A stretch of DNA of 63,868 nt from Gemmatimonadales bacterium (GTDB taxonomy: Bacteria > Gemmatimonadota > Gemmatimonadetes > Gemmatimonadales > GWC2-71-9). The stretch is from NCBI GenBank assembly GCA_035495075.1, contig DATJGL010000347.1:1-63868 (forward strand), given 5' to 3'. The notes beneath the pieces are model-generated. The model was given only the letters and a program-made list of their open reading frames with translations, did not search any database and was not told the origin of the DNA. Numbering within the stretch: the stretch's first letter is position 1; the number at the start of each line of letters is the position of its first letter. This document shows positions 1 through 63,868 of the stretch, piece after piece. The translations under genes were made by a program, and so were the position numbers.

Positions 1-2
1 TT

Positions 3-1418
3 CGCGGAAACGTGGAGGTGGCGGTGGCGGAGCAGCGTGCGCTGCTCACCCAGTTCGAAGAGCTGAGCGCGCGGTTCGCCGAGCCGATGGAGGACGACGA
101 GATGAACCGTCTGCTGGAGAAGCAGGGCGATCTCCAGGAGCAGATCGACGCGCTGGGTCTCTGGGAGCTGGATCACAAGATCGACCTCGCCATGGACGCG
201 CTGCGGTTGCCGCCAGGGGACGCAGACGTAGGCAAGATCTCGGGCGGTGAGCGCCGCCGGGTGGCCCTCTGCCAGGTCCTCCTAGCCCAACCCGACATGC
301 TGCTGTTGGATGAGCCGACTAACCACCTGGACGCTGAGAGCGTGTGGTGGCTGGAGCGGTATCTGGCAGAGTTTCCCGGGACCGTGGTCGCCGTGACGCA
401 CGACCGCTACTTCCTCGACAACGTCGCCAAGTGGATTCTCGAGCTCTACCAGGGTGCTGGCATCCCGTGGGAAGGCAACTACTCCTCCTGGTTGGCGCAG
501 AAGCAGCAGCGCCTGGCTGGTGAAGAGAAGCAGGCGTCCGCCCGGCAGAAGACCCTGGCGCACGAGCTCGAGTGGATTCGCATGGCCCCACGGGCTCGAC
601 AGGCCAAGAGCAAAGCCCGTATCACACGGTACGAGGAGCTTCGCGCTGAGGCCGAGCGACAAACTGAAGGAAATGCGGAAATCCTGATCCCGGTGCCGGA
701 GCGACTGGGAGACGAGGTCGTGATCGCCAAGAATGTTTCGAAGGGGTATGGCGATCTGCTGCTCTTCGAGGGGCTCAACTTTGCGTTGCCACGCGGAGGC
801 ATCGTCGGGGTTATCGGGCCGAACGGTGCCGGCAAGACGACTCTCTTCAGGATGATCACCGGCCAGGAAAAGTCCGATGCCGGCGAGTTAATCGTCGGCA
901 AGACCGTCCGGCTCGCGTACGTGGATCAGAGCCGGGAATCACTGGAAGGTGAGAAGACCGTCTATGAGGAAATCTCGGGTGGCCAGGACACGCTGCAATT
1001 CGGCAAGCGTCAGGTGAACGCCCGGGCGTATTGCGCCGGCTTCAACTTCCGAGGATCGGATCAGCAGAAGCGGGTGAAGGACTTGTCTGGCGGCGAGCGC
1101 AATCGAGTCCATCTCGCGAAGCTGCTCAAGAGCGGCGGGAACGTGCTTCTGCTGGACGAACCAACCAACGATCTGGACGTCGACACGCTGCGCGCCCTGG
1201 AAGAAGCCCTGGTTGCCTTCGCGGGATGCGTCGTCGTGATCAGCCACGACCGGTGGTTCCTGGACCGGATCGCGACCCACATCCTTGCGTTCGAGGGCAA
1301 CAGCGAAGCGGTCTGGTTCGAGGGGAACTATCAGGACTACGCGGCCGACCTCAAGCGACGGAAAGGTGTCGACGCCAACCAGCCGCATCGGATTCGATAC
1401 AAGAAGCTAGTCCATTGA
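3..1418 (+). CDS. ettA: ABC-F ATPase, energy-dependent translational throttle EttA (5'-truncated by window edge)
   Basis: The frame is open from the window start. Two ABC cassettes are present ([12 protein letters not shown]...[11 protein letters not shown]; [11 protein letters not shown]...[12 protein letters not shown]...[11 protein letters not shown]). The protein is collinear with EttA through the C-terminal RIRYKKL motif. Confidence 0.9.
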
Positions 1419-1421
1419 CCT

Positions 1422-1500
1422 GCGTGAACGGTGAAGAGTAAACCGGCGACTCCGCGCCCATTTGAGCCCCTGTTCACTGTTGACTGTTCACTGTTCACGC
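1422..1500. repeat. Heptad-built palindromic element, copy 1 (GCGTGAAC GGTGAAG AGTAAAC ... GTTCACT GTTGACT GTTCACT GTTCACGC)
   Basis: The outer stem GCGTGAAC/GTTCACGC is a perfect 8 bp, and the inner arms are tandem 7-mers. It starts 4 nt after the ettA stop and lies upstream of glgP. Confidence 0.75.
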
Positions 1501-1525
1501 TGTCCTGAATTACCTTCCCCTGCCT

Positions 1526-3679
1526 ATGCTGACCCAGCAATCCCGGATCCCGTACCTTCCTGCCCGCATCGAAGGCCTCGCTTCCATTGCAATGAACCTG
1601 TGGTGGAGCTGGAGCTGGGAGGCCCGGTCGCTATTTCGCTCCATCGATGCACCACTCTGGCATCAAGTCCGTCACAATCCGCTCGACTTCCTGTGCCAGG
1701 TTGACCCCGCCCGTATCGCCGCGGCGGCGAGTCAGAGTGATTTCCTGCGCCAGTACGATGAGGTCATGAGCCGGATGGCGCACGCGCTGACCAGCACGGA
1801 TACCTGGTTCAACCGGCACTATCCTGGGTACGCGGACGGTCCGGTGGCGTACTTCTGCGCCGAGTTCGGGCTGCACGCATCGGTCCCGATCTATTCCGGA
1901 GGCCTGGGCGTGCTGGCCGGCGATCATTGCAAGTCTGCCTCGGATCTCGCCGTCCCGATGGTCGGTGTCGGCCTGTTCTACATGAAGGGATACTTCGACC
2001 AACGTCTCCGGCTCGACGGATGGCAGCAAGACAGCGATGAAGAGTATGACATCACCCGAACCCCGCTCGAACCGGTCTTGGGCCCCAATCACGAGCCGAT
2101 TCTCGCCACGGTAGAGACCGCCGGAAGACCGGTCTACGTCCGCGCGTGGAGGGTCATGGTTGGTCGGATCCCGGTCTATCTGCTCGATACCAATGTCGAG
2201 ATGAATCATCCCGCGGACCGGGGCCTCATGAACAAGCTCTACGCCGGCGGACCTGCCCTTCGGCTGCGGCAAGAGTGGATCCTCGGTGCGGGCGGCGTTC
2301 GCGTTCTCCGGGCCCTGGGGATCAACCCTTCGGTTTGGCACGCCAACGAGGGCCACGCGGCCTTCATGATGATCGAGCGCATCCGCGAGTGCGCCGAGCA
2401 GGGGATGCCTTTCTCCGATGCGCTCCGAGCGGTGCGCGCTCGCAGCATTTTTACGACGCACACACCCGTGCCCGCGGGGCACGACGCTTTCGACGTGGAT
2501 GACGTCGCCGAGTGTATTGGTCCCGTCTGGGAGCAGATGGGTGTGGATCGGGAGGCACTGCTTCATCTGGGTTATCACCCGGCAATGCCCGATCTATTCC
2601 ACATGACCGCCACCGCGATCCGATGCGCCTCGCGCGTGAACGGAGTCTCCCGCCAACACGGTCAGTTGTCCCGGCACCTCTGGCGCGATTTCTGGCCTGG
2701 GCGCCCCTGGGAAACGGTGCCGATCAGACACGTGACGAACGGCGTGCATCTGCGCACCTGGATGGCCGCGCAGATCATGGAGCTGCTCGACCAGCACCTG
2801 GGACCCTACTGGCTGGACCGCAAGGACGACCCTGCGCTCTGGGACCAGGTACTTACCCTTAACCGGGAAGAGCTGTGGCGGGTGCACCTCGAGCTCAAGG
2901 GGGCGCTGCTGGACTTCATTCGCGAGGACGCCCGCCATCGTTTCGCAGGGCAGCACAAAGAAGCCGCCCAGGTAGTCGGCGCCGGCACGCTACTCGATCC
3001 CAAGGCCTTGACGATCGGCTTCGGTCGCCGGTTCGCTACCTACAAGCGCGCCAATCTGGTCTTTCGCGATCTGGAACGGCTCCGGCGGTTGCTGACCGAC
3101 GCTCGTCGCCCAGTGCAGATCGTGTTCGCCGGGAAGGCCCATCCGGCGGACAATCCGGGCAAGGAAGTACTGCAGAGCGTCTACCAGTTCACTCGTGACC
3201 CGGCGTTCGAGGGACGAGTCGCATTCCTCGAAGACTACGACATGCACCTCGCTCACCTGCTGGTCCAGGGCACGGACCTGTGGCTTAACCTGCCTCGCCC
3301 GCCTCTCGAGGCGTCCGGCACCAGCGGCATGAAGGCCGCCCTGAACGGCGTGCCCCAGCTCGGGACGCTCGACGGCTGGTGGAAGGAGGGCTACGACGGC
3401 CTGGCCGGCTGGGCCATTCAGCCCAGTGGCGAGCACGAGGATGCTGACGCGGCGGACGCCGAGCGGTTCTACCGGCTGCTGGAAGAGCAGGTCGTCCCGC
3501 TCTACTACAATCGGGACGCTCACGGCGTCCCGTTGGGCTGGGTAGAGAAGATGCGCTGCTCCATCCGGCTCGCGGGAACCCGCTTCACCGCTCGGCGGAT
3601 GATACAGGAGTATGTCCAGGAGTACTACGCGCCGGCGGCCCGAGGGGAATCTTCTGGCGACGATCCTCCCGCGATCTGA
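1526..3679 (+). CDS. glgP: Alpha-glucan phosphorylase (GT35, GlgP/maltodextrin phosphorylase type with DUF3417-like N-terminus)
   Basis: 717 aa. The N-terminus (IEGLASIAMNLWWSWSWEARSLF), the EGHAAF motif and the TSGMKAALNG pyridoxal-phosphate lysine region are all present. Confidence 0.9.
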   Translation: MLTQQSRIPYLPARIEGLASIAMNLWWSWSWEARSLFRSIDAPLWHQVRHNPLDFLCQVDPARIAAAASQSDFLRQYDEVMSRMAHALTSTDTWFNRHYPGYADGPVAYFCAEFGLHASVPIYSGGLGVLAGDHCKSASDLAVPMVGVGLFYMKGYFDQRLRLDGWQQDSDEEYDITRTPLEPVLGPNHEPILATVETAGRPVYVRAWRVMVGRIPVYLLDTNVEMNHPADRGLMNKLYAGGPALRLRQEWILGAGGVRVLRALGINPSVWHANEGHAAFMMIERIRECAEQGMPFSDALRAVRARSIFTTHTPVPAGHDAFDVDDVAECIGPVWEQMGVDREALLHLGYHPAMPDLFHMTATAIRCASRVNGVSRQHGQLSRHLWRDFWPGRPWETVPIRHVTNGVHLRTWMAAQIMELLDQHLGPYWLDRKDDPALWDQVLTLNREELWRVHLELKGALLDFIREDARHRFAGQHKEAAQVVGAGTLLDPKALTIGFGRRFATYKRANLVFRDLERLRRLLTDARRPVQIVFAGKAHPADNPGKEVLQSVYQFTRDPAFEGRVAFLEDYDMHLAHLLVQGTDLWLNLPRPPLEASGTSGMKAALNGVPQLGTLDGWWKEGYDGLAGWAIQPSGEHEDADAADAERFYRLLEEQVVPLYYNRDAHGVPLGWVEKMRCSIRLAGTRFTARRMIQEYVQEYYAPAARGESSGDDPPAI

Positions 3680-5186
3680 CGCCCGGCCCGTGCCCGGCAC
3701 AGGGGTTACGGCCCCTATCCTGACTCCCCGAGGCGAAGCCGTCTCGATCGTTCATCTGACCGCGGAGTACGCCCCCTACGCGCGCACTGGCGGCTTGGCC
3801 GAGGCAGTCATGGGCCTGGCTTCGTTTCAACAGGCGTCAGGGTTGCCGGTTTCCGTGCTCATGCCGCTTTACCGGACGGTACGTGACGAGGCTCCCGACC
3901 TCGAGCCCGTGGGAGCCCCGTTCCGGGTGCCGCTCGGTGCTCGCAACGAGGAAGCGCGTTTGTTCCGGGTCGCGGGTGCCGCGCCCAATGGCCCCCGGAT
4001 GTTCTTCCTCGACCACGCCGAGTTCTTCAACCGCCCGGGGATCTACGGCGAGCCAAGCGGCGACTATCCCGACAACGCACGCCGGTTTGCCTTCTTCGCG
4101 CTGGCCTCCTGCCTCGCGCTGCCGCGAGTGGCTTCGGGCCCGCTCATTCTCCACGCCCACGATTGGCACACCGCGCTCGCTTCGGCATACCTCCGCACCA
4201 TTCTCGCGGGGGAGCCCTGGGTTCGGGACGCACTCTCGATCATCTCGATCCATAATCCCGGCTATCAGGGTCAGTTTGGACCCGAGGCGCTGTTCGAGCT
4301 TGGGCTTCCGGTCGAGCTGTACAACTGGCGACAGCTCGAGTGGTACGGAAAGGTCAACTTCCTCAAGGGCGGCCTTGCCTTCGCGGACTGGGCCCTCACC
4401 GTGAGCCCCCAGCAAGCCGCCGAGCTGAGAACTCCAGGCGGCGGCTTCGGGTTGCATGACATGTTCATTGCTTTGGGCGACCGGCTCGTCGGCATCCTGA
4501 ACGGGATCGATCAACAGGTGTGGGATCCGGCGACAGACTCGCAGATCCTGGCCACGTATACGGCCGACCAGCTCGAGGGTAAGCGGCGCTGCAAGGCAGG
4601 GCTGCAGCTGTCCTACGGGTTGCCCGAGCGGCCGAATGTGCCGCTGTTCGGGATGACGGGACGGCTCGTGCATCAGAAGGGCCTCGACCTGATTCTCGCG
4701 AGCCAACGACTGCTCCAGCAGGACGCGCAGTTTGTCTTCCTGGGCAGCGGCGACCCCCACTACGAACAGGCCCTGGTCTCGCTGGCCGCGAGCGCACCTG
4801 ACCGGATCGGAGTTCAGCTCGACTTTCGTGACGTGCTCGAGCATCGCCTGATGGCCGGAGTGGACCTTTTTCTGATGCCGTCTCTCTACGAGCCCTGCGG
4901 ACTTACCCAGATGCGGGCACAGCGCTACGGTTCACTCCCCATCGGCCGTCGTGTTGGCGGGCTGGCCGATACGATCGACGACGGCGTGACCGGATTCCTG
5001 TTCGACGCGTACGAGGCGCCGGCCCTTGAAGACACAGCGTTACGGGCGCTCGCCACGTTCGCGCGCCGGGAAGTCTGGGGCAGGATGAGGCGGTCCGCGA
5101 TGGCCCGCGACTTCAGCTGGGAACGGTCGGTCGCCGCGTATCTCGACGTATATCGGCGTGTCGCGGCTTCGGGCCCGCGCGCCTGA
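3612..5186 (+). CDS. glgA: Glycogen synthase (GT5)
   Basis: The N-terminal motif IVHLTAEYAPYARTGGLAEAV and the C-terminal PSLYEPCGLTQM are present. The tracked start overlaps glgP by 68 nt. An in-frame GTG at 3690, just after the glgP stop, is a more likely start. Confidence 0.88.
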   Translation: MSRSTTRRRPEGNLLATILPRSDARPVPGTGVTAPILTPRGEAVSIVHLTAEYAPYARTGGLAEAVMGLASFQQASGLPVSVLMPLYRTVRDEAPDLEPVGAPFRVPLGARNEEARLFRVAGAAPNGPRMFFLDHAEFFNRPGIYGEPSGDYPDNARRFAFFALASCLALPRVASGPLILHAHDWHTALASAYLRTILAGEPWVRDALSIISIHNPGYQGQFGPEALFELGLPVELYNWRQLEWYGKVNFLKGGLAFADWALTVSPQQAAELRTPGGGFGLHDMFIALGDRLVGILNGIDQQVWDPATDSQILATYTADQLEGKRRCKAGLQLSYGLPERPNVPLFGMTGRLVHQKGLDLILASQRLLQQDAQFVFLGSGDPHYEQALVSLAASAPDRIGVQLDFRDVLEHRLMAGVDLFLMPSLYEPCGLTQMRAQRYGSLPIGRRVGGLADTIDDGVTGFLFDAYEAPALEDTALRALATFARREVWGRMRRSAMARDFSWERSVAAYLDVYRRVAASGPRA

Positions 5187-6887
5187 TTGGATGATTCGAT
5201 GGACTTTGTTCTAGCGCTTCACAGCCATCTGCCCTGGGTGTTGAACCATGGCCGGTGGCCTCACGGCAGCGATTGGCTCTGCGAGGCGGCCGTCGATACC
5301 TATCTGCCGCTGCTCGAGTCGTTGCAGGCCCTGGAGCGGGAGGGCGTCCCGGCGCCCGTCACCATCGGCGTTACACCGGTCCTCGCGAATCAGCTGGCGA
5401 GTCCCGTGTTCGTCGAGGAGCTGGAGGCGTTTTTCCAGCAGCGCCTCGAGGCCTGCGACGCGGCCGATGCAGAGCTGCTCAGAACCGATCCGGAGATCGA
5501 GCCGCTGGTGGGCTTTTGGCGAAGCCGGTACATCCGCCTCCGGGATCTGTTCCGCACGGTGGACCACGACTTGATCGGCGCGCTTCGGGGCCTGGAGGAC
5601 AGCGGTCGCATCGAGATCATCGGCTCCGCAGCCACCCACGGCTTCCTGCCGCTGTTGGCGCGCGACGAAAGCATCCGGCTCCAGCTCGCAGTCGGGGTGG
5701 CCGAACACCGCCGCCTGTTCGGCCGTGCGCCGAAGGGATGTTGGCTCCCCGAGTGTGCCTATCGCCCGCGGGGCCCATGGGCCCCCTGGCCTACCGCGCC
5801 GCGGAGCGGCGTCCGTCGCGGCATCGAAGAACACCTCGGCGACGCGGGATTCAACTTCTTCTTCATCGACGCCCATCTCGCGGCCGCCGGACGTCCGCTC
5901 GGCGTGTACGGCGATCCCCTGGTCGGCCCCCGAGAAGCGCCGGACAGCGTTGAGCCTGATCGGCTGCACGCATTGCGCTCACCTAACCGAGCCTATCGGG
6001 TGGGTCCGCCCCGAGGTGGTCGGGCAGTCGCGGCGTTCGTTCGAGACCCGCATGCCTCCATGCAGGTCTGGAGCCGCCATCACGGATATCCGGGCGACGG
6101 ACAGTATCTCGAGTTTCACAAGATTCGGTGGCCCGGTGGGCTCAAGCTCTGGAGGGTCACCGGGGACAACGTCGACCTGGGCCATAAGGGCCCCTACGAT
6201 CCGCAGGCTGCACGGGCCCAGGCGAGTGGTCACGGGGAGCATTTCGCCTGGCTGTTGGATCAGCTCTCGGCCGCCGAGTCGCCCGGTCCCGAGGGCGTGA
6301 TCGTGGCTCCCTTTGATACCGAGCTCTTCGGCCACTGGTGGTTCGAGGGGCCCGAGTTCGTCGGGGACGTTTATCGTGCGCTTCCCGGTCACCCGAATGT
6401 TCGACCGGTGACCGGTTCCGGCCATCTGAACACGCATCCCGCTCGTGCGGCTATTCGGCTCCCCGAAGGGACCTGGGGCGCGAACGGCGACTTCTCGATG
6501 TGGCTTGGGCCGGACACGGCGTGGACCTGGGAGCGCATGTGGCCACTCGAGCAAGCCTTCTGGGATGTCGCCGGCGATGCGCTCACGAACGCATCGGCCC
6601 GCACGGTGCTTGCGCAGGCGGCTCGTTCGCTTCTGCTCACCCAGTCGTCCGATTGGCAATTCATTATCTCGACCGGCGCGGTCGTGGACTATGCGGTCCG
6701 CAGGTTCACCCAGCACTGCCTCGAGACCGAGACATTGGTCGCAGCGCTCACGCCCGGAAGCGGGACCTCGCTCGAGGAGGGGCAGCAGCTCGCCGCCCGG
6801 CTCGAACCCCGCGACCACTTGTTCCCCGATGTGTTGCCGGCCTTGAGCGCCGCCCTGAGCGGGTCACGCTCGCTGGCCCTGACCTGA
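5187..6887 (+). CDS. GH57-family 1,4-alpha-glucan branching enzyme
   Basis: The N-terminus FVLALHSHLPWVLNHGRWPHGSDWLCEAAVDTYLPLL resembles the Thermus/Thermococcus GH57 branching enzymes, and a C-terminal helical domain is present. The start is either TTG 5187 or ATG 5199. Confidence 0.8.
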   Translation: MDDSMDFVLALHSHLPWVLNHGRWPHGSDWLCEAAVDTYLPLLESLQALEREGVPAPVTIGVTPVLANQLASPVFVEELEAFFQQRLEACDAADAELLRTDPEIEPLVGFWRSRYIRLRDLFRTVDHDLIGALRGLEDSGRIEIIGSAATHGFLPLLARDESIRLQLAVGVAEHRRLFGRAPKGCWLPECAYRPRGPWAPWPTAPRSGVRRGIEEHLGDAGFNFFFIDAHLAAAGRPLGVYGDPLVGPREAPDSVEPDRLHALRSPNRAYRVGPPRGGRAVAAFVRDPHASMQVWSRHHGYPGDGQYLEFHKIRWPGGLKLWRVTGDNVDLGHKGPYDPQAARAQASGHGEHFAWLLDQLSAAESPGPEGVIVAPFDTELFGHWWFEGPEFVGDVYRALPGHPNVRPVTGSGHLNTHPARAAIRLPEGTWGANGDFSMWLGPDTAWTWERMWPLEQAFWDVAGDALTNASARTVLAQAARSLLLTQSSDWQFIISTGAVVDYAVRRFTQHCLETETLVAALTPGSGTSLEEGQQLAARLEPRDHLFPDVLPALSAALSGSRSLALT

Positions 6888-6890
6888 GTC

Positions 6891-8828
6891 ATGGCCCCGG
6901 TAAGCTTCATCTTCGGCCTGCATCTGCACCAGCCGGTAGGCAATTTCGACCACGTCTTCCAGCAGCACCTCGACGACGTGTACGCGCCCCTGCTCGACCG
7001 TCTCACGGCAGGAAAATTCCTGCCCGTCGTGCTGCACGTGTCCGGCCCTCTGCTCGAGTGGCTCGACGCACACGCGCCTGCATGGATGGACCAGCTGGGC
7101 CGACTGGCCGCCGACGGGCGGGTAGAGCTGCTGCTTTCCGGCTTCTACGAGCCCGTACTCGCATCGCTTCCACGGCAGGACCGACTCGACCAGATCGGGT
7201 GGATGCGGGATGCGCTCCGGCGCCGGTTCGGAGTCGAGGCAACCGGCCTTTGGCTCACGGAGCGCGTCTGGCAGCCCGAGCTTGCGGCCGACCTGGCCGA
7301 GGCCGGTGTGAAGTACGCGCTGGTCGACGATCGTCACTTCGTTGTCTGCGGCTTCCCTCAGGATCGGCTCCACAAACCCTATTGGACCGAGGCCGACGGC
7401 AAGCGCATCGCGCTGTTTCCGATCGATGAACGGCTGCGCTACCTAATACCATTCCGCCCCCCAGAGGAAACTGCGGAGTATCTCGAGCGGCTCGGCGCCG
7501 AAGGGCTCCAGCTTGCGGTCCTGGCGGATGATGGGGAGAAGTTCGGTGGCTGGCCCGGAACCAAGGATTGGGTCTATCACCAGGGCTGGCTGGATCGGTT
7601 CATACACACCATTCACCAGCTCGCTGAGCGAGGCATCGTGCGGCTCAGCACCCTGGCGCAGTCCCTCGCCGACGTGCCGAGCGGGGGAATTGCCTACCTC
7701 CCCACAGCATCGTATCGCGAAATGGAAGCGTGGTCTCTGCCGCCTGACGCCGCCCTTCGCCTGGCGCGCCTGGAACACGATCTCGGCGAGGCCCGCATGG
7801 CGGGCCCCGACGGCGCGTTGGTGCGCGGCACCCACTGGCCCAACTTCCTGGTGAAGTACCCCGAAGCGAACCGCATGCACAAGAAGATGCAGGCGCTATC
7901 GGAGCTCTGCCGGATGCGGCAGGATCCGCCCGAGGCACGCCGCGCCATCGGGCGAGCCCAGTGTAACGACGCCTACTGGCATGGCGTCTTCGGTGGCCTG
8001 TATCTCCCCCACCTGCGCGAGGCGATCTGGCGCAACCTCGCGACCGCAGAAGCACAACTTCGCGAACGTGAGGGGCTGAGCTGGGAGGTCCTGGATCTGG
8101 ATGCGGACGGGCATGACGAGATCTGGGTCCATTCCGCGGAGTGCTCGGTGGTGGTGAGCCCATGGCGCGGCGGAGCGATCGAGGAGCTCACCCGTTTCGC
8201 CACCGGGATCAATTACGCCGGCGTGTTGACTCGCCGACTCGAGGCCTACCACGTAACAGCGACCAGCGGCGGTGCCGACGGGACCGCCGGCGAGGGCGGC
8301 GCGCCGAGCATCCACGACCTGGAAGCGGCGTTGCGACTCGACGAGCGCCCCCCGCTCGATGCAGATGATCGGGCGATCGGGGTGGATCGGGTCCTCCCGC
8401 CGGACTTGGCGGCCGATGCCTATGCCCGTGGTGGATACACCGCAGTGCGGTCGTGGGCCCGGACGCCGGCCCACTTCCAGATCAGCCAGTCACACGGGGC
8501 GGTGGAGGTTCGCCTGCGACTGCATGGAGCGGAGGGTTCCCCCCTGCTCAAGACGATTCGGATTTTCGCCGACGGGAAGATCGAGCTGGCGTACGAATGG
8601 GCCCCTGAGAGCGATCACGGCGACGCCCTCTTTGCACCGGAGCTGTCGCTCTTCCGCCCGCTCGCCATCGGGCATGCGCCCGAGGCCGAGATCTGGACGT
8701 TCCCCATCGAGACCGTCGCCAAATCTGAGCGGGGCCTGGACCGCACCCGGCAGGGAGAATCGGTGACCCCACGCTGGCACTTTCACCTGGGGGCGGCGCG
8801 GCTCGAGTTGGGGCCGCCACCGGACTGA
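6891..8828 (+). CDS. GH57-family alpha-amylase / 4-alpha-glucanotransferase-like enzyme
   Basis: 645 aa. The N-terminus FIFGLHLHQPVGNF, the WLTERVWQPEL and DDGEKFGGWPGT motifs, and the DUF1925/1926-like C-terminal region are typical of the GH57 amylase/glucanotransferase group. Confidence 0.75.
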   Translation: MAPVSFIFGLHLHQPVGNFDHVFQQHLDDVYAPLLDRLTAGKFLPVVLHVSGPLLEWLDAHAPAWMDQLGRLAADGRVELLLSGFYEPVLASLPRQDRLDQIGWMRDALRRRFGVEATGLWLTERVWQPELAADLAEAGVKYALVDDRHFVVCGFPQDRLHKPYWTEADGKRIALFPIDERLRYLIPFRPPEETAEYLERLGAEGLQLAVLADDGEKFGGWPGTKDWVYHQGWLDRFIHTIHQLAERGIVRLSTLAQSLADVPSGGIAYLPTASYREMEAWSLPPDAALRLARLEHDLGEARMAGPDGALVRGTHWPNFLVKYPEANRMHKKMQALSELCRMRQDPPEARRAIGRAQCNDAYWHGVFGGLYLPHLREAIWRNLATAEAQLREREGLSWEVLDLDADGHDEIWVHSAECSVVVSPWRGGAIEELTRFATGINYAGVLTRRLEAYHVTATSGGADGTAGEGGAPSIHDLEAALRLDERPPLDADDRAIGVDRVLPPDLAADAYARGGYTAVRSWARTPAHFQISQSHGAVEVRLRLHGAEGSPLLKTIRIFADGKIELAYEWAPESDHGDALFAPELSLFRPLAIGHAPEAEIWTFPIETVAKSERGLDRTRQGESVTPRWHFHLGAARLELGPPPD

Positions 8829-8848
8829 CCCTTGGCTATCTTTGGCCC

Positions 8849-9733
8849 ATGCCGACTTCTCCCACATCGGTGACCCTGGGCCTGATCCAGACCCGCTGCA
8901 CAGTCGACCCGGAGCACAATTTCCGCCAGGCGATCGCGGGAGTCCGCGAGGCGAGCGCCCAAGGCGCGCAGATCATCTGCCTGCCCGAGCTGTTCCGGAG
9001 CCAGTACTTCTGCCAGACCGAAGATCATCGCTTCTTCGAGTTGGCCGAATCGATCCCCGGGCCCAGCACGGAGGCGCTGTCGCGCGTCGCCTCCGAGCTG
9101 GGTGTGGTAATCATCGCCTCGCTGTTCGAGCGGCGAGCGGAGGGTCTGTACCACAACACCGCCGCGATCATTGACGCCGATGGCCGGTACCTCGGGAAGT
9201 ATCGGAAGATGCACATTCCGGACGACCCGCAGTACTACGAGAAGTTCTATTTCACGCCAGGCGACCTCGGCTTTCGCGCCTGGGATACGAAGTTCGGCCG
9301 GATCGGGGTCCTGATCTGTTGGGATCAGTGGTATCCCGAAGCTGCCCGCCTCACCGCGCTTACCGGCGCCCAGATTCTGTTTTATCCCACGGCAATCGGT
9401 TGGCTGCCAGCAGAGAAGGCGGAGCACGGGGCGCAGCAGCAGGCGGCCTGGGAGACGATTCAGCGAAGCCACGCGATCGCGAACGGGGTATATGTGTGCG
9501 CCGTGAATCGCGTGGGACACGAAGGCGACCCCGCCGGTGGGCTCGAGTTCTGGGGCGGGAGCTTCGTGACCGATCCGGGTGGACGGACCCTCGCGAAGGC
9601 AGGGCACGCGGAAGAGGTGGTGGTCGCAGCCTGCGATCTCACGAAGGTGGACGTGAGCCGGACCCACTGGCCCTTCCTGCGGGATCGGAGAATTGACGCG
9701 TACGCCGATCTTACAAAGAGGTATTTGGACTGA
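8849..9733 (+). CDS. aguB: N-carbamoylputrescine amidase (carbon-nitrogen hydrolase family)
   Basis: 294 aa of nitrilase-superfamily fold (LPELF; YRKMHIPDDPQYYEKFYFTPG; ICWDQWYPEAAR). It is adjacent to an agmatine deiminase gene. Confidence 0.85.
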   Translation: MPTSPTSVTLGLIQTRCTVDPEHNFRQAIAGVREASAQGAQIICLPELFRSQYFCQTEDHRFFELAESIPGPSTEALSRVASELGVVIIASLFERRAEGLYHNTAAIIDADGRYLGKYRKMHIPDDPQYYEKFYFTPGDLGFRAWDTKFGRIGVLICWDQWYPEAARLTALTGAQILFYPTAIGWLPAEKAEHGAQQQAAWETIQRSHAIANGVYVCAVNRVGHEGDPAGGLEFWGGSFVTDPGGRTLAKAGHAEEVVVAACDLTKVDVSRTHWPFLRDRRIDAYADLTKRYLD

Positions 9734-9737
9734 AACT

Positions 9738-9821
9738 GCGTGAACAGCGAACGGTACGGTGAACGGGGGGCATCCGGTGATGGAGACCCCCCGTTTACTG
9801 TTCACCGTTCACCGTTCACGC
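9738..9821. repeat. Heptad-built palindromic element, copy 2
   Basis: Sequence: GCGTGAAC AGCGAAC GGTAC GGTGAAC GGGGGG -loop- CCCCCC GTTTACT GTTCACC GTTCACC GTTCACGC, followed by TTTTCC. It sits between the aguB stop and the aguA start. Confidence 0.8.
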
Positions 9822-9834
9822 TTTTCCTGAGCTG

Positions 9835-10890
9835 ATGCCCGATTCTCCTACACCGTCTTCTCTCGGTTTCCGCATGCCGCCCGAGTGGGCCCCCCATCGC
9901 GGCACCTGGCTCAGTTGGCCCCACAAGGAAGCTTCATGGCCCGGCAAGTTCGAGCCGGTGCCCGGCATCTTCGCGCAGATGGTACGGGTGCTCGCCGAGC
10001 ATGAAGAGGTGCACATCAATGTGGCGGGGCCGGACATGGAAGCCGACGTCAGGACGCTGCTCGAACGGGCCAGATGCCCCATGCAGCGAGTGTTTTTCCA
10101 CGGCCACCCGACCGACGACGCATGGTGTCGCGACCACGGTCCGATCTTTGTCCAGCGGCAGCAGAACGGTCTGACCGAAGAGGCAATCGTAGACTGGGAC
10201 TACAACGCCTGGGGCGGGAAATATCCCCCGTTTGCGCAGGATGACGTCATCCCGAGCCTGATCGGGCAGGAGCTCGGCCTCACCGTCTTTCACCCCGGCA
10301 TCGTCATGGAAGGCGGCTCGCTCGACGTCAACGGTCAGGGCACATTGCTCACGACCGAAGCCTGCCTGCTCAACCCCAATCGCAACCCGGAGCTGGAACG
10401 AGGCGACATCGAGGAGTACCTGCGAGCGTATCTTGGGGTCACGCACATTCTGTGGCTGGGCGATGGAATTGCAGGAGACGATACCGACGGCCACGTGGAT
10501 GACCTCACCCGGTTCGTGGACCCTCGGACGGTCGTCACCGTAGTGGAGGAGGATCCGCAGGACGAAAACTTCGAGCCGCTGCAGGAAAACCTGCAGCGGC
10601 TCCGCACCATGACCGACCAGGACGGCCGACCGCTCCGGGTGGAGCTTCTTCCGATGCCCCGTCCGCTTTACCACGACGGACAGCGGTTGCCGGCGAGCTA
10701 CGCCAACTTTTACATCGCGAACGGCGTCGTCCTGCTACCCGGTTACGACCCCGATCAAGACGGAAAGGCTCAGGCAACGCTGGAGCGACTGTTTCCCGGA
10801 CGCCGAGTCGTCGTTATCGACTGTGCCGACCTCGTCTGGGGTCTGGGCGCCTTTCACTGCGTTACTCAGCAGTGGCCGCGGGCAAGTTAG
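9835..10890 (+). CDS. aguA: Agmatine deiminase (peptidyl-arginine deiminase fold)
   Basis: 351 aa. It has the motifs MPPEWAPHRGTWLSWPH, WCRDHGPIF, GGSLDVNGQGTLLTTE, DGHVDD and the C-terminal catalytic GAFHCVTQQ. Confidence 0.88.
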   Translation: MPDSPTPSSLGFRMPPEWAPHRGTWLSWPHKEASWPGKFEPVPGIFAQMVRVLAEHEEVHINVAGPDMEADVRTLLERARCPMQRVFFHGHPTDDAWCRDHGPIFVQRQQNGLTEEAIVDWDYNAWGGKYPPFAQDDVIPSLIGQELGLTVFHPGIVMEGGSLDVNGQGTLLTTEACLLNPNRNPELERGDIEEYLRAYLGVTHILWLGDGIAGDDTDGHVDDLTRFVDPRTVVTVVEEDPQDENFEPLQENLQRLRTMTDQDGRPLRVELLPMPRPLYHDGQRLPASYANFYIANGVVLLPGYDPDQDGKAQATLERLFPGRRVVVIDCADLVWGLGAFHCVTQQWPRAS

Positions 10891-10893
10891 GTC

Positions 10894-11295
10894 TTAGCTC
10901 TTCGTCCAGGATCCCGAGAGGGCAGCACGCCGGGAGCCACAGTTGTCGAGACCGACACCCGCGACGACTAGGCCGCCGTCGCTTGACCCGAGCACGTAGC
11001 GAGCCTCCTGGGTCGCGCACTTGGCGGCCGTCGTATCGACCGGGAAGATCAACGTATCCCCCTTGAAGGTGGCCTTCCCCTTCCGGCTGGGATTGTCGGC
11101 CCAGCGAGGCGACGGGAGCGTGAGCTCGATGGTTCCGTCGCTGCCGACCTTCATCTGGACTTCACCCTCGCCGTAGAGGTCGCGCTTATAGTTCCCGGCG
11201 TACTTCCCTCCAGCGCCGCCACAGGCGGTAACTGTGAGCAGGCCCAGCAAAGCCAGCGATGGCGCATTAGTGGCACCGCGATACCAAACCGGCAT
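10894..11295 (-). CDS. Lipoprotein of unknown function
   Basis: An internal ATG at 11295 is preceded by GAGGAGGG. The signal peptide has a lipobox (LLTVTAC). The upstream part of the tracked ORF is Arg-rich and probably not coding. Confidence 0.55.
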   Translation of the reverse strand: MPVWYRGATNAPSLALLGLLTVTACGGAGGKYAGNYKRDLYGEGEVQMKVGSDGTIELTLPSPRWADNPSRKGKATFKGDTLIFPVDTTAAKCATQEARYVLGSSDGGLVVAGVGLDNCGSRRAALSGSWTKS

Positions 11296-11423
11296 CAGTT
11301 TACCCTCCTCTATTGCCCAAGGGAGTTGTGGCACGGCCTCGCCGACGCCATGGCAAGCCCCCCATAATGTGGCACCCCGGCGGGACGCGCCAGTAGCGCA
11401 CGTGCCCGGCAGCCATCGCCTCG

Positions 11424-12728
11424 CTAACAATGGCGAGCCGCGGCACCGCACTCGCGCCAGTCCCCGCCCACCATGGTGCCGACGATGGCCCCATCACCAG
11501 CCCCGAAAATCAGCCCCTCGAGCAAGCTCTCGGCATCGAGCCGAGCCAACGAAGGCACATCGAGATCCACCACGACGAAGTCAGCCCAGTAGCCGGCCTC
11601 CAGCCGGCCGGCTTGAACACCCAACGCCGCCGCTCCCCCAGCCGTAGCCGCGTCCAGCAAGGCGGTCGCGACCCGACCCGCCGAGTCAGTCAGGACGCCC
11701 CGCTCTTCGCGGCGAAGCCGCTGACCGTACTCGAGCCACCGCATTTCCTCCAGCATGCAGATGCGGGCATTAGAGTCCGTGCCGATGCTCAGGCGGCCGC
11801 CCGCAGCGTGAACCAGATCGAGGGCCGGGAGCCCGTCCCCCAGGTTGCCCTCCGTCAGCGGGCAGACGCAAACCGATCCTCCGGCAGCGAGAAACCGGGT
11901 CATGTCACGAGGGTCGGTGTGGGTGCAGTGCACCGCCGTGAGGTTGCCGGCAATCTTCAAGGCCTCGTTCAGAAGCTCCATCGGGCGGCGGTCGTACGCA
12001 GCCCGGCACTCGTCGATCTCGGCGCGTTGTTCCTCGACGTGCATGTGAAACCGGAGCCCGCGCCGCTGCGCCTCGCGGTGGAGTGCCACGATCGCATCGA
12101 GCGGCGCCGCTCGTATGCTGTGCGCGACCACGCCTACCGTTTGAAGCCGTGGATCACAGCGGGCCAACAACCGGTCGAGCGCCGCCCAATACGCGGACAG
12201 GTCCTTCGACTCGAAGCGCCGTTGTGCCGGTTGCAGGGGCCGGCCGACACCGCCGGTGGTATAGAACGCGTTGAGGAGCGTCAGGCGAATCCCCGCTGCC
12301 CGCGCGGCGTCGAGGACGACCCCATCGAACTCATAGTCGCGGTCGGCCTCCAGGTGGTGCAAGTAGTGAAACTCGCCGCAGGTCGTGATGCCGGCATCGC
12401 GCATCTCCCTGAACGCCTGGAGGTATAGCGCGTGCGCGGTTTCAAGATCCAGCGAATCCGCCAGCTCGTACATCGCGTTACGCCAGGTCCAGAAGCTCCC
12501 CGCCCCACTCGGGAATCGTTCGCCCTTGCCGCGGAGGCCGCGCTGAAAGCCATGCGAGTGCGCGTTGACGAAGCCGGGAAGCATGGCTCGCCGCGCCAAT
12601 CGGAGCGTCGGGGTGCGCCCTAACGGCCCCACGGCTTCGATTCGGCCATCATCGCCGATGGCGATCTGAGTGTGGGATTCGAACCGGGTCCCGGTCCAGG
12701 TCAGGTCGGCTTCGACCAGTTGCGTCAT
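11424..12728 (-). CDS. hutF: Formimidoylglutamate deiminase (amidohydrolase superfamily)
   Basis: Starts at MTQLVE (ATG 12728). It has PGFVNAHSHGFQR, SFWTWRNAMY, GEFHYLHH and QRRF, which are typical HutF signatures. It lies in a hut operon. Confidence 0.8.
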   Translation of the reverse strand: MTQLVEADLTWTGTRFESHTQIAIGDDGRIEAVGPLGRTPTLRLARRAMLPGFVNAHSHGFQRGLRGKGERFPSGAGSFWTWRNAMYELADSLDLETAHALYLQAFREMRDAGITTCGEFHYLHHLEADRDYEFDGVVLDAARAAGIRLTLLNAFYTTGGVGRPLQPAQRRFESKDLSAYWAALDRLLARCDPRLQTVGVVAHSIRAAPLDAIVALHREAQRRGLRFHMHVEEQRAEIDECRAAYDRRPMELLNEALKIAGNLTAVHCTHTDPRDMTRFLAAGGSVCVCPLTEGNLGDGLPALDLVHAAGGRLSIGTDSNARICMLEEMRWLEYGQRLRREERGVLTDSAGRVATALLDAATAGGAAALGVQAGRLEAGYWADFVVVDLDVPSLARLDAESLLEGLIFGAGDGAIVGTMVGGDWRECGAAARHC

Positions 12729-12732
12729 GGCC

Positions 12733-13893
12733 TCACCTCGAACCGTCGGCGACACACCACGTGTGCACCACTCGCTCCAGCAACCTGCCGCCACGCTCGA
12801 ACTCGGCCACCGGCAGACATTCGTTCGCCTGGTGGGCAGCCTCGATCGAACCAGGGCCCCACAGGACGCAGTCGAGGTCCAGTGTCTGCAGCCATCCCCC
12901 GTCGCTCGCGAATGCAACCGCGCGCGAGCCTTCCTGACCCATGAGATCGCAAAGCGCAACGTGGATCGGCGCATGCTCGCTCGTTTGCAGAGCCGGGCTG
13001 TCGCCGATCGTCTCGACCACACCGCAGTCCCCGACCGCCGCTGCTACCGCTCGGCGAACCTGTTCGGTCACCCGCGCCGCGGTCATCCCGGGCATCGTTC
13101 GGATGCCGAGCTCGAGCACGCAGCGTTCGGGAATGACGTTGAGGGCGACGCCGCCCGCTATGGTCGCCAGGTTTACCGTGGCGTGGGGCACGGACCCGAA
13201 AAGACCAGCTTCCGCAGTAGCCTCGCCGGCGAGCGAACGGGAGAACTCGCCCAGGCGCTGGACTACCGCACCCGCCAGCTCGATCGCGTTGGTCCCCGTT
13301 GCGGGGTATGCGCTGTGGCCCGCCCGACCCTGGATGACCACTCGAAGCTTCAGATGGCCCTTGTGGAGCCGGATCACCGACAGCGAGGTCGGCTCTCCGA
13401 TCACGGTCGCACGCGGCAGTGCCACTGCGCCAGTCCACGTCTCGACGAAGCGGCGTGAGCCCAGGGTGCCCAGTTCTTCGTCGTGAGTGAGGAGAAGGAC
13501 CAGCGGACGGCGCAGCGGCGCCTTAGGTATGCTTGCGAATCGGTGAATCGCCAGCGCCAGGAACCCCTTCATGTCGCACGCGCCACGCCCGACGAGGCAG
13601 GCGTCCCGCCGAGTCAGGGAGAGTGGGTCGCTGACCCAATCCGGTTCGGAAAAGGGAACGGTATCGAGGTGCCCGGAGAGCGTCAGTCCACCGGCATGGT
13701 CCCCGCTAGGGCCGCCGGCAATCACCAGGTTCAGCTTGTCGCCCCCCGCCGATGGGTTGCGAAAGATCCGGACGTCAGGAGCGTCGAGATAGTCGCAAAT
13801 GAAATCGGCGATCGGGCGATTGCTGACCTGACTGGACGAATCGAAGGCGACCAGCCGCGCGAGCAGCTCCTCGGGCGTCATCAGGCCCGCCAT
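12733..13893 (-). CDS. M20-family metallo-deacylase (ArgE/DapE-like)
   Basis: 386 aa. It has the motifs LSGHLDTVP, GRGACDMKG and LTHDEELG, plus a dimerisation-domain region. It lies between hutI and hutF. An alternative ATG at 13881 forms TGATG with the hutI stop. Confidence 0.8.
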   Translation of the reverse strand: MAGLMTPEELLARLVAFDSSSQVSNRPIADFICDYLDAPDVRIFRNPSAGGDKLNLVIAGGPSGDHAGGLTLSGHLDTVPFSEPDWVSDPLSLTRRDACLVGRGACDMKGFLALAIHRFASIPKAPLRRPLVLLLTHDEELGTLGSRRFVETWTGAVALPRATVIGEPTSLSVIRLHKGHLKLRVVIQGRAGHSAYPATGTNAIELAGAVVQRLGEFSRSLAGEATAEAGLFGSVPHATVNLATIAGGVALNVIPERCVLELGIRTMPGMTAARVTEQVRRAVAAAVGDCGVVETIGDSPALQTSEHAPIHVALCDLMGQEGSRAVAFASDGGWLQTLDLDCVLWGPGSIEAAHQANECLPVAEFERGGRLLERVVHTWCVADGSR

Positions 13894-15101
13894 CGAGTCA
13901 CGCCCCCTATCACAGTTTCGACGCAGGCATTGGGACGAAACTGATACAGCCAGTGATTTACTTCGGGCGCGTCTATGATCGCGAAGTCGGCGGCCTTATC
14001 GACCTCGAGCGAACCGATCTCCGATTCCAGTCCGATGGCCCTAGCGGCGTGAATGGTCGCACCCTTGAGAGCCTCCGCCGGCGTCATTCGCTGCAGGGTA
14101 CACGCGAGTGTGAGGGCAAGCGGAAGATGCCAACTCGGCGCTGAGCCCGGATTGAAGTCGGTCGCGACCGCCACCCGCACGCCGGCGTCGATCAACCGGC
14201 GGGCCGGCATCGGCGCCTGACCCAGGTAGAGAGTTGCGATCGGCAAGCTCACGGCCACCACCCCCGCCTGGCGGAGCGCCGCGATCCCGCCGGTCGACAC
14301 GCATTCCAAGTGGTCCGCCGAGAGGGCACCCAACTCCGCTGCGAGCTCGGCCCCGCCCCCCGACGTCAGCTGATCGGCATGGAGCTTAGGCGCCAGTCCG
14401 GCAGCCCGCCCGGCGCGGAGTATCTGTCGCGCTTCGTCCACGGTGAAGGCACCGTCCTCAACGAACGCGTCGCAGCAGCGAGCCAAACGCTCCCGGGCCA
14501 CAGCAGGAATGATTCGGTCGACCACGAGCGCGACATAGGCGTCGCGTCGATCGCGATACTCGGAGGGAACTGCGTGTGCGGCCAGGAGCGTAGGCACCGG
14601 TCGCAGCGGCCCTTGCTCGGCGAGCCTGCGATAGACCCGGAGCAGCTTGAGCTCGGAGGCTTCGTCGAGCCCATAGCCGCTCTTGCATTCGACCGTGGTA
14701 ACGCCCAGCGCCAGCATGCCGTCGAGCACGGCGGCGGCCCGTTCGAGCAGCACGTCCTGCGACGCGGCGCGGGTCGCTCGTACGGTCGCGGCAATCCCGC
14801 CGCCCGAGGCGGCGATCTGGAGATAGCTCTCTCCCCGCACGCGGCGCTCGAACTCCTCCGCCCGCCAGCCGCCGAAAGCGAGATGGGTATGACAGTCCAC
14901 CAGGCCGGGAATGACCAGGCGTCCGCCAGCGCTCAGCGTTTCGCCCGCCTGAAACCGCGCGGGCAAGTCCGATTCCGGCCCAACCCAAACGATGCGCCCG
15001 TCGTCCCACGCCAGCGCGGCGTGGGGTATGGCATGGATGTCACCCTGGAGGCCTTCGGCACGGCAGGTCGCGAGCAGGCCAATGTTGCGGAGGAGAGGCA
15101 T
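13881..15101 (-). CDS. hutI: Imidazolonepropionase
   Basis: 406 aa. The motifs PGLVDCHTHLAFGG, KSGYGL, KLHADQL and ATDFNPGS are present. Confidence 0.9.
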   Translation of the reverse strand: MPLLRNIGLLATCRAEGLQGDIHAIPHAALAWDDGRIVWVGPESDLPARFQAGETLSAGGRLVIPGLVDCHTHLAFGGWRAEEFERRVRGESYLQIAASGGGIAATVRATRAASQDVLLERAAAVLDGMLALGVTTVECKSGYGLDEASELKLLRVYRRLAEQGPLRPVPTLLAAHAVPSEYRDRRDAYVALVVDRIIPAVARERLARCCDAFVEDGAFTVDEARQILRAGRAAGLAPKLHADQLTSGGGAELAAELGALSADHLECVSTGGIAALRQAGVVAVSLPIATLYLGQAPMPARRLIDAGVRVAVATDFNPGSAPSWHLPLALTLACTLQRMTPAEALKGATIHAARAIGLESEIGSLEVDKAADFAIIDAPEVNHWLYQFRPNACVETVIGGVTRWRA

Positions 15102-15114
15102 GACAACTACAAAA

Positions 15115-15200
15115 CGTGAACGGTGAACAGCGAACGGTGAACAGGCGCCTCGGTGCGCAGACTGAGCCCCCGGTTCACTGGTTACTGTTCACTGTTCACG
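15115..15200. repeat. Heptad-built palindromic element, copy 3 (inside the hut operon)
   Basis: Sequence: CGTGAAC GGTGAAC AGCGAAC GGTGAAC ... GGTTCACT GGTTACT GTTCACT GTTCACG. The right arm supplies the last codons and the stop of hutU (VNSEQ*). Confidence 0.8.
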
Positions 15201-16867
15201 CGGTTGATCATAGGGAGGTCCACCCCGCGCTCCCGCGCGGTTTCGACCGCGATCTCATACCCCGCATCCGCGTGCCGCATCACCCCGGTGCCGGGGTCGG
15301 CGGTGAGCACGCGCTCGAGCCGGCGATCTCCTGTGTCAGTTCCATCCGCCACGATCACCATGCCGGCGTGAATCGAATAGCCGATCCCCACGCCGCCTCC
15401 ATGATGTAGCGATACCCAGCTCGCGCCGCATGCCGTATTGAGCATCGCATTAAGGAGCGGCCAGTCCGCAATCGCATCGGAGCCGTCGCGCATTGCTTCG
15501 GTTTCTCGGTTGGGTGACGCGACCGACCCGGTGTCGAGGTGGTCGCGTCCGATCACCAGCGGGGCGGCCACGCGACGCGTCTTCACCATCCAGTTGAACC
15601 GCAAGCCCATCTCGGCCCGCTCACCGTATTCCAGCCAGCAGATGCGAGCCGGAAGGCCTTGGAAATGGACCTTCTCCCGCGCGCGCGAAATCCAACGACC
15701 CAGCGCTTCGTTCTTGGGGAAGGTCTCCAGCACGGCACGGTCGGTCGCTGCGATGTCGGCGGGGTCGCCCGACAACGCCGCCCAACGGAAGGGACCGGCG
15801 CCGCGACAGAACAAGGGACGGATATACTCGGGCACGAACCCGGGAATCGTGAAGGCTTCGCTGAGCCCCCGGTGATCGGCGACCTGGCCGCGGAGGTTGT
15901 TGCCGTAATCGAAGACCACCGCACCCTGGCTTTTGAGCGCCAGCATGGCCTCCACGTGCTGGACCATCGAATCGAGCACCCGAGTCTCGTAGCCGGCGGG
16001 ATCTCGCTCTCGCAGTCGCGCCGCCTCGGGGAGTGAGAGGCCGACTGGGATGTAGCCCACCCGAAGGTCATGGGCGGATGTCTGGTCGGTGATGACGTCA
16101 GGGACGATCCCGCGCCGGACCAGCTCCGGCATCACCTCCGCTATGTTGCCGACCAATCCCACCGAGAGCGCCAGCCCGCTTCGCGTCGCGTCGAGCAGCA
16201 GCCTTAAGGCTTCGTCCAGCTCGGTGCAAAGCCGATCGCAGTACCCCGTCTCCACCCGCCGCCGAATCCGTTCCGCATCTACGTCCACACCCAGGAACGC
16301 CGCCCCGTTCATGGTGGCTGCGAGGGGTTGGGCACCACCCATGCCGCCGAGGCCGCCGGTTACGACCAGCCGGCCGGCCAAGGACCCGCCGAAATGCTGT
16401 CGCGCGCACTCGGCAAACGTCTCGTACGTTCCCTGCAGGATGCCCTGCGTGCCGATGTAGATCCAGGAGCCCGCGGTCATCTGGCCGTACATCGTGAGAC
16501 CCAGCGACTCGAGCCGGCGGAACTCGTCCCAGGTCGCCCACCGGGGTACGAGGTGCGCATTCGCGATCAATACCCGCGGCGCCTCTTCGTGGGTGCGGAA
16601 GACGCCGACCGGCTTGCCGCTTTGCACCAGCAGCGTCTCGTGGTTCTCCAGGCGGCGGAGTGTCTCGACGATCTTCTCGTAGCAGGCCCAGTTCCGTGCC
16701 GCCTTACCGCTCCCTCCGTAGACGACGAGGTCCTCCGGCCGTTCCGCTACGGCCGGATCGAGGTTGTTCATCAGCATCCGGAGCGCTGCCTCCTGATGCC
16801 ATCCCTTGCAGGACAGCGTGGAACCGGTCGGGGCGCTGATGGCGGGTGCGGAGGTGGATGTGCTCAT
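15182..16867 (-). CDS. hutU: Urocanate hydratase
   Basis: Starts at MSTSTSAP (ATG 16867). The sequence is highly conserved ([39 protein letters not shown]). Confidence 0.93.
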
Positions 16868-17014
16868 CGGCGAGAACCTTATGCGCGTGGAGCGGTCGCG
16901 CCAAGAGGCGCCGCCGTCGGCGCCGGGCATGCCCACCGGACCATGCAATCCGTCCGCGCCCGGACCGGCGTAGATGAGGTGACTCGTGACTCACCTCATC
17001 GCGGAGAGCCGGAG

Positions 17015-17353
17015 ATGCAAATCGTGCCAGCCTGTTTGGCCCTTGCCGCCGCAACGGCAATGTTCGGCCCCGCCGTGCCGCCAACGGTCACTGTCAAGAC
17101 CTTCACGTTCGGTCCCAAGGTGCTCGAGGTGACGCCGGGGACCACAGTCACCTGGACCAATGCCGACGATATCGAGCACACGGTCACAGCCGGCGATCCC
17201 GAGGGCCCGAGCGGGATGTTCGATCGCCCGCTCCTGAAGAAGGGCGCGGTGGCGTCGGTGCGCTTCGATTCGGTGGGCACGTGGTCCTACTACTGCAAGC
17301 GCCACTCGTTCATGCGCGGCGAAGTCCGCGTCGTCTCGAAAGGAGAGAAGTAA
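17015..17353 (+). CDS. Small secreted cupredoxin-like (plastocyanin/amicyanin-type) protein
   Basis: ATG 17015 follows GGAGAGCCGGAG. A signal peptide is present. The His...Cys-x2-His-x2-Met ligand pattern is present (EHTV ... YYCKRHSFM). The upstream part of the tracked 341-aa ORF is antisense to hutU. Confidence 0.7.
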   Translation: MQIVPACLALAAATAMFGPAVPPTVTVKTFTFGPKVLEVTPGTTVTWTNADDIEHTVTAGDPEGPSGMFDRPLLKKGAVASVRFDSVGTWSYYCKRHSFMRGEVRVVSKGEK

Positions 17354-17356
17354 CTC

Positions 17357-17983
17357 ATGCGCATTCGCTCTACCCTCGCGGCCGGCGCGGCGCTGGTCGC
17401 CCTAGCGCTATCCCCCGTTGGACCGCTACACGCTCAGATGAAGGGCGCCGACCTCAGGGTCGGGCTGAACACCATGCTGGAAGAGCACGTCTATCTCGCC
17501 GCCTCTGCGACCGGCGCGGCGCTGGGCGGGCGACAAGCGGAGTTCGAGGGCGCCGCGGCCGCGCTCGACATGAACTCGGTCGCGTTGTCGAAGGCGATCG
17601 GGTCGGTCTACGGCCCCGATGCCGAGGCCGCCTTCCTCGCCCTCTGGCGAAAGCACATCGGTTTTGTGGTGGACTACACGACCGGCCTGGCGACCAAGGA
17701 CAAGGGCAAGCAGGACCGCGCAGTTAACGCGCTCCTCGGATATGCCGGAGACTTCGGCGCCTTCATCAATGCCGCCAATCCCAATTTGCCGAAGGACGTG
17801 GTCGCGGGACTGGTCAAGACCCACATCGTCACGCTCAAGGACGTCATCGACGCCCAGGCCGCCGGCGATACCAAGGGTGCGTACGCCAAAGCGCGCGACG
17901 CCGCCGGCCACATGAAGATGATCGCGGATCCGCTGGCCGATGGCATCGTAAAGCAGTTCCCCGAGCGGTTTGCGATGAAGTAG
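17357..17983 (+). CDS. Secreted helical protein of unknown function
   Basis: 208 aa with a signal peptide (ALALSPVGPLHA/Q) and Ala-rich helical composition. It starts 3 nt after the cupredoxin gene. Confidence 0.55.
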   Translation: MRIRSTLAAGAALVALALSPVGPLHAQMKGADLRVGLNTMLEEHVYLAASATGAALGGRQAEFEGAAAALDMNSVALSKAIGSVYGPDAEAAFLALWRKHIGFVVDYTTGLATKDKGKQDRAVNALLGYAGDFGAFINAANPNLPKDVVAGLVKTHIVTLKDVIDAQAAGDTKGAYAKARDAAGHMKMIADPLADGIVKQFPERFAMK

Positions 17984-17988
17984 CCGCC

Positions 17989-18087
17989 AGCCATTCGGCT
18001 TTTGGCCGTTAGCCGTTAGCTGTTGGTGGCAGTCAGTCAAGCTGCGAACTACACCGACCGACAGCCAAAGGCTAACGGCTAATGGCT
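17989..18087. repeat. Heptad-built palindromic element, variant family (AGCCGTT heptads)
   Basis: A perfect 12-bp core TTAGCCGTTAGC (18009-18020) pairs with GCTAACGGCTAA (18071-18082) and extends to about 17 bp. The flanking AGCCATT/AATGGCT also pair. It starts 6 nt after a stop codon. Confidence 0.6.
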
Positions 18088-18133
18088 TCCCCCCTTGCAA
18101 CCTTCCTAACTTCCTGTCTATCCAACGCAGTAC

Positions 18134-18709
18134 ATGCCGTTCTCAGGATCCGGAGCCACGCTGCTGCAGCGAGATCGCGCCATCGATCGGAACGACACGG
18201 ATGCCGTGGAGGCCGCCCTGGCCGCCAGCGGGGATGCCCACGCCTTCGAGCGCCTCTACCGCGCCCACGTGGGCCGGGTGCACTCCCTGGTGCGGCGCAT
18301 GTTGAACGACGAGGATGCCGACGAAGTCACTCAGGACGTGTTCGTGCGAGCCTGGCAGAAACTCGCCACCTATCGGGGCGAGGCCGCCTTCGGGACCTGG
18401 CTCCACCGACTCGCGGTCAACGTGATTCTGGGGCGCCGCCAGATGCTGGGTCAACGACGGGATCGGTTCCTCCCTGATGACACCGCGCTTGCCACCGTAT
18501 CGGCCGGACGTGGAGTCCCCGAGCTGTCGTTGGATTTCGAAACGGCCATTGCTCGGCTTCCCGATGGGGCTCGACAGGTGTTCGTGCTGCACGACGTCGA
18601 AGGCTATCGGCACGAGGAGATCGCGAACCTGCTGGGACTGGCGGTAGGCACCTCGAAGTCGCAGCTGCACCGGGCCCGCATGGCGCTGCGACGGCATCTC
18701 GACCCGTAA
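18134..18709 (+). CDS. ECF-type RNA polymerase sigma factor (sigma-70 regions 2 and 4)
   Basis: 191 aa. The region 2 motif is FERLYRAHVGRVHSLVRRML...DVTQDVFVRAW, and the region 4 motif is VFVLHDVEGYRHEEIANLLGLAVGTSKSQLHRAR. Confidence 0.88.
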   Translation: MPFSGSGATLLQRDRAIDRNDTDAVEAALAASGDAHAFERLYRAHVGRVHSLVRRMLNDEDADEVTQDVFVRAWQKLATYRGEAAFGTWLHRLAVNVILGRRQMLGQRRDRFLPDDTALATVSAGRGVPELSLDFETAIARLPDGARQVFVLHDVEGYRHEEIANLLGLAVGTSKSQLHRARMALRRHLDP

Positions 18710-18716
18710 TGGAGCG

Positions 18717-19424
18717 TTGCGCATGATGAGCGATCCCTGGGCGGCCCGGCTGTCGGACTATCTCGATGGCGAGCTCACCGACGCCGAAAGAAGCGCGTTG
18801 GAACGCCACCTGGACGCCTGCCCCAGCTGCACCGCGGCGTTGGAGGAGCTGAGCCACGTCATCGATCGCGCGCGCCGGCTCCCCGCCCGAGCGCCGCGAA
18901 GCGATCTGTGGCCCGGCATCGCGGCGCGGATCGGAGGCGAAGCGCCGGCAACACCCATCGCAGACGCACGCAAGACCCGACGTTGGAGCTTCTCGTTCCC
19001 GCAGCTCGCCGCGGCGTGCCTGGCCGCCGCGGCCGTCTCGGGGGGAGCTGTCTGGTTCGCCGCCGGCCACTTGGCGCCGACGGTTGCCCCCCTGCCGCCC
19101 GCGGCGCCTCAGCCGGTCGCTCTGTCGCCGGCCGGCCCGCTTGCAGCGCCGGCCGGGCAACCGGGGTCGGCGGAGCAGAAGTACGATGCAGCCGTCGCAG
19201 ACCTTCAGCGCGTGCTCAAGCAAGGCCGGGGCACGCTGGACACGACCACAGTGCGGGTGCTCGAGCGGAATCTGGCGCTCATCGACCGGGCCATCGCGGA
19301 CGCGCGTCGCGCCCTCGCCGCCGATCCCAGCAACAGCTACTTGAACGCCCACCTCGCGCGGACCATGCGCCGCAAGATTGACCTCCTCCGTCAAGCCGCC
19401 GACCTCGTGGCGGCCCGGAGCTGA
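18717..19424 (+). CDS. Anti-sigma factor (zf-HC2 type)
   Basis: The N-terminus has H-x3-C-x2-C (LERHLDACPSC). A central TM segment (AAACLAAAAVSGGAVWFAA) is present. It starts 8 nt after the sigma gene. Confidence 0.8.
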   Translation: MRMMSDPWAARLSDYLDGELTDAERSALERHLDACPSCTAALEELSHVIDRARRLPARAPRSDLWPGIAARIGGEAPATPIADARKTRRWSFSFPQLAAACLAAAAVSGGAVWFAAGHLAPTVAPLPPAAPQPVALSPAGPLAAPAGQPGSAEQKYDAAVADLQRVLKQGRGTLDTTTVRVLERNLALIDRAIADARRALAADPSNSYLNAHLARTMRRKIDLLRQAADLVAARS

Positions 19425-19438
19425 AAGGAGCCGATTTC

Positions 19439-20329
19439 GTGTTGCTTGTCCTGGCGTTGACCGCGACGCTGTTTACTTCCGATACCGACACCACCTTTAC
19501 GGTGCAGCGGGGTCAGCGGCTCGAGCTGAACACGCATGCCGGCGACATCGTCGTGCACACGTGGGCCCGCAACGCGGTCCGGGTGCAAACCTCGGGATCG
19601 AGCCGCTTCCACGTGGCCATCGACCAGACAGCGAGCCTCGTCAGCATCCACAGTGCAGGTGGACGCTCCGGGCCGCCCAACCTGGACTACCAGCTCACGG
19701 TTCCCACCTGGATGGCAATCCGTTTGTCCGGAGTTACAGCCGACATGCGTGTCGATGGTGTCCAGGGTCCGGTCAACGCAGAGACTGTGGAAGGGGACGT
19801 CGTCGTGGTCGGAGGCGACGGCCTCGTGTCGCTCCGATCGGTCCAGGGCGATGTGTCGTTGACCGATGCCAAAGGCAAGATCGACGTCAACTCGGTGAAC
19901 TCCGACGTGAACGTGCGCAACATCAGCGGCGAGCTGCAGGCCGAGACCGTCAACGGAGACGTCAATCTCATTCAGGTTCAATCGGACAACGTCGAAGCGA
20001 ACACCGTCAACGGCGACGTCAACTACGACGGCACCATTCGCGCGAACGGGCGCTATCGGCTGACCACCCACAACGGAGAAGTGACGGTGGTGATTCCCGA
20101 AGGGACCGGTGCCCAAGTGTCGGTTTCGACTTTCCAGGGAGACTTCGAATCTGCCTTCCCGGTGACGCTGACGGAGCGTCATGGGAGGCGCTTCGACTTC
20201 ACCGTCGGGAACGGAAGCGCGAGGATCGAGCTCGAGTCGTTCGGTGGGACGATCCGGCTGGTCAGACCCGGCGGACTTCACATCCAAGAAGAGGAGGGAA
20301 AGGAGAAGCATCGGGAGCACGACGAATAG
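19439..20329 (+). CDS. DUF4097-like beta-strand-repeat protein
   Basis: GTG start after AAAGGAG. It carries repeated V-x-G-D-V/VNGDVN strands typical of DUF4097 proteins found next to sigma/anti-sigma pairs. The C-terminus is acidic/basic (EEEGKEKHREHDE). Confidence 0.65.
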   Translation: MLLVLALTATLFTSDTDTTFTVQRGQRLELNTHAGDIVVHTWARNAVRVQTSGSSRFHVAIDQTASLVSIHSAGGRSGPPNLDYQLTVPTWMAIRLSGVTADMRVDGVQGPVNAETVEGDVVVVGGDGLVSLRSVQGDVSLTDAKGKIDVNSVNSDVNVRNISGELQAETVNGDVNLIQVQSDNVEANTVNGDVNYDGTIRANGRYRLTTHNGEVTVVIPEGTGAQVSVSTFQGDFESAFPVTLTERHGRRFDFTVGNGSARIELESFGGTIRLVRPGGLHIQEEEGKEKHREHDE

Positions 20330-20720
20330 GGTGCCGCCCAACGGGCAGACCCTATGCCGCAATTTGACAGAGAGCCGCCGGCGGGAGCCCGCCAATGCCG
20401 TTGCACTGTCTGGAATCTGTGCCCTATTCTAGCCGGCGGTTCGCTGGGCTCACACGCTAGCGGCCGTAGCCTGCCTGCAGGGGGGTTTCTCCGACCAAAA
20501 CCAACCCGCTAATGACCACCCCGAAGACCCAATTTGGCTTGCCAAAGCATTGGGATATAGGGTAGTACAGCTGCCCATTCCAGTCCGCTGCCCGATCAGC
20601 ACCGGCCAAGCCCCACCCCATCACCTGCCACCGCGATCCGCTGCAGCCAGACAAGTCTGCCGTATCGAACGGCCGCTCAACCGTTCAATTACCTGACATT
20701 CTGGCAAAATGTGTGATAGG

Positions 20721-20736
20721 TGGCACGCTCCTTGTT
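20721..20736 (+). promoter_or_regulatory. Candidate sigma-54 (-24/-12) promoter upstream of the fibre locus
   Basis: TGGCACGCTCCTTGTT matches TGGCACG-N4-TTGCW at 14 of 15 positions, with the -12 GC replaced by GT. It lies about 80 nt upstream of the subunit-1 ATG. There is no experimental support. Confidence 0.25.
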
Positions 20737-20813
20737 TCTGCGCGCCGGCACGGCGGAGTGTCACAGCCTCTGTGCAGGTAGCTGAGGCCAAACCTTTAGC
20801 GGCGGAGTCGGCA

Positions 20814-21380
20814 ATGAAGCTGTCAACGAAGGGTACGCTTCTGGGCGCGGTAGCTGCCATCCTGGTCGGAGTCAGCCCCGCAGTCGCCCAGGTCGGTCTC
20901 ACCTCGTCGCTCGCGACGGTGAACATCAACGCGACCAAGAGCTCGGTGCTGAGCCTCTTGATCAACTCGGGCGGCACCCAGACCCTGGCCAGCCTGACCG
21001 ACAACACCACCAACAACTTTGCCTCACCGGTCAACGTCACGACCACGTGGGATCTGAACGCCGGCAGCAATGTGGTGCTGGTCGGCTCGTTCGCCACCCC
21101 GGCTCAGGCGCTGGCGAGTGGGGCCAACTTCATCACCACGCAATACATCAAGGGTCGGGTGACCACCGGTACGCCGACCAGCTACACCGCGTTTACCCAG
21201 GCCGGCGTCGGCACGATCGGGACGGCGGGCGGCAGCCTCACGCTGTTCACCCAGAGCACGGCTTCGTTGGCGGGCAACCGTACCGACAACCTCGATCTCC
21301 AGATCGACCTGACCGGCCACGCCAACCTGATCCCAGGCACGTACACCGGCACGCTGAATCTTCAGGCGATCGTGCAGTAA
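20814..21380 (+). CDS. Secreted fibre subunit 1 (SCPU/DUF4402-like chaperone-usher pilin candidate)
   Basis: ATG 20814 follows GGAG. The signal peptide is AVAAILVGVSPAVA/Q. The protein is Thr/Ser/Gly/Asn-rich and Cys-free. The C-terminus is RTDNLDLQIDLTG..PGTYTGTLNLQAIVQ*. Confidence 0.7.
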   Translation: MKLSTKGTLLGAVAAILVGVSPAVAQVGLTSSLATVNINATKSSVLSLLINSGGTQTLASLTDNTTNNFASPVNVTTTWDLNAGSNVVLVGSFATPAQALASGANFITTQYIKGRVTTGTPTSYTAFTQAGVGTIGTAGGSLTLFTQSTASLAGNRTDNLDLQIDLTGHANLIPGTYTGTLNLQAIVQ

Positions 21381-21404
21381 AGGCGACGCTCGCCGGCGCC
21401 GCCC

Positions 21405-22007
21405 ATGACTCTCCACCGTCCCTGGCTCCGCTTGTTGCTCCTCACCGCCCTTGTGGCGGTGCCGGAGGAGCAGGCGGCTGCCCAGGCGGGGACTGTTTCG
21501 ACGGCGAGGATCGTCTCGCTGGCAGCGACCAAGACCGGCAAGCTGACGATGGGAGTAATCTCGGGCGCCGCACAGACGCTCGGGACGCTGACCGACAACA
21601 CAACGAACAACTTCCCAACTCCAGTCGTGATCCAAACCCAATGGGATCTGAACCCGGGACAAACGGGAAGCGTGAACGTGATCGGCTGGTTCGCGACGCC
21701 GAGCCAGGCGCTCACGAACGGGGTGGGCACCAACATCCCGTCCAGCCGGATGAAGGGGATGCTGACGCCAGGAGCACCAGCGCCAACCTCGTTTCCGGCG
21801 ACGTTCACAGCCTTCACCCAGAACGCGGTGGGGGGGATCGGGACGGCCGGCGGCAGCTTGCGGCTGTTCCAGATGAATATCTCGGGGGCCAACAAGACCC
21901 AGACCCGGACCGATAACCTGAGTCTGCAACTCGACTTGACCGGCGCGGGAGTGCTGCCGCCGGGAACGTACAGCGGGACCCTGAACATCGAGGCAGTGAC
22001 GCAGTAG
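21405..22007 (+). CDS. Secreted fibre subunit 2 (paralog)
   Basis: 200 aa with a signal peptide. It shares blocks with subunit 1 (LTDNTTNNF, WDLN, GWFATPSQAL, GGIGTAGGSLRLF). The C-terminus is RTDNLSLQLDLTG..PGTYSGTLNIEAVTQ*. Confidence 0.7.
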   Translation: MTLHRPWLRLLLLTALVAVPEEQAAAQAGTVSTARIVSLAATKTGKLTMGVISGAAQTLGTLTDNTTNNFPTPVVIQTQWDLNPGQTGSVNVIGWFATPSQALTNGVGTNIPSSRMKGMLTPGAPAPTSFPATFTAFTQNAVGGIGTAGGSLRLFQMNISGANKTQTRTDNLSLQLDLTGAGVLPPGTYSGTLNIEAVTQ

Positions 22008-22166
22008 GGCGCGCCAGGCGCGCGCCGCCCCGACGCTCAACCCGGGCGGGCGGGAGGTCGAAAGTAACCCTCAGCAAGGTGGTGCCCGGCGTAATCGATC
22101 CGGAGACAGCGGCGGTGGACGGCCTCAGCAATTGGCGGCCCTCTCAGCCGCGCCGTAGGTTGGAGC

Positions 22167-22745
22167 ATGTTGTCGGCCCGCTCGGTTCCTGTTCTCGCCG
22201 CCGCCATGCTGCTGGCGCCGGCGCTCCTTGCGCAAACCGGCGCAACCTCCCCGGTCCGGACGATTGCGATCTCGGCGACAAAGCTCGCCTCGGTCGGCAT
22301 CACGCTTCCAGCAGGCGGCTCTCTCACCCTGCCGGGCAGCTTGTCGAGCGGCATCAACGACTTCTCTCCACTCCCGTTCACGACTTCGTGGAGCGTCGAC
22401 CCCGCACAGACCGCGAGCGTGGCGGTCCTTGCGTTTTTTGAAGTGCCGGCGCGGGCCCTGGCCAATGGCGGCTCCGCGATCCCCTCGGCCGCGGTACTGG
22501 GACGAGTCGCGACCGGGGCCGCGAAAGGATTCTCTCCGTTCATCCACGCCTCGTTGACCGGGAACGGGGGGATGGTGGGATCGAGCGGAGGCTCGCTGCT
22601 CCTCCTGTTGGAGCCGATCGGCACCGGTAACGCACGGGGGGAACGAACCGATCAGCTCCAGCTGCGGGTCGACCTGAACGGATCGCCGTCACTTCCGGCC
22701 GGGACCTATGCCGGCACGCTCAACCTGGTGGCGGTCACTCAATGA
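22167..22745 (+). CDS. Secreted fibre subunit 3 (divergent paralog)
   Basis: 192 aa with the signal peptide AMLLAPALLA/Q. The C-terminus RTDQLQLRVDLNG..PAGTYAGTLNLVAVTQ* matches the same motif. Confidence 0.65.
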   Translation: MLSARSVPVLAAAMLLAPALLAQTGATSPVRTIAISATKLASVGITLPAGGSLTLPGSLSSGINDFSPLPFTTSWSVDPAQTASVAVLAFFEVPARALANGGSAIPSAAVLGRVATGAAKGFSPFIHASLTGNGGMVGSSGGSLLLLLEPIGTGNARGERTDQLQLRVDLNGSPSLPAGTYAGTLNLVAVTQ

Positions 22746-22751
22746 GGACCT

Positions 22752-23576
22752 ATGGGACGTACGGTGCTGTACTACATCGGAGGCCACCACCGCCGGGCTA
22801 GAGTCATCCTCGCTCTCGGCGCCATCGCGCTATTCCTTCCCACCGTCCTTCCCGCACAAAGCGTCAGCCCCCCGATAGCTGAGTACCAGGAGCGTGCCCG
22901 TTCGAGTGTCCAGCTGTCGAACGGCTCGATCTTCCCTCTCACCGTGGTCCTCGACGTCAACGGGTTCGACGTCACCGAGAAGGGCGAAGTCGTGGGGACC
23001 CCACTCGACACCGGGCGAGTGAAGATCAAGCTGTCGGCGACCAGCTTTCGCCTGGCGCCGCGCTCCACCTACACCGTGTTCTACGAAGCGCGCACCGACT
23101 CGCTGCCGGCATGGTTCGCAATCACCGCCGCCATGAGCGGTGCCCGAACCGACAACGGCCTCAATCTTCGCATCATTCTTCCGCACGTGGTGTATCTGAA
23201 TCAGAAACAGCCGCTGCAGAAGACAGAGGTCGTCGTCCGGCGGCTCGAGCTCGACTCAGCTGGTAAGACCGCACGGGTACAGCTGGAGAACTTGAGCTCC
23301 CACCTGGGGCGCGTGCTCGAGCTCACGATGACCGCGAAGGGACAGAGCCGGGCCGCTGGAGCCTTTCCGCTACTGCCCCACCATCGTCGCTGGGTCGAGG
23401 TCGCCTGGGATCTGGAACAGCCGCCGGAACGGGTAGCCCTCCGGTTCGCCAAGTTCTCCATCGACACGATGCTCGTTGCTACGCCAGCTGACCATCCGGC
23501 GAGTGAGAGCGCCCGGAGCTCCGATGCTCCTTCGAGCGGGATCGCCCGAGCACCCGCCAGCGCCGACGGTCGTTGA
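22752..23576 (+). CDS. Periplasmic PapD-like chaperone candidate
   Basis: 274 aa with a signal/anchor sequence. It has a two-beta-sandwich pattern reminiscent of pilus chaperones (SVQLSNGSIFPLTVVL; SFRLAPRSTYTVFY; LRIILPHVVYL; ARVQLENLSSHLGRV). It starts 6 nt after subunit 3. This is an inference from sequence pattern only. Confidence 0.5.
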   Translation: MGRTVLYYIGGHHRRARVILALGAIALFLPTVLPAQSVSPPIAEYQERARSSVQLSNGSIFPLTVVLDVNGFDVTEKGEVVGTPLDTGRVKIKLSATSFRLAPRSTYTVFYEARTDSLPAWFAITAAMSGARTDNGLNLRIILPHVVYLNQKQPLQKTEVVVRRLELDSAGKTARVQLENLSSHLGRVLELTMTAKGQSRAAGAFPLLPHHRRWVEVAWDLEQPPERVALRFAKFSIDTMLVATPADHPASESARSSDAPSSGIARAPASADGR

Positions 23577-25305
23577 GTCGCTGCGCCGGGGGTTGATCAG
23601 GGCGCTCGTCGCGAGCGCCCTGGCTGCTGTCGCACTCATCGTGGGGGCTCGTCCCGCATCCGCCCAAACCGTGTTCGAAGTCCAGGGCGGCGGCTCATCC
23701 CTCACCGGCGGCTATGGCGTGGCGACCAACGTCTGGCGGAACGGGGTCGAGGGTTGGGTCGGCCTTGGCTACCTCGACGGCCTTCGGCTGGGCGCGTTCA
23801 TGCGCAAGTCGATCGGCAAAGACACGCTCCGGATCGGCAACGACGCTCTGGTGGTCCGCTATCCCACCGACGTCTTCGGCAACGGGTACAACCTGCTGGT
23901 GCAGGGAGCCAGTTACGCTCGAACTCAGGGTCGCACCGGCTTCGTCGCCTTCGGGGGAGCAAGCTCGGAAGGACTGGCGGCTCCGGCATTCCTGGCTGCG
24001 AGGGCCCAGGCTCCAATGGGCGCGCTCTTCGTGCAGCACAGCCTGTCGCCGACGCTACGACTCAGCACGACGGCCATCGTGGCCGAACACCAGGCGGTAG
24101 TCCCAGGCATCCAGTGGCAGGCGACGCCAGACGTAACGGCGGCGCTGGTCGCGGGCACGGGGTCCGGACGACCCTACGGCGCCGCCAGCCTCGTAGCTCG
24201 CTCCGGGCGGTTCGGTTTCCGCGGTTCTTACGTCTACAACCCAAGCCGATTCCGGCGCGCTCCGGTCCCGGCACCGCTCCAAACCGACGTCGATCGCGAA
24301 AATCTCGAGGTCACCTATCAGCTGACGTCCGATTTTTCGATCGGTGTGGGGCGGCAGCATTTCATCCAGGACTCCGCCGACGTCGCGGTTCCGAGCCGCG
24401 CTTGGGGTAATTCGATCTTCCTGGGTGGCCGTACCGGTGAGCTGCGGATCTCAGCCGGCATTTATGACTCACACACGGACAGCGTGAGCAACCTGAGCTC
24501 GTTCGTCGCGCTCGGTCGCAATCTGGCCTCGTGGCTTGATGGCGAGCTCTTCGTCCTGCAGAGCCGCCCGCAAGGCCGCGCCGTGACCACCACGCCGATC
24601 TTGAGCCTGCGTGAGCGGGTTTCGCCCCGGGTCGGGCTGGTACAGCAGATCACGGTTGCAGAGGGCCGCCCCCGCGCACAGTTCGGCGGCAGTCTGCTCA
24701 CGGCGATTGGTGACTTCGCGCTGGACTACACGATCGTGCACCAGCCATTCCAGCCGTTCAGTCCTTTCCGCAGCGCGTTGAACATCACGGCAAGGCTTCA
24801 GCTCGGGCGCTACTCGACAAATCTGGGGACGTACGTCCAACCGGATGGTACGGTTGACTACGCTGCGTCGGGCAGCACGTTCCTATACATGGGTCAGCTG
24901 GGTGGAGTCCAGCCCCAGCGGGTTGGCAGCAATGGTGGCATTGCTCGATATGTCGTGCGCGGCCGGGTGCTCGATGAGGCTGGACAGCCGGTCGAGGGCG
25001 CCGCCATCGACTTCGACGGCGAGACCGTGTTCACCAACGCCCGAGGAGAGTTCCTGCTTCGGTTGCGGCAGCCTAGGCGTCTCGAGCCCCATGTGCTCCT
25101 GAACGAGTTCCTGCTGCCGGGCCGTTGGAGGGTGAACGCAGTTCCCGAACGGGTTCAGGCGCAACCGGAGGACCGGGCCCGTCCGGTGGAAATCCGACTC
25201 GAGCGGGCCGTGCCGATACCCGCGCTGCCGGATAGCATTCGTCCGGAACCGTCCGATACGCTGCTGCCGCTCGTGCCGCCCGGCGGTGAAGCTGCGAAAC
25301 CTTGA
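23524..25305 (+). CDS. Outer-membrane beta-barrel protein with C-terminal CarboxypepD_reg-like domain (usher candidate)
   Basis: The signal peptide is ALAAVALIVGARPASA/Q. About 440 aa have alternating Gly/aromatic beta-strand character. These are followed by YVVRGRVLDEAGQPVEGAAIDFDGETVFTNARGEFLL and a Pro-rich tail. The start is ambiguous: ATG 23524, TTG 23593, or the tracked 23476. Confidence 0.55.
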   Translation: MLLRAGSPEHPPAPTVVESLRRGLIRALVASALAAVALIVGARPASAQTVFEVQGGGSSLTGGYGVATNVWRNGVEGWVGLGYLDGLRLGAFMRKSIGKDTLRIGNDALVVRYPTDVFGNGYNLLVQGASYARTQGRTGFVAFGGASSEGLAAPAFLAARAQAPMGALFVQHSLSPTLRLSTTAIVAEHQAVVPGIQWQATPDVTAALVAGTGSGRPYGAASLVARSGRFGFRGSYVYNPSRFRRAPVPAPLQTDVDRENLEVTYQLTSDFSIGVGRQHFIQDSADVAVPSRAWGNSIFLGGRTGELRISAGIYDSHTDSVSNLSSFVALGRNLASWLDGELFVLQSRPQGRAVTTTPILSLRERVSPRVGLVQQITVAEGRPRAQFGGSLLTAIGDFALDYTIVHQPFQPFSPFRSALNITARLQLGRYSTNLGTYVQPDGTVDYAASGSTFLYMGQLGGVQPQRVGSNGGIARYVVRGRVLDEAGQPVEGAAIDFDGETVFTNARGEFLLRLRQPRRLEPHVLLNEFLLPGRWRVNAVPERVQAQPEDRARPVEIRLERAVPIPALPDSIRPEPSDTLLPLVPPGGEAAKP

Positions 25306-25325
25306 GCGAAGCGGAGGCGCGTGTA

Positions 25326-25766
25326 ATGTTCGGCCCCATGAACCCGGATGTGTTTACTGACTCGTGGGTCTCAGCCTGGGAACGGGAGCTCAACGCCAGC
25401 CTGGCCTACCGCGAGGCAGCAGCCGATTGGGAGGGCGCAGTGGCGCTCCGGATGAGCGCTGACGCCGCTCTCGGAATTCCTGAGCCCCGTGCGGTGTGGC
25501 TCGACTTGTATCACGGGCTCTGCCGCAGTGCGCGATCGGCGACCGATGCCGACCTCAGTACTGCAAGGTATCTGATCGAGGCCGAGGCGGCCGTCTGGAA
25601 GGAGTTGCTCGCCGGACGGCTCTCGCCCATCGCCGCGTTGTTGGCGGGAAAGCTTCGATTGGCGCAGGGGAGTCTGATGGGCCTTCTGCCCTACGCGGCA
25701 GCGGCTCAGTTGCTGGTTGCGACGGCGACGATCATCCAGCAGCAGTTCCCCGAGCCGGCGCTCTAG
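25326..25766 (+). CDS. SCP2 sterol-carrier-like domain protein
   Basis: ATG 25326 lies 8 nt after GGAGG. The C-terminus LLAGRLSPIAALLAGKLRLAQGSLMGLLPY is typical of SCP-2. The tracked TTG 25302 overlaps the upstream stop. Confidence 0.6.
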   Translation: MFGPMNPDVFTDSWVSAWERELNASLAYREAAADWEGAVALRMSADAALGIPEPRAVWLDLYHGLCRSARSATDADLSTARYLIEAEAAVWKELLAGRLSPIAALLAGKLRLAQGSLMGLLPYAAAAQLLVATATIIQQQFPEPAL

Positions 25767-25810
25767 CAGCACCACCCATAGCGCCGCAGCACTACTCCAT
25801 TAAGCAACGG

Positions 25811-25835
25811 GCGGCCGGTCATTTCGACCGGCCGC
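25811..25835. terminator. Perfect 10-bp GC-rich hairpin between SCP2 gene and tRNA-Pro
   Basis: GCGGCCGGTC-ATTTC-GACCGGCCGC. It lies 5 nt beyond the tRNA-Pro 3' end. There is no clear U-tract on either strand. Confidence 0.45.
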
Positions 25836-25840
25836 TCGAA

Positions 25841-25914
25841 TCGGGACGGCGGGATTTGAACCCGCGACCCGTGCAACCCCAGTGCAGTGCGCTACCGGAC
25901 TGCGCCACGTCCCG
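25841..25914 (-). tRNA. tRNA-Pro (anticodon GGG)
   Basis: Hand-folded cloverleaf. The acceptor stem is CGGGACG/CGTCCCG and the D stem is GCGC/GCGC. The anticodon loop is CTGGGGT with G37. The T arm is GCGGG-TTCAAAT-CCCGC and the discriminator is A. It is 74 nt long, and CCA is not encoded. Confidence 0.85.
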
Positions 25915-25972
25915 CGATGCGGAGGCGAAGTGTAGCCCTCGGTTGCACCGGACGGAAGGGGTATATTGCTGC

Positions 25973-27925
25973 ATGCATCGACGCCGCTTTCTCCTCGGCG
26001 CCGCCCGCACTGCCGCCTCTTTCGGAATTCTTCGTCAACTCGGCGGATGCCGCAGCATTACTCCGGCGGCGGGGAGCAGGCTCGCCTCACCGGGCGACGC
26101 TTTCACAGCGATTCGCGACCGCTACTTCCTTCGAGTCCTCCAGCTCTATCCCGTCACCTCGACTTACCTCGGCGGGGACGGCTATAACCCCGCGCTCGCA
26201 AGCGTAAGCGGCACGCTGCGCGATTGGTCGCCCGATGCTATCAAAGCCGAGGCGGCCTTCTACCGCGAGATCGAGCGTGGCCGACAGGCGATCGACCCGG
26301 CTCGGCTCGATCCTTCCGAGCGGATCGACCACACCGTGCTTGGCGCGCAGATCGGGTTTGCCCTGCGGCAACTGGAAGAGCGACGGTACTACGAGCGCGC
26401 CGTCGACACCTACATCGCAGAGCCCTTTCGCGGCATCGATTGGCAGCTCCAGCAGATGACCGCAGGGCGCGAGGGCCAGGGGGCGGAAGATGAATGGGCC
26501 CTGGTGGTAAAGCGGCTCGAAGCTATTCCGGCCTACCTCGCGACGGCGCGGGCCAACCTGCTGGCCGGTCGGCAAGCGGGCAATGTTCCTGATCGGCGAC
26601 TGGTGCAATACGACGGCATCGACGGGTCCGACGCCAACGAGCAATACTTTCGAACGACACTGCCCACCATGGCCGGAGGCTACTTGGGCCGTCGCCAGTT
26701 CGCGCCGCGGATGCTCGCCGGCGTCACCAAGGCGAGCACCGCCGCTGCCGCTGCGTTGCACGATTTTACCGCGTTCCTTCGCGGTACCTATGCTCTCTCG
26801 GACCAGACCGACCACTACGCCGCGGGCGAGGCAGAGTACGATTGGCGCCTGGCGCATTGCCTCCACGTGCGACGCTCCAGTGCCGAACTCTGGGAGTATG
26901 GCGCCCAGGAGGTCACGCTGTACGAAGACAAGCTCTACCAGGTCGCGAAGGAAGTGGCCAAGGCCGCCAAGCTCAGTCTGGACTTCGGAACCGAGGCCGC
27001 GCGTCGTGCCTCCGTCCGGGAGGTAATGCAACACCTTTCCAAGGATTCGCCGAAAAGCGACGACGAGCTGATCCAGTGGTATCGCGACGTCGCCGTTCGA
27101 GCGGTCGCCTATGGCCGCGAGCATCAGCTCTTCGACATTCCCACCGACTACCGACTGGATGTAGTTTTCACTCCGCCGGTACTGCGCAGCACACTCGACG
27201 CTGCGTACTATCCCGCCTCACCGTTCAAGCACAGCGGCGTCGGCCGCTTCTATCTGACGCCGACCGGGAACGACCCCGGTCAGCTGAAGGTCAATAACCG
27301 GGCATCCGTTGCGGATACGGCAATTCACGAGGGCTTCCCCGGACACGATTGGCACTACAAGTACATGACGGCGCATGCCGGCGACATCTCGAACATTCGC
27401 TGGCTGACGCCCGGAGCCGTGGAAGACTCGTCGTCCATGTGGGAAGACTCGATGGCCATCGAAGGCTGGGCGCTCTATGCCGAAGACCTGATGGCGGAAC
27501 CGCTGGACAGCAACGATCACGGCTTCTACACGGCGGCGGAGCACCTGTACGAGCTGCAGGGACAACTGCTCCGGGCCGCTCGCGTCCGAATCGATGTCGG
27601 CATCCACACGGGCCGGCTCAGCTTCGACCAGGCAGTGGACTATTTCACCGAACACGTGCAGTTCCATCCGGGGGCGTGCGCCCGTTCAGGTCACGACCCC
27701 GTCGCCAAGGCGCTGTGCGAGACCGCGACCCGCGCGGTCTACCGCTACTCCAAGTGGCCCACCCAGGCCGTCACCTACAACCTCGGCAAGAACGAGATCG
27801 TGGAGTTGCGGGAGCTGGCCCGGCAACGGGACGGCGCCGGCTTTTCGGCGCGGGCGTTTCACGAGCGGCTCATGCGAATGGGCACCATTCCCGTCGGGTA
27901 TTACCGAGACGAGTTCCTGGCCTGA
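25973..27925 (+). CDS. DUF885-family protein with Tat-like signal
   Basis: It starts MHRRRFLLGAARTAASFG (twin-arginine). It carries HEGFPGHDWHY and a C-terminal region typical of DUF885. The tracked ORF start at 25496 runs across the tRNA-Pro gene and is rejected. Confidence 0.75.
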   Translation: MHRRRFLLGAARTAASFGILRQLGGCRSITPAAGSRLASPGDAFTAIRDRYFLRVLQLYPVTSTYLGGDGYNPALASVSGTLRDWSPDAIKAEAAFYREIERGRQAIDPARLDPSERIDHTVLGAQIGFALRQLEERRYYERAVDTYIAEPFRGIDWQLQQMTAGREGQGAEDEWALVVKRLEAIPAYLATARANLLAGRQAGNVPDRRLVQYDGIDGSDANEQYFRTTLPTMAGGYLGRRQFAPRMLAGVTKASTAAAAALHDFTAFLRGTYALSDQTDHYAAGEAEYDWRLAHCLHVRRSSAELWEYGAQEVTLYEDKLYQVAKEVAKAAKLSLDFGTEAARRASVREVMQHLSKDSPKSDDELIQWYRDVAVRAVAYGREHQLFDIPTDYRLDVVFTPPVLRSTLDAAYYPASPFKHSGVGRFYLTPTGNDPGQLKVNNRASVADTAIHEGFPGHDWHYKYMTAHAGDISNIRWLTPGAVEDSSSMWEDSMAIEGWALYAEDLMAEPLDSNDHGFYTAAEHLYELQGQLLRAARVRIDVGIHTGRLSFDQAVDYFTEHVQFHPGACARSGHDPVAKALCETATRAVYRYSKWPTQAVTYNLGKNEIVELRELARQRDGAGFSARAFHERLMRMGTIPVGYYRDEFLA

Positions 27926-28059
27926 GGTGGCGGCCAGCGCGCAAAGACCCTTCCCCCTACCCCATCATCCGCGGACCGGCCATTTCGGCCACCGCAGGAG
28001 GGAACGGCATGAGGCGTGCGCTTGTAGGGCATCGTGCAGCCCCAACGGAGGTGGGTGCG

Positions 28060-28248
28060 ATGCTCGAAGACGAGGAACGTTTGCCTTGGGAGACTGACGG
28101 AGATCTTCCCTGGGCCTCGGAAGATCCCGAGTGGGAAGCCCCGGATCCCGAGGCTTGGCGGGGCACGGTCCACCTCCAAGAGTGGCCGGAAGACTTGGCA
28201 GGACCCGAGTACTGGCTCTATAAGAAGCAGGGTGAGGAAGAGCAGTAA
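28060..28248 (+). CDS. Small acidic Trp-rich protein (62 aa), hypothetical
   Basis: The ATG is preceded by GGAGG. The protein has 6 Trp residues and more than 20 Asp/Glu. It is followed 12 nt later by a heptad hairpin plus a T-tract. Confidence 0.35.
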   Translation: MLEDEERLPWETDGDLPWASEDPEWEAPDPEAWRGTVHLQEWPEDLAGPEYWLYKKQGEEEQ

Positions 28249-28260
28249 ACTGCAGCAACT

Positions 28261-28324
28261 CGTGAAAATTGAACGGTGAACTGGGCGCTCGAAACGACAG
28301 GGGCAAGCCGGTTCACCGTTCGCC
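28261..28324. repeat. Heptad-built palindromic element, copy 4 (terminator-like)
   Basis: A perfect 11-bp stem GAACGGTGAAC (28271-28281) pairs with GTTCACCGTTC (28311-28321), followed by GCCTTTTCT. Confidence 0.75.
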
Positions 28325-28436
28325 TTTTCTGGCCAGCCAAAGCCCTTGGTTCGGCTTATCTTCGGATACGCGCTCGCGGAGTGTCTGTTTCGCGGCACAT
28401 ATTTGGCTCATTCGACCACGGGCCCCAGCCTAAAAC

Positions 28437-30614
28437 GTGACGACACGAACACCTCGACCTCACGCGTCGCTTCAGGCGCCGCCTCCGCCGCGGCGCGCGC
28501 CGGAGGAGGAGCTTCGTTCTGGTGAGGAGCGGCTCATGCTTGCGCTCCTGGGGACCGACGCGGGTCTCTGGGAGTGGAGCTACACCACCGGGGCTCGCTA
28601 TCTCGGTGATGCCTGGATCGGCCAGCTTGGCCATGAGCCGCGTGCCCTGGACGGCGATACCCACCTCCCTGCAGCTCTGGTTCATCCCCAAGATCTGCCC
28701 GTCGCGCACGCCCGACTGAAGGCGCATCTCGCCGGTGCCACTCCTTGGTACGAAGCCGACTATCGGCTCCGAACCAAGCGCGGCGAGTGGCGCTGGATCC
28801 ACGACCGGGGACGCGTGGTCGAGCGTGACGGGGAAGGGCGCCCGCTCCGGATGCTGGGGATGCCCACCGACATCACGGAGCGCAAGGAGGCCGAGGCGGC
28901 GCTCTTCCGGGAACGGGAGCGCGCCCTGGTTACGCTTGCGTCGATCGCGGACGCCGTGATCGCGACCGACAGCCGTGGCATGGTGGAGTATCTCAACCCG
29001 GTGGCGGAGCACTTTACGGGCTGGATCTTGGCGGAGGCGCGGGGGGAACCGCTCACCCGGGTCTTCACCGTCGTCCACGAGGCGACCCGCGAACCGGTCG
29101 AAACGTCGGCTGAGCGGTGCCTCGATGAGGACCGCGCGATGGGCGTTACCAGCCACTTCCTCTTGCTGCGCCGCGACGGAGTCGAATTCGCCATCGACGA
29201 GTCGGCTGCACCACTTCACGATCGGGATGGCCGGCTGACCGGCGTCGTCATCGTTTTCCGGGACACCACTCCGCAGCGCCAACTGACTCGCCAGCTCTCT
29301 CACCAAGCGACCCACGATCCGCTCACCGGCCTGATGAACCGCCGGGAGTTCGAGCGACGTCTCGCGCGCGTGGTCGCGAGCGCTCAGGGCTCGGATACGG
29401 CCCACGGTTTCTGTTATATCGACCTCGATCGCTTCAAGGCGGTCAACGATACCTGCGGTCACGTGGCGGGCGACGCCCTGCTGCGACAGCTGGCCGGGGT
29501 GTTGCGGGGCGAGCTCCGTGGCCGCGATACCCTGGCGCGGCTCGGCGGCGATGAGTTCGCCGTCCTGCTGGAACACTGCGATCTCGACCAGGCTCGGCGG
29601 ATCGCCGAGGCGCTCCGCGTGGCAGTGGAGAATTTCCGGTTCCTGTGGGAGGGGAACACGTTCACGCTGGGCGCCAGCATCGGCCTGGTGGAGATCAACC
29701 GGAGCTGCAACAGCGAAGCGGACGTCGTTCGCGCCGCGGACAAGGCCTGCTACCGGGCAAAGCATGCCGGAAGAAATCGGGTGCAGGTGGCGCGGCTGGA
29801 CGACATCACGACGTCGGACGCGGGCCACACCGACTGGGCGACTCGAATTACCCGAGCGCTGGAGGAAAGCCAGTTCCGGCTCTACGTCCAGCCGATCCTC
29901 CCGCTCGCCAGGACCGGCGTCGAGGAGGCGAGCTACTGGGAAGTATTCCTGCGACTTGAGGATGCCGACGCGGGGCTGCTGCCGGCCGGTGCATTCCTGC
30001 CGGCCGCCGAGCGCTACAGCCTGATGTCGGTGATCGATCAATGGGTTGTTCGGGAGACCATCGCCCGTCTGGGGGGTTGGCGTCCGCAGGCCGGCCAGCG
30101 AGTGCCACCGTGCTGCGTCAATCTCGGCCGCGAATCGGTGCGGGACGAGGCGCTGATAGGACTGATCCGCGAGCAGCTGCAGGGCGACCGCCTGGCGCCG
30201 GGCACGCTGTGCTTCGAGATCAACGAGCAGGCGGTCCTAGCGGACCTGGGCCAAGCCGTTTCCTTCGCGCGGTCGCTCCGCGAGCTGGGTTGTCGGGTGG
30301 CGCTGGACGACTTTGCCGGTGGGCTCTCCTCGCTCCACTACCTGAAGGCCCTGCCGCTCGACCTTCTCAAGCTGAGCGCGACTGTGACTCGCGACCTGGG
30401 TACCGATCCGTTGCAGGATGTTGTCGCGCGGGCGGCGGCTCAGGCAGGCCGCGTGCTGGGTATTCCGATCGTCGCCAAAGGCGCGGACAACCCCGCCGCA
30501 CTGGGGGCGTTGCGGGCGCTTGGAATTGACTACGCCCAGGGATTCGCACTGGCCGCCCCGCGCCCTATCGAAGACCTGATCGCGGAGGCGGGCGCGTCCT
30601 GCCCGCTGCGCTGA
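28437..30614 (+). CDS. PAS-PAS-GGDEF-EAL signalling protein (diguanylate cyclase; EAL domain apparently degenerate)
   Basis: 725 aa with two PAS/PAC units. The GGDEF domain has an RGRD I-site 5 residues upstream of GGDEF. The EAL domain reads EVFLR, EINE, DDFAGG, KLS and AKGAD at consensus positions. It has a GTG start. Confidence 0.85.
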   Translation: MTTRTPRPHASLQAPPPPRRAPEEELRSGEERLMLALLGTDAGLWEWSYTTGARYLGDAWIGQLGHEPRALDGDTHLPAALVHPQDLPVAHARLKAHLAGATPWYEADYRLRTKRGEWRWIHDRGRVVERDGEGRPLRMLGMPTDITERKEAEAALFRERERALVTLASIADAVIATDSRGMVEYLNPVAEHFTGWILAEARGEPLTRVFTVVHEATREPVETSAERCLDEDRAMGVTSHFLLLRRDGVEFAIDESAAPLHDRDGRLTGVVIVFRDTTPQRQLTRQLSHQATHDPLTGLMNRREFERRLARVVASAQGSDTAHGFCYIDLDRFKAVNDTCGHVAGDALLRQLAGVLRGELRGRDTLARLGGDEFAVLLEHCDLDQARRIAEALRVAVENFRFLWEGNTFTLGASIGLVEINRSCNSEADVVRAADKACYRAKHAGRNRVQVARLDDITTSDAGHTDWATRITRALEESQFRLYVQPILPLARTGVEEASYWEVFLRLEDADAGLLPAGAFLPAAERYSLMSVIDQWVVRETIARLGGWRPQAGQRVPPCCVNLGRESVRDEALIGLIREQLQGDRLAPGTLCFEINEQAVLADLGQAVSFARSLRELGCRVALDDFAGGLSSLHYLKALPLDLLKLSATVTRDLGTDPLQDVVARAAAQAGRVLGIPIVAKGADNPAALGALRALGIDYAQGFALAAPRPIEDLIAEAGASCPLR

Positions 30615-30636
30615 CACCACCTCGAGCGAGCCCCCC

Positions 30637-32613
30637 ATGCGCCTCGTTGCCGCCGCGCTACTCACACTGACGCTGATCGGTTGCAGCTCCGAGCCGGTGT
30701 CGCCCGATCTTGTTCCGGTGGCCAGCGTGACGTTGGAGCCGGCCGCCCCAGTCGTCGGTGTCGGCAAGACAGCTCCGCTGACAGCCACGACCAAGGGCCA
30801 GGATGGAACCGTCCTTCCCAACCGCACGATCACTTACGCGAGCGCCAACACCGCGATCGCAACGGTTGACGACCATGGGGTCGCCACCGGTGTCGCCGCC
30901 GGGTCCACTCAGATCACCGCCACATCAGAGGGCAAGAGCGGCTCGGTCACGCTGACGGTGAGCACCACTCCGGTTGCATCCGTGAAGGTGTCGCCGTCGA
31001 CTGCCTCGCTGAACGTGGGGGCCAACCTCACGCTTGTCGGCTCGGCCTTCGATGCCGGCAGCGCCCCGCTCCCCGGCCGGGTCTTCGCCTGGAGCTCCGC
31101 CAACGCGGCGATCGCCACGGTCTCGACCCTGGGTGTGGTCCACGGAATGGCAGCAGGGACTGTGACAGTCACGGGCACGTCCGAAGGCAAGAGCGCGACG
31201 GCGACTATCACGGTCATCGTGCCGCCGGTCGCGAGCGTGACCGTGACGCCCAATCCCGCGACCGTGGGATTGGGCGACTCGCTGCAGCTCACCGCGACGC
31301 TCAAGGACGGGAGCGGCAACGTCCTGACCGGGCGGGCCGTGGCCTGGCAGAGCTCCAACTCCGTCCTGGCGAGCGTCAGCAACACCGGCCTGGTGCGGGC
31401 TCTCGCCGCCGGCGACGCGACCATCACCGCAACGTCCGAAGGCAAGAGCGGAACGTCAGCAATCGGGTCGCGGCTCCGGTTCACCACGATCAGTGCCGGG
31501 CAAGACTTCACCTGCGGCGTGACACCGGTGCACACGGTCTACTGCTGGGGCCGAAACACCGAGGGCGAGCTGGGTGACGGGACGACGACGGACCGCTTAA
31601 CGCCCGTCGCCGCGAAAATCCCGTTGGGCGTTTCGATCGACTCGGTGAGTGCGGGCCAGGACCACGCCTGCGCGCTGAGCACCAGCTTCAAGGTGTTCTG
31701 CTGGGGCGCCAACGTCTTCGGGCAGCTCGGCAGCGGATTCGCGACTCCGCCGCAGTCGACGCCAGGGCTCATTGCGTCTTCCGGGCTCAACTTTGCCTCA
31801 ATCAGCGCAGCGGCGCAGTTCACCTGCGGAGTCACCACGACCAATGTGGGATTTTGCTGGGGGGTCAATCAGAACGGCCAGCTCGGCAGCGGGATAAATG
31901 CCGGCACCACGACGCCTAACCCTGACACCGTTTCAGTATTGGGCGGGCCGTTCAGGGCAATGAGTGCAACCCAGGGACATGCCTGTGGCCTCCTGTTCGG
32001 CGGCGGCCCGGACGGAACGGTGACTTGTTGGGGGCTCAACGATGCCGGACAACTCGGGCGCGGAGGCGGCGCCAGTCCGCCGTTCGACCAGAACCCGCTG
32101 CCGATTTTCGGCTCCGTTCGCTACGCGGCCGTAAGCGGTGGCTTCCGGTTCACCTGCGCCATTCGAAACGACGGCACCGGTGCGGCCGATTGCTGGGGAC
32201 TGAACGACTTCGGCCAACTGGGAACCAGCACCCTTAGTCCCCTGGTCCAGTCGAGCCCCGTGGCCGTCGCGCAGCCTCCGGCGAGCTTCGCCCAGGTCTC
32301 AGCCGGGCGACAGCTGGCCTGCGGCGTGACGCCTCTCGGCGAGGGTTTCTGTTGGGGCGATAACACCTTCGGTCAGCTCGGGATCGGCAGCGGCGTGGCG
32401 GTTCCCACCCCGCCGCAGCCTCAGGCCGTCAGCGGGAACCTTGTGTTCGCCGAGATGGCGGCCGGATATGCCCATGCCTGCGGCGTCACGACAACCAAGG
32501 TCGCGTGGTGCTGGGGTCGTGCGGAGGACGGGGCACATCCGGGTGCGAGTGCGCTGGGCAACGGCGGGACCAGCCCGAGCAATGTGCCGGTGGAGGTGAA
32601 GGGGCAACAGTAA
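30637..32613 (+). CDS. Lipoprotein with four Big_2 Ig-like domains and a seven-bladed RCC1-like propeller
   Basis: The lipobox is LTLIGC. Four repeats of about 85 aa end in ITATSEGKSG..T.TV. They are followed by seven (F/Y/W)CWG-x-N-x-x-GQLG blades. Confidence 0.8.
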   Translation: MRLVAAALLTLTLIGCSSEPVSPDLVPVASVTLEPAAPVVGVGKTAPLTATTKGQDGTVLPNRTITYASANTAIATVDDHGVATGVAAGSTQITATSEGKSGSVTLTVSTTPVASVKVSPSTASLNVGANLTLVGSAFDAGSAPLPGRVFAWSSANAAIATVSTLGVVHGMAAGTVTVTGTSEGKSATATITVIVPPVASVTVTPNPATVGLGDSLQLTATLKDGSGNVLTGRAVAWQSSNSVLASVSNTGLVRALAAGDATITATSEGKSGTSAIGSRLRFTTISAGQDFTCGVTPVHTVYCWGRNTEGELGDGTTTDRLTPVAAKIPLGVSIDSVSAGQDHACALSTSFKVFCWGANVFGQLGSGFATPPQSTPGLIASSGLNFASISAAAQFTCGVTTTNVGFCWGVNQNGQLGSGINAGTTTPNPDTVSVLGGPFRAMSATQGHACGLLFGGGPDGTVTCWGLNDAGQLGRGGGASPPFDQNPLPIFGSVRYAAVSGGFRFTCAIRNDGTGAADCWGLNDFGQLGTSTLSPLVQSSPVAVAQPPASFAQVSAGRQLACGVTPLGEGFCWGDNTFGQLGIGSGVAVPTPPQPQAVSGNLVFAEMAAGYAHACGVTTTKVAWCWGRAEDGAHPGASALGNGGTSPSNVPVEVKGQQ

Positions 32614-32618
32614 GAAGA

Positions 32619-32690
32619 GCGTGAACGGGAACGGGGAGCTCCGCGTGCGGCAGGGCTCCCTGTTCACTGTTTACTGTTCACTGTTGACGC
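32619..32690. repeat. Heptad-built palindromic element, copy 5 (between convergent genes)
   Basis: Sequence: GCGTGAAC GGGAAC GGGGAGC ... GCTCCCT GTTCACT GTTTACT GTTCACT GTTGACGC. The right arm overlaps the stop and last codons of the MFS gene. Confidence 0.75.
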
Positions 32691-33979
32691 AGTCGTTTTT
32701 CTCGCAGCTCATCGAGTCTGCCCAGCCTCCGGAGTTCCGGAACCCGCCACGCCGTCGCCCCGACTACCAGTAGCGTCACCATGCCTCCAATGACGACCGA
32801 CGGAACGGTCCCCAGGAGGCGCGCGGCGACGCCAGACTCGAAAGCACCGATCTCATTGGATGAACCGATGAAGATCTGGTTGACCGACGACACACGGCCG
32901 AACAGCTCGGGCGGCGTCGAGACTTGCAGGAGCGTCGAGCGAATGACGACGCTCACCATGTCCACCGCGCCGCTGACCGCGAGCAGAACGGTGGAGAGGA
33001 CGAACTGGCGGGAGAGACCGAAGCCGATCATGGCCAGCCCGAACAGGGCGACGTTGATGAGCAGGGTGGCGCCGCTCCGGCGGAGCGGCGGACGATGGGC
33101 GAGCACCAGTGACATGACCACGGCCCCTACGGAGGGGGCCGCGCGCAATACGCCTAGCCCCTCCGGGCCGGCGTGAAGAATGTCGGCGGCAAAAATGGGG
33201 AGCAGTGCGGTCGCGCCGCCGAACAGGACGCTAAACAAGTCGAGCGTGAGCGCCGCGAGCAGCACCGGTTCGCTCCGAACGAAGCCGATCCCGGCCCCCA
33301 GGCTCTGGAGAATCGAAACGTCGGCGGCCAACGCGGGTGGCCCCGCCGTGGAAGGCGGAGTGATCCGACCCAGGCGAACTATGGCTGCCAGTGCAAGCAC
33401 CACCAGCGCGACGTCCACCCCGTAGCCCACAGCCGGTCCGCCGAACCCGTACAGCAGACCGCCCATCGCAGGGCCCACTACCGCAGCGAACTGCCAGATG
33501 GAGCTCCGCCAGGCGACCGCATTGGGATACAGCTCTCGCGGCACAAGCTCGGCGCCAAGAGCCTGGCGCGCCGGCTGGAGAAAGCTCCGCGCCACTCCGC
33601 TGGCAAAGATGACGGCGTACACCGGCCAGACCCTGCGCCCCGCGAGGACCGTGGGGATCAGTGTGAACGCGAGGAGCGCCACCGCGCAGCCAAGCATCGC
33701 GACAGTGGCGACGGCAACCACTCGCCGCCGATTCGCGCGGTCGGCGACATGCCCGGCAAAGAGGGCAATGGCGATGAAGGGCAGGGCTTCCGCCAGACCC
33801 ACGAGGCCGAGCGACAGCGGATCCTTGGTGACGGCATAAATCTGCCACCCGACCACGACCGCCTGGATCTGAGTTGCGACCGTGAGGGTAACAACACTGG
33901 CGACGAAGCGACGAAAATCGGGAAAGCGGAGGGCAGCGTACGGGTCGTGCGTGCCGGCGGTGTTAACCGGCTGGGTCAT
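32678..33979 (-). CDS. MFS transporter
   Basis: 433 aa with about 12 predicted hydrophobic segments. The loop 2-3 motif is GHVADRANRRR. Its start overlaps the upstream stop (ATGA). Confidence 0.8.
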   Translation of the reverse strand: MTQPVNTAGTHDPYAALRFPDFRRFVASVVTLTVATQIQAVVVGWQIYAVTKDPLSLGLVGLAEALPFIAIALFAGHVADRANRRRVVAVATVAMLGCAVALLAFTLIPTVLAGRRVWPVYAVIFASGVARSFLQPARQALGAELVPRELYPNAVAWRSSIWQFAAVVGPAMGGLLYGFGGPAVGYGVDVALVVLALAAIVRLGRITPPSTAGPPALAADVSILQSLGAGIGFVRSEPVLLAALTLDLFSVLFGGATALLPIFAADILHAGPEGLGVLRAAPSVGAVVMSLVLAHRPPLRRSGATLLINVALFGLAMIGFGLSRQFVLSTVLLAVSGAVDMVSVVIRSTLLQVSTPPELFGRVSSVNQIFIGSSNEIGAFESGVAARLLGTVPSVVIGGMVTLLVVGATAWRVPELRRLGRLDELREKRLRQQ

Positions 33980-34632
33980 CCCCCGGTATCGCAGACCAGA
34001 GGCTCACCCAGCGGAGCCGGATCCACGACAAAGGATGTCGTGTCGGCGACGCCGAGCATCGAGCCGAACACGGAAGCCGTCCCTGGAGAAGCGCCGAGGA
34101 CGGTGGCGGAATCGTTGGCCTGAGGCGCGACGCTGACGACCAGGCCGTCACTGGTACCCCAGGTGATCGGTCGGAACCCCACCGGGAGGGGATTTCCCAG
34201 CGAGTCGAAGGCGGTGAGCGCGAGCGAGGTCGCAAATCCCTTGCGGAGACAAATTGCGTCCGGCACGACATTCACCGAGAAGACCAGCCGCCGGACGTTG
34301 ACGTTGACCGTGGCAACCTGTTGGCCGGTGGCGGCCGTGATGACGGCCTTACCTCCTTCCACACCTGTGACGACGCCAACGGGCGAAACCCTCGCCACAG
34401 CGCTGTCGCTCGACTTCCAGTTGACCGACCGCCCCGTCAGAAGATTGCCTGCGCTGTCACGCAGCTCGAGCGTGAGCGTTAAGGTATCGGCGACGTAGAC
34501 GGTGTCACGCGGGGCCGCAAGCTCCAGGCTGGCCACATGGGCCAGGCCGGGCGGAGTTGGGTCGACAGGGTCGCCGGCGGCGCAGGCCGACAACACGCAC
34601 GTGACTGCCAGCAGTAGGAAGCGACGAATCAA
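33976..34632 (-). CDS. Lipoprotein with two Big_2-like Ig domains
   Basis: TTG start. The lipobox is VLSAC. The domains resemble those of the 30637 gene (ARVSPVGVVTGVEGGKAVITA). It is translationally coupled to the MFS gene. Confidence 0.65.
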   Translation of the reverse strand: MIRRFLLLAVTCVLSACAAGDPVDPTPPGLAHVASLELAAPRDTVYVADTLTLTLELRDSAGNLLTGRSVNWKSSDSAVARVSPVGVVTGVEGGKAVITAATGQQVATVNVNVRRLVFSVNVVPDAICLRKGFATSLALTAFDSLGNPLPVGFRPITWGTSDGLVVSVAPQANDSATVLGASPGTASVFGSMLGVADTTSFVVDPAPLGEPLVCDTGG

Positions 34633-34910
34633 GTATCGGCCTCGGAAGGGGAGGGCAACGACCGGCCCACCCGTGCAAAGATCAACAAACTCGGGCGGAA
34701 ACTAACCCTATCTCGTCTGCGCGAAATGCCGACGCCACGTGGGAAATGCGGCCGCCGCAGGCCTTTGCATGGCGGTGCAACCGACGTGTAAGTGCTTGCC
34801 ACATCAGAAGAAAGGCCCGCGCAGAAGGGCCTGGTCAACCGGCCCAATTTGTGCCCGGACAGACGGTGACGGTGCGCAAATTCCCTGCCCCACCCACGAC
34901 GCCGGCGCTC

Positions 34911-35141
34911 ATGCTCACTGACCACGCCAAACCCGCCTCCCCCATGTCTCCCACACTCGATCCCCTTGCGCAGAACACGGCCCCCTCCTCGGCTGTCTTC
35001 GATCGGGCCGCGGCGGCTATCCTCGGCACCATGGTCACGCTGATTGTGATGCTGACCGTATTGCTGGTAGCCGAGTCGCTTCCCAGTGGCCCCGACCCAG
35101 CATCGACGGCGCAGGGTTCCGTCTCACCGCACCGAGCCTGA
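34911..35141 (+). CDS. Hypothetical small membrane protein (76 aa)
   Basis: It has one hydrophobic helix (AAAILGTMVTLIVMLTVLLVA) and is followed by a strong bidirectional terminator. There is no clear RBS. Confidence 0.25.
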   Translation: MLTDHAKPASPMSPTLDPLAQNTAPSSAVFDRAAAAILGTMVTLIVMLTVLLVAESLPSGPDPASTAQGSVSPHRA

Positions 35142-35157
35142 CGGTACCTCAAAACAG

Positions 35158-35183
35158 AGCGCCCGCTGTCTCGAGCGGGCGCT
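35158..35183. terminator. Bidirectional Rho-independent terminator
   Basis: AGCGCCCGCT-GTCTCG-AGCGGGCGCT. It is followed by TTGGCTTTTCTC on the + strand and by CTGTTTTGAGG on the - strand, downstream of tRNA-Thr. Confidence 0.75.
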
Positions 35184-35206
35184 TTGGCTTTTCTCGCCGG
35201 CGGCAG

Positions 35207-35278
35207 AGCCACTGGTCGGACTTGAACCGACGACCGCCCGATTACGAATCGGGTGCTCTACCGCTGAGCTACAGTGGC
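35207..35278 (-). tRNA. tRNA-Thr (anticodon CGU)
   Basis: Hand-folded. The acceptor stem is GCCACTG/CAGTGGC. The anticodon stem is CCCGA/TCGGG with loop TTCGTAA. The T arm is GTCGG-TTCAAGT-CCGAC. It is 72 nt long. Confidence 0.88.
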
Positions 35279-35299
35279 AAGCTGATTGACGATGGACAA

Positions 35300-35381
35300 T
35301 GCCCTGGCGCGGATTCGAACCGCGACGCCTTTCGGCACTACCCCCTCAAGATAGCGTGTCTACCAGTTTCACCACCAGGGC
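35300..35381 (-). tRNA. tRNA-Leu (anticodon GAG), type II with long variable arm
   Basis: The acceptor stem is GCCCTGG/CCAGGGC. The anticodon loop is TTGAGGG and the variable arm is TGCCGAAAGGCGT. The T arm is CGCGG-TTCGAAT-CCGCG. It is 82 nt long. Confidence 0.88.
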
Positions 35382-35425
35382 GTAGCCACCCATTTTAGTC
35401 TCACAGACTGCGAGGGTCAACGATC

Positions 35426-37375
35426 TCAGGACTTGAGGGAGACCCGCTGGACTATGGGACCACGCTGACTGGAGGCGAAGGTCGCGTTACCACTGTAGCA
35501 CGCAAAGATGGAGTGGCTACCCACGCTCAGGCTCTTCGTCGAAAAGCTGGCCTCGCTTACGAAGGCGTCGCCGGTTGGCTTGAGCGTCCCGCTGCCCAGC
35601 TTGTTACCGCTGCAGGAATTCTCCCGAAAGTCCACAGTGCCCGTCGCTACCCCATTGAGAGCCTGGAGCGTCGCCGTAAAGGTGACGGTCTGGCCAACCA
35701 CCGAGCCGAACGGAAGGCTCGACGTCAGCGTCACGACCAGAGTCGGCACCAGATCGATGCGATGAGTCTGATTGCCGGAGCTGGGCTCGAAGGTGGCATC
35801 GCCGGAATATTTCGCGGTGAAGGTCTTATTCCCCGCCGTGGCCGGGGTGATCGTGCACCCGCCCTGGGACACGGGGGCGGAGCATGTCTGGCTGCCATCG
35901 CTCACGCTCACCGTACCGGTCGGCGTGCCGGATCCCGATGCGCTCACCGCGAAGCCCACGGTTACCGGCTCGAGGGCCGTGGAGCTTTGAGGGTTGAAGC
36001 TCCGGACCGTCGTGGTGGTGCCTGCCCGCTGCGCCTGGACGGTTGCTCGATCGTCCAGCGTGACACCGTTGGCTTGCGCCGATATGGTATAGCTCTTGGC
36101 AGCAGACGCACCGAAGGTGAAGGTCGCAACCCCGTTCCCGTTCGTCGCACTCGACGTGGGCGTGAAATTGCTTCCGCCGGGATCGCTCGACGAGGGAACG
36201 ACCGTCGCGCCAGTGATGAGATTGCCCTGCCCGTCTCGGACCGTCACCGTGATCGTGCTCCGGTTCCCAAAGACGATGATGGTGGTGGGGTCTGCTGCAA
36301 GGCTCGACCGTGACGCGCTGACTGCGCCGGTGTGGAGATCAATGGCATCAGATACCACGGGTTCCACGCCCTGCCCACTGAAGCGAAGGGTGTAGCTACC
36401 CGGCGGTCCGTTGATGCCGAGACCGCTGAAACTGGCAAGACCGTTCGCATCGGTCTGCTTCGTGTGATCGCCGGCAAGCGTCGCGGCCGGTCCGCTTCCA
36501 AGGTCCACGGTCACGCTGAAGCCCTGCTGGTGTACCGCGTTGCCCAGGTTGTCGCGCAACTGGATCTGTGGTTGTCGAGCGAGGGTTGCCCCCGCGGACG
36601 CAACCGCCGCCGGCTGGGTGATAATCGCCAGCGTCGCCGCGCTACCCGCGGCAGCCGTCGCCATGAAGTTGATCGGTGAGCCGGGCACATTGCCGGCGCT
36701 CGCTACAGTGGTTTGGGCACCCGCGGCTGGCCCCAACGTGCGGCGTACCGCGGCTCGCCCATCTGGGCCGGTAGCGACCTGGTCGGCGCTCACACTCCCG
36801 CCACCGTTGACCGACCAGTTCACCAAGAGCCCGATCACCGCGTTTCCACTCGCGTCGAGCGCGCGCACCACCAGCGAATCGGGCAACACCGAGCCGGCCG
36901 GCGCCCGCTGATTGTTTCCCTCGACGAGAGCAAAGGTCGCAACCGAACCGGGAGAGGCAGTGGCGGTGAACGACGCCTTGAGCTGGTCATTGCCGACCAG
37001 CCTGGCCTGGGCGGTTTGGGATCCGGCCTGCGATCCCAACGTCCAGCGGGCAGCCACCCGACCATTGTTGTCAGTGACGCCGGTGTCGGGAGTAATCGAT
37101 CCCCCGGCGGTCGGCGTCGTGAGCACGAAGGCAACCCGGATCTGCGGGATCGGCACTCGACGCGCATCGGTCACTTGAACGACGAGCGACTCCGGGAGAG
37201 TTCCGCCAACGATCGCGGTTTGGCTGTTGCCCTGAATTGGAACGAGAGCGGCGGGTTGGTTCTCGGCGGGCAAGGTCAACTCACCCGCATTGCAGGCGAG
37301 CGCGAGCGGAAGCACTCCCCAGATCGCCAGGGAGAGATCTGTGAAACCATGCCAACGACGAGCCATAGCGGCCAC
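35426..37375 (-). CDS. Surface lipoprotein A: Big_1/invasin-like repeats + Ig-like group-3 repeats
   Basis: The lipobox is PLALAC. The N-terminal repeats follow the pattern G-x-x-Q-x-A-x-x-G-x-LP-x-x-L-V-V-x-V-x-D...WTLG. The C-terminal repeats have GTPTGTVSVSDGSQTC...YSGDATF. The start is GTG 37375 or ATG 37366. Confidence 0.8.
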   Translation of the reverse strand: MAAMARRWHGFTDLSLAIWGVLPLALACNAGELTLPAENQPAALVPIQGNSQTAIVGGTLPESLVVQVTDARRVPIPQIRVAFVLTTPTAGGSITPDTGVTDNNGRVAARWTLGSQAGSQTAQARLVGNDQLKASFTATASPGSVATFALVEGNNQRAPAGSVLPDSLVVRALDASGNAVIGLLVNWSVNGGGSVSADQVATGPDGRAAVRRTLGPAAGAQTTVASAGNVPGSPINFMATAAAGSAATLAIITQPAAVASAGATLARQPQIQLRDNLGNAVHQQGFSVTVDLGSGPAATLAGDHTKQTDANGLASFSGLGINGPPGSYTLRFSGQGVEPVVSDAIDLHTGAVSASRSSLAADPTTIIVFGNRSTITVTVRDGQGNLITGATVVPSSSDPGGSNFTPTSSATNGNGVATFTFGASAAKSYTISAQANGVTLDDRATVQAQRAGTTTTVRSFNPQSSTALEPVTVGFAVSASGSGTPTGTVSVSDGSQTCSAPVSQGGCTITPATAGNKTFTAKYSGDATFEPSSGNQTHRIDLVPTLVVTLTSSLPFGSVVGQTVTFTATLQALNGVATGTVDFRENSCSGNKLGSGTLKPTGDAFVSEASFSTKSLSVGSHSIFACYSGNATFASSQRGPIVQRVSLKS

Positions 37376-37502
37376 GACCGCCGGGCAACCGGCTGGCGGA
37401 ATTGGGAGTCTCGAAAGACTCGGCCGATGAAATGCTTGGTAATCGCTTTAGACGTTACCCATTCGTGCTTTGGCGTGCCAGAGGGATGTGACCAGAGCGG
37501 CC

Positions 37503-37542
37503 GTCAATTGATCGTGATCGTAGTCAATTGATCGTGATCGTA
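37503..37542. repeat. Perfect 20-bp tandem duplication (GTCAATTGATCGTGATCGTA x2) spanning the stop codon of lipoprotein B
   Basis: The segment 37503-37522 is identical to 37523-37542. The second copy encodes the last residues (..TITIN*), and the first copy lies just 3' of the stop. Confidence 0.9.
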
Positions 37543-40058
37543 AATGACTGCGGGCCACTCATGTCCACGCCACCATTGGCGGTGCCGCCGTTGTCTTTGG
37601 CAACCACCGTCACCGTCGCCGTCGTGCCACCAGCGGTCGAGCTGGGCGTAAATGTGAGCGTTCCATTTGCGTCGATGGCCGGTTGATCAACAAATGCAGC
37701 AGGAGTGTCGTTCGAGACTTCAAACGAAACGGTCTGGCCCGACTCGTCGGCTGGCCCCGCGCTGATCCCAGTGACCCAATTACTCACGCTCTGTGGTCCG
37801 TCAGAAGCGCCGACGGGGATGTTGGTGCCTGCCAGGCTGAAGCTGGGCGGATCGTTCACCGGCTTGACCATGAGCGTGACTGTAGCCGGTGCTGAGCTCA
37901 GCGCGCCATCGCTGGCGCTATAGGTGAACGAGTCCTGCCCGTTGAAATTGGCTGCCGGCGTGTAAGTAAAGGAGCCGTCCGAGTTCAGGACGAATGACGC
38001 GGCGTTCGTCGGACCCGTCACCAGGTGCGCGCTGAGCGGCGCGTTCTCAGGATCGTGGTCGTTCGCAAGCACGCCGGGCGCTGAAACGTTGAGCGGCGTG
38101 TCCTCATTGGTCGAATATGCGTCTGCGCCGGCAACCGGCGGCGCATTCACGGCGTTCACCACCTGTACCAGCGCGGCCGAAGTACTCCCGGCGAAGTTGC
38201 CATCGCCCACGTATTGGGCGGTGATGCTGTGTTGCCCGGCGTTGAAGCTTGAAGTTGCCGCCGCCGATCCGCCGGCACCGAGCGGGACAGTGGCAAAGCC
38301 GTCGCTCCCATCGCGGAACACGACATTCCCGGTTGGGGTCCCAAGACCATTCGTGACCGTCACGGTGGCGGTGAAGGTGATCGACTCGCCTGCGTTCGCC
38401 GGATTCTTGCTCGAGCTCACGGCAGTGGTAGTGGTCGCATCATTCACCGTGAGCGAGACATTGGGACTCTGGTCTCCGCCGAAGTCCGGCGTGGTCGGTA
38501 TGAACACCGCACGGAGATTCCTCGTCCCCGTCGCTGTGGGTGTGAACGAGCACTGGCCGGCACTGACGGGCGCCGTACAGCTGCCTGCGTTCTGGTAGGT
38601 CACAGTAACGTTGCCCACCGGAGTTCCCTCTCCCGGAGGGTTGACGGTGACCGAGAACTGGACCGTGATCGGTTGACCGAAGAACGAGCTCGCCGGAGCA
38701 TTCGTGATCAATGCCGTCGTGGCGGCAGCCTCCACCTGGTGGGTGGCCGCCGGGGATGCGCTTCCCGCAAAGTTGCCGTCCCCGGCGTAGGTCGCCACGA
38801 CCGACTTTGCTCCCGCGCTGGCGGACGTCAGCAGACAGTTACCGCTCGGTGCCGCTCCGGTGCAGCTTCCGCTTGTGCCGTCGCTCACCGTGACCGTGCC
38901 GGTGGGGGTGCCGCTCGCCGGCGCCATCGCCGCCACCGTGAACGTCACGGTATACGGTTGCCCCACCACCGTCGTGTGCGGACTGATATTGGTGATCGTG
39001 GTGGTCGAGCTTGCGTTCACGACATCGAACGGCGTGCTCGTGGTGCCGGTCAGGCCCGAGGTGCTGGTTGCCGTGAGGGTGTAGCCGGTGCCGGGCTTAT
39101 TGATGTTCAGGTTGGAGAAAGTCGCGATGCCTGCCACCGCGTTCACAGTGGTTGTTCCTGCCAACGCCGCACTGGTCGGGTTGGTACCGAGCGAAATCGT
39201 GATGGGGTTGGTTGCCGAAATGACTGGATTGCCGCCGGCATCCTGGATTTGCACCTCTACAGCGGGCGTGATTGGGGCCCCGACAGCCGCGTTCACCGGC
39301 TGAACGGTGAACGCCAGGCGATTGGCGCTGCCCACCGTTCCCGTGGCGCTGAACACCGCGGGGCTGCCCGCGACACTTGTCCCAGACACCGTCGCCGTGA
39401 GCTGGTTCGCACCGGCGACCGGGCCGAGCTGCCACGACGTCACGGCGGCGATGCCGTTGGCCCCCGTTGCCACCGGCGCGGTCGGCACCACAGTCCCGCC
39501 ACCCCCGGTCACGGTGAACGTCACCAACACGCCTTGAATCGGATTGCCACCGCCATCCGTGACCTTGACCGAGGGTGGCGTCGCTACGTTGGCGCCCGCT
39601 GCGGCGGTTTGCCCGTCGCCTGCGACCTTCGTCAGCCTGGCGGGCGCGGCGGTCAGCGCCGATGCACTGAACGTGACAGTCACATTTGCCGGAGCGCCGT
39701 TCCCGACCGCGGCGGCGGTAACCGTCTGCGCGCCTGCCGCCGGGCCCAGCGTCCAATTGCTCCCGGCCTGGCCGTCGGCGCCGGTGGTAGCAGACGCGGG
39801 AGATACGTTTCCGCCGCCCGTTGCAACCGTGAAGTTCACCGGTTGATCGGGCACGGGAAGCCCACGCGAGTCAGTGACTTTTACGAGCAGGCGCTCGGGG
39901 AGCGGGCTCGAAACCAGAGCGTTCTGACCGTTGCCTTGGGTGATTGCGATTTTCGCGGCGACGCTTTCGCTCGGGAGCGTGAGGTCGCTCCCGCCACACC
40001 CCGCCGCGGTCGCGAGGAGGGGCACCAAGCCAAGGAGCCATGAGCGTTTCTGGAACAT
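37524..40058 (-). CDS. Surface lipoprotein B: Big_1-like + Ig group-3 repeats + cadherin-like/VCBS-type C-terminal module
   Basis: 844 aa with the lipobox LLATAAGC. The N-terminal approximately 330 aa are roughly two-thirds identical by eye to protein C. The middle repeats resemble those of protein A. The C-terminus is PVAGADAYSTNEDTPLNV..ANDHDPE...VNDPPSF. Confidence 0.85.
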   Translation of the reverse strand: MFQKRSWLLGLVPLLATAAGCGGSDLTLPSESVAAKIAITQGNGQNALVSSPLPERLLVKVTDSRGLPVPDQPVNFTVATGGGNVSPASATTGADGQAGSNWTLGPAAGAQTVTAAAVGNGAPANVTVTFSASALTAAPARLTKVAGDGQTAAAGANVATPPSVKVTDGGGNPIQGVLVTFTVTGGGGTVVPTAPVATGANGIAAVTSWQLGPVAGANQLTATVSGTSVAGSPAVFSATGTVGSANRLAFTVQPVNAAVGAPITPAVEVQIQDAGGNPVISATNPITISLGTNPTSAALAGTTTVNAVAGIATFSNLNINKPGTGYTLTATSTSGLTGTTSTPFDVVNASSTTTITNISPHTTVVGQPYTVTFTVAAMAPASGTPTGTVTVSDGTSGSCTGAAPSGNCLLTSASAGAKSVVATYAGDGNFAGSASPAATHQVEAAATTALITNAPASSFFGQPITVQFSVTVNPPGEGTPVGNVTVTYQNAGSCTAPVSAGQCSFTPTATGTRNLRAVFIPTTPDFGGDQSPNVSLTVNDATTTTAVSSSKNPANAGESITFTATVTVTNGLGTPTGNVVFRDGSDGFATVPLGAGGSAAATSSFNAGQHSITAQYVGDGNFAGSTSAALVQVVNAVNAPPVAGADAYSTNEDTPLNVSAPGVLANDHDPENAPLSAHLVTGPTNAASFVLNSDGSFTYTPAANFNGQDSFTYSASDGALSSAPATVTLMVKPVNDPPSFSLAGTNIPVGASDGPQSVSNWVTGISAGPADESGQTVSFEVSNDTPAAFVDQPAIDANGTLTFTPSSTAGGTTATVTVVAKDNGGTANGGVDMSGPQSFTITIN

Positions 40059-40210
40059 ACGGGGTCAGGCGGGCAGGTTCCGTGCCCTGCAGTTACTGTT
40101 CCAACTCCTTGCGGCATCACCGCTTGGAGGAGTGGAGCGAGGTCAGCGTTGGGCGGGCGCTACATCCATCAACCCCCACCTACTCGGCCCCGGATTCGGG
40201 CAGCCTGGAA

Positions 40211-41878
40211 TCAGGGGCCGATGGTAATCGTAAACTGCTGCGATGGGCTGGTGTCATTGCCGCCGTTGGCGGTGCCGCCGTCGTCCTTCGCGGTGACCGT
40301 GACAGTTACCGTCGCGAACATGAGACCCGTCTGGAATGTGAGCGTTCCCGCCGCGTCGATTGCCGGCTGCACCGCGAATGCCCCGTTGGTGTCGTTGGTG
40401 ACGTTGAACGACACGGTCTGGCCGGCCTCGTCGGGCGGACCCGGGCTGATGTTCGTGGCCCAATTAGGCACGCTCACCGGCTGCAGCGGCGCCGTTGTGT
40501 TGACATTTGTGCCGGCCAGCGAGAAGCTGGGCGGGTCGTTGACCGGGTTTACAGTAATTGAGACGGTCGCAGGGCTCGAGTTCGAGGTCCCGTCATTGGC
40601 GGCATAGGTAAACGAGTCGGGGCCGTTGTAGTTCGCTTGCGGCGTGTAGACGAACGACCCGTTCGCATTGAGGGTCAACGAGCCGTGCGCTGGATCGCTC
40701 AGCTTGACCGCAGTCAGGGGATCTCCGTTGGGATCGACATCGTTGCCGAGCACGCCGGGCGCCGGCACGTTGAGCGGGGTGTCCTCATTGGTCGAGTACC
40801 CGTCGGCGCCGGCAACCGGTGGCGGATTGCCCACATTGAACGCGGAACTCGACGCGCCGATCAGGCCCGATGGGCTTGTCGCCGTGAGGCTGTAGCCCGT
40901 CCCGGCCTTGTTGAGCTTCAGGTCTCCGAAGGTCGCGGTGCCGCCGCTCGCGTTGACGGTCGTGGTGCCGGTCAATGTCGCGTTGCTGGGGTTATTGCCG
41001 AGGGTGATGACGATCTGAGCGTTGGAGTTGACGAGGTTGCCGACAGCGTCCTGCACCTGGACGGCAACCGGCGGGGCGATGCTCGCGCCGACATTGACAT
41101 TACTAGGCTGGGTGACGAAGACGAGTTTGTTGGCGGTGCCTACCTGGCCCGTGGCCGTGAAGACGGCGGGATTTCCAGTCACGCCTGTCCCTGAGATGGA
41201 CGCGGTGAGCAAGTTGCTGCCGGGGTCGTTGCCCAGGGTCCACGATGAGACCGCGGCGACGCCGGTGGCATCCGTTGGCACCGGCGTCGTCGGTAGGACC
41301 GTGCCATCGCCATCCGTGATGGCAAACACCACCAACACATCCTTCACCGGATTACCGCCGGCGTCGGTCACCTTGACCGCCGGCGCGGTCGCGACCGCAG
41401 TGCCGGCCGCGGCACTTTGGCCGTCGCCGGCAACCTTCACAACTTTTGCTGGTGCCGCGGTGAGGCCGGACGCGCGGAAGGTGGCGCTCAGATTGGCGGG
41501 TGCGTGAGCGCCAGTAACCAGCGCGGTGGCTTGCTGCACACCGGCCGCGGGCCCGAGCGTCCACTGCGCGCCGGCAGTTCCGTCCGAGGCGGTGGTTGCC
41601 GTGGCCGGGGACAGCGACCCGCTGCCGGATGCGCTGAAGGTCACGGGCTGGTTCGCTACCGGATCGTCACGCGAATCGGTGACCCGCACGATGATGCGGT
41701 CGGGCAGGACACTTCCAATCGCACTGCTCTGACCATCTCCGCTGACAATCGCGATGTTCTTGGGCACTCCTTCGGTCGGGAGGGTGATATCGTTCCCGCC
41801 GCAGCCGGCGGCGAGGAGCGCCGCGAGCGTCGGGGTGAGTCCGGCGACAATCGGTCTCAATCGAGCGCTGGTCAGCAT
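40211..41878 (-). CDS. Surface lipoprotein C: Big_1-like repeats + cadherin-like/VCBS-type C-terminal module
   Basis: 555 aa with the lipobox LLAAGC. It has the same N- and C-terminal modules as protein B but lacks the approximately 290-aa group-3 Ig block. Confidence 0.85.
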   Translation of the reverse strand: MLTSARLRPIVAGLTPTLAALLAAGCGGNDITLPTEGVPKNIAIVSGDGQSSAIGSVLPDRIIVRVTDSRDDPVANQPVTFSASGSGSLSPATATTASDGTAGAQWTLGPAAGVQQATALVTGAHAPANLSATFRASGLTAAPAKVVKVAGDGQSAAAGTAVATAPAVKVTDAGGNPVKDVLVVFAITDGDGTVLPTTPVPTDATGVAAVSSWTLGNDPGSNLLTASISGTGVTGNPAVFTATGQVGTANKLVFVTQPSNVNVGASIAPPVAVQVQDAVGNLVNSNAQIVITLGNNPSNATLTGTTTVNASGGTATFGDLKLNKAGTGYSLTATSPSGLIGASSSAFNVGNPPPVAGADGYSTNEDTPLNVPAPGVLGNDVDPNGDPLTAVKLSDPAHGSLTLNANGSFVYTPQANYNGPDSFTYAANDGTSNSSPATVSITVNPVNDPPSFSLAGTNVNTTAPLQPVSVPNWATNISPGPPDEAGQTVSFNVTNDTNGAFAVQPAIDAAGTLTFQTGLMFATVTVTVTAKDDGGTANGGNDTSPSQQFTITIGP

Positions 41879-42022
41879 CTATCCTTTGATTCCAGGAGGC
41901 GCCGAGCGGCGCGTCGATACCAACCTGCCAAGGGACCCGGGACGCTGCCACGCGGTCACCCGTCTTCTTGAAAGAGCACTCTATGTCCGACGTAAAGCAA
42001 CCAGCCCAGAACCGGGCCTACG

Positions 42023-42814
42023 TTGATACTTACATTTGCGCGTGACGATCACAATGACGCGATGATGCACGTCACGGAGCCAGGCGGAGAGCCCGCGCCG
42101 CCTCGAATGTCCCTGCTTGCCCGCCGGGTTCTCGTCGCGGGCCTGCTGGGATTCACCGCAGTCGCTACCCGCCTCGGCCTATGGCAGGTCCACCGCCGGT
42201 CCGAGCGTCTGGCCAACAATGCGAGTATCCTCGCACTGCGCACGGCCCCGGAGCTCGACGTCTCACAGCGAGGCGCCACCTCCCTGGCCAACCGCAGGGT
42301 CCGCGCCACCGGGGTCTATGACCGGACCCACGAGCTGGTGCTTCGGACGCAGGCGCTTCGCGAGCTCCCCGGCGTCGTGCTGGTGACCCCGCTCCGACTG
42401 TCCGGCGCCGGCGACACGGCTGTCCTGGTCGAGCGCGGATTCGTGCCGTCTCCGGATGCGGTCACGCTTCCACCGGAGGCAGCCCAGCTGGATGAGCTGG
42501 GATCTCAGCGCGTGCATGGGGTCGCACTGGCGCTGACCGCCGAGGCAGATAGTGGGGCCCCGCTGGTGCACCACGAGATGATGACGTGGAGAAGGCTGGA
42601 CCTCGCTGCCCTGCGAGCTCGGCTCCCCTACCCGATTCTGGACGTCGTGATCCGCCAGAGTCCCGACAGCTCGCTGCCCCAGATGCCGCGGCGACGCGAA
42701 CCGACAGAGCTGAACGAGGGGCCGCACCTGAGTTACGCGATCCAGTGGTTCGCGTTCGCCGCGATAGCGGTGGTGTTTGCGGTGGTGTTCTGGCGGGGTG
42801 GGAAGCGAGGGTAA
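42023..42814 (+). CDS. SURF1-family cytochrome oxidase assembly protein
   Basis: It has two TM segments flanking a periplasmic domain. The motifs WQVHRR and EGPHLSYAIQWFAFAAIAVV are present. The start is uncertain: TTG 42023, or the ATGs at about 42063 or 42106. Confidence 0.75.
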   Translation: MILTFARDDHNDAMMHVTEPGGEPAPPRMSLLARRVLVAGLLGFTAVATRLGLWQVHRRSERLANNASILALRTAPELDVSQRGATSLANRRVRATGVYDRTHELVLRTQALRELPGVVLVTPLRLSGAGDTAVLVERGFVPSPDAVTLPPEAAQLDELGSQRVHGVALALTAEADSGAPLVHHEMMTWRRLDLAALRARLPYPILDVVIRQSPDSSLPQMPRRREPTELNEGPHLSYAIQWFAFAAIAVVFAVVFWRGGKRG

Positions 42815-42839
42815 GAGCGATCAGCTACTCAGCTATGAG

Positions 42840-44042
42840 CTACTTCCGATCTAACTCCTCGATCGTCTTGGTCGACGGCTGTCGCTCGCGCTGCAGTCGC
42901 TGAGCCACTGCTTCCGCCTGGTGCAGCACCCGAAGCAGGTTTCGACCCGCGAGCTTGGCCAGGTCGGCGTCGCTCCAGCCGCGACGAGCCAGCTCGGCGA
43001 ACAGGTCCGGAAAGTGGGAGACGTCCTCCAACCCGATCGGTACGTGATCAATCCCGTCAAAGTCGCTGCCGATGCCGACGTGGTCCGCACCGGCGACTTG
43101 CCGGATGTGATCGATATGATCGGCCACCTGCGCGAGGGTGGCTCGGGGTTGAGGGTTATCCCGATCCCACGCTTCGAGCGCCCGCCGCCGCTCTGCCGTG
43201 TCGGATACTGTTTGTTTGAGCTCCTTTTCCCGGCCCATGTGGCGCAGGTCCATCACCGCGGCTTCGGCTGATACGAAGGCGGGGACAAACGTCACCATGA
43301 CGATCCCGCCATTGGCGGGGAGCTTCCGCAAGATCGAGTCGGGAACATTGCGAGGGTGGTCCACCAGAGCCCTCGCCGCCGAGTGAGAGAAGATCACCGG
43401 TGCTTCGGTGACATCGAGAGCGGCGCTCATGGTCCCGGGGGAGACATGCGAGAGATCCACCAGCATCCCGAGCCGGTTCATCTCAAGCACTACTTCGCGC
43501 CCAAAGGGCGTGAGCCCGCCATGGCGCGCCGAATCGAGCGCGGCGTCCGCCCAGTCGGTCGTGACGTTGTGCGTCAGCGTCATGTATCGGGCCCCCAAAC
43601 CGTAGTAGACGCGGAGCGCGCCGAGGGAGTTCTCGATCGCATGCCCTCCCTCCATTCCAATGAGGGACGCAATGCGATGCTGCCGGAACTCCCGTTCGAT
43701 GTCGGCCGCGGTCAGGGCGAGCGCGAGCCGGTCCGGGTACTGACTGATGATGCGGCGTGCAATGTCGATCTGCTCCAGCTGGATCCGGGCGTATCCGCTG
43801 TCCTTGACCTCACCGGGCACGTAAACCGACCAGAATTGCGCACCGACCTGGCCTTCCGCGAGGCGGGCAAGATCGGTATGGCCGCTGGTGTGTTGCCGGA
43901 GATCGTACGCCGCAACGTCCCGGGGAGGCGTCACCTCAGCGCGAATCCGCCAAGGCAGATCGTTGTGGCCATCAATCAGCGGAACCGAGCGGAGAACCTT
44001 GCGGACGCGGGCGAGATCGGGAGACGATGTCTGGGCGGTCAT
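42840..44042 (-). CDS. Membrane (renal-type) dipeptidase, peptidase family M19
   Basis: The start MTAQTSSP (ATG 44042) is chosen. The motifs IDGHNDLPWR, MEGGHAIE, LTHN, DLSH and GSDFDG are present. The tracked N-terminal extension is a translation of the heptad repeat. Confidence 0.85.
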   Translation of the reverse strand: MTAQTSSPDLARVRKVLRSVPLIDGHNDLPWRIRAEVTPPRDVAAYDLRQHTSGHTDLARLAEGQVGAQFWSVYVPGEVKDSGYARIQLEQIDIARRIISQYPDRLALALTAADIEREFRQHRIASLIGMEGGHAIENSLGALRVYYGLGARYMTLTHNVTTDWADAALDSARHGGLTPFGREVVLEMNRLGMLVDLSHVSPGTMSAALDVTEAPVIFSHSAARALVDHPRNVPDSILRKLPANGGIVMVTFVPAFVSAEAAVMDLRHMGREKELKQTVSDTAERRRALEAWDRDNPQPRATLAQVADHIDHIRQVAGADHVGIGSDFDGIDHVPIGLEDVSHFPDLFAELARRGWSDADLAKLAGRNLLRVLHQAEAVAQRLQRERQPSTKTIEELDRK

Positions 44043-44056
44043 GGGTGGTGAGAAAA

Positions 44057-44154
44057 GCGTGAACAGAGAACAGTGAACAGTGAACAGGAGAAACAGCCGG
44101 CCCTCATATCGAAGCTTCAAAGGTGCGCCCCCGTTCACTGTTCACGGTTCATGC
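44057..44154. repeat. Heptad-built palindromic element, copy 6
   Basis: Sequence: GCGTGAAC AGAGAAC AGTGAAC AGTGAAC ... GTTCACT GTTCACG GTTCATGC. The right arm overlaps the stop of the YkgJ-like gene. Confidence 0.75.
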
Positions 44155-44502
44155 TTTACCGATCTGCACCAACTCGGGATGATTCACAAACTCCGGACAG
44201 ATCGTCCGGTCGTACTCGTAGGGGCCACCGGTTTCCGCATCCGTCCAGGGGAACCCCCGACACACTGCAGGGAAGTAGGCCTCGCCGTGAATCGTGCAGC
44301 GGTTGTCAACCAGGAAGACACACCGCCGGTTGCGAATTCGTGTGCGCCACTCCCCCCACCGCGTCTGGTAGATCCGGTCGGGTCCGTGAGCTCGGGCAAT
44401 GGCGTCCGCCTCGGCGTCGCTCAGCGTGACCCCATAGGCACAGCAAGCCGAATTATGAGGGCAGGGGAAGCAGGGGAGCGGCGGATACGCCGGCTCCCTC
44501 AT
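44149..44502 (-). CDS. YkgJ-family (UPF0153) Cys-cluster protein
   Basis: It starts MREPAYPPLPCFPCPHNSACC. It has CxxC...CC and C-terminal Cys motifs. Its ATG overlaps the upstream stop (ATGA). Confidence 0.6.
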   Translation of the reverse strand: MREPAYPPLPCFPCPHNSACCAYGVTLSDAEADAIARAHGPDRIYQTRWGEWRTRIRNRRCVFLVDNRCTIHGEAYFPAVCRGFPWTDAETGGPYEYDRTICPEFVNHPELVQIGKA

Positions 44503-46070
44503 CGACCGGCTCCAGCGATTGCCTGGACCAGAACTCGCCCATCGAGCTTTTCCGACGGCTTGACACCGAGCACCTTGGCCAGCGTGGGCCCGATATCGGT
44601 GGTGCTCACCGGCTCGCTGAAATGGCGCGTCACGAACGCTGGTCCCAGAAAGGCGACCGGCACCCACTGGTCGTCCACGCTGGTCGTCCCATGCTCCGCG
44701 ATGACGCGTCCGGGCGACCACACGAACCCCGGCTCGAGCGTCGCGCACAGCAGCCAACCGAAGTCGTCCGGGATGGTGCGGCGCCAGAGCACTGCCGCCG
44801 TGTCAGAGTCGGGCGCGCGGCGCAATGTCTTCGGGGTGTAGACGCGTGCGACGCCCGGAACGGCCTTCACCTTGCCGGCGATCGCCTCGGCAACGCTGTC
44901 GACGTTTACACCGCTGGAGCGAAGCCTGGCGACGTCGCCGTACAGCAAGCCGGTCTCGAATCCAAATGAGGGATCGTTGCCGATCACCTGCGCCGTCGCG
45001 GTGAGCGCATCGGCGGGCCAGACGCGCCCAGCCCGCCGCCCTTTGGCGGTAGCGACTTCGGGTAGCGAAGTGATGCCATGATCGCCGGTCAGGGCCCAGA
45101 TCGTCGCGTCGCTCGGAACCAGGGTTGCGAGCGAGTCCATAAATTTTCCCAGCAAGCGGTCGGCCCGAAGTACCTGGTCGTGCAGCTCGCGCGAGTCAGG
45201 GCCCCATGCATGGCCCACGGCGTCCGTGGTGGAGAGCGATATGACCAGCAGATCCGGCGCCGGTCCCCGACCTAGCCGCAGATTCTCGATGCCGCGCAGC
45301 GCAAACGACAGGGTGAGCGAGTCCATCACCGGGAACGCCACGATCTGGAGCACCGCGGCGTCCATGTTGGGCGACAATTGATGCGGAAAGGCTATTGCGC
45401 CACCGCCAGCTTCGGCCGTCACGCTGTCGGGCTCGGGATAGGCGGAGTCGGGCAGCAACAAGGACCAGGTCGAGCCGGCGAGCTTGCGCACCGGGTCAAC
45501 CGCGTTGAACTGACGGACCCATCCCGGCAAAGTGTCTTCGGTCCGGTACCAGGTGCTGGTCGTGAAGATGCCGTGATCGAACCAGTAGACATTGCCGCGG
45601 CTCCGGCCCATCGGCAGGATCGCGCCGCGATCCTTGCGTGAGACGGAGAGCACCCGCGAGGTCGAATCGGCAGTGCGGAGCCAGTCGTAGAGCGTCGTTC
45701 CGCGAAAGCGGCGCGGAGACGCCCCCTGCCCCGAATCCTTGAGCTCCAACAACGGCGTAGTCGGATCGGCTACGCCGAGCGCGTTGGTGACGATTCCAGT
45801 GTGCGCGGGCCAGCGGCCGGAGAGCACGGTCGAATGCCCCGGCGCCGTCTCCGTGATGGCGTGGTCCTGCCGTCCCTGCTCGAAGAACGCCCCGTTGCGC
45901 CAGAAGCGGGAAAAGCCACCCGACAGCTGATGCTCGAACCGGCTGATGTAGTCGCCGCGTAGCTGGTCCACGACAACGAGCACGACCAGACGCGGGCGAG
46001 GCGCATCCGGAGGCGGGCCTGCAATGGGAACGGTGAGTGCTGCGGCTACCGCGGCGCGAAGGAAAGACAT
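44499..46070 (-). CDS. Alkaline phosphatase superfamily protein (nucleotide pyrophosphatase/phosphodiesterase, PafA-like)
   Basis: 523 aa with a signal peptide. The motifs VVVDQLRGDY, TAPGHSTVLSG and the C-terminal GDHG / EHGT metal-ligand motifs are present. Confidence 0.75.
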   Translation of the reverse strand: MSFLRAAVAAALTVPIAGPPPDAPRPRLVVLVVVDQLRGDYISRFEHQLSGGFSRFWRNGAFFEQGRQDHAITETAPGHSTVLSGRWPAHTGIVTNALGVADPTTPLLELKDSGQGASPRRFRGTTLYDWLRTADSTSRVLSVSRKDRGAILPMGRSRGNVYWFDHGIFTTSTWYRTEDTLPGWVRQFNAVDPVRKLAGSTWSLLLPDSAYPEPDSVTAEAGGGAIAFPHQLSPNMDAAVLQIVAFPVMDSLTLSFALRGIENLRLGRGPAPDLLVISLSTTDAVGHAWGPDSRELHDQVLRADRLLGKFMDSLATLVPSDATIWALTGDHGITSLPEVATAKGRRAGRVWPADALTATAQVIGNDPSFGFETGLLYGDVARLRSSGVNVDSVAEAIAGKVKAVPGVARVYTPKTLRRAPDSDTAAVLWRRTIPDDFGWLLCATLEPGFVWSPGRVIAEHGTTSVDDQWVPVAFLGPAFVTRHFSEPVSTTDIGPTLAKVLGVKPSEKLDGRVLVQAIAGAGR

Positions 46071-46137
46071 GTGCCAACTTAGCAGAAACCGCGTTGGTGC
46101 GGCAGCGCCCGCCGGCTCGCGGCTTTGCGAAGAGACG

Positions 46138-48768
46138 TCATTCGCGCACCAGGTGGGTCACCCACGCCAACGCCTCGGCACGAAACGGAAGGGCTCTGCC
46201 CCCATCGATCAAACCAGCCTCCGCCATGCCCCGCTCGTCGGCACGAACCCTCCAGGCCTCACGCCAAGGTCGTCCGAACCGCCAGCACCCGTCCACCGGT
46301 TTCGCCCGGGCGTTGTAACACCGCAATACAACCCCGTCCGGGCTCTCCTCGGCCGGTTTTACGGCCGATAGCACCAGACCTTCTCCCTCGAGCGCGATCG
46401 TGTCCGGTGGGCAAGCGAGCTCGGTGCTGTCGGGCAACCAGAACGCCTGGATGGGGAGGAAGGCGTCCTCCCACAGCGCCACGAGCTGATCCGGATGTTC
46501 AATCGTCGACTCATCGATCGGCGCGACGGCTAGCTCGACCACTTGCAGCCCGGCGCATTGCGCCAACGGGGTTGGCTCGGGCCAACCGGCGTGCCCAGGC
46601 CGGGCAGGCAAGTCTCCGCGGGACAGCCGGCCAACCGCCCGCAGTAAGGTCATCAGAAGGTCACCCTCCTGGGTCCATTCAATCTCTCCGAACCCCGGCA
46701 GCAGCAGTGTCAGGCCGCGGGGGCCTCGTGCGGCGGCGGCAAACCGGTGAACTGGAGCAGTAGGAACCGGCGTCTCGTCAGGGTAGTCGCGCGGGTCGAA
46801 GCGGACCGGCCCTCGGCGAAAGGCACCGAACTGGGCGCCGGTGAGCAACGTCGTTCCGCCCAGGCCGGTGGGAATTCGTGCTCGCAGCCGATGATCGCCG
46901 GCCCGATTGTCGAGCTGGAGCCGGACATGAACGAGAGGACTCCCCGCATGAACTCGAAGCACGAGACGCGCTCCGACCCGTGCCGCAGCGAAAGTCCACC
47001 GTCCCTCCAGCACGCCCACCAGCGGTCCGGCCGCGAGAACCCGGGTTCGGACCGGTTCTCTGCTGCGGTGATAGCCGCGCGGGCGACCGGGACCGAATGT
47101 GTAGGTGTCGCCCGCGTCGGTCTCGTCCTCGAGTCGCAACAGTCCGACGTACCGCTCGCCCGACCGACGGTCGGTGAGGTTGAGAGCGCCGCCCGGCCCG
47201 ATCGAGACCTCGACCAGCTCGTTTCGCAAGTGAGCCGTCCCAGCTCGTACCGGGCCTGACGCCGGCTCGGCACCTGGCCGCGGGGTGAGCAGCTCAAAGC
47301 CCAAACCGGCTAGGTGAGGCACCGAAAGAGCGACCCGCACCACGTCCACTTCGTCCTGGTCAGGGTAGTGACGGTCCGCGTCGAGTCGGCGTTGCCCCAG
47401 TTGTCGGCCCACCGGCTGTAGAGAGAGAACGGCGCCGTCGTCCGAAACTAAAGCAAACGGCTTGGCGCCAGCGCCCCGTCGCGACAGGCGACCCTCGCCG
47501 GGGGGACCGACCAACACGTCCCGTCGAAACCAGGTAGTATCAGCGAGCACCACACCGCTCCTTGGGCGCGCCGCAGGATTCCACAACAGCAGGCGTGGCC
47601 GTGCCGAGCCCGGCGACTCCCGCGCGCGGTCGGGCACATGATTGCACAGCCGCTGGACAGCCCGGCGCACGATTTCCTGCCCGGTGGACTGGACACTTCG
47701 CAACCGAGCTTCGGAATCCCGAGCCACTGTGTCGCTCGAGCAACCGCAGATCACATCATGGAACTGCCCGGCGAGCAGATCGTGCCAGGCAACCGAGAGC
47801 AGCGCGCGAAGCCCCGTTGCACGGCCGGACAGAGCCACGAGCGGCTCGGCGACTCGCTCCAGCAGGAGCTCGAGGCGACTGTTCTCCCGTTTGATCGGTG
47901 CTCGGGTGGAATGGACACCCTGGAGATTCCAGGTGTAGCCGTACGACCAGCGCAGCTCTCCGTTTACGACAGGCACATTCCGCGCGTGCTCGGCGGCCAA
48001 TCCGAGGAACTCATCCAGCCTCGACACGCGAACCTCGTGGTCGGGCTCGAGCGCGGCCAGGCAATCTCGCAGCCGCGGCACGGACGGGTGCGCCCAGTGG
48101 TGATCGGCGCCGAGAAAAACGGCGACGTGGCGGCCCGTCGCCCTGTCCACCAGGGTGTCCCGCAGCGAGCGCCAGGATCCCGCCGCGGTCGGCGCTGCCG
48201 CGAACAGCCCTGAGCCGGCTTCATAGCCGGCGGGTGGGAGGTGATAGATCAGCGTGTCCCCGCCGGCGGGGCCGCGCCACCGCACGAGATCACGACCGTT
48301 GGTCAGCTGGGGATCGAGGCCACGCCAGAGCACACCCGCCGGGAGGCTGAACTCGCGGGCCAGATCGGGAAGCATGGCGGGATGGCCGAATGCATCGGGA
48401 GAGTAGAGCACGTCTAGCCGGCCGCCCCACCGTTCAGCCTGCCCGCGACCGAGAAGCAGGTTCCGAATCAGCGACTCCCCCGACGGAATCTGTTCGTCCG
48501 CGAGAACGTACCAGGGCCCGATCTGGAGTCGCCCGGCCCGTACCAGTGCTTCGACACGGGAAGCCTCACCGGGGCGGACCTGCAGGTAGTCGCTGATCAG
48601 AATGGTTTGCCCGTCGAGGAGGAAGCTGCGGAAGTCCGGGTTCTGCTCCAAGCGGGTCATCAGGTCGTCCATCATCAGGACGAGCCGCGCCCCGAATGCC
48701 GCCCGCGAGAGATACCACTCCCGATCCCAATGTGTGTGCGGGATCAGGTGAAAGACGAGGCGGGTCAC
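46138..48768 (-). CDS. GH38 alpha-mannosidase-family protein (no signal peptide)
   Basis: 876 aa. The N-terminus is HLIPHTHWDREWY, and DAFGH follows later. The size and collinearity are typical of cytoplasmic GH38/mannosylglycerate hydrolase-like enzymes. Confidence 0.8.
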   Translation of the reverse strand: MTRLVFHLIPHTHWDREWYLSRAAFGARLVLMMDDLMTRLEQNPDFRSFLLDGQTILISDYLQVRPGEASRVEALVRAGRLQIGPWYVLADEQIPSGESLIRNLLLGRGQAERWGGRLDVLYSPDAFGHPAMLPDLAREFSLPAGVLWRGLDPQLTNGRDLVRWRGPAGGDTLIYHLPPAGYEAGSGLFAAAPTAAGSWRSLRDTLVDRATGRHVAVFLGADHHWAHPSVPRLRDCLAALEPDHEVRVSRLDEFLGLAAEHARNVPVVNGELRWSYGYTWNLQGVHSTRAPIKRENSRLELLLERVAEPLVALSGRATGLRALLSVAWHDLLAGQFHDVICGCSSDTVARDSEARLRSVQSTGQEIVRRAVQRLCNHVPDRARESPGSARPRLLLWNPAARPRSGVVLADTTWFRRDVLVGPPGEGRLSRRGAGAKPFALVSDDGAVLSLQPVGRQLGQRRLDADRHYPDQDEVDVVRVALSVPHLAGLGFELLTPRPGAEPASGPVRAGTAHLRNELVEVSIGPGGALNLTDRRSGERYVGLLRLEDETDAGDTYTFGPGRPRGYHRSREPVRTRVLAAGPLVGVLEGRWTFAAARVGARLVLRVHAGSPLVHVRLQLDNRAGDHRLRARIPTGLGGTTLLTGAQFGAFRRGPVRFDPRDYPDETPVPTAPVHRFAAAARGPRGLTLLLPGFGEIEWTQEGDLLMTLLRAVGRLSRGDLPARPGHAGWPEPTPLAQCAGLQVVELAVAPIDESTIEHPDQLVALWEDAFLPIQAFWLPDSTELACPPDTIALEGEGLVLSAVKPAEESPDGVVLRCYNARAKPVDGCWRFGRPWREAWRVRADERGMAEAGLIDGGRALPFRAEALAWVTHLVRE

Positions 48769-48781
48769 CCCTGCGACCGAA

Positions 48782-49081
48782 TCAGCTGTAGTTGGTGAAT
48801 GGCTCGAGCAGGAGCCGAAGATTCAGCGGCTTGAAGCGGAAGACGTGGGTGAGCCGAACCTCTGCGTCACCCGCACGCTCGACCCGGGTCTCCACCAGCT
48901 CGAAGTCGTTGGCTCCGCCGAGCCCCAGGCCGTTCAGGCGTTCGGCCTCGGCGCGGCAGACGTCGCCTGGGGTTGGGCGGCTGGCCGGGTAAGCGTCTTC
49001 GTGATGAGCGACCAATGCCCGCCAATGCCCGTCACCAGCCCGCTCGACCGACTCGCGTATGGCTTCGCGGGTGAACGCCAT
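48782..49081 (-). CDS. Hypothetical protein (99 aa)
   Basis: The ORF ends 13 nt upstream of the GH38 start. No recognisable motif was found. Confidence 0.4.
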   Translation of the reverse strand: MAFTREAIRESVERAGDGHWRALVAHHEDAYPASRPTPGDVCRAEAERLNGLGLGGANDFELVETRVERAGDAEVRLTHVFRFKPLNLRLLLEPFTNYS

Positions 49082-49090
49082 CGGAGGGGC

Positions 49091-49249
49091 TCAGCGAACC
49101 CGCGGGGCCTTGAGGGCAAAGCGAACGAACAGCAGGCCAGCAACGATCGCGCCGACCATCGTCCAGTTGACCGAGTCCATCCACGAGCTGACCTGAGTCG
49201 CCAACGTACCCAATGCATTGTGACTCACCAGCAGCGCGTACTCGACCAT
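49091..49249 (-). CDS. Hypothetical small membrane protein (52 aa), absent from the ORF track
   Basis: Hand translation gives MVEYALLVSHNALGTLATQVSSWMDSVNWTMVGAIVAGLLFVRFALKAPRVR*. GGAGG lies 6 nt upstream of the ATG. The stop is 9 nt before the next gene. Confidence 0.35.
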   Translation of the reverse strand: MVEYALLVSHNALGTLATQVSSWMDSVNWTMVGAIVAGLLFVRFALKAPRVR

Positions 49250-49447
49250 GCTGCCTCCAGGAATCGCGGCCTGTTGACCCTGTTGTGTGCAGGGTACGCA
49301 TTCGGTGTCAGCCGGTCAATCGTGGCACCCGTGCCGCAGGGGCGGCGGTGATCCTCCGGGTCCGCGGCCGCCAGCCACGGGACGTGCTACTTAACCTGTC
49401 AAAAGCGTTTTACTGGTTATATTGGGTCGGACCTCGATGGAACCCAA

Positions 49448-50083
49448 ATGATCCAGCAAGTCACCCCGCGCCCGCGATTCGAGTGGGTAGGCGGGCGCAG
49501 TTGTCTCGACTTCACGAACACCGTGGCCTGGCCACGGGGCGAGCAGGCCAACGAGCGGCTGGCCAACTACGGCGATCTGCTGGAATGGGCTTACGCGACC
49601 GCGATCCTCGACGCTGCGACAGTCCGCCGGCTCCGCCGGGCGGCGCGCGCGGCTCCGGCTGCGGCTCAGGGCACTCTTCAGAACGCCCGCGCGCTGCGAG
49701 AAGCGATTTACCAGGTGTTCGTGGCCCGCGTCGAGGGCCACGACGCAGAGCCGGGCGCCGCGATGATGCTCAACCGGTTTCTCGGTCAGGCGTTGGGGCG
49801 GCTCCGCCTCCAGGTCGAGGGCGATGGCTGCTCGTGGATGTTTACCGATGAGGGCGACGAGCTGGACCGCATGCTCTGGCCGGTCGCGTGGTCAGCCGCC
49901 AGTCTGCTCACCTCGGACGATCTACGGCTGGTCCGCCGCTGTGCGGCCGACCGGTGCGGGTGGCTCTTCCTGGATCACAGCCGGAATCGGTCCCGCCGCT
50001 GGTGCACGATGAAATCGTGCGGGAACAGTGCAAAGGCGCGCCGACATTACGCCCGCACCCGCCGTCTCAAGAAGGCAGGCTAG
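49448..50083 (+). CDS. ABATE/CGNR zinc-finger domain protein (putative regulator)
   Basis: The C-terminus CAADRCGWLFLDHSRNRSRRWCTMKSCGNSAKARRHY is the CGNR zinc-finger signature. Confidence 0.8.
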   Translation: MIQQVTPRPRFEWVGGRSCLDFTNTVAWPRGEQANERLANYGDLLEWAYATAILDAATVRRLRRAARAAPAAAQGTLQNARALREAIYQVFVARVEGHDAEPGAAMMLNRFLGQALGRLRLQVEGDGCSWMFTDEGDELDRMLWPVAWSAASLLTSDDLRLVRRCAADRCGWLFLDHSRNRSRRWCTMKSCGNSAKARRHYARTRRLKKAG

Positions 50084-51210
50084 AGCAACCGCCTGGTCGC
50101 CGCCCGGAAACGACCCGGATCGAGCAGCTTCGCCGCCGAGCTGCCAGGCACCGCCATCCTCCCATCCGACCCCATCACCAGCTTGATCACATCCACGTTC
50201 CGGCCGTACCAGCGTGTGCTGGGCTCGAGGTCGGACGGGTAGACGAAGCCGGGCAGCGACGCGACGGCGAGATCGGCCTGGCTGCCGATGCCAGATTCGG
50301 GCATCGTGCCTGCCCAAAGCAGAGCACCATAGGTCATGCCTGCGCTGTACACTCGCACAGCCTCGGTCAGCCCTCCCACGCGGTGCACTTTCAGGTTCCA
50401 CACCTTCGGGCCTTCGAGCTCGATGACCTGTCTGGCCCAACCCGCGTCGTGCAGCGTCTCGTCGAGACAGACCGGCGTCCGCAGTATCCGGCCGAGCCGA
50501 GCGTGGCCGACCAACTCTTCGGGACCGAGTGGCTGCTCGAGGTAGAGCAGGCCCAGATCGTCGAGTTGCCGAAGGTTCCTCTCGTGCTCAGGCCACTCAT
50601 ACGCGCCGTTCGCATCGGCAGTGAGCGGAACGTCCGTCCCCGCGAGGACGTCGCGTGCCGCTTTGGTCGGAACGGCGTCCCAACCAGGCGCCACCTTGAT
50701 TTTTACTCGACGGTATCCCTCGCGGAGTGCCTCTTCCACCGAACGCGCTAGCGACGCCGGCCGGCGATCCTCCGGAATGCCGAGAGCGATACCGCACGGG
50801 ATCGACGTAGCGGCAGTGACACCGAGTCGCTCGGCCACGAGCGCTGCCAAACCGGTGCGCCGCCGGTCTGCTTCCAGGTCCCACGCCGCGGTCTCGAGGC
50901 CGGCGCGGGCAAACCGATTGCCCCGGATTCCGGGGAGGAGCACAGCGTCGATGTCTTCCGGTCGCTCGAAGACGCGGCCCACCACCCGGGGAAGCAGGAC
51001 CCGCTCGAGCAGATCTCGCACGCTCGCCACCGTCTCACCCGAGTAAAACGGAAGCTCGAACGGCGCCGATTCGCCGTACCCCGTGTGTCCTTCTCCGTCG
51101 TGGAGCACGACGATCAGAGACCGGCGCTCGCGCATCACGCCGCCGGAGATCGCGAACGGCTCTTTGAGAGGCAGCGTCAGCTCGTGAAGTTCGGCGGACT
51201 CGATTTTCAT
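50080..51210 (-). CDS. Enolase-superfamily enzyme (o-succinylbenzoate synthase / N-acylamino-acid racemase / dipeptide epimerase subgroup)
   Basis: 376 aa. The KIKV (KxK), DANGAY, LEQP and CLDE metal/base motifs appear in the canonical order. Confidence 0.75.
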   Translation of the reverse strand: MKIESAELHELTLPLKEPFAISGGVMRERRSLIVVLHDGEGHTGYGESAPFELPFYSGETVASVRDLLERVLLPRVVGRVFERPEDIDAVLLPGIRGNRFARAGLETAAWDLEADRRRTGLAALVAERLGVTAATSIPCGIALGIPEDRRPASLARSVEEALREGYRRVKIKVAPGWDAVPTKAARDVLAGTDVPLTADANGAYEWPEHERNLRQLDDLGLLYLEQPLGPEELVGHARLGRILRTPVCLDETLHDAGWARQVIELEGPKVWNLKVHRVGGLTEAVRVYSAGMTYGALLWAGTMPESGIGSQADLAVASLPGFVYPSDLEPSTRWYGRNVDVIKLVMGSDGRMAVPGSSAAKLLDPGRFRAATRRLL

Positions 51211-51222
51211 CGGCGGCGTTCT

Positions 51223-52377
51223 TCAGGGCTCAGGTGGGGAAGAGGGCACGTCGAGAAAGCGCAGCTCGCCGTCACGGCGATGAATCACGCCCCGCTCCTC
51301 CAGGTCCAACATGGCCGAGATTATTCCGTCCTCGGGGTCGAACACAAGAGCGTGAAGAGCCCGAGCCGTACGAGATCCCGCGGTCGCCGGATATTCGCCG
51401 AGCGGTAGCTGAAAGAACGTGTGGAGCTGGCCGCTCTGGCAGCCGCGTCGGGCGTATTCGAGCATCAGGCGACCAGAGCAGATGTTGCCGGTAGCGCTGA
51501 GGCCATTCGGTCCGGAGCCGCGTGCGTTCATGGCATCGAGCACCCGGAGATTCCGATCGCTCAAGTCCCACCCGCCGTACGCGACCCGACGCTCGGAGTC
51601 GAAGAGGCGATTGAAGACCGTTACCCCATCCGCTTCGTGCGCTGCGGCCAGCATCTGGAGCTGGAAGTCGTCGTCGAACCTCGCGTTCATCAACTTGAGC
51701 TGCACCCGCCCGCCATTCGGTGCCGCGGCGCGGATGCGACCGGGCACCTCGGCGACCCAGCGAAGGATCTGACTCCGCTCATCGGCCAGGGGGTCGCCGG
51801 CCAGCGTGGGGGAGAAATCCTTCTCGACCGGGAGCTGACCCTCCCCCCACGCGTCGGCCAATGCAGCGGTGGTGTGAGCATACTCGCCCTCGAGGAATGG
51901 TTCGCCCAATCGCGGCAGATTGTACTTGACCGACGGGACCACCAGCATTCCGTCCTTGCCGGCTCGGGTCAGATCTCGACCGGTTCGGACCAGCGCCAGA
52001 TAGTCGTCGAGCGAGCGGTCCCATCCCCTGCCCTTCCACGTCACAGTCCAGCCGTCGTCCCCATTCAAGCCGGTCCGGTGTTCGACTGTCATGCGGGTCT
52101 CGTGAATGGCCCAGGCGCTCATAGAGCGCTCGCCGGACGCGGCCTCCGCGATGAGCGTTTTGAGAACTACGAATGCCAGGCCCGCCGCACGATCGGCCTC
52201 CAACTGATCGGCGTTGAGCGAGAGCTGGCCGGAGCCTTTGCCGAAGGGGTGCGGGAGCTGGTAGCCGAGATAGCGGGCGGTGAGGTCGATCCGGTAGGTC
52301 TGACGCACGTACTCGGCGAAGTCGCGAGGCAACTCGCCCCGAAAGCGCTCGAAGTCAGTCGAAAGCCGAGCGCGCAC
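51223..52377 (-). CDS. Dihydroorotate-dehydrogenase-like TIM-barrel flavoprotein family member
   Basis: The motifs LPHPFGKGSGQLS, VVLKT and the C-terminal ATGNICSGRLMLEYARRGCQSGQLHT resemble class-1 DHOD/PreA-like folds. The start is uncertain: GTG 52377 overlaps the upstream gene, and the alternative is TTG 52332. Confidence 0.5.
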   Translation of the reverse strand: MRARLSTDFERFRGELPRDFAEYVRQTYRIDLTARYLGYQLPHPFGKGSGQLSLNADQLEADRAAGLAFVVLKTLIAEAASGERSMSAWAIHETRMTVEHRTGLNGDDGWTVTWKGRGWDRSLDDYLALVRTGRDLTRAGKDGMLVVPSVKYNLPRLGEPFLEGEYAHTTAALADAWGEGQLPVEKDFSPTLAGDPLADERSQILRWVAEVPGRIRAAAPNGGRVQLKLMNARFDDDFQLQMLAAAHEADGVTVFNRLFDSERRVAYGGWDLSDRNLRVLDAMNARGSGPNGLSATGNICSGRLMLEYARRGCQSGQLHTFFQLPLGEYPATAGSRTARALHALVFDPEDGIISAMLDLEERGVIHRRDGELRFLDVPSSPPEP

Positions 52378-53272
52378 GACGCACCACCTGCTCGACCTCG
52401 CCCCGCTCCTGAGCCGCGAGCGCCGGCCCCCACGGATCATCGCAGGCATCCCAGTGAATAGCGCCATCGGCGGCCGCCGCCCAGAGCATTCGCCGGACGT
52501 AGCCTTCCATGGGGGCGCGAAAAGTCACCCGGGCAAGCTCGTCGCAGACGGAGGACAGCCGAACAAACCGGGCCCAATCGCTGGTAACGCGGCTTCGGAT
52601 CAGCTCCGCTTGGAGGTCAGGCAGGGCGGCGCCCATGCCGATCAGCGCCGCCTCGGCACCAAGCAGCAGTGAATACCCGAGGAAACGATCCTCGCCGGTA
52701 ATGAGCAACTTCCCGCGCTGCTCTCGGAGGCGGGCGGCGAGGTCCTGAAATGTCATCACCGAATCCAGCGTCGCGACCTTGATGCCCAGGACCGCAGGAA
52801 GCGCAACGAGCTCGGCCACCGTGTCCAGCGGCCACGCAACACCGCCTGCCGCCTCATAGAGATAGAACACGATGACCGGCAGGTGGCTTCCGAGTCGTTG
52901 ATGGTACCCTATCGGGTCCTCGCCGCGCGGGAACGCCAGCACCGCGTCGGCGCCGAGATCCCGCGCTTCTGCTGCGCTGGCCTCATCCCAAGCGCCCGCC
53001 ACGAGGATTCGATCGCCGAGACCTGCGCGCCAGGCACTCAGCACACGCCTGCGGTCGTCCGGCGCGAGGTGGCGCCCGCGGCCCGTGTGCACGCTTACGG
53101 CCACGCCGGCCACCGGGTGCCGGGCCATCCATACGACGTAGCCCGCCAACGCCGCTTCGTCGAGGCGACCGTTGCTCCACGGCACCGGGACCGCGGGCAC
53201 CAGCCTTCCGCGGAGACGAGCCACGAGATCGCTCACCCTGCTGCCCAAGCGGGCCTCGTTAGGCCGTGCCAC
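52355..53272 (-). CDS. DapA/N-acetylneuraminate-lyase family aldolase-like protein (divergent)
   Basis: The GTG 53272 start is chosen. The motifs LVPAVPVPW...GRLDEAAL and the candidate Schiff-base Lys in LGIKVATLD are present. The usual GTTGE motif is replaced by HTGRG. Confidence 0.55.
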   Translation of the reverse strand: MARPNEARLGSRVSDLVARLRGRLVPAVPVPWSNGRLDEAALAGYVVWMARHPVAGVAVSVHTGRGRHLAPDDRRRVLSAWRAGLGDRILVAGAWDEASAAEARDLGADAVLAFPRGEDPIGYHQRLGSHLPVIVFYLYEAAGGVAWPLDTVAELVALPAVLGIKVATLDSVMTFQDLAARLREQRGKLLITGEDRFLGYSLLLGAEAALIGMGAALPDLQAELIRSRVTSDWARFVRLSSVCDELARVTFRAPMEGYVRRMLWAAAADGAIHWDACDDPWGPALAAQERGEVEQVVRRARSAFD

Positions 53273-53588
53273 GATGATGTTCCCGCAGGAAGCGTTGCTC
53301 TTCGATGATGATCTTGAGCGGCACACCGACGTCCAGTTGGAGCGCGACCTCGCGGCCTCCGATTCGGACCACCGATCCCTTGACCTCGACCGTCTCGTTG
53401 CGCCGAAAGCGAATCGTTCCCGCCACCGCGTCGCCCTGTTTGAGCAAGAGACTGTCGTCGGTCTTGAAGCGGACCCCACCCTCCGAAACGTCGATCACCT
53501 CGAACGTGCGGCTGCCAATAGAGATCTGGGGACGTGTGGCGACAGGATACTGGATTCGAGTATGCCGACGCTCATTCGAGTAGTTCAT
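53259..53588 (-). CDS. Stand-alone PilZ domain protein (c-di-GMP receptor)
   Basis: 109 aa. RRHTR (RxxxR) is followed 25 residues later by DVSEGG (DxSxxG). The ATG overlaps the upstream stop (ATGA), and the 3' end overlaps the next gene by 14 nt. Confidence 0.8.
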   Translation of the reverse strand: MNYSNERRHTRIQYPVATRPQISIGSRTFEVIDVSEGGVRFKTDDSLLLKQGDAVAGTIRFRRNETVEVKGSVVRIGGREVALQLDVGVPLKIIIEEQRFLREHHRGTA

Positions 53589-54358
53589 CGGGCCGCCGCG
53601 CGCTCGGCATTCCCCTGCTCGATCCGGGCGCGGTCCTGCGCGCCCAGGTCCAGCAGATCGAGCTTCGCAACGCTCGCCTCGGGCAACCGGAGCGGTTGAC
53701 CGGTACCGAATACAAATCGATCTGTGCCCATTGTCGCGAGGAGAGTCGCCAGATCGTCTTCCGGCGGTCCCCAGAGCCAGCAGAGATCCCACCAGATCCT
53801 CTCCGCTTCCGTCGGAGTGGACCCGAAGTGAACCTCTTCGACGAAGCCGCGATGCGCGTGGGTCACGAGGAGCCGAGCCGTCGAATGAGAGCGGATCAAG
53901 GCACGCACAGCCGCGGCGGGGAGCTCGGGGGCGCGGTCGTGGAAATGCCGCTGGCGCCCATCCTCGAGGCGGACAGCCAGCAGCAGAAGCTTGCCCGCAT
54001 CGCCACACGCCGCAACCAGGTTGCGCATCACCCGGCCGGCGGGATCGAGGCCGTAGAACGTGGGATCGCAGCGCACGCCGGGCGTACCGGCGGAGATGGC
54101 GTCATCGAGTAGGCGTTCCCAGCCGGAAAGGCCGGGATGGACCGCGGGGATCGGCTGGAGCCTGGGATGGCGGCGGGCCGTCTCGTAGAGCCAGGCGTTG
54201 CCGTCCGCTGGGTCCCTCCAGAAGAATCCGGGAAGATGAGTGGCCCAGCCTCGGTCAATGCCGACTCGATCCATTGACGCAACCACGGCTTCGGGCGATG
54301 TGCCCGGCACCCGGCGAAACGGGTATGCACCGAGGAATAGGTTGACGTCGATCCGCAT
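53585..54358 (-). CDS. Amidohydrolase_2-type metal-dependent TIM-barrel hydrolase
   Basis: It starts MRIDVNLFLGAYPF. A THAH motif lies mid-protein and FGTGQPL near the C-terminus. It is coupled on both sides (TGATG and ATGA). Confidence 0.65.
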   Translation of the reverse strand: MRIDVNLFLGAYPFRRVPGTSPEAVVASMDRVGIDRGWATHLPGFFWRDPADGNAWLYETARRHPRLQPIPAVHPGLSGWERLLDDAISAGTPGVRCDPTFYGLDPAGRVMRNLVAACGDAGKLLLLAVRLEDGRQRHFHDRAPELPAAAVRALIRSHSTARLLVTHAHRGFVEEVHFGSTPTEAERIWWDLCWLWGPPEDDLATLLATMGTDRFVFGTGQPLRLPEASVAKLDLLDLGAQDRARIEQGNAERAAAR

Positions 54359-55158
54359 CAGCCGGCGGGGAACGCGCCCGGGGGAAAGATCGCGGCTGCA
54401 TTCCGCCAGCCAATGCGGGCGACATCGTCGGCGCCGAGCAGATGCTGCAGATAGCCGAGCTTGGCCCAGCCGGTATCGATCGTCAGGTCGCAACCCCAGA
54501 GGAGTCGGCCGACCCCTACACCATCGAGACAGGCCTCGAGCATTCCCCCATCTACCCCGCTACCCGAGAGATCCACGAAGATGTTGGGGAGGTCGCGCAC
54601 GGCGTGCAGTGAGTGAATCCAGTCACCGCCGCCGCCGATGTGCGCCAGAATGAAGCTCACCCGGGGATGCCGCACGGCCAATCGCCCCAGCTCGACGGCA
54701 TCCGACGCTTCCTGACCGGGTACATCGCCTCGGCGGTGCTGCCAGATGTGATGCAGAATCGGGACGCCAAGCTCTCCTGCCAGGGCGGCCACGCAATCCA
54801 CCAGCGGATCGTCCGCTCGGCGGCTCGCGGCGAGCTTGATACCGATCATGCCCGCTGCGATCCCGGTCCGGACCTCACGTTCCGCGTGCGCCGAGTAGTT
54901 CGGGTTGACTGCGACGTACCCGCGGATCCGCTCAGGGTGCGCTCGCTGAAGCTCTCGCAGGGCGCTGTTTGCGTGGGTGAGATCTGCCGGAGACGGGAAA
55001 TAGGTCGGAGAGGTCAGGCCCCACGTGCCGAGAATGGACGCTACGTGAATCGTGATGCCCACCCGCTCGCCGGCCCGGAGCCGGCTCGCGTTCCGCTCGC
55101 GCCAGTCGGGGCGGGCCGACCGCTCGGTGTAGAAGTGGGCATGAACGTCGATCAGCAT
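54358..55158 (-). CDS. Amidohydrolase_2-type metal-dependent TIM-barrel hydrolase (paralogous fold)
   Basis: It starts MLIDVHAHFY. The ILAHIGGG and LWGCD motifs (H-x-H ... H ... D ligands) are present. Confidence 0.7.
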   Translation of the reverse strand: MLIDVHAHFYTERSARPDWRERNASRLRAGERVGITIHVASILGTWGLTSPTYFPSPADLTHANSALRELQRAHPERIRGYVAVNPNYSAHAEREVRTGIAAGMIGIKLAASRRADDPLVDCVAALAGELGVPILHHIWQHRRGDVPGQEASDAVELGRLAVRHPRVSFILAHIGGGGDWIHSLHAVRDLPNIFVDLSGSGVDGGMLEACLDGVGVGRLLWGCDLTIDTGWAKLGYLQHLLGADDVARIGWRNAAAIFPPGAFPAG

Positions 55159-55172
55159 GGCCGGAAGATAGG

Positions 55173-56339
55173 TCAACTTTTCAGTCCGGCTACAACCTCC
55201 TCGAGCACACCCAGTGCCTGGTCTATGGAGGCTTCCGTGTGCGCGAGCGAGACGAAGTTGTACGCCGAGCGTTTGAACAGCAGGCCCCGATCGGCGGCAC
55301 CCCGGGCAACGGCACGGGAGATAGCGTCGCCGGCGAATTGGAGAAAACACATCTGGGGCACACCGCCCACACCGATCAGCAAGCTCGGATAACGGGTCTC
55401 CAGGGCCTTGAATCCTTGCAGTAGGCGCGTCCCGGTTGCTCGGAGCCGGGTCGGTACCTGTTCGCGTTGCACGACGTCGAGCGTCGCGCGCGCCGCGGCC
55501 AGCGAAACGAGTTCCGTGGCGAGAGTGGACGAGATCCAGGTGCGGCTCACGCCGGCCATGACATCCTGCCGCCCCCCCACCAGCGCGAGAGGGAATCCGT
55601 TGGCGATCGCCTTGCCCAGTACCACGAGATCGGGGCGGAGGCCGTAACGTTGGGTGCCCCCACCCAGCTCGAGCCTGCAGGCTGTCTTGATCTCGTCGAC
55701 GATCAGCAGCGCGCCGACGCGCTCGGTCTCACGTCGGAGGACACCGAGCCACTCGGGATCCGGCTCGTGGACCACGATCGGCTCGGTGATGACGCAGGCG
55801 AGCCGGTCGCCGACTGCGGCGATGGTCCGCCGCGTTCCATCCACGTCGTTGAACGGCAGCTCGGCGAACAATGCGCGGGTGCTGGTGGGAACTCCCGCGC
55901 TACCCTCGCACCAGTCGAGCCATCCGTGATAGCCGCAGCCCAGCACCAGATCACGCCCAGTGGCCACGCGGGCGAGCCGCACGGCGGCAGCGCAGGCTTC
56001 CGCACCGGATTTGAGAAAGCGCAGCTGCTCGATCCAGGGCATGAGTCGCCGGAAATCGGCGGCAAGCTCCTCCTCGAGCACGGGCGCAAGCGGCCCCACC
56101 ACGCCGGCCTCTATGGCAGCAATGGCGGCGCGGGCCACCGACGGGTGACCATAGCCGAGCGCGACCGCCCCCAGTGCCATGACCAGGTCGAGATACTCGC
56201 GTCCGTTCGCGTCCCATACCCTCGAGCCTTCAGCCCGGACCATGCGGCCCGGTGGCAGCCAGCTGCCATCGGTGCCGAAAAGAGCCTCCGGCCGTTTGCT
56301 CCGGGTCGAGGTGAAGCCCGCAACGGGACTACCGCTCAC
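55173..56339 (-). CDS. Class-III PLP aminotransferase (glutamate-1-semialdehyde aminomutase-like)
   Basis: The GTG start forms GTGA with the upstream stop. The motifs LKSGAEACAAAVRLAR, GYHGW, DEIKT and the PLP-lysine motif VLGKAIANGFP are present. Confidence 0.75.
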   Translation of the reverse strand: MSGSPVAGFTSTRSKRPEALFGTDGSWLPPGRMVRAEGSRVWDANGREYLDLVMALGAVALGYGHPSVARAAIAAIEAGVVGPLAPVLEEELAADFRRLMPWIEQLRFLKSGAEACAAAVRLARVATGRDLVLGCGYHGWLDWCEGSAGVPTSTRALFAELPFNDVDGTRRTIAAVGDRLACVITEPIVVHEPDPEWLGVLRRETERVGALLIVDEIKTACRLELGGGTQRYGLRPDLVVLGKAIANGFPLALVGGRQDVMAGVSRTWISSTLATELVSLAAARATLDVVQREQVPTRLRATGTRLLQGFKALETRYPSLLIGVGGVPQMCFLQFAGDAISRAVARGAADRGLLFKRSAYNFVSLAHTEASIDQALGVLEEVVAGLKS

Positions 56340-59089
56340 GCGAGCTCGAGCTCCCCGAAGCGGTCCGGAGCCTGACGGTCGCCCCGCAACCACACCCAGC
56401 CACTTCCTCCACTCCAAACCAGCTGACCCGATCGCCGCTCGCGGTCCGGCAACATCTCGTTGACCAGCAGATCGAATCCGATGCGATCGCCATAGGTCCG
56501 GGACTCCCAACCGGGCAAGCGTAGCGCCAGGGTCACGCTGTAGCCGACGTCGCCCGGCGCCCACGCACCGCTGATCATGGCCGGATTGCCGGCGTATCCG
56601 GCAGGCACCTGGACTCGGAGCAGCTGGCCGTCAGGCTCCGGCACGATCAAAAACCCGTATACCTCAGCATCCGGCTCGAGACGGACGTACACCTGGAGTC
56701 CGTCCGAGTGAATGTCGTCCGGCTCGTTGTCGAGCAGCAGCGGCGGCACGTCCGCCGCACGCAGTGCGATGTCGGGCTTGGTGACCTCCACCGCAAGATA
56801 GAGCGCCTCGTCATCCCAGTTTGCATAGGCCAGGGCCGAGAAATCCTCCGGACCGGAATAGGGCTCTTCGCTGCGTCGGTACTGATCCTCATGATCGAGA
56901 GCCAGCGGCGCCGAGGTGTCGAATCCATCGAGCGTGGCGTCAAGCGCAGGGGGAGCGTCCGGCCGGAGAGCTGTCCCGGTCTGCCGGAGAGGCGGCTCAC
57001 GGTTGATCAGCGGCTCGAAGATCCGCGACTCCGGCCTCCGTCCACCGAGGCGAACGATCTCGCCGGTCGCGGTCGCGATCTCCCAGCCGTCAACCACGGA
57101 GTGATGACGATCGGTTTCACCGGCGATGCTTACTGCAATCGCCTCACCCTCGACTCGGATCTCAGCGGGAGTCGGCGCGAGCACCGAGACGAATCGGGAG
57201 GCCCGTCCCTCTCCTTGAAACAACAGGAATGGGGCGTCACCGGTACCCGGTGCACCAGGTGCGGTAGCGCGGACCAATTCGGCGGCCCCGCGTGAGCTCA
57301 AGACCATGGTCTGCCCGCCCCCATCCACCGTCGCCGCGGCGGTCAGCTGCTCGCTCCCGACCACGCAATGCTCTGCTCCCTTCGTGAAGGGACCAGGAGA
57401 TGCGGCCTGTTTCCACGGGCCCGGCGCGCGAACATCCAGCCGACCCGTGAGATGCCAGGGAAGCTCGAGCCGGTGCTCCATATCCCCCGAAAACTCAACG
57501 ACGTCTAGGAGGTAACGTGGCCCCGAGACGACGCTGCGGGTGATCCCGCCGAATCGAGCGCGGACCCAGGCCCACGAGCCTTTCGCCTCGAAGTATTCAC
57601 ACACGGCGTCGCCGGCCCGCTGGGACATAGCGTCGAGCTGGGGCGCGTTATGGGCGAGCGTCGACCGATACCAGAACAGATCGCGCGAGACGTAGCTGCC
57701 GGTGCCGAAGTCGGGCAGCCAGTAGACTCCTCGCTCGTGCAGGGTGAGGTTCAGGCGATCCGGATGGCCATGGCCACCGCCATAGGTGCCGCCCTCCACG
57801 CTTGCGTAGCGACCTCCAGCGCGCAGCACGGCGAGGCCCTGACTCTGAAACAGTGTGCTGCCAGGCTGCCAACGGGAGGCGTCGCCGTCGAATGAAGGCG
57901 CCATCCCGAGCAGCATCCACCAGGAAAGGTCGGCACGCCCACGCCGAGCCGGCGCCGATTCGCCGGCTTCGTGGAGATAGGAGTCGAACAGCTCCGCCGG
58001 CGGGGCGGGTACAGCGTAGAGCCCGGCGAGCCAGTCCGCGATGCCCTGGTGTTCCTCCCCGTCCGTACCGCGCGCAAGCTCCCCGCCCCGTTCCCAGAGC
58101 TCGAGGTACATCGGCTGAGCCAGAGACACGCCGAAGCGGGAGTCCTTGCGAGCGGGAAAGGTTCGATCAGGGAGTGCCGTCAGCGCGGGGGCCCGGAGCG
58201 CCGACTCGAGCCGCCGAGCGAGTTGTGATTCTTCCAGAGGATCTACGCCCACCGAGCGAACCCAATCGAGGCCGATGAGCAGACCGCGCAACGCGAAGAG
58301 GTGGTAGTTCTCGCCCTCGGACCACATGCCGTCAGCGCCGAACCCCTGGATCAGATGGGCCACGAGTCCGCTTGGGCCTTCGACCGAGCGGCGCAACAGC
58401 TCTTCATCCTCGAACCAGACCGCGAGGGCCGCCAGCGCCGCGTTGTGCCAGGTCTGGCGGTTGGAGAGGCCCTCGTCGAACTCCCCGATCAGATTCGCGG
58501 CCTCCTCCCCCAGGCCCGCAACGGCATTCGCCGTGGCGGGATCGAGCTGATCGCTTTCCCGAAGCAGCACGGCCGCCGCCAGGTAATTGGTCAGCCAGAT
58601 CGATTCGAGATAAGTCGAAAAGAAGAGCCGGCTCGGACCGAGGACGTTGTCCCGATTCAGGTACTCGAAGTAGTGCTCGCCGTAGTAAGTCAGAAGCCGA
58701 GACGCGCCGGCCGCAGCCGAGCGGTCACCGGCCAGAGCCGCGACCGCAGCGAGGTGAGCGGCCCGCTCGGCCAGCCAGAGGTGCTGAAAGCGGGCCCACC
58801 ACCGGTCGTGCCTCTCGCCTCTCTGCATCGCGCGACACCGCGGGCACGTGTGTGCCGTGGGGCTCCATGGGTCGAATTGAAGATGGCTAGCGTCCTTGGG
58901 ACAGACGCCGCCGTCCATTGAGAGCAAGGCTTTGGCTGTTGGAATCGGGGGCGCCTGATCGAGCACCGGCCGGGCCCGTTCCAATTGCCGGGCGAGCAGA
59001 GCAGACAAGTCGGGCGACGCCGCGATGACCTCCCGCCGGCCCGCCAGCGACTCCGCGGTCACCACGTGCGAACGCCCTCCCATGACCAT
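56336..59089 (-). CDS. Heparinase II/III-like protein with C-terminal CBM9/DOMON-like domain, no signal peptide
   Basis: It has an alpha/alpha toroid-like N-terminal half and a GGHGHPDRLN...YRSTLAHN motif. The C-terminus ANWDDEALYLAVEVTKPD...DGLQVYV is typical of CBM9-like modules. The start is ATG 59089 or GTG 59062 (GTGA with the upstream stop). Confidence 0.65.
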   Translation of the reverse strand: MVMGGRSHVVTAESLAGRREVIAASPDLSALLARQLERARPVLDQAPPIPTAKALLSMDGGVCPKDASHLQFDPWSPTAHTCPRCRAMQRGERHDRWWARFQHLWLAERAAHLAAVAALAGDRSAAAGASRLLTYYGEHYFEYLNRDNVLGPSRLFFSTYLESIWLTNYLAAAVLLRESDQLDPATANAVAGLGEEAANLIGEFDEGLSNRQTWHNAALAALAVWFEDEELLRRSVEGPSGLVAHLIQGFGADGMWSEGENYHLFALRGLLIGLDWVRSVGVDPLEESQLARRLESALRAPALTALPDRTFPARKDSRFGVSLAQPMYLELWERGGELARGTDGEEHQGIADWLAGLYAVPAPPAELFDSYLHEAGESAPARRGRADLSWWMLLGMAPSFDGDASRWQPGSTLFQSQGLAVLRAGGRYASVEGGTYGGGHGHPDRLNLTLHERGVYWLPDFGTGSYVSRDLFWYRSTLAHNAPQLDAMSQRAGDAVCEYFEAKGSWAWVRARFGGITRSVVSGPRYLLDVVEFSGDMEHRLELPWHLTGRLDVRAPGPWKQAASPGPFTKGAEHCVVGSEQLTAAATVDGGGQTMVLSSRGAAELVRATAPGAPGTGDAPFLLFQGEGRASRFVSVLAPTPAEIRVEGEAIAVSIAGETDRHHSVVDGWEIATATGEIVRLGGRRPESRIFEPLINREPPLRQTGTALRPDAPPALDATLDGFDTSAPLALDHEDQYRRSEEPYSGPEDFSALAYANWDDEALYLAVEVTKPDIALRAADVPPLLLDNEPDDIHSDGLQVYVRLEPDAEVYGFLIVPEPDGQLLRVQVPAGYAGNPAMISGAWAPGDVGYSVTLALRLPGWESRTYGDRIGFDLLVNEMLPDRERRSGQLVWSGGSGWVWLRGDRQAPDRFGELELA

Positions 59090-60054
59090 TCGACCGGCAG
59101 GAGGTGGGCGCCCGCCTCGACCGCAGCACGCCGGGCCGCAGCGACGTCGTCGCCGGCAAGGAAAAACATGCAGCCTCCGGCCCCCGAGCCGGCGGCTTTC
59201 CCTCCCAGTGCTCCGGCGGTGCGAAGTGAGGCTTCGAGCGCCGCCATGACCGGCGTGCACATGGCGGCATCGAGCTCCTGCTGCCGCTGCCAGTTCTCGG
59301 CCATCAACGATCCGATCCGCGGAAGGTCCTCCAGGCGAAGCGCCTCTTCCATCTCTTCGGCGACACAGCGGAGCCGCTGGAGCGCTGCCACGATGCCGCG
59401 CTCCCCGCGCTCGTACCCCTGCATCACGCGCGCGATTGTATTCCCGGAGAAATGCGACGCGCCGGTGTAGCACAGGATGGTGCGCCGCGCGAGCTCGGCG
59501 GCGAATGCGTCGGAAAGGCGCAGCGTGGCAACACGAGCCTCGGGATCGCGAAAACGGAGGACGCTGAAACCACCGAAAGCAGCCGAGAACTGATCCTGCC
59601 GGCCGCCCCGGATTCTTGCCTCGTCGGCCTCGAGACGGCAGGCGACGTCAGCGATCTCTCGAATGGTCGGAGAGGTGTTGTTCGCAGCGGCCAGCGCAGC
59701 GACCAGCGCGACGTCGATCGCTCCGGAGCTGCCCAGGCCCGAGCCTGCCGGTGCTTCCGAATGGGTGCGCAGGGTGAGGGGACCGGATGGCGGGAAGAGG
59801 CGGAGCGCCGCGCGAAGCAGCGGAAGCCCGCAGTCTCGAACCAGGTCGTCGTGGTGCTTCAACTCCACGACCTGATTGAGGTCGTCGGCCACGAGCCGGA
59901 GACAATCTCCTCCCGGGATCACCTCGGCCTCGGCGGACAAGCGAATCGAGGCTGCGACCACCATCCCGCCCTCTCGGATCGAGAACGGTGGCACGTCAGT
60001 CCAACCGCCCGCGAAGTCGAGCCGCACCGGAGCCGTCGCACGTGCCCGCCGCAT
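59059..60054 (-). CDS. GHMP-family sugar kinase
   Basis: It starts MRRARATAPVRLDFAGGWTDVPP. GHMP motif II is EAPAGSGLGSSGA and motif III is GGKAAGSGAGG. The ATG overlaps the upstream stop (TGATG). Confidence 0.8.
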   Translation of the reverse strand: MRRARATAPVRLDFAGGWTDVPPFSIREGGMVVAASIRLSAEAEVIPGGDCLRLVADDLNQVVELKHHDDLVRDCGLPLLRAALRLFPPSGPLTLRTHSEAPAGSGLGSSGAIDVALVAALAAANNTSPTIREIADVACRLEADEARIRGGRQDQFSAAFGGFSVLRFRDPEARVATLRLSDAFAAELARRTILCYTGASHFSGNTIARVMQGYERGERGIVAALQRLRCVAEEMEEALRLEDLPRIGSLMAENWQRQQELDAAMCTPVMAALEASLRTAGALGGKAAGSGAGGCMFFLAGDDVAAARRAAVEAGAHLLPVEWSWEGVRTW

Positions 60055-61586
60055 CAAGGCGATGCCCACCAGTCGTGCACCGTCACCAGCTCTCCCCGGA
60101 GATCCATGTGCACCCCGTGCACCCGCCGGTTCATACCCTGGACACCGCGCGCATGATAAAGGAAGGCTACAGGCATCGAGTCGGCGAACAACCGTAAGGC
60201 TGCTTCGGTATCGCGTGGTGCCGCAATGCCCGTCAGGGCCGCGAGCGGGCCAAGATACCCGAGACCGATATCGCCCGGAATCCCGAGCACCGCGGCATCG
60301 AAATCGTGGCTCGGACCATACAGGCGATCGAGAAATGCGGACAGCTCGAGTTGACGCAGCGTCACCTGAAAGCCGGCTCGCGCCAGCTGCGCCTGGATCA
60401 TCTGCTCGAGAACGCCGTCGCCGCTGCCGACCGAAAGCAGCTCGAAAGGAATGGGCTCACGGGGCGGGGGCGAAACCAGTGGGGAGCGGACCGCAGACGA
60501 GGCCGGGTGAGCGGCCTCTCCCGTGCCGGGGTTTTCCGACGGCCCGCGACTGCTCGTACCGGCACCCGCGCGCTCTCGCCTGCTCTCCGCGGGGACGGCC
60601 TGTTTCGGCCCGTTCGCCCCCGCCGAGGCCATCATCGGCCCGGTCGCCGGGGTCCCGAATCCGTACACGTACCCGTCTACCAGCTCCCGCCGGTTCAAGG
60701 CGGCCGAGACGGCGAGCCTTCGGTCCAGCCGGTCAAAAGGCGGTCGGCGGGTGTTGAAGACCAGCCCGTAGGTGAAGAGCAGCGGGTAGTCGAGCACGTC
60801 CAGACCCGAGTCGCGCCGCACGTACGCGGCGTGAGCAGGTTGAATCCCGGCAAAGTCGAGCTCGCCGGCCACCAGGGCTGCCAGCTTCGTGACCGGCTCA
60901 TCCACCACCGCGAGCACCAGGCGTTCGAGGCGTGGCGGGCCCCCCAATTCCGAAGGGAAATCCGGGTTCGCGGCAAAGACCCAGCGCCGATTGGGATCGT
61001 GTCGCACGAACCGAAACGGCCCGTTGCCGACCGGACGCTGGTTCCACTCGGCCCGCCGCAGTGCATCGAGCGGCACCGAGTCGAGCAAGTGGGCCGGCAG
61101 TATCGCGAGGTCGGTGAGCACATCCGGGAAGCGGTGCTGCTCCACGCTGAAGTCCAGGATGACCGTCGAGTCGTCCGGCGCACTGACCGCCTCGACATCG
61201 GCCAGCTCTGACTGCCGCGGATACCCGACCCGGGGATCACGCGCCGCGTCGAGTGTCCACTGGACATCCCGCGACGTGGTGGGGGCGCCGTCGTGCCAGC
61301 GCAGGGTGGTTACCAGCGCAAACGTGAGGCGCCGCCGATCGTCCGACCAGGTCCAACTCCGGGCAAGATAGGGCCGCGCTTCCAACGCACTGTCATAGCG
61401 GGCGAGCGTAGTGAGCAGGACGTAGCGCTGCACTTGTCGGGCAAGCGGATGGGTCGTCAGCAGCGGATTGATGCTCTGAAGGTCGGCGCCGGAGGCGTAC
61501 AGAACGGTTGCGCCGCGATCGGGCGCCGGATTGCACGCGCCCAACGCGGCCGCCAACCCCAGGCCCCAGGAGAGTCGTCGGATCAC
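60054..61586 (-). CDS. ABC transporter substrate-binding lipoprotein, family 5 (peptide/opine/nickel type)
   Basis: GTG start with the lipobox AALGAC. It has a family-5 SBP pattern (GNGPFRF, DVLDYP). An insert of about 60 aa of low complexity is present. Confidence 0.75.
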   Translation of the reverse strand: MIRRLSWGLGLAAALGACNPAPDRGATVLYASGADLQSINPLLTTHPLARQVQRYVLLTTLARYDSALEARPYLARSWTWSDDRRRLTFALVTTLRWHDGAPTTSRDVQWTLDAARDPRVGYPRQSELADVEAVSAPDDSTVILDFSVEQHRFPDVLTDLAILPAHLLDSVPLDALRRAEWNQRPVGNGPFRFVRHDPNRRWVFAANPDFPSELGGPPRLERLVLAVVDEPVTKLAALVAGELDFAGIQPAHAAYVRRDSGLDVLDYPLLFTYGLVFNTRRPPFDRLDRRLAVSAALNRRELVDGYVYGFGTPATGPMMASAGANGPKQAVPAESRRERAGAGTSSRGPSENPGTGEAAHPASSAVRSPLVSPPPREPIPFELLSVGSGDGVLEQMIQAQLARAGFQVTLRQLELSAFLDRLYGPSHDFDAAVLGIPGDIGLGYLGPLAALTGIAAPRDTEAALRLFADSMPVAFLYHARGVQGMNRRVHGVHMDLRGELVTVHDWWASP

Positions 61587-61639
61587 CGGGTCATTCTACA
61601 GCGAATTGCCGCGAAGTGTGAACCACACGACATTCCGGC

Positions 61640-62611
61640 ATGCTTCGCCCCTTGCTTGTCCGCGCGGCCGCAGGCGTCGCGGTGATCTGGGGTGTCGTGA
61701 CGCTGGTATTTCTCCTGCTCCACGTGGCGCCCGGCAATCCCGCGGAGCTGCTGGTGGGGCCGGCCGCATCACCGAGCCAGATCGCCGCCCAACGTCACGC
61801 GCTCGGCCTCGATCGCCCTCTGCCTGAACAGTACGCGGCCTGGCTGGGCCGCTTCGTGCGGGGGGACTGGGGCACCAGTATCGTCACCGGCCGTCCGGTA
61901 CGCTCGATGCTGCTGGAAGCCTGGCCGGCCACCGCTCGACTCGTAGTGCTGTCGCTCCTCCTGAGCTACGCGCTCGGAATCGCACTCGGCGTCATGCAGG
62001 CCAGTCGCAGCGGCTCCAGGTTCGACACCGCGATGTCCATAAGCAGCGTGACCCTTTTCGCCATGCCAGGGTATTGGCTGGGGCTCATGCTGGTCATGGT
62101 GTTCACCTATCGTCTGCACTTGCTCCCCGCATTTGGAGCCGGTGGACTCGATGCCGAATTCCTGCCTGCCGGAGCGAGGATGGTGGACAGCCTCCGCCAC
62201 CTCGCCCTCCCGCTCACGACGTTGACGTTGATCGGGGTCGGCGGTGTGGCACGGTTCGTTCGCGGATCGATGATCGACCTCGAGGGCAGCGCGTTTCTGC
62301 TGACGGCTCGGGCAAAGGGGCTCGGCTCGAGTCGGGTGCTGATTCGCCACACCTTGCGCAACGCGCTCATCCCGGTCCTTACGCTCCTCGGCCTTTCACT
62401 GCCCGCGGTGTTCTCGGGTACGGTCTTCGTCGAAGCGATCTACGCCTGGCCGGGGGTGGGGCGCGTGCTGGTGGAGGCCGTACAGGCCCGCGACCACCCC
62501 GTCGTACTGGCGGCGGTAGCAGTGAGCGCAGGCCTGGTGGTCGTGGGAAACCTGCTCGCTGAGGCTTTGGTGGCGTGGGCGGATCCGCGTACTCGGACCT
62601 CGCATGCCTGA
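61640..62611 (+). CDS. ABC transporter permease (DppB/OppB type)
   Basis: 323 aa with six TM segments. The N-terminal motif is HVAPGNPAE, and the EAA-like loop is TARAKGLGSSRVLIRHTLRNAL. Confidence 0.85.
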   Translation: MLRPLLVRAAAGVAVIWGVVTLVFLLLHVAPGNPAELLVGPAASPSQIAAQRHALGLDRPLPEQYAAWLGRFVRGDWGTSIVTGRPVRSMLLEAWPATARLVVLSLLLSYALGIALGVMQASRSGSRFDTAMSISSVTLFAMPGYWLGLMLVMVFTYRLHLLPAFGAGGLDAEFLPAGARMVDSLRHLALPLTTLTLIGVGGVARFVRGSMIDLEGSAFLLTARAKGLGSSRVLIRHTLRNALIPVLTLLGLSLPAVFSGTVFVEAIYAWPGVGRVLVEAVQARDHPVVLAAVAVSAGLVVVGNLLAEALVAWADPRTRTSHA

Positions 62612-63485
62612 GCGAGCCGAAGGAGAGAGGCACGATCAGCGCGCAGTCTGGGGCGCGTCGGTAGTTGGCATCGTGGCACTGGTCGCGCTGCTTGCTCCCC
62701 TGCTTACCACCGGCAACCCCGCAGCACAGCATGACGTGGTCGCGACCCGGCTGCTCCCGCCAGGAGCCACGGACGTGTTCGGCGGCTTCCATCTGCTGGG
62801 GACGGACCGGCTGGGCCGCGACGTGTGGACCCGGCTCGCGTTCGGCGCGCGGATATCGCTCGGCGTCGGCGTTCTGGCCGTGGTTCTATCGGTCACGATC
62901 GGTCTCATCGTGGGGGCCACCGCGGCGATCGTGCGCGGCTGGCTCTCCACCGTGCTGCTCGCGGCCACGGACTTTGCGCTGGCCCTGCCGCGGGTCGTAC
63001 TCCTGCTCCTGCTGGCCGCGCTCTGGTCGCCGAGCGTCACCGTGGTGGTGCTGGTTCTGGGGCTCACCGGCTGGATGACCATCGCCCGGCTGGTCTACGC
63101 CGAGTCCCGCAGTCTCGTGACCCGTCCGTTCGCTGAGGCCGCCCTTGCTCTTGGCGCGCCCCGGCGGCGCCTCCTCTTCCACCATTTGCTGCCGAATCTG
63201 CTGACACCCGTCGTGGTAGCGGCCGCGCTCGGCATCGGCAACGCGATTCTGCTCGAGTCCGGTTTGTCCTTTCTCGGTCTCGGAGTGCAGCCACCACAAC
63301 CATCGTGGGGTAACATGATCGCCGCGGGACGCGATGCGCTCATGGACGCGCCCTGGATCGCGGGAGCGCCCGGCATCGCGTTGGTGCTCGTGGTTGTCGC
63401 GTGCACATTACTGGGCGACGCGCTGCAGGATCGGCTCGGGCCGGCGCGGCGCGGGCAGGCACGGGAGTCAGCGCTTGGTCGCTAG
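62604..63485 (+). CDS. ABC transporter permease (DppC/OppC type)
   Basis: 293 aa. It has HLLGTDRLGRDV and the EAA-like loop FAEAALALGAPRRRLLFHHLLPN. It overlaps the upstream permease by 8 nt. Confidence 0.85.
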   Translation: MPERAEGERHDQRAVWGASVVGIVALVALLAPLLTTGNPAAQHDVVATRLLPPGATDVFGGFHLLGTDRLGRDVWTRLAFGARISLGVGVLAVVLSVTIGLIVGATAAIVRGWLSTVLLAATDFALALPRVVLLLLLAALWSPSVTVVVLVLGLTGWMTIARLVYAESRSLVTRPFAEAALALGAPRRRLLFHHLLPNLLTPVVVAAALGIGNAILLESGLSFLGLGVQPPQPSWGNMIAAGRDALMDAPWIAGAPGIALVLVVVACTLLGDALQDRLGPARRGQARESALGR

Positions 63486-63525
63486 GGGCGCAGCATGGTT
63501 AGCGCAGGATAGATCGCTACCCGTG

Positions 63526-63868
63526 CTAGAACAGGTATGACATCCCGAGCGCGAAGGTGAACTGGTCTTTGTGGAACCCTCCGTCACTGTCCTCGAAGGC
63601 TGGCAGACTCGACCGATCGTAGCGGATCTCCGGCCGGATCAGGGCCGACGCCCAGCGCTTGAGGTTGAGCGTCAGCGTCCCACTGCCGAACTTGTTCCGG
63701 GCATTGGCCGGGTAGCCCAGCACGCCGGAGGTCCGAAAGCCGTTCTTATCATCCACGTAATCGCCCCGCAGCGCCACCGTGAGGGCCGGGCTCACATCGT
63801 ACGTGGCCCAGAGGCTCGCCCCCCACCATTTGGCCGTGAGGTCGGGCCCCAGCGCGTCCGGCTCCTCC
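63526..63868 (-). CDS. Outer-membrane beta-barrel porin-like protein (3' part; continues beyond window)
   Basis: The frame stays open to the window end. The sequence has alternating beta-strand character and the terminal motif FTFALGMSYLF*, with a C-terminal Phe typical of OMPs. Confidence 0.55.
   Translation of the reverse strand, partial: EEPDALGPDLTAKWWGASLWATYDVSPALTVALRGDYVDDKNGFRTSGVLGYPANARNKFGSGTLTLNLKRWASALIRPEIRYDRSSLPAFEDSDGGFHKDQFTFALGMSYLF

Follow-up and report, generated by a model that had tools for sequence, protein, structure and literature searches.

Five genes were identified on the forward strand of a 63,868-nucleotide stretch of DNA (the window) from a soil Gemmatimonadales bacterium, where they form a conserved operon that carries no annotation. 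An ORF listing confirmed the five tightly spaced, same-strand genes that an earlier note on this DNA had described, at the same coordinates and with exact gaps of 24, 159 and 6 nucleotides for g1-g2, g2-g3 and g3-g4 respectively. The features of the locus are as follows.

18134-18709, + strand: ECF sigma factor (Pfam); conserved upstream neighbour
18717-19424, + strand: zf-HC2 anti-sigma factor (Pfam); conserved upstream neighbour
19439-20329, + strand: DUF4097 'toastrack' protein (Pfam); conserved upstream neighbour
20721-20735, + strand: sigma-54-like -24/-12 element, TGGCAC-N5-TTGT; candidate operon promoter, read from sequence
20814-21380, + strand: g1, 188 aa, secreted subunit paralogue 1, nested in a longer ORF opening at 20709; predicted signal peptide, residues 1-25
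20889-20939, + strand: conserved N-terminal extension of g1, residues 26-42
21405-22007, + strand: g2, 200 aa, secreted subunit paralogue 2; N-terminal extension at about residues 27-43 (21483-21533)
22167-22745, + strand: g3, 192 aa, secreted subunit paralogue 3; N-terminal extension at about residues 23-39 (22233-22283)
22752-23576, + strand: g4, 274 aa, periplasmic chaperone candidate with two beta-domains; signal peptide at about residues 1-35
23157-23201, + strand: candidate G1-like donor strand of g4, residues 136-150, GLNLRIILPHVVYLN
23524-25305, + strand: g5, 593 aa, usher-like outer-membrane protein; signal peptide, residues 1-48 (23524-23667)
23671-24804, + strand: g5 barrel, residues 50-427, 24 strands (AlphaFold2 model, DSSP)
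24808-24945, + strand: g5 post-barrel segment, residues 429-474, conserved, unmodelled
24949-25206, + strand: g5 C-terminal CarboxypepD_reg-like beta-sandwich, residues 476-561

The g5 ORF (609 aa) opens at 23476, and the NCBI start is the ATG at 23524, which has GGAG 6 nucleotides upstream, yields a 593-aa protein and overlaps g4 by 53 nucleotides. An alternative start, TTG 23593, would leave a 16-nucleotide gap after g4; the two arrangements already envisaged, an overlap or a 16-nucleotide gap, correspond to these two starts. All five proteins contain zero Cys, and each begins with a signal-peptide-like stretch that ends in A-x-A/Q; no lipobox was found at any of the five N-termini. Each protein has hundreds of homologues, and among 65 related Gemmatimonadota loci 54 contain subunit(s), g4 and g5 together and keep their order, which argues that the operon did not arise by chance. 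The module is also present in five remote loci (GC 51-54 % in the three with DNA), and the two pores tested from these loci were homologous to g5 (HHalign, 99.4 %). In other genomes, the synteny of the pore with g4 and the subunits is strict, a point on which the earlier note had made its fibre-assembly reading depend. Its placing of the system outside the usual Proteobacterial context was likewise upheld, since Gemmatimonadota are not on the published list of phyla with chaperone-usher (CU) systems, archaic systems included (PMC4654587).

The sigma-54-like element lies about 80 nucleotides 5' of the g1 start codon. Of 31 related loci, 21 have TGGCAY-N5-TTGT 5' of g1, where shuffling predicts 0.07; the motif was not found in the remaining 10 close loci or in the remote loci. 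Transcription of the operon in this sub-clade probably starts at the sigma-54-like promoter. In about 40 Gemmatimonadales loci the ECF, anti-sigma and DUF4097 genes adjoin the operon; they are missing beside the module in all five remote loci and in L058, a locus in which the module order is rearranged. A functional tie between these genes and the operon is uncertain.

Searches of curated families were largely silent. Pfam and NCBIfam gave no match to g1-g4, and none of the five proteins reached the threshold of any curated family, whether Pfam Usher, PapD_N/C, SCPU, DUF4402 or Fimbrial, or an NCBIfam model. The earlier note had looked to the SCPU, DUF4402, PapD_N/C and Usher models for confirmation; none matched in 42 subunit members, where Fimbrial was also negative (0/42), or in 76 g4-family members.

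The proposed trio of paralogous, secreted, Cys-free proteins of about 190 aa was borne out: g2 shares 51 % and g3 39 % identity with g1, and all three have the C-terminal motif PGTYxGTLNLxAVTQ. The described richness in Thr, Ser, Gly and Asn was also recovered, with T+S+G+N+A making up 50-56 % of residues. A C-terminal G-x-Y-x-G-x-hydrophobic-x-hydrophobic strand is kept even in remote relatives. g3 was modelled as a beta-sandwich (residues 60-192, pLDDT 74-89; residues 1-40, < 50), and the conserved N-terminal 17 residues of the subunits, with alternating hydrophobics, lie outside the modelled core (pLDDT < 30). Fold matches of the g3 model were weak (E 6e-3 to 7e-2) and included FimG, FimF, the PapG pilin domain, CfaB, PapA and CupE1. 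By sequence, the g1 family matched neither Pfam nor the PDB, and subunit profiles found no pilin. Virtually every complete related locus has a g1-type gene; the g3-type gene is optional (about 21 of 54 loci). No gene for a two-domain tip adhesin was found in the operon, as the earlier note had reported.

The 274-aa periplasmic protein was said to resemble PapD-type chaperones, and this assignment was supported by predicted fold and by a modest profile match. The g4 model is predicted to contain two beta-domains, and the CU chaperones CsuC, EcpB, YadV, CfaA and CupB2 were among its top 40 fold matches, weakly, with CfaA giving the best per-target TM-score (0.44). The top match was not a CU chaperone: it was a Gram-positive WxL-interacting protein (9i1y_B, E 4.2e-4). 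PapD_N/C and DUF916/DUF3324 models each matched 0 of 76 g4 relatives, drawn from a family of 428 clusters at 50 % identity. We compared a profile of these 76 members with 11 genuine CU chaperones using HHalign. With signal peptides the probability was 88 % (P 3.3e-6, 192 co-linear columns); with mature parts only the match was modest (40 %, P 3e-4, 163 columns), and a further comparison gave P 1.9e-4. Reversed-profile controls gave P 0.06-0.08, and alternative against classical chaperones, as a yardstick, P 1.4e-6; only against CU chaperones did the g4 profile outscore the controls. Residues N57, N180 and P209 of g4 align on the CU-invariant N60, N180 and P205, and GLNLRIILPHVVYL aligns on the G1 donor strand of FimC. 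The best conserved block of g4 is residues 141-150, which is unmodelled (pLDDT about 41). Ala96 of g4 occupies the place of a proline described as invariant throughout the CU chaperones (PMC4654587). The weak homology makes g4 a likely distant homologue of PapD-like chaperones.

The description of g5 as a signal-peptide-bearing beta-barrel protein of about 590 aa with a CarboxypepD_reg-like end agrees with the AlphaFold2 model, in which DSSP counted 24 strands between residues 50 and 427, mostly at pLDDT 80-95, with a beta-sandwich after them. In Foldseek, FimD/PapC ushers filled the first 14 places among PDB fold matches (E 4.8e-12 to 3.2e-6; TM-scores 0.34-0.46), with the first non-usher barrel at E 5e-6 and LptD at 1.6e-5. 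The strand number and these matches support g5 being usher-like by predicted fold and not the generic porin that the earlier note had considered as an alternative. The usher N-terminal domain and plug insert are absent from the model, which accounts for g5 being shorter than classical ushers, by about 250 aa as had been stated. A single C-terminal beta-sandwich takes the place of the two C-terminal domains of described ushers, confirming the different accessory domain: CarboxypepD_reg matched below threshold (E 4e-5, residues 494-533 of the 609-aa ORF), a threshold that many g5 homologues pass, and CooC_C, an usher C-terminal domain, gave a faint match (0.08) on the same stretch. An extra C-terminal OmpA domain occurs in 39 of the 120 homologues listed, which argues that the g5 C-terminus is periplasmic, as in ushers. 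Pore profiles found neither FimD nor a set of five to seven ushers, and PDB sequence searches found no chain for any of the five proteins.

We read the locus, on computational grounds, as a deeply divergent, reduced CU-type system that would assemble or secrete a fibre or coat at the cell surface, with a probability of roughly 0.6. g1, g2 and, where present, g3 would be exported by Sec and held in the periplasm by g4, a chaperone of two Ig-like domains, before delivery to the 24-stranded usher-like barrel. Their passage across the outer membrane would be through g5, where they would probably polymerise, the alternating-hydrophobic N-terminal extension of each inserting into the next by donor-strand exchange. 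g5 would then be a minimal usher, lacking both the N-terminal recruitment domain and the plug that sits between strands 6 and 7. A plug-less barrel of 24 strands would be an open hole unless gated by something else; given the missing domains, gating and chaperone docking may fall to the conserved 45-residue segment and the periplasmic sandwich. In about one-third of the 120 homologues listed, the OmpA domain could tether this sandwich to peptidoglycan. The suggestion of a reduced or divergent fibre-assembly system thus stood in respect of the usher-like g5 fold, the g4 chaperone match and synteny, but not of donor-strand complementation, which the earlier note had proposed to look for by co-folding and which was not recovered in a fused g3-g4 model (pTM 0.39, no confident interface). 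If real, the system would extend a well-known surface-fibre pathway by a reduced class from phyla that have been little studied.

It is conceivable, though unlikely, that g5 exports in usher-like fashion and g4 serves as an escort in the periplasm for subunits that do not polymerise through donor-strand exchange and are instead released, or displayed on the outer membrane as monomers or a non-covalent coat, the locus then being a dedicated small-protein secretion or surface-coat system and not a pilus. The fused model without donor-strand complementation, the weak pilin matches of the subunits, and the lack of a tip adhesin and of any obvious terminator subunit in the locus all fit this possibility, as does the structure of g5: the N-terminal domain and plug that it lacks organise the polymerisation cycle of classical ushers. 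A conserved alternating-hydrophobic extension outside the fold is, however, hard to explain for a monomer, conservation in g4 peaks at the putative G1-like strand, and two or three paralogous subunits per operon are typical of heteropolymeric fibres.

We consider it improbable that the CU likeness is convergent or superficial, with g5 serving as a large channel for solutes or polymers, g4 as a generic periplasmic adaptor of Ig-like type, and g1-g3 as proteins of the periplasm or envelope, in an envelope module under the ECF, anti-sigma and DUF4097 genes. Those genes do adjoin the operon in about 40 loci, but the three-part module is kept without them in L058 and all five remote loci. In Foldseek, a large barrel of any kind will match other barrels (ranks 15-50 for g5), yet the E-values of the ushers are better by about six orders of magnitude than those of all other classes of barrel, and the strand number matches that of ushers. 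Similarly, the best g4 fold match, WxLIP, is a non-chaperone and neither pore nor subunits have a sequence-level tie to any CU family, whereas the g4 profile exceeds controls only against CU chaperones. Least credible, and very doubtful, is an ordinary archaic (sigma) member, like Csu, CupE or Myxococcus spore-coat-U, that has drifted past the reach of HMMs. Gene order, Cys-free subunits, CsuC and CupE1 among the fold matches, and the status of the archaic class as phylogenetically the most widespread (PMC4654587) speak for it. Against it, SCPU, PapD_N/C and Usher models miss every member tested, g4 does not keep the CU-invariant proline, and the two-domain adhesin is missing. To our knowledge, all described ushers share the N-terminal domain, plug and second C-terminal domain that g5 lacks.

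The reduced CU-type system proposed here resembles archaic systems (Csu of Acinetobacter baumannii, CupE of Pseudomonas aeruginosa, Myxococcus Mcu) in its order of subunits, chaperone and pore, in having as subunits several Cys-free paralogues, which carry an N-terminal extension and, C-terminally, a G-x-Y-...hydrophobic strand, and in the fold matches to CsuC and CupE1. For the archaic analogy drawn in the earlier note, no link specific to that class was found, and in sequence the locus has no SCPU, PapD, DUF4402 or Usher signature. It also differs from archaic systems in having no CsuE-like two-domain adhesin and in a pore about 250-285 aa shorter than archaic ushers, with one C-terminal domain instead of two and no N-terminal domain or plug. 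The archaic class has a wide, non-enteric distribution, and its listed hosts do not include Gemmatimonadota (PMC4654587).

The Gram-positive WxLIP family (DUF916/DUF3324) shares two beta-domains with g4 and provides the top fold match of the g4 part of the model. Its hosts have no outer membrane and it has no usher-like partner; its genomic context is unrelated and none of the 76 g4 relatives matches its models. WxLIP binds partner surface proteins (PMC10599100).

Sequence identity to classical systems (Fim, Pap) is about 10 %, and their Pfam models fail to match. g5 differs from classical ushers in missing the N-terminal domain, the plug and the second of the two C-terminal domains; no Arg8/Lys112 pair for carboxylate anchoring was identified; and g1-g3 have zero Cys where classical pilins have a conserved disulfide. 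The likeness lies in structure: FimD/PapC are the best matches of the 24-stranded barrel, FimG, FimF and PapA weakly match the subunit model, and the alignment of g4 with FimC runs co-linearly through both domains and takes in the position of the G1 donor strand and three invariant residues. Alternative ushers keep N-terminal and plug domains, and the pore and subunits gave no significant sequence match to alternative systems (CFA/I, CS1, Ecp). The g4 profile gives a better match to alternative (P 1.6e-4) than to classical chaperones (P 0.015); CfaA has the best per-target TM-score for g4, and the faint CooC_C match lies on the g5 C-terminal domain.

The window, 63,868 bp long, is a contig from a Gemmatimonadales MAG. 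Five plus-strand ORFs on it had been proposed in an earlier note to form a fibre locus resembling chaperone-usher (CU) operons. All five were found, with coordinates matching that note exactly, and the intergenic gaps of 24, 159 and 6 nt were confirmed:

20814-21380, plus strand: g1, secreted subunit, ORF of 188 aa
21405-22007, plus strand: g2, secreted subunit, ORF of 200 aa
22167-22745, plus strand: g3, secreted subunit, ORF of 192 aa
22752-23576, plus strand: g4, chaperone candidate, ORF of 274 aa
23524-25305, plus strand: g5, usher-like pore, 593 aa from the NCBI start

The g5 ORF is open from 23476; the NCBI start is the ATG at 23524, which is preceded by GGAG 6 nt upstream and overlaps g4 by 53 nt, and a TTG at 23593 is an alternative start. 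The three subunits are paralogues, identities to g1 being 51% and 39%, and T, S, G, N and A make up 50-56% of their composition. All five proteins have signal-peptide-like N-termini ending in A-x-A/Q, and none contains a Cys or a lipobox. Scans of g1-g4 against Pfam and NCBIfam gave no match. The same scan of g5 detected nothing beyond CarboxypepD_reg, at a sub-threshold E of 4e-5, and, faintly (E 0.08), CooC_C, the C-terminal domain of CS1-type ushers. Nothing relevant was recovered when PDB sequences were searched with profiles of the subunit, g4 and g5 families. Each of the five proteins has hundreds of unannotated homologues. The genes g1-g4 share one reading frame (window 20814-23576), which is probably a coincidence.

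The operon is conserved. A scan of species-representative genomes yielded 65 loci, each in a MAG assigned to Gemmatimonadales or Gemmatimonadota, and one or more subunits, g4 and g5 were co-located in 54 of them as well as in five remote contexts, the loci of distant g4 relatives outside this close set. Every one of the five remote g4 relatives examined sits in the same three-part module, and both remote pores tested are g5 homologues (HHalign 99.4%, 26% identity over the full length). Because the remote pores are homologous and the module is kept, the barrel is not a generic porin lying nearby by chance. Module composition varies: a g3-type third subunit is present in about 21 of the 54 complete loci, and in one Gemmatimonadaceae locus (L058) the order is subunit, g4, subunit, subunit, pore. 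The families are large, with more than 1,100 clusters of subunits and more than 580 of pores at 90% identity, and 428 clusters of g4 at 50% identity (exhaustive HMMER search, E up to 1e-3). GC content is 51-54% in the three remote loci with DNA, and the g4 family spans Gemmatimonadota and lineages with that GC content.

Some related loci had features of their own. Two remote loci (L069, 1160-2632, and L070, 4996-6378) encode, directly upstream of a subunit gene, a conserved secreted protein of 460-490 aa; the two copies are 34% identical to each other, belong to no Pfam family, and could be an adhesin or an accessory component of this subgroup. A phage-type integrase gene lies near each. In a Gemmatimonadaceae locus (L065, 4378-8700), several operon genes are frameshifted and the locus was unusable; this is probably a long-read assembly error, not pseudogenisation.

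For the pore, an alignment of 61 sequences served to model g5 with AlphaFold2 (mean pLDDT 72.6), and strands were assigned by DSSP. The predicted barrel, residues 50-427 with pLDDT mostly 80-95, has 24 beta-strands, which is the strand number of usher barrels. In a Foldseek search of the PDB, the best 14 matches were FimD/PapC ushers (E 4.8e-12 to 3.2e-6, TM 0.34-0.46), while the leading non-ushers were Occ/OprD-type porins, from 5e-6, and LptD, from 1.6e-5. The fold predicted for g5 is thus usher-like. Sequence comparisons did not detect this relationship: no Usher model in Pfam or NCBIfam (including PF00577) matched g5, profile searches against the PDB were also empty, and HHalign probabilities of pore profiles against FimD and against 5-7 ushers were 1.5% or lower. 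Two usher domains are also missing from the model. The plug of ushers is an insert between barrel strands 6 and 7; in g5 a turn of 2 residues connects these strands (122-135 and 138-147), and the longest loops anywhere in the barrel are about 15 residues. The periplasmic N-terminal domain of ushers recruits chaperone-subunit complexes; in g5, barrel strand 1 begins 2 residues past the predicted cleavage site ASAQ/TV, and the remote pores, at 541-606 aa, likewise leave no room for such a domain. The predicted resemblance of g5 to ushers covers strand number and fold, but not Usher sequence matches, N-terminal domain or plug.

Ushers of the FimD/PapC/CsuD type end in two periplasmic beta-sandwich domains, CTD1 and CTD2. 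The C-terminus of g5 is predicted to form one beta-sandwich, CarboxypepD_reg-like, at residues 476-561, and HHalign to the CTD2 region of FimD was not significant (P ~0.01-0.035). Between barrel and sandwich lies a further element:

24808-24945, plus strand: post-barrel segment, g5 residues 429-474, unstructured in the AlphaFold2 model (pLDDT 25-30)

This 45-residue segment, which includes YAASGSTFLY, is not a mere linker, since its conservation (0.76) is at least that of the barrel (0.72; C-terminal domain, 0.69) and 14 of its positions are invariant in the 61-sequence alignment. The post-barrel segment or the C-terminal sandwich may replace the missing domains in gating or docking. An extra C-terminal OmpA peptidoglycan-binding domain is carried by 39 of the 120 listed pore homologues (P0017-P0019, for example), which are 720-795 aa long; g5 of the window has none. 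These fusions place the pore C-terminus in the periplasm.

The relationship of g4 to CU chaperones was assessed at the level of both sequence and predicted structure. A family alignment of 76 diverse members (Neff 5.2) was compared by HHalign with reference profiles of genuine CU proteins, taken from operons of E. coli K-12 and from two plasmids. Against 11 CU chaperones the g4 family aligned over 192 co-linear columns with a probability of 87.8% (P 3.3e-6); with signal peptides removed, the values were 163 columns, 39.7% and P 3e-4. Reversed profiles gave P 0.06-0.08, and between unrelated families short stretches aligned with P 0.002-0.35. For comparison, alternative and classical CU chaperones aligned to each other with P 1.4e-6. 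No match was obtained with FimC or FimD alone as profile target, low-diversity profiles (Neff ~2) being uninformative. PapD_N (PF00345) and PapD_C (PF02753) matched none of 76 g4 relatives at E up to 0.1. Modelled as part of a fusion with g3 (described below), g4 has a signal peptide and two beta-domains, at residues ~60-130 (pLDDT 41-74) and, as a beta-sandwich, at 160-240 (pLDDT 83-91), the first of them at low confidence. This matches the layout of PapD-like chaperones, periplasmic proteins of ~25 kDa with two Ig-like beta-sandwich domains. Foldseek matches to the g4 part included the CU chaperones CsuC (2.6e-3), EcpB, YadV, CfaA and CupB2 (range E 2.6e-3 to 5e-2).

Individual residues were also compared. 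The near-invariant N57, N180 and P209 of g4 align with the CU-invariant N60, N180 and P205. The single residue reported as invariant across the CU superfamily is Pro59 of CsuC, in strand D1 (PMC4654587). This proline is not kept in g4: in the low-identity HHalign alignment FimC Pro88 (precursor numbering) falls on Ala96, and the g4 family consensus at the position is LSxxS, with no Pro. In CU chaperones the G1 strand, whose hydrophobic residues alternate, completes the fold of the subunit (donor-strand complementation). A candidate G1-like donor strand lies at g4 residues 136-150, GLNLRIILPHVVYLN; in the alignment, GLNLRIILPHVVYL is placed opposite the G1 donor strand of FimC, NTLQLAIISRIKLY. 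No other stretch of 10 residues in g4 is as conserved as the block in this candidate strand, which nevertheless has a pLDDT of only ~41; such a combination would be expected if the strand were an edge strand that becomes ordered only on binding a partner. We conclude, with moderate confidence, that g4 is probably a remote homologue of PapD-like chaperones; it would then chaperone the subunits.

To model subunit and chaperone candidate together, g3 and g4 were joined as an in-frame read-through, g3-GP-g4, with the g4 signal peptide serving as linker; the alignment was assembled block-wise from 42 subunit and 23 g4 homologues, with tuned MAFFT row sets. The fused model had a mean pLDDT of 62 and a pTM of 0.39, and its inter-protein geometry carries no confidence. 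Its Foldseek list was enriched in CU proteins; the best single match was the Gram-positive WxL-interacting protein. E-values were weak, as is to be expected of a query that is fused and in part disordered. Within this model the subunit core (residues 60-192) is a predicted beta-sandwich with pLDDT 74-89 and gave weak matches to pilins: FimG, FimF, the PapG pilin domain, CfaB, PapA and CupE1. The first ~17 mature residues, conserved, with alternating hydrophobics and A-T-K at the end, are left out of the predicted fold, and a C-terminal G-x-Y-x-G-x-hydrophobic-x-hydrophobic strand is kept even in remote subunit relatives. N-terminal segment, sandwich core and C-terminal strand all fit CU pilins, and such subunits could polymerise by donor-strand exchange into a fibre exported via g5. 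At the sequence level, none of 42 subunit-family members matched SCPU (PF05229), DUF4402 (PF14352) or Fimbrial (PF00419) at E up to 1, the subunit profile found no PDB chain at E up to 10, and HHalign against 14-16 pilins was not significant (probability below 8%).

Several features flank the operon:

18134-20329, plus strand: ECF sigma, zf-HC2 anti-sigma and DUF4097 'toastrack' genes, directly upstream of the operon
20721-20735, plus strand: sigma-54-like -24/-12 element, TGGCAC-GCTCC-TTGT, ~80 nt upstream of g1
25841-25914, minus strand: tRNA-Pro(GGG), inside the 5' part of the mechanical ORF 25496-27925
30637-32613, plus strand: nearby large surface-type protein, bacterial Ig-like domain (Big_2) plus RCC1 repeats
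35426-37375, minus strand: nearby large surface-type protein, bacterial Ig-like domains (Big_1, Big_3_5) plus CarboxypepD_reg

Of 31 close loci, 21 have the motif TGGCAY-N5-TTGT at a distance of 80-180 nt upstream of g1, compared with 0.07 expected by chance; the 10 remaining close loci and the remote loci lack it. Its -12 element is always TTGT; the canonical sigma-54 element is TTGC. A consensus promoter and terminator scan of the locus revealed nothing above chance. The ECF sigma, zf-HC2 and DUF4097 genes precede the operon in about 40 Gemmatimonadales loci and are absent from L058 and the remote loci. The downstream tRNA-Pro was the sole Rfam match in the locus; because it sits within the 5' part of the ORF 25496-27925, the real DUF885 gene probably starts near 26003. 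A PAS-GGDEF-EAL (c-di-GMP) protein is encoded 3 kb downstream of the operon (28437-30614, plus strand), and a remote locus (L067) is flanked by GGDEF-EAL and PilZ genes (1-2356 and 12012-12602). These neighbours hint at biofilm-type regulation.

Taken together, these data suggest that the locus is a divergent, reduced CU-type system, a reading to which we assign a probability of about 0.6. The computational results show the usher-like fold of g5, the two-domain make-up of g4 with its weak homology to CU chaperones, and the conservation of the operon; from these we infer chaperoning, donor-strand exchange, export via g5, gating by the post-barrel segment or C-terminal domain, and a fibre as product. 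Other fibre systems were considered and rejected. The cyanobacterial CT pilus was rejected as a relative because fold and gene set differ, and the type V pili of Bacteroidota because none of the five proteins has a lipobox Cys; curli- and Fap-type amyloid systems were rejected because repeats are absent and the barrel type does not fit. Among CU systems themselves, membership in the archaic (sigma) class, whose gene order the earlier note saw mirrored here, could not be demonstrated, nor could membership in any other described class: the SCPU, DUF4402, PapD_N/C and Usher HMMs that the note had named gave no match in any tested family, and N-terminal domain, plug and invariant proline are lacking. 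An archaic CU operon was also sought on plasmids through distant EcpC matches; only alternative-class systems were returned, so the sigma-class test rests on Pfam models. Proteobacteria, Cyanobacteria and Deinococcus-Thermus are the groups for which published surveys record CU systems (PMC4654587), and our literature search returned no described CU-type system in Gemmatimonadota and no described plug-less usher.

CU pili are a textbook example of how proteins are secreted and polymerised without an energy source, and Gemmatimonadota are an abundant, poorly understood soil phylum. A divergent CU-type system here would extend CU-type fibres to Gemmatimonadota and other uncultured lineages, and three large families of hypothetical proteins (subunits, g4 and pores) would gain a function. 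A 24-strand barrel paired with a PapD-like chaperone, and having neither N-terminal domain nor plug, would test which steps of the usher cycle need those domains, and a system so reduced would inform the evolution of the CU pathway. All described ushers, to our knowledge, have five domains in common: N-terminal domain, barrel, plug, CTD1 and CTD2. Set against these, the locus might represent a fourth, deep-branching CU class, a tentative proposal at somewhat less than even odds, of which this would be the founding example. Its usher would consist of little more than the 24-strand barrel and one C-terminal domain, with the conserved post-barrel segment acting in gating and loading. Such a class could be either an ancestral minimal usher or an independent reduction, and would reveal which of the usher domains donor-strand-exchange polymerisation can do without.

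What the first reader, a model, noticed from the sequence alone, without database searches (positions are those of the whole stretch)
50080..61586. Ten-gene, 11.5-kb translationally coupled operon of unassigned pathway
**Minus-strand gene order.**
1. Family-5 SBP lipoprotein.
2. GHMP sugar kinase.
3. Cytoplasmic heparinase II/III-like protein with a CBM9-like domain.
4. Class-III aminotransferase.
5. Amidohydrolase_2.
6. Amidohydrolase_2.
7. PilZ protein.
8. DapA/NAL-family aldolase-like protein.
9. DHOD-like flavoprotein.
10. Enolase-superfamily racemase, epimerase or OSBS-like enzyme.

**Junctions, in the same order.** They are TGATG, GTGA (or a 31-nt overlap), GTGA, a 14-nt gap, TGATG, ATGA, a 14-nt overlap, an approximately 23-nt overlap (or a 22-nt gap if TTG 52332 is the start), and a 12-nt gap. 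This implies strict co-expression.

**Why it is unusual.** The combination of kinase, lyase-like protein, transaminase, two decarboxylase/hydrolase-type TIM barrels, aldolase, flavin reductase and racemase does not match any pathway I can name. It could be catabolism of an imported glycopeptide or amino-sugar-acid. It could also be synthesis of a modified sugar.
Basis: partly seen in the sequence, partly recalled or inferred. Interest (0 to 1): 0.7.

Follow-up and report, generated by a model that had tools for sequence, protein, structure and literature searches.

The report
Conserved Gemmatimonadota sugar-acid uptake operon
This is a real, tightly packed ten-gene operon found in hundreds of soil Gemmatimonadota genomes; it most likely imports and breaks down an acidic, mannose-containing sugar compound with an enzyme set that matches no described pathway, so its chemistry is still unknown.

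Summary
All ten minus-strand genes, their families and every junction are as described. One sigma-70-like promoter lies upstream and none lies inside.

The window is a contig of a Gemmatimonadales metagenome-assembled genome. The cluster is conserved but modular:
- DppCB | SBP-GHMP-Hep-AT3 is present in every related locus that has room for it.
- AH2a-AH2b is present in about 87% of loci.
- DapA-DHOD-enolase is present in about 80%.
- PilZ is present in only 17%.
- A cytoplasmic GH38 mannosidase gene is nearly always nearby.

The deeper core is GH38, an aminotransferase, the AH2 pair and the lyase-like protein. It persists in Gemmatimonadaceae, where the lyase-like protein is 35-39% identical, and in a low-GC lineage.

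The "heparinase" is structurally a PL17-type exo-oligouronate lyase. It keeps the catalytic Tyr, Asn and Zn ligands, but the catalytic His is replaced by Arg. It also has an N-terminal Cys/His motif and a C-terminal CBM9 fold.

The unannotated protein is a DHOD/DPD-fold protein with FMN-type motifs. AH2b is a degenerate paralogue of AH2a. The enolase is an NSAR/OSBS-subfamily member with all catalytic residues.

Best reading (about 0.45): uptake and cytoplasmic catabolism of a uronate- and mannose-containing oligosaccharide through a non-canonical downstream route. No published description was found.

The parts
61593..61622 (-). Sigma-70-like promoter candidate for the operon (TTCACA-18-TAGAAT)
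   Evidence: It is the only minus-strand promoter-like match in 48700-62000, 7 nt upstream of the SBP start. This is a consensus match only.
60054..61586 (-). Family-5 solute-binding lipoprotein (510 aa, lipobox LGAC)
   Evidence: Pfam SBP_bac_5, 201.8 bits. No NCBIfam equivalog is reached; the best are Opp4A/NikA/GsiB at 60-77 bits. Present in 62 of 62 related loci with room.
59059..60054 (-). GHMP kinase of the HddA/WcbL/fucokinase type, that is, the anomeric sugar-1-kinase branch (331 aa)
   Evidence: Pfam GHMP N and C domains. NCBIfam HddA scores 121 bits against a cut-off of 600. Best PDB matches are 4n3o, 4usk and 3k85, E about 1e-31. The GSGLGSS ATP motif starts at residue 104. Present in 74 of 74 Gemmatimonadales loci. 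In Gemmatimonadaceae it is absent from the operon or relocated.
56336..59065 (-). Cytoplasmic PL17-like (heparinase II/III superfamily) lyase-like protein with an N-terminal Cys/His motif and a C-terminal CBM9-fold domain (about 908 aa)
   Evidence: Pfam Hepar_II_III_C scores 40.9 bits; CBM9_1 scores 22.7, just under its cut-off. AF2 model pLDDT 75.6. Foldseek top hits are Alg17c and other PL17 enzymes (TM 0.67), then PL15 and PL12; the C-terminal domain matches CBM9 (TM 0.76). In the profile alignment to Alg17c, N201, Y258, H413, H415, D433, Y450 and H464 are conserved and H202 is replaced by Arg. C54, H71, C73 and C76 are invariant.
55173..56339 (-). Class-III (omega-type, GSA-aminomutase-like) PLP aminotransferase (388 aa)
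   Evidence: Pfam Aminotran_3, 137.9 bits. NCBIfam HemL-type models score about 200 bits, below their cut-offs of 398-527; GntE scores 201 bits. The putative PLP lysine lies in VLGKAI, motif starting at residue 240. Present in 63 of 63 loci.
54358..55158 (-). AH2a: metal-dependent Amidohydrolase_2 TIM barrel (266 aa)
   Evidence: Pfam, 71.5 bits. H6, H8, H137, H173 and D224 are invariant. Weak profile match to ACMSD-type decarboxylases, E 2e-6. Present in 48 of 55 loci.
53585..54358 (-). AH2b: degenerate paralogue of AH2a that lacks the HxH and Asp metal ligands (257 aa)
   Evidence: Pfam scores 28.1 against a cut-off of 26.4. hhalign to AH2a gives E 6e-5 over 213 columns, with 'DVN.F' in place of 'DVHAH'. 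No PDB sequence relative was found. It always co-occurs with AH2a, and the junction is 30 nt or less in 97% of loci.
53259..53588 (-). Single-domain PilZ protein (109 aa) with RxxxR and DxSxxG motifs; an accessory insertion
   Evidence: Pfam PilZ, 40 bits. Motifs at residues 7 and 33. Present in only 9 of 52 related loci.
52355..53272 (-). Divergent DHDPS/NAL-family class-I aldolase-like protein (305 aa)
   Evidence: Pfam DHDPS, 30.9 bits. Best PDB match is 2rfg at 53 bits. GTTGE is replaced by the invariant HTGRG. Present in 41 of 51 loci.
51223..52377 (-). DHOD/DPD-fold TIM-barrel protein, probably FMN-dependent; annotated 'hypothetical' everywhere (384 aa)
   Evidence: No Pfam hit and no PDB sequence hit. 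AF2 pLDDT 86, pTM 0.88. Foldseek matches DPD and DHODH, E 1e-12, TM about 0.6, 13-18% identity. Present in 40 of 50 loci.
50080..51210 (-). Enolase-superfamily enzyme of the NSAR/OSBS subfamily (376 aa)
   Evidence: TIGR01928 scores 208.6 against a cut-off of 200.65. Best PDB match is 3mwc (296 bits), then N-acylamino acid racemases (about 230 bits). K170-x-K172, D199, E225, D250, K274 and R277 have the spacing of AmyNSAR K161/K163, D189, E214, D239, K263 and R266 (the roles of K161, K163, K263 and R266 are from PMC12006748; the D189/E214/D239 ligand numbering is recalled from the literature). Present in 37 of 46 loci.
61640..63485 (+). Divergently transcribed DppB- and DppC-type ABC permeases (61640-62611 and 62604-63485); no ATPase genes are adjacent
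   Evidence: Pfam BPD_transp_1 and NCBIfam Opp/Nik-type permeases. Present in 55 of 55 and 50 of 50 related loci. ATPase genes follow AH2b in L083; none are in the window.
46138..48768 (-). Cytoplasmic GH38 alpha-mannosidase-family protein (876 aa); a separate transcription unit but a conserved neighbour of the system
   Evidence: Four GH38 Pfam domains. The closest NCBIfam model is mannosylglycerate hydrolase, 325 bits against a cut-off of 1138. No signal peptide. It lies next to the cluster, upstream or downstream, in 45 of 81 loci, in all six Gemmatimonadaceae-type loci examined, and in the low-GC locus L086.

Best explanation
The locus is an uptake-and-catabolism (or salvage) system for an acidic oligosaccharide or glycoconjugate that contains a uronic acid and alpha-linked mannose.

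**Proposed steps.**
1. The lipoprotein SBP and the DppB/C-type permeases bring the compound into the cytoplasm. The ATPases are encoded elsewhere.
2. A PL17-like exolyase removes a uronate residue by beta-elimination. Its CBM9-fold domain may hold the reducing end of the oligosaccharide.
3. The neighbouring cytoplasmic GH38 removes alpha-mannose.
4. The HddA-like GHMP kinase phosphorylates a released manno-configured sugar or a keto-deoxy acid.
5. The ring-opened 4-deoxy-5-keto-uronate, or an amino group already on the substrate, is handled by the omega-type aminotransferase.
6. The AH2a/AH2b pair acts next. AH2a is a metal-dependent subunit of the decarboxylase/hydratase/hydrolase type, and AH2b is a degenerate partner.
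7. In this lineage three further enzymes finish the carbon skeleton. A Schiff-base aldolase releases pyruvate. An FMN enzyme of the DHOD type reduces or oxidises a C-C bond next to a carboxylate. An NSAR-type enzyme inverts a carbon alpha to a carboxylate.
8. PilZ, where present, would add a c-di-GMP input.

**What is shown.** Gene content, coupling, conservation and modularity, folds, and retained catalytic residues.

**What is inferred.** The substrate class, the order of steps and every individual reaction.
For: - An ABC importer is attached in every locus, and the SBP is translationally coupled to the first enzyme gene.
- The Hep-like protein has the PL17 fold and keeps 7 of 8 mapped Alg17c catalytic or Zn residues. 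PL17 and PL15 enzymes are exolytic oligouronate lyases that produce 4,5-unsaturated monouronates. These then go through a reductase, a kinase and an aldolase (PMC8778563). This operon carries a kinase, an aldolase-like protein and a reductase-like protein from non-orthologous families.
- GH38 without a signal peptide is linked to the cluster across the whole phylum and in a low-GC lineage.
- A GHMP kinase and a DHDPS-family gene recur next to GH38 in a different arrangement in L083 and L166. This argues for a functional rather than accidental link.
- Catalytic residues are retained in AH2a, the DapA-like protein, the enolase, AT3, GHMP and the DHOD-like protein.
- No canonical KduI/KduD/KdgK/Eda genes were seen among the roughly 47 ORFs of the window that were scanned.
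Against: - No substrate is known and no enzyme was assayed.
- The catalytic His202 of Alg17c is Arg here, so lyase activity is not assured.
- The NCBIfam oligoalginate-lyase score is 27 against a cut-off of 1400.
- Family-5 SBPs and Dpp-type permeases most often carry peptides.
- The NSAR/OSBS subfamily is known for N-acylamino acids and OSBS, not for sugars.
- An aminotransferase has no role in any described uronate pathway.
- In the low-GC relative L086 the core sits beside polysaccharide-synthesis glycosyltransferases and has no transporter within 18 kb.
Confidence: 0.45

Rival explanations
1. The system catabolises or salvages a peptide-derived or N-acylated amino-acid compound, such as a glycopeptide, a cell-wall peptide fragment or a D-amino-acid conjugate. 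The Dpp-type importer takes it up. AH2a opens or removes an amide. The NSAR-type enzyme racemises the N-acyl amino acid. The DHOD-like enzyme acts on a cyclic N-acyl amino acid, as DHOD does on dihydroorotate. The aminotransferase and the DapA-like enzyme finish the amino-acid skeleton. The lyase-like protein and GH38 only strip off the glycan.
For: - The SBP is family 5 and the permeases are Opp/Dpp/Nik-type.
- The enolase is an NSAR/OSBS-subfamily member with K-x-K, K and R277, equivalent to R266.
- An M19 dipeptidase lies downstream of GH38 here and in several loci. M20 and S9 peptidases lie nearby in L083 and L166.
- Established biochemistry: dihydroorotase (amidohydrolase superfamily) followed by DHOD is a known pairing on a cyclic N-carbamoyl amino acid. 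Class-III transaminase, DapA and an N-succinyl intermediate recall the succinylase branch of the DAP pathway.
Against: - The deep conserved core (GH38, lyase-like protein, aminotransferase, AH2 pair) lacks the racemase, the DHOD-like protein and the DapA-like protein. These are lineage-specific.
- No succinyl- or acetyl-transferase or desuccinylase lies in the operon.
- Two large carbohydrate-active proteins and a sugar-type GHMP kinase are the most constant enzymes.
Confidence: 0.2
2. The system remodels, recycles or helps to build the organism's own surface polysaccharide. The lyase-like protein trims or epimerises a uronate-containing precursor. The aminotransferase makes or removes an amino sugar. 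The importer recovers released fragments. PilZ ties the system to c-di-GMP control of exopolysaccharide.
For: - In L086 the core (GH38, DegT-type sugar aminotransferase, two AH2 genes, a Gfo/Idh/MocA oxidoreductase and the Hep-like protein) lies directly next to GT26/GT4 glycosyltransferases, an acyltransferase_3 and a radical-SAM gene.
- A canonical PilZ is embedded in the operon in some lineages.
- The HddA-type kinases make sugar-1-phosphates for nucleotide-sugar synthesis (family knowledge).
- The family is almost confined to one phylum.
Against: - No glycosyltransferase, nucleotidyltransferase, flippase or polymerase lies in or near any of the roughly 90 Gemmatimonadota loci examined.
- Every such locus has an importer.
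- PilZ is absent from 83% of loci.
Confidence: 0.2
3. The ten genes do not form one pathway. They are two or three independent modules placed side by side: a transport/kinase/lyase/transaminase module, an AH2 pair, and a DapA/DHOD/enolase module. In this reading the enolase is simply the cell's OSBS (MenC) for menaquinone synthesis.
For: - Presence is modular: 100%, about 87% and about 80%.
- The AT3>AH2a gap has a median of 227 nt in relatives.
- Some lineages run from AT3 straight into unrelated genes for PQQ or molybdopterin oxidoreductases.
- The enolase passes the OSBS-named model TIGR01928.
- Some NSAR/OSBS genes outside men operons are still the cell's OSBS (PMC12006748).
Against: - The modules keep the same order and strand in most of about 80 species-level genomes at only 53-82% identity.
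- In this window they are fused by overlapping stop and start codons, with a single upstream promoter-like site.
- GHMP- and DHDPS-family genes re-associate with GH38 and the core in other arrangements.
- There are no men genes in the window.
Confidence: 0.15

Closest known systems
PL17 exo-oligoalginate lyases (Alg17c of Saccharophagus degradans; PDB 4nei, 4ojz) and the PL15 cytoplasmic exolyase Atu3025
   Same: - Two-domain (alpha/alpha) toroid plus beta-sheet fold (Foldseek TM 0.67 and 0.56).
- Conserved Asn201, Tyr258, His413, Tyr450 and the Zn ligands His415, Asp433 and His464.
- Like Atu3025, it is intracellular and would act on imported oligomers.
   Different: - About 16% identity, and the NCBIfam score is far below the cut-off (27 against 1400).
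- His202 is replaced by an invariant Arg.
- It has an extra N-terminal Cys/His (zinc-ribbon-like) segment and an extra C-terminal CBM9-fold domain.
- Its genomic partners are a transaminase and an AH2 pair, not KdgF, DEH reductase, KdgK and Eda.
Canonical uronate catabolism: lyase, then KdgF, then DEH reductase or KduI/KduD, then KdgK, then Eda (PMC8778563)
   Same: The overall logic is the same: import oligomers, release an unsaturated monouronate with an exolyase, then apply a reduction, a phosphorylation and an aldol cleavage that gives pyruvate. The operon has a reductase-like, a kinase-like and an aldolase-like protein.
   Different: - Every downstream enzyme comes from a different superfamily. 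The kinase is GHMP rather than PfkB. The aldolase is DHDPS/NAL class I rather than Eda. The reductase is a DHOD-fold flavoprotein rather than an SDR.
- The transaminase, the AH2 heteropair and the NSAR-type enzyme have no counterpart in the canonical route.
NSAR/OSBS subfamily of the enolase superfamily (Amycolatopsis NSAR, Deinococcus and Thermus NAAAR, 3mwc)
   Same: The enolase passes TIGR01928. It scores 230-296 bits against PDB members. It has the full catalytic set, including the second-shell Arg.
   Different: Its genome context is neither a menaquinone operon nor the succinyltransferase/desuccinylase D-to-L amino-acid conversion operon. It sits with carbohydrate-active genes.
Dihydroorotate and dihydropyrimidine dehydrogenases (FMN TIM barrels)
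   Same: The fold matches (TM about 0.6). The C-terminal FMN-phosphate motifs and the Asn of strand 6 align.
   Different: - 13-18% identity, with no Pfam or PDB sequence hit.
- It has extra insertions, is 384 aa long and has no partner electron-transfer subunit in the operon.
- The catalytic loop reads KDFSPT rather than N-x-S-(S/C)-P-N.
ACMSD-type decarboxylases of the Amidohydrolase_2 family
   Same: AH2a keeps HxH, His, His and Asp at the positions of the ACMSD metal and catalytic residues, and gives a weak profile match (E 2e-6).
   Different: - The match covers about 80 residues only.
- AH2a comes with an obligatory degenerate paralogue, AH2b, that lacks the metal ligands.
- Whether it decarboxylates, hydrates or hydrolyses is unknown.

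Membership tests
PL17 / heparinase II-III superfamily lyases | N-terminal (alpha/alpha) toroid plus C-terminal beta-sheet domain | tested here: met
   AF2 model. Foldseek top 10 hits are all PL17, E about 1e-19, TM 0.65-0.67. Pfam Hepar_II_III_C scores 40.9 against a cut-off of 24.
PL17 / heparinase II-III superfamily lyases | Catalytic Tyr258 with Asn201, His413 and Tyr450 (Alg17c numbering) | tested here: met
   Profile alignment to 4nei: the query NYH Tyr aligns with Y258, the N of SNRQ with N201, the first His of GHGHPD with H413, and the Y of G-s-Y with Y450. All are invariant in A1 and A6.
PL17 / heparinase II-III superfamily lyases | Catalytic His202 (Alg17c) | tested here: not met
   It aligns with an invariant Arg (SNRQ) across the whole family, including distant members.
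PL17 / heparinase II-III superfamily lyases | Zn site His415, Asp433, His464 | tested here: met
   These align with the second His of GHGHPD, the D of L-D-D-x-G-T and the H of AHNAP.
PL17 / heparinase II-III superfamily lyases | Sequence-level membership (NCBIfam oligoalginate lyase equivalog) | tested here: not met
   27 bits against a cut-off of 1400. CAZy subfamily assignment was not available with these tools.
PL17 / heparinase II-III superfamily lyases | Beta-elimination of a 4-linked uronate | not testable with these tools
   Needs an enzyme assay.
CBM9 | CBM9 beta-sandwich fold and Pfam CBM9_1 | tested here: inconclusive
   The fold matches 1i82 and 7nwo (TM 0.71-0.76). Pfam scores 22.7, just under the cut-off of 23.4. 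Some orthologues carry a precomputed PF06452 hit. Ligand-binding Trp residues were not mapped.
NSAR/OSBS subfamily (enolase superfamily, MLE subgroup) | Passes the family model; K-x-K, the metal-ligand Asp/Glu/Asp, the second Lys and the second-shell Arg | tested here: met
   TIGR01928 scores 208.6 against 200.65. K170/K172, D199, E225, D250, K274 and R277 have AmyNSAR spacing (roles of the Lys and Arg residues from PMC12006748).
NSAR/OSBS subfamily (enolase superfamily, MLE subgroup) | Context that assigns the biological role: a men operon, or succinyltransferase plus desuccinylase | tested here: not met
   Neither context is present in the window or in related loci.
DHOD/DPD flavoenzymes | TIM-barrel fold of the family | tested here: met
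   Foldseek matches DPD and DHODH, E 1e-12 to 1e-10, probability 1.0.
DHOD/DPD flavoenzymes | FMN-binding motifs and the catalytic Ser/Cys loop | tested here: inconclusive
   hhalign aligns the strand 6-8 motifs with human DHODH, E 0.0016. The catalytic loop was not aligned; 'DFSPT' resembles 'SSPNT' by eye only. There is no Pfam DHO_dh hit.
DHDPS/NAL class-I aldolases | Schiff-base lysine on strand 6 | tested here: met
   K165 is invariant and aligns with K161 of E. coli DapA. Pfam DHDPS scores 30.9 against 22.1.
DHDPS/NAL class-I aldolases | GTTGE motif and the Tyr133/Tyr107 catalytic triad of DHDPS | tested here: not met
   GTTGE is replaced by the invariant HTGRG. The Tyr133 position aligns with Phe, with a neighbouring invariant Tyr139. 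The protein is therefore not a DapA orthologue.
Amidohydrolase_2 (metal-dependent) | HxH, His, His and Asp ligands | tested here: met
   AH2a has H6, H8, H137, H173 and D224, all invariant.
Amidohydrolase_2 (metal-dependent) | The same ligands in AH2b | tested here: not met
   AH2b has D-V-N-x-F in place of HxH and G-T-G-Q in place of G-x-D. Pfam barely passes, at 28.1 against 26.4.
HddA (D-glycero-D-manno-heptose 7-phosphate kinase) | Equivalog score | tested here: not met
   121 bits against a cut-off of 600. It is the closest branch, but this protein is not a member.
HemL (glutamate-1-semialdehyde aminomutase) | Equivalog or subfamily score | tested here: not met
   188-207 bits against cut-offs of 398-637.
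PilZ c-di-GMP receptors | RxxxR and (D/N)xSxxG motifs | tested here: met
   RRHTR starts at residue 7 and DVSEGG at residue 33. Pfam scores 40 against 22.5. Binding was not tested.

The most novel reading that the evidence does not exclude
The deep core (importer, cytoplasmic GH38, an Arg-variant PL17-like lyase with a zinc-ribbon-like N-terminus and a CBM9 clamp, an omega-transaminase, and an active/degenerate Amidohydrolase_2 heteropair) defines an undescribed route. In it, the unsaturated uronate released by the lyase is transaminated at its aldehyde or keto group and then decarboxylated or cyclised, instead of being reduced to KDG. Sugar-acid carbon would thus be turned into an amino-acid-like or N-heterocyclic intermediate. 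In Gemmatimonadales, the DapA-like aldolase, a DHOD-type flavoenzyme and an NSAR-type epimerase would process that intermediate further. The lyase-like protein would also found a new polysaccharide-lyase (sub)family.
Probability: 0.15. Interest if true: 0.75.

Novelty: new variant of a known kind. Interest (0 to 1): 0.5.

Why it matters
- **Ecology.** Gemmatimonadota are among the most abundant soil phyla, yet very few are cultured and their carbon sources are poorly known. This cluster has relatives in at least 575 species-level genomes and thousands of metagenomic relatives. It is therefore probably a major substrate-use trait of the phylum.
- **Annotation gaps.** Two of its proteins are uninformative in current annotation: the DHOD-fold 'hypothetical' protein and the degenerate AH2b.
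- **Possible new enzymology.** Solving the pathway would assign functions to a new lyase subfamily, a new DHOD-like flavoenzyme family and a non-canonical context for NSAR/OSBS enzymes. It could also reveal an alternative fate for unsaturated uronates.
- **If it is ordinary.** If it turns out to be an ordinary oligosaccharide utilisation operon with substituted enzymes, the gain is mainly better annotation.

Tried and rejected
- **PDB sequence searches.** The DHOD-like protein, AH2a and AH2b gave nothing as single sequences. The AH2b profile also gave nothing.
- **Plasmid tblastn.** The Hep-like protein found only remote heparinase-family hits (about 26% identity, half-length). The DHOD-like protein found nothing. 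This gave no annotated context outside the phylum.
- **Genome scan.** The genome-contig scan returned only Gemmatimonadota among its best 80 loci, so it could not show spread to other phyla. The metagenome scan with low-GC representatives gave two informative loci, L085 and L086. The rest were Gemmatimonadota again, or remote heparinase-like genes with no shared neighbours.
- **Rfam.** No riboswitch or other regulatory RNA was found in the window or in three related loci, only tRNAs.
- **Literature.** Six searches found no description of this cluster.
- **Readings considered and rejected.**
  - HemL, HddA, DapA and MngB orthology: all are far below the curated cut-offs.
  - A periplasmic lyase: there is no signal peptide.
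  - PilZ as a core component: it is present in only 17% of loci.
  - The convergent ABATE/CGNR regulator as the conserved regulator: it was seen only in the closest relatives.
- **Specific substrates considered.** Alginate, xanthan side chains, plant GIPC head groups, nonulosonic acids, mannosylglycerate and murein peptides were all considered. None can be singled out with the present evidence.

Full report
**1. Observation**

The window is a 63,868-bp, 66% G+C contig. The Hep-like protein is 100% identical to an NCBI protein from a Gemmatimonadales metagenome-assembled genome whose contig has the same length.

Ten consecutive minus-strand ORFs fill 61586-50080.
- SBP/GHMP: TGATG.
- GHMP/Hep: GTGA with GTG 59062. 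The starts 59065, 59083 and 59089 are also possible. Homologue N-termini favour 59062/59065, and NCBI used 59083.
- Hep/AT3: GTGA.
- AT3 to AH2a: 14-nt gap.
- AH2a/AH2b: TGATG.
- AH2b/PilZ: ATGA.
- PilZ/DapA: 14-nt overlap.
- DapA/DHOD: 23-nt overlap. GTG 52377 is supported by homologues of 380-395 aa that align over 98-100% of the query.
- DHOD to enolase: 12-nt gap.

Pfam and NCBIfam confirm nine of the ten family calls. The ninth protein has no Pfam hit. A single sigma-70-like site (10 of 12 matches) lies 7 nt upstream of the SBP start. No other such site was found on the minus strand in the scanned span. Terminator-like hits do not exceed shuffled controls.

**2. Surroundings**

DppB- and DppC-type permease genes are transcribed divergently (61640-63485). 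No ABC ATPase gene follows them; a BBP2 porin fragment ends the contig.

Downstream, an ABATE/CGNR regulator gene converges on the enolase gene. Then come a signal-peptide-less GH38 (46138-48768, minus strand), which overlaps a PafA-like phosphatase gene by 20 nt, and an M19 dipeptidase.

The rest of the window holds glycogen genes, histidine-utilisation genes, an ECF sigma factor and a PAS-GGDEF-EAL protein. No canonical uronate-catabolic genes were seen.

**3. Conservation**

The Hep-like protein has more than 3,000 database relatives. The best 120 are full-length at 57-82% identity, and the named ones are Gemmatimonadales. A scan of one genome per species found 575 relatives. The best 80 loci are all Gemmatimonadota.

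I ran tblastn with the window's proteins on these loci and counted only loci with enough flanking DNA:

| Gene | Loci with the gene / loci with room |
|---|---|
| DppC | 50/50 |
| DppB | 55/55 |
| SBP | 62/62 |
| GHMP | 74/74 |
| AT3 | 63/63 |
| AH2a | 48/55 |
| AH2b | 47/54 |
| DapA-like | 41/51 |
| DHOD-like | 40/50 |
| Enolase | 37/46 |
| PilZ | 9/52 |

GH38 lies upstream or downstream in 45 of 81 loci, many of which are truncated.

Junction spacing in relatives is tight (30 nt or less in at least 97% of loci) for SBP>GHMP, GHMP>Hep, AH2a>AH2b and DapA>DHOD. The AT3>AH2a gap has a median of 227 nt and often holds a conserved, very acidic small ORF.

Some lineages stop after AT3 and run into unrelated genes.

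More distant family members, at 35-44% identity to the window's protein, are Gemmatimonadaceae. Their operon is GH38 | DppCB | SBP-(GHMP)-Hep-(SpoU methylase)-AT3-AH2a-AH2b. It lacks the DapA/DHOD/enolase module. In L083 and L166 a GHMP kinase and a DHDPS-family gene sit next to GH38 in another arrangement, and L083 also carries DppD/F ATPase genes.

A low-GC relative (L086, about 30% identity) has GH38, a DegT aminotransferase, two AH2 genes, a Gfo/Idh/MocA oxidoreductase and the Hep-like gene. These lie next to glycosyltransferase genes.

The ten genes are therefore a lineage-specific fusion of modules around a deeper core: importer, GH38, lyase-like protein, aminotransferase and AH2 pair.

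**4. The proteins**

*Hep-like protein.*
- The AF2 model (pLDDT 75.6) best matches PL17 oligoalginate lyases (TM 0.65-0.67). PL15, PL12 and PL33-type glycosaminoglycan lyases follow. The C-terminal domain matches CBM9 (TM 0.71-0.76).
- A profile alignment to Alg17c (4nei) shows Asn201, Tyr258, His413, Tyr450 and the Zn ligands His415, Asp433 and His464 conserved. His202 is replaced by an Arg that is invariant across the whole family.
- All members carry an N-terminal motif, C...H-x-C-P-x-C, and none has a signal peptide.

*DHOD-like protein.* It is 'hypothetical' in every source and has no Pfam or PDB sequence match. Its confident model (pLDDT 86) matches DPD and DHODH barrels.

*AH2a and AH2b.* AH2a keeps HxH, His, His and Asp, and weakly resembles ACMSD-type decarboxylases. 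AH2b is a remote paralogue that has lost those ligands. The two genes are always adjacent and overlapping, which suggests a heteromer of an active and a degenerate subunit (inference).

*DapA-like protein.* It keeps the Schiff-base lysine but not the DHDPS signature.

*Enolase.* It passes TIGR01928 and is closest to 3mwc and to N-acylamino-acid racemases. It has K-x-K, Asp/Glu/Asp, Lys and the second-shell Arg with AmyNSAR spacing (PMC12006748).

*GHMP kinase.* It is nearest to the HddA, WcbL and fucokinase anomeric kinases, but is far below the equivalog cut-offs.

*AT3.* It is GSA-aminomutase-like and GntE-like, that is, an omega-type transaminase. It is below all cut-offs.

*PilZ.* It has both c-di-GMP-binding motifs.

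**5. Mechanism**

The constant attachment of an importer, two cytoplasmic carbohydrate-active proteins and a sugar-type kinase point to uptake and intracellular breakdown of an oligosaccharide that contains a uronate and alpha-mannose. This is inference.

In the known route, exolyases give unsaturated monouronates. These open to DEH or DHU and pass through a reductase, a kinase and an aldolase (PMC8778563). This operon has reductase-like, kinase-like and aldolase-like proteins from other superfamilies. It also has a transaminase, an AH2 pair and an NSAR-type enzyme that have no counterpart in that route.

The following ideas are chemically plausible but untested:
- The omega-transaminase acts on the aldehyde of DEH or DHU.
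- The DHOD-type enzyme acts on the O-C(COO-)=C unit of an unsaturated uronate, which is isosteric with the N-C(COO-)=C unit of orotate.
- The NSAR-type enzyme inverts the carbon alpha to the carboxylate.

I put 0.45 on the general model and much less on any single step.

**6. Rivals**

| Rival | Confidence | Summary |
|---|---|---|
| Peptide or N-acyl-amino-acid catabolism | 0.2 | Supported by the Dpp-type transporter, the NSAR-type enzyme, nearby peptidases and the dihydroorotase/DHOD analogy. Weakened because those enzymes are not part of the deep core. |
| Remodelling of the cell's own surface glycan | 0.2 | Supported by L086's glycosyltransferase neighbours and by PilZ. Weakened by the absence of synthesis genes in about 90 Gemmatimonadota loci. 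|
| Independent modules, with the enolase as MenC | 0.15 | Supported by the modularity and the TIGR01928 name. Weakened by conserved order and by re-association of the same families elsewhere. |

**7. Comparison and novelty**

The general kind, an ABC-importer-linked glycan utilisation operon, is well known. The enzyme combination, the Arg-variant PL17-like protein with its extra domains, the unannotated DHOD-fold family and the AH2 heteropair are not described in the literature I could search.

I file it as a new variant of a known kind, with interest 0.5. It is widespread in an abundant, poorly cultured soil phylum, and it may hide new uronate chemistry. Nothing here yet shows a categorically new mechanism.

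Noticed in passing
L001:13974-14177 and at least 20 other related loci; absent from the window (the 14-nt gap at 55159-55172): A conserved, extremely acidic small ORF of about 50-67 aa ('MSSRKPTVDDLDDVDDEDG..EEEISQE.DLTL') lies between the aminotransferase and AH2a genes in many Gemmatimonadales. Its function is unknown.
   Followed up: partly
L082:12735-13490, L084:12780-13574, L165:12760-13485, L167:12750-13496, L069:12918-13667: A SpoU/TrmH-type methyltransferase gene is inserted between the lyase-like and aminotransferase genes in Gemmatimonadaceae and some Gemmatimonadales, usually with overlapping stop and start codons. It could be a passenger RNA methylase or a small-molecule O-methyltransferase.
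   Followed up: no
L047 and L055 (both from isolate MFD08821.bin.2.30): One metagenome-assembled genome carries two complete copies of the cluster on different contigs. Their lyase-like proteins are only 65% identical. These are either diverged paralogous systems, perhaps for two substrates, or a mixed bin.
   Followed up: partly
window 56336-59065, residues about 50-80 of the protein: A Cys/His motif (C54, H71, C73, C76: GG.C...FDP.sP..HRCP.CG) is invariant from Gemmatimonadales to the low-GC relatives. It looks like a zinc ribbon grafted onto a polysaccharide-lyase fold. The AF2 confidence there is low.
   Followed up: partly
L086:90-17755 (metagenome contig, GC 0.49): A distant relative of the core (GH38, a DegT aminotransferase, two AH2 genes, a Gfo/Idh/MocA oxidoreductase and the Hep-like gene) lies next to GT26/GT4 glycosyltransferases, an acyltransferase_3 and a radical-SAM/SPASM gene. 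This is a polysaccharide-synthesis neighbourhood with no transporter.
   Followed up: partly
window 44499-46157 (-) and 42840-44141 (-): A PafA-like alkaline phosphatase/phosphodiesterase gene overlaps the end of the GH38 gene by 20 nt, and an M19 membrane dipeptidase follows. M19 also follows GH38 in several related loci. They may belong to the same substrate-use system.
   Followed up: partly
window 28434-30614 (+): A PAS-PAS-GGDEF-EAL protein, a c-di-GMP turnover enzyme, lies about 23 kb from the PilZ gene embedded in the operon.
   Followed up: no
window 61640-63485 and L083:15511-17261: The window's permease pair has no adjacent ATPase genes. The Gemmatimonadaceae-type locus L083 carries DppD/F-type ATPase genes directly after AH2b, followed by a GntR-family regulator.
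   Followed up: partly
window 1484-8828 (+): A glycogen-type cluster holds an alpha-glucan phosphorylase (DUF3417 type), a GT5 glycogen synthase, a GH57 branching enzyme and a GH57 amylase/4-alpha-glucanotransferase.
   Followed up: no
window 25841-25914, 35207-35278, 35300-35381 (all -): Three tRNA genes. The first lies inside the longest-ORF extension of a DUF885 gene, so that gene's true start must be downstream of the tRNA.
   Followed up: no
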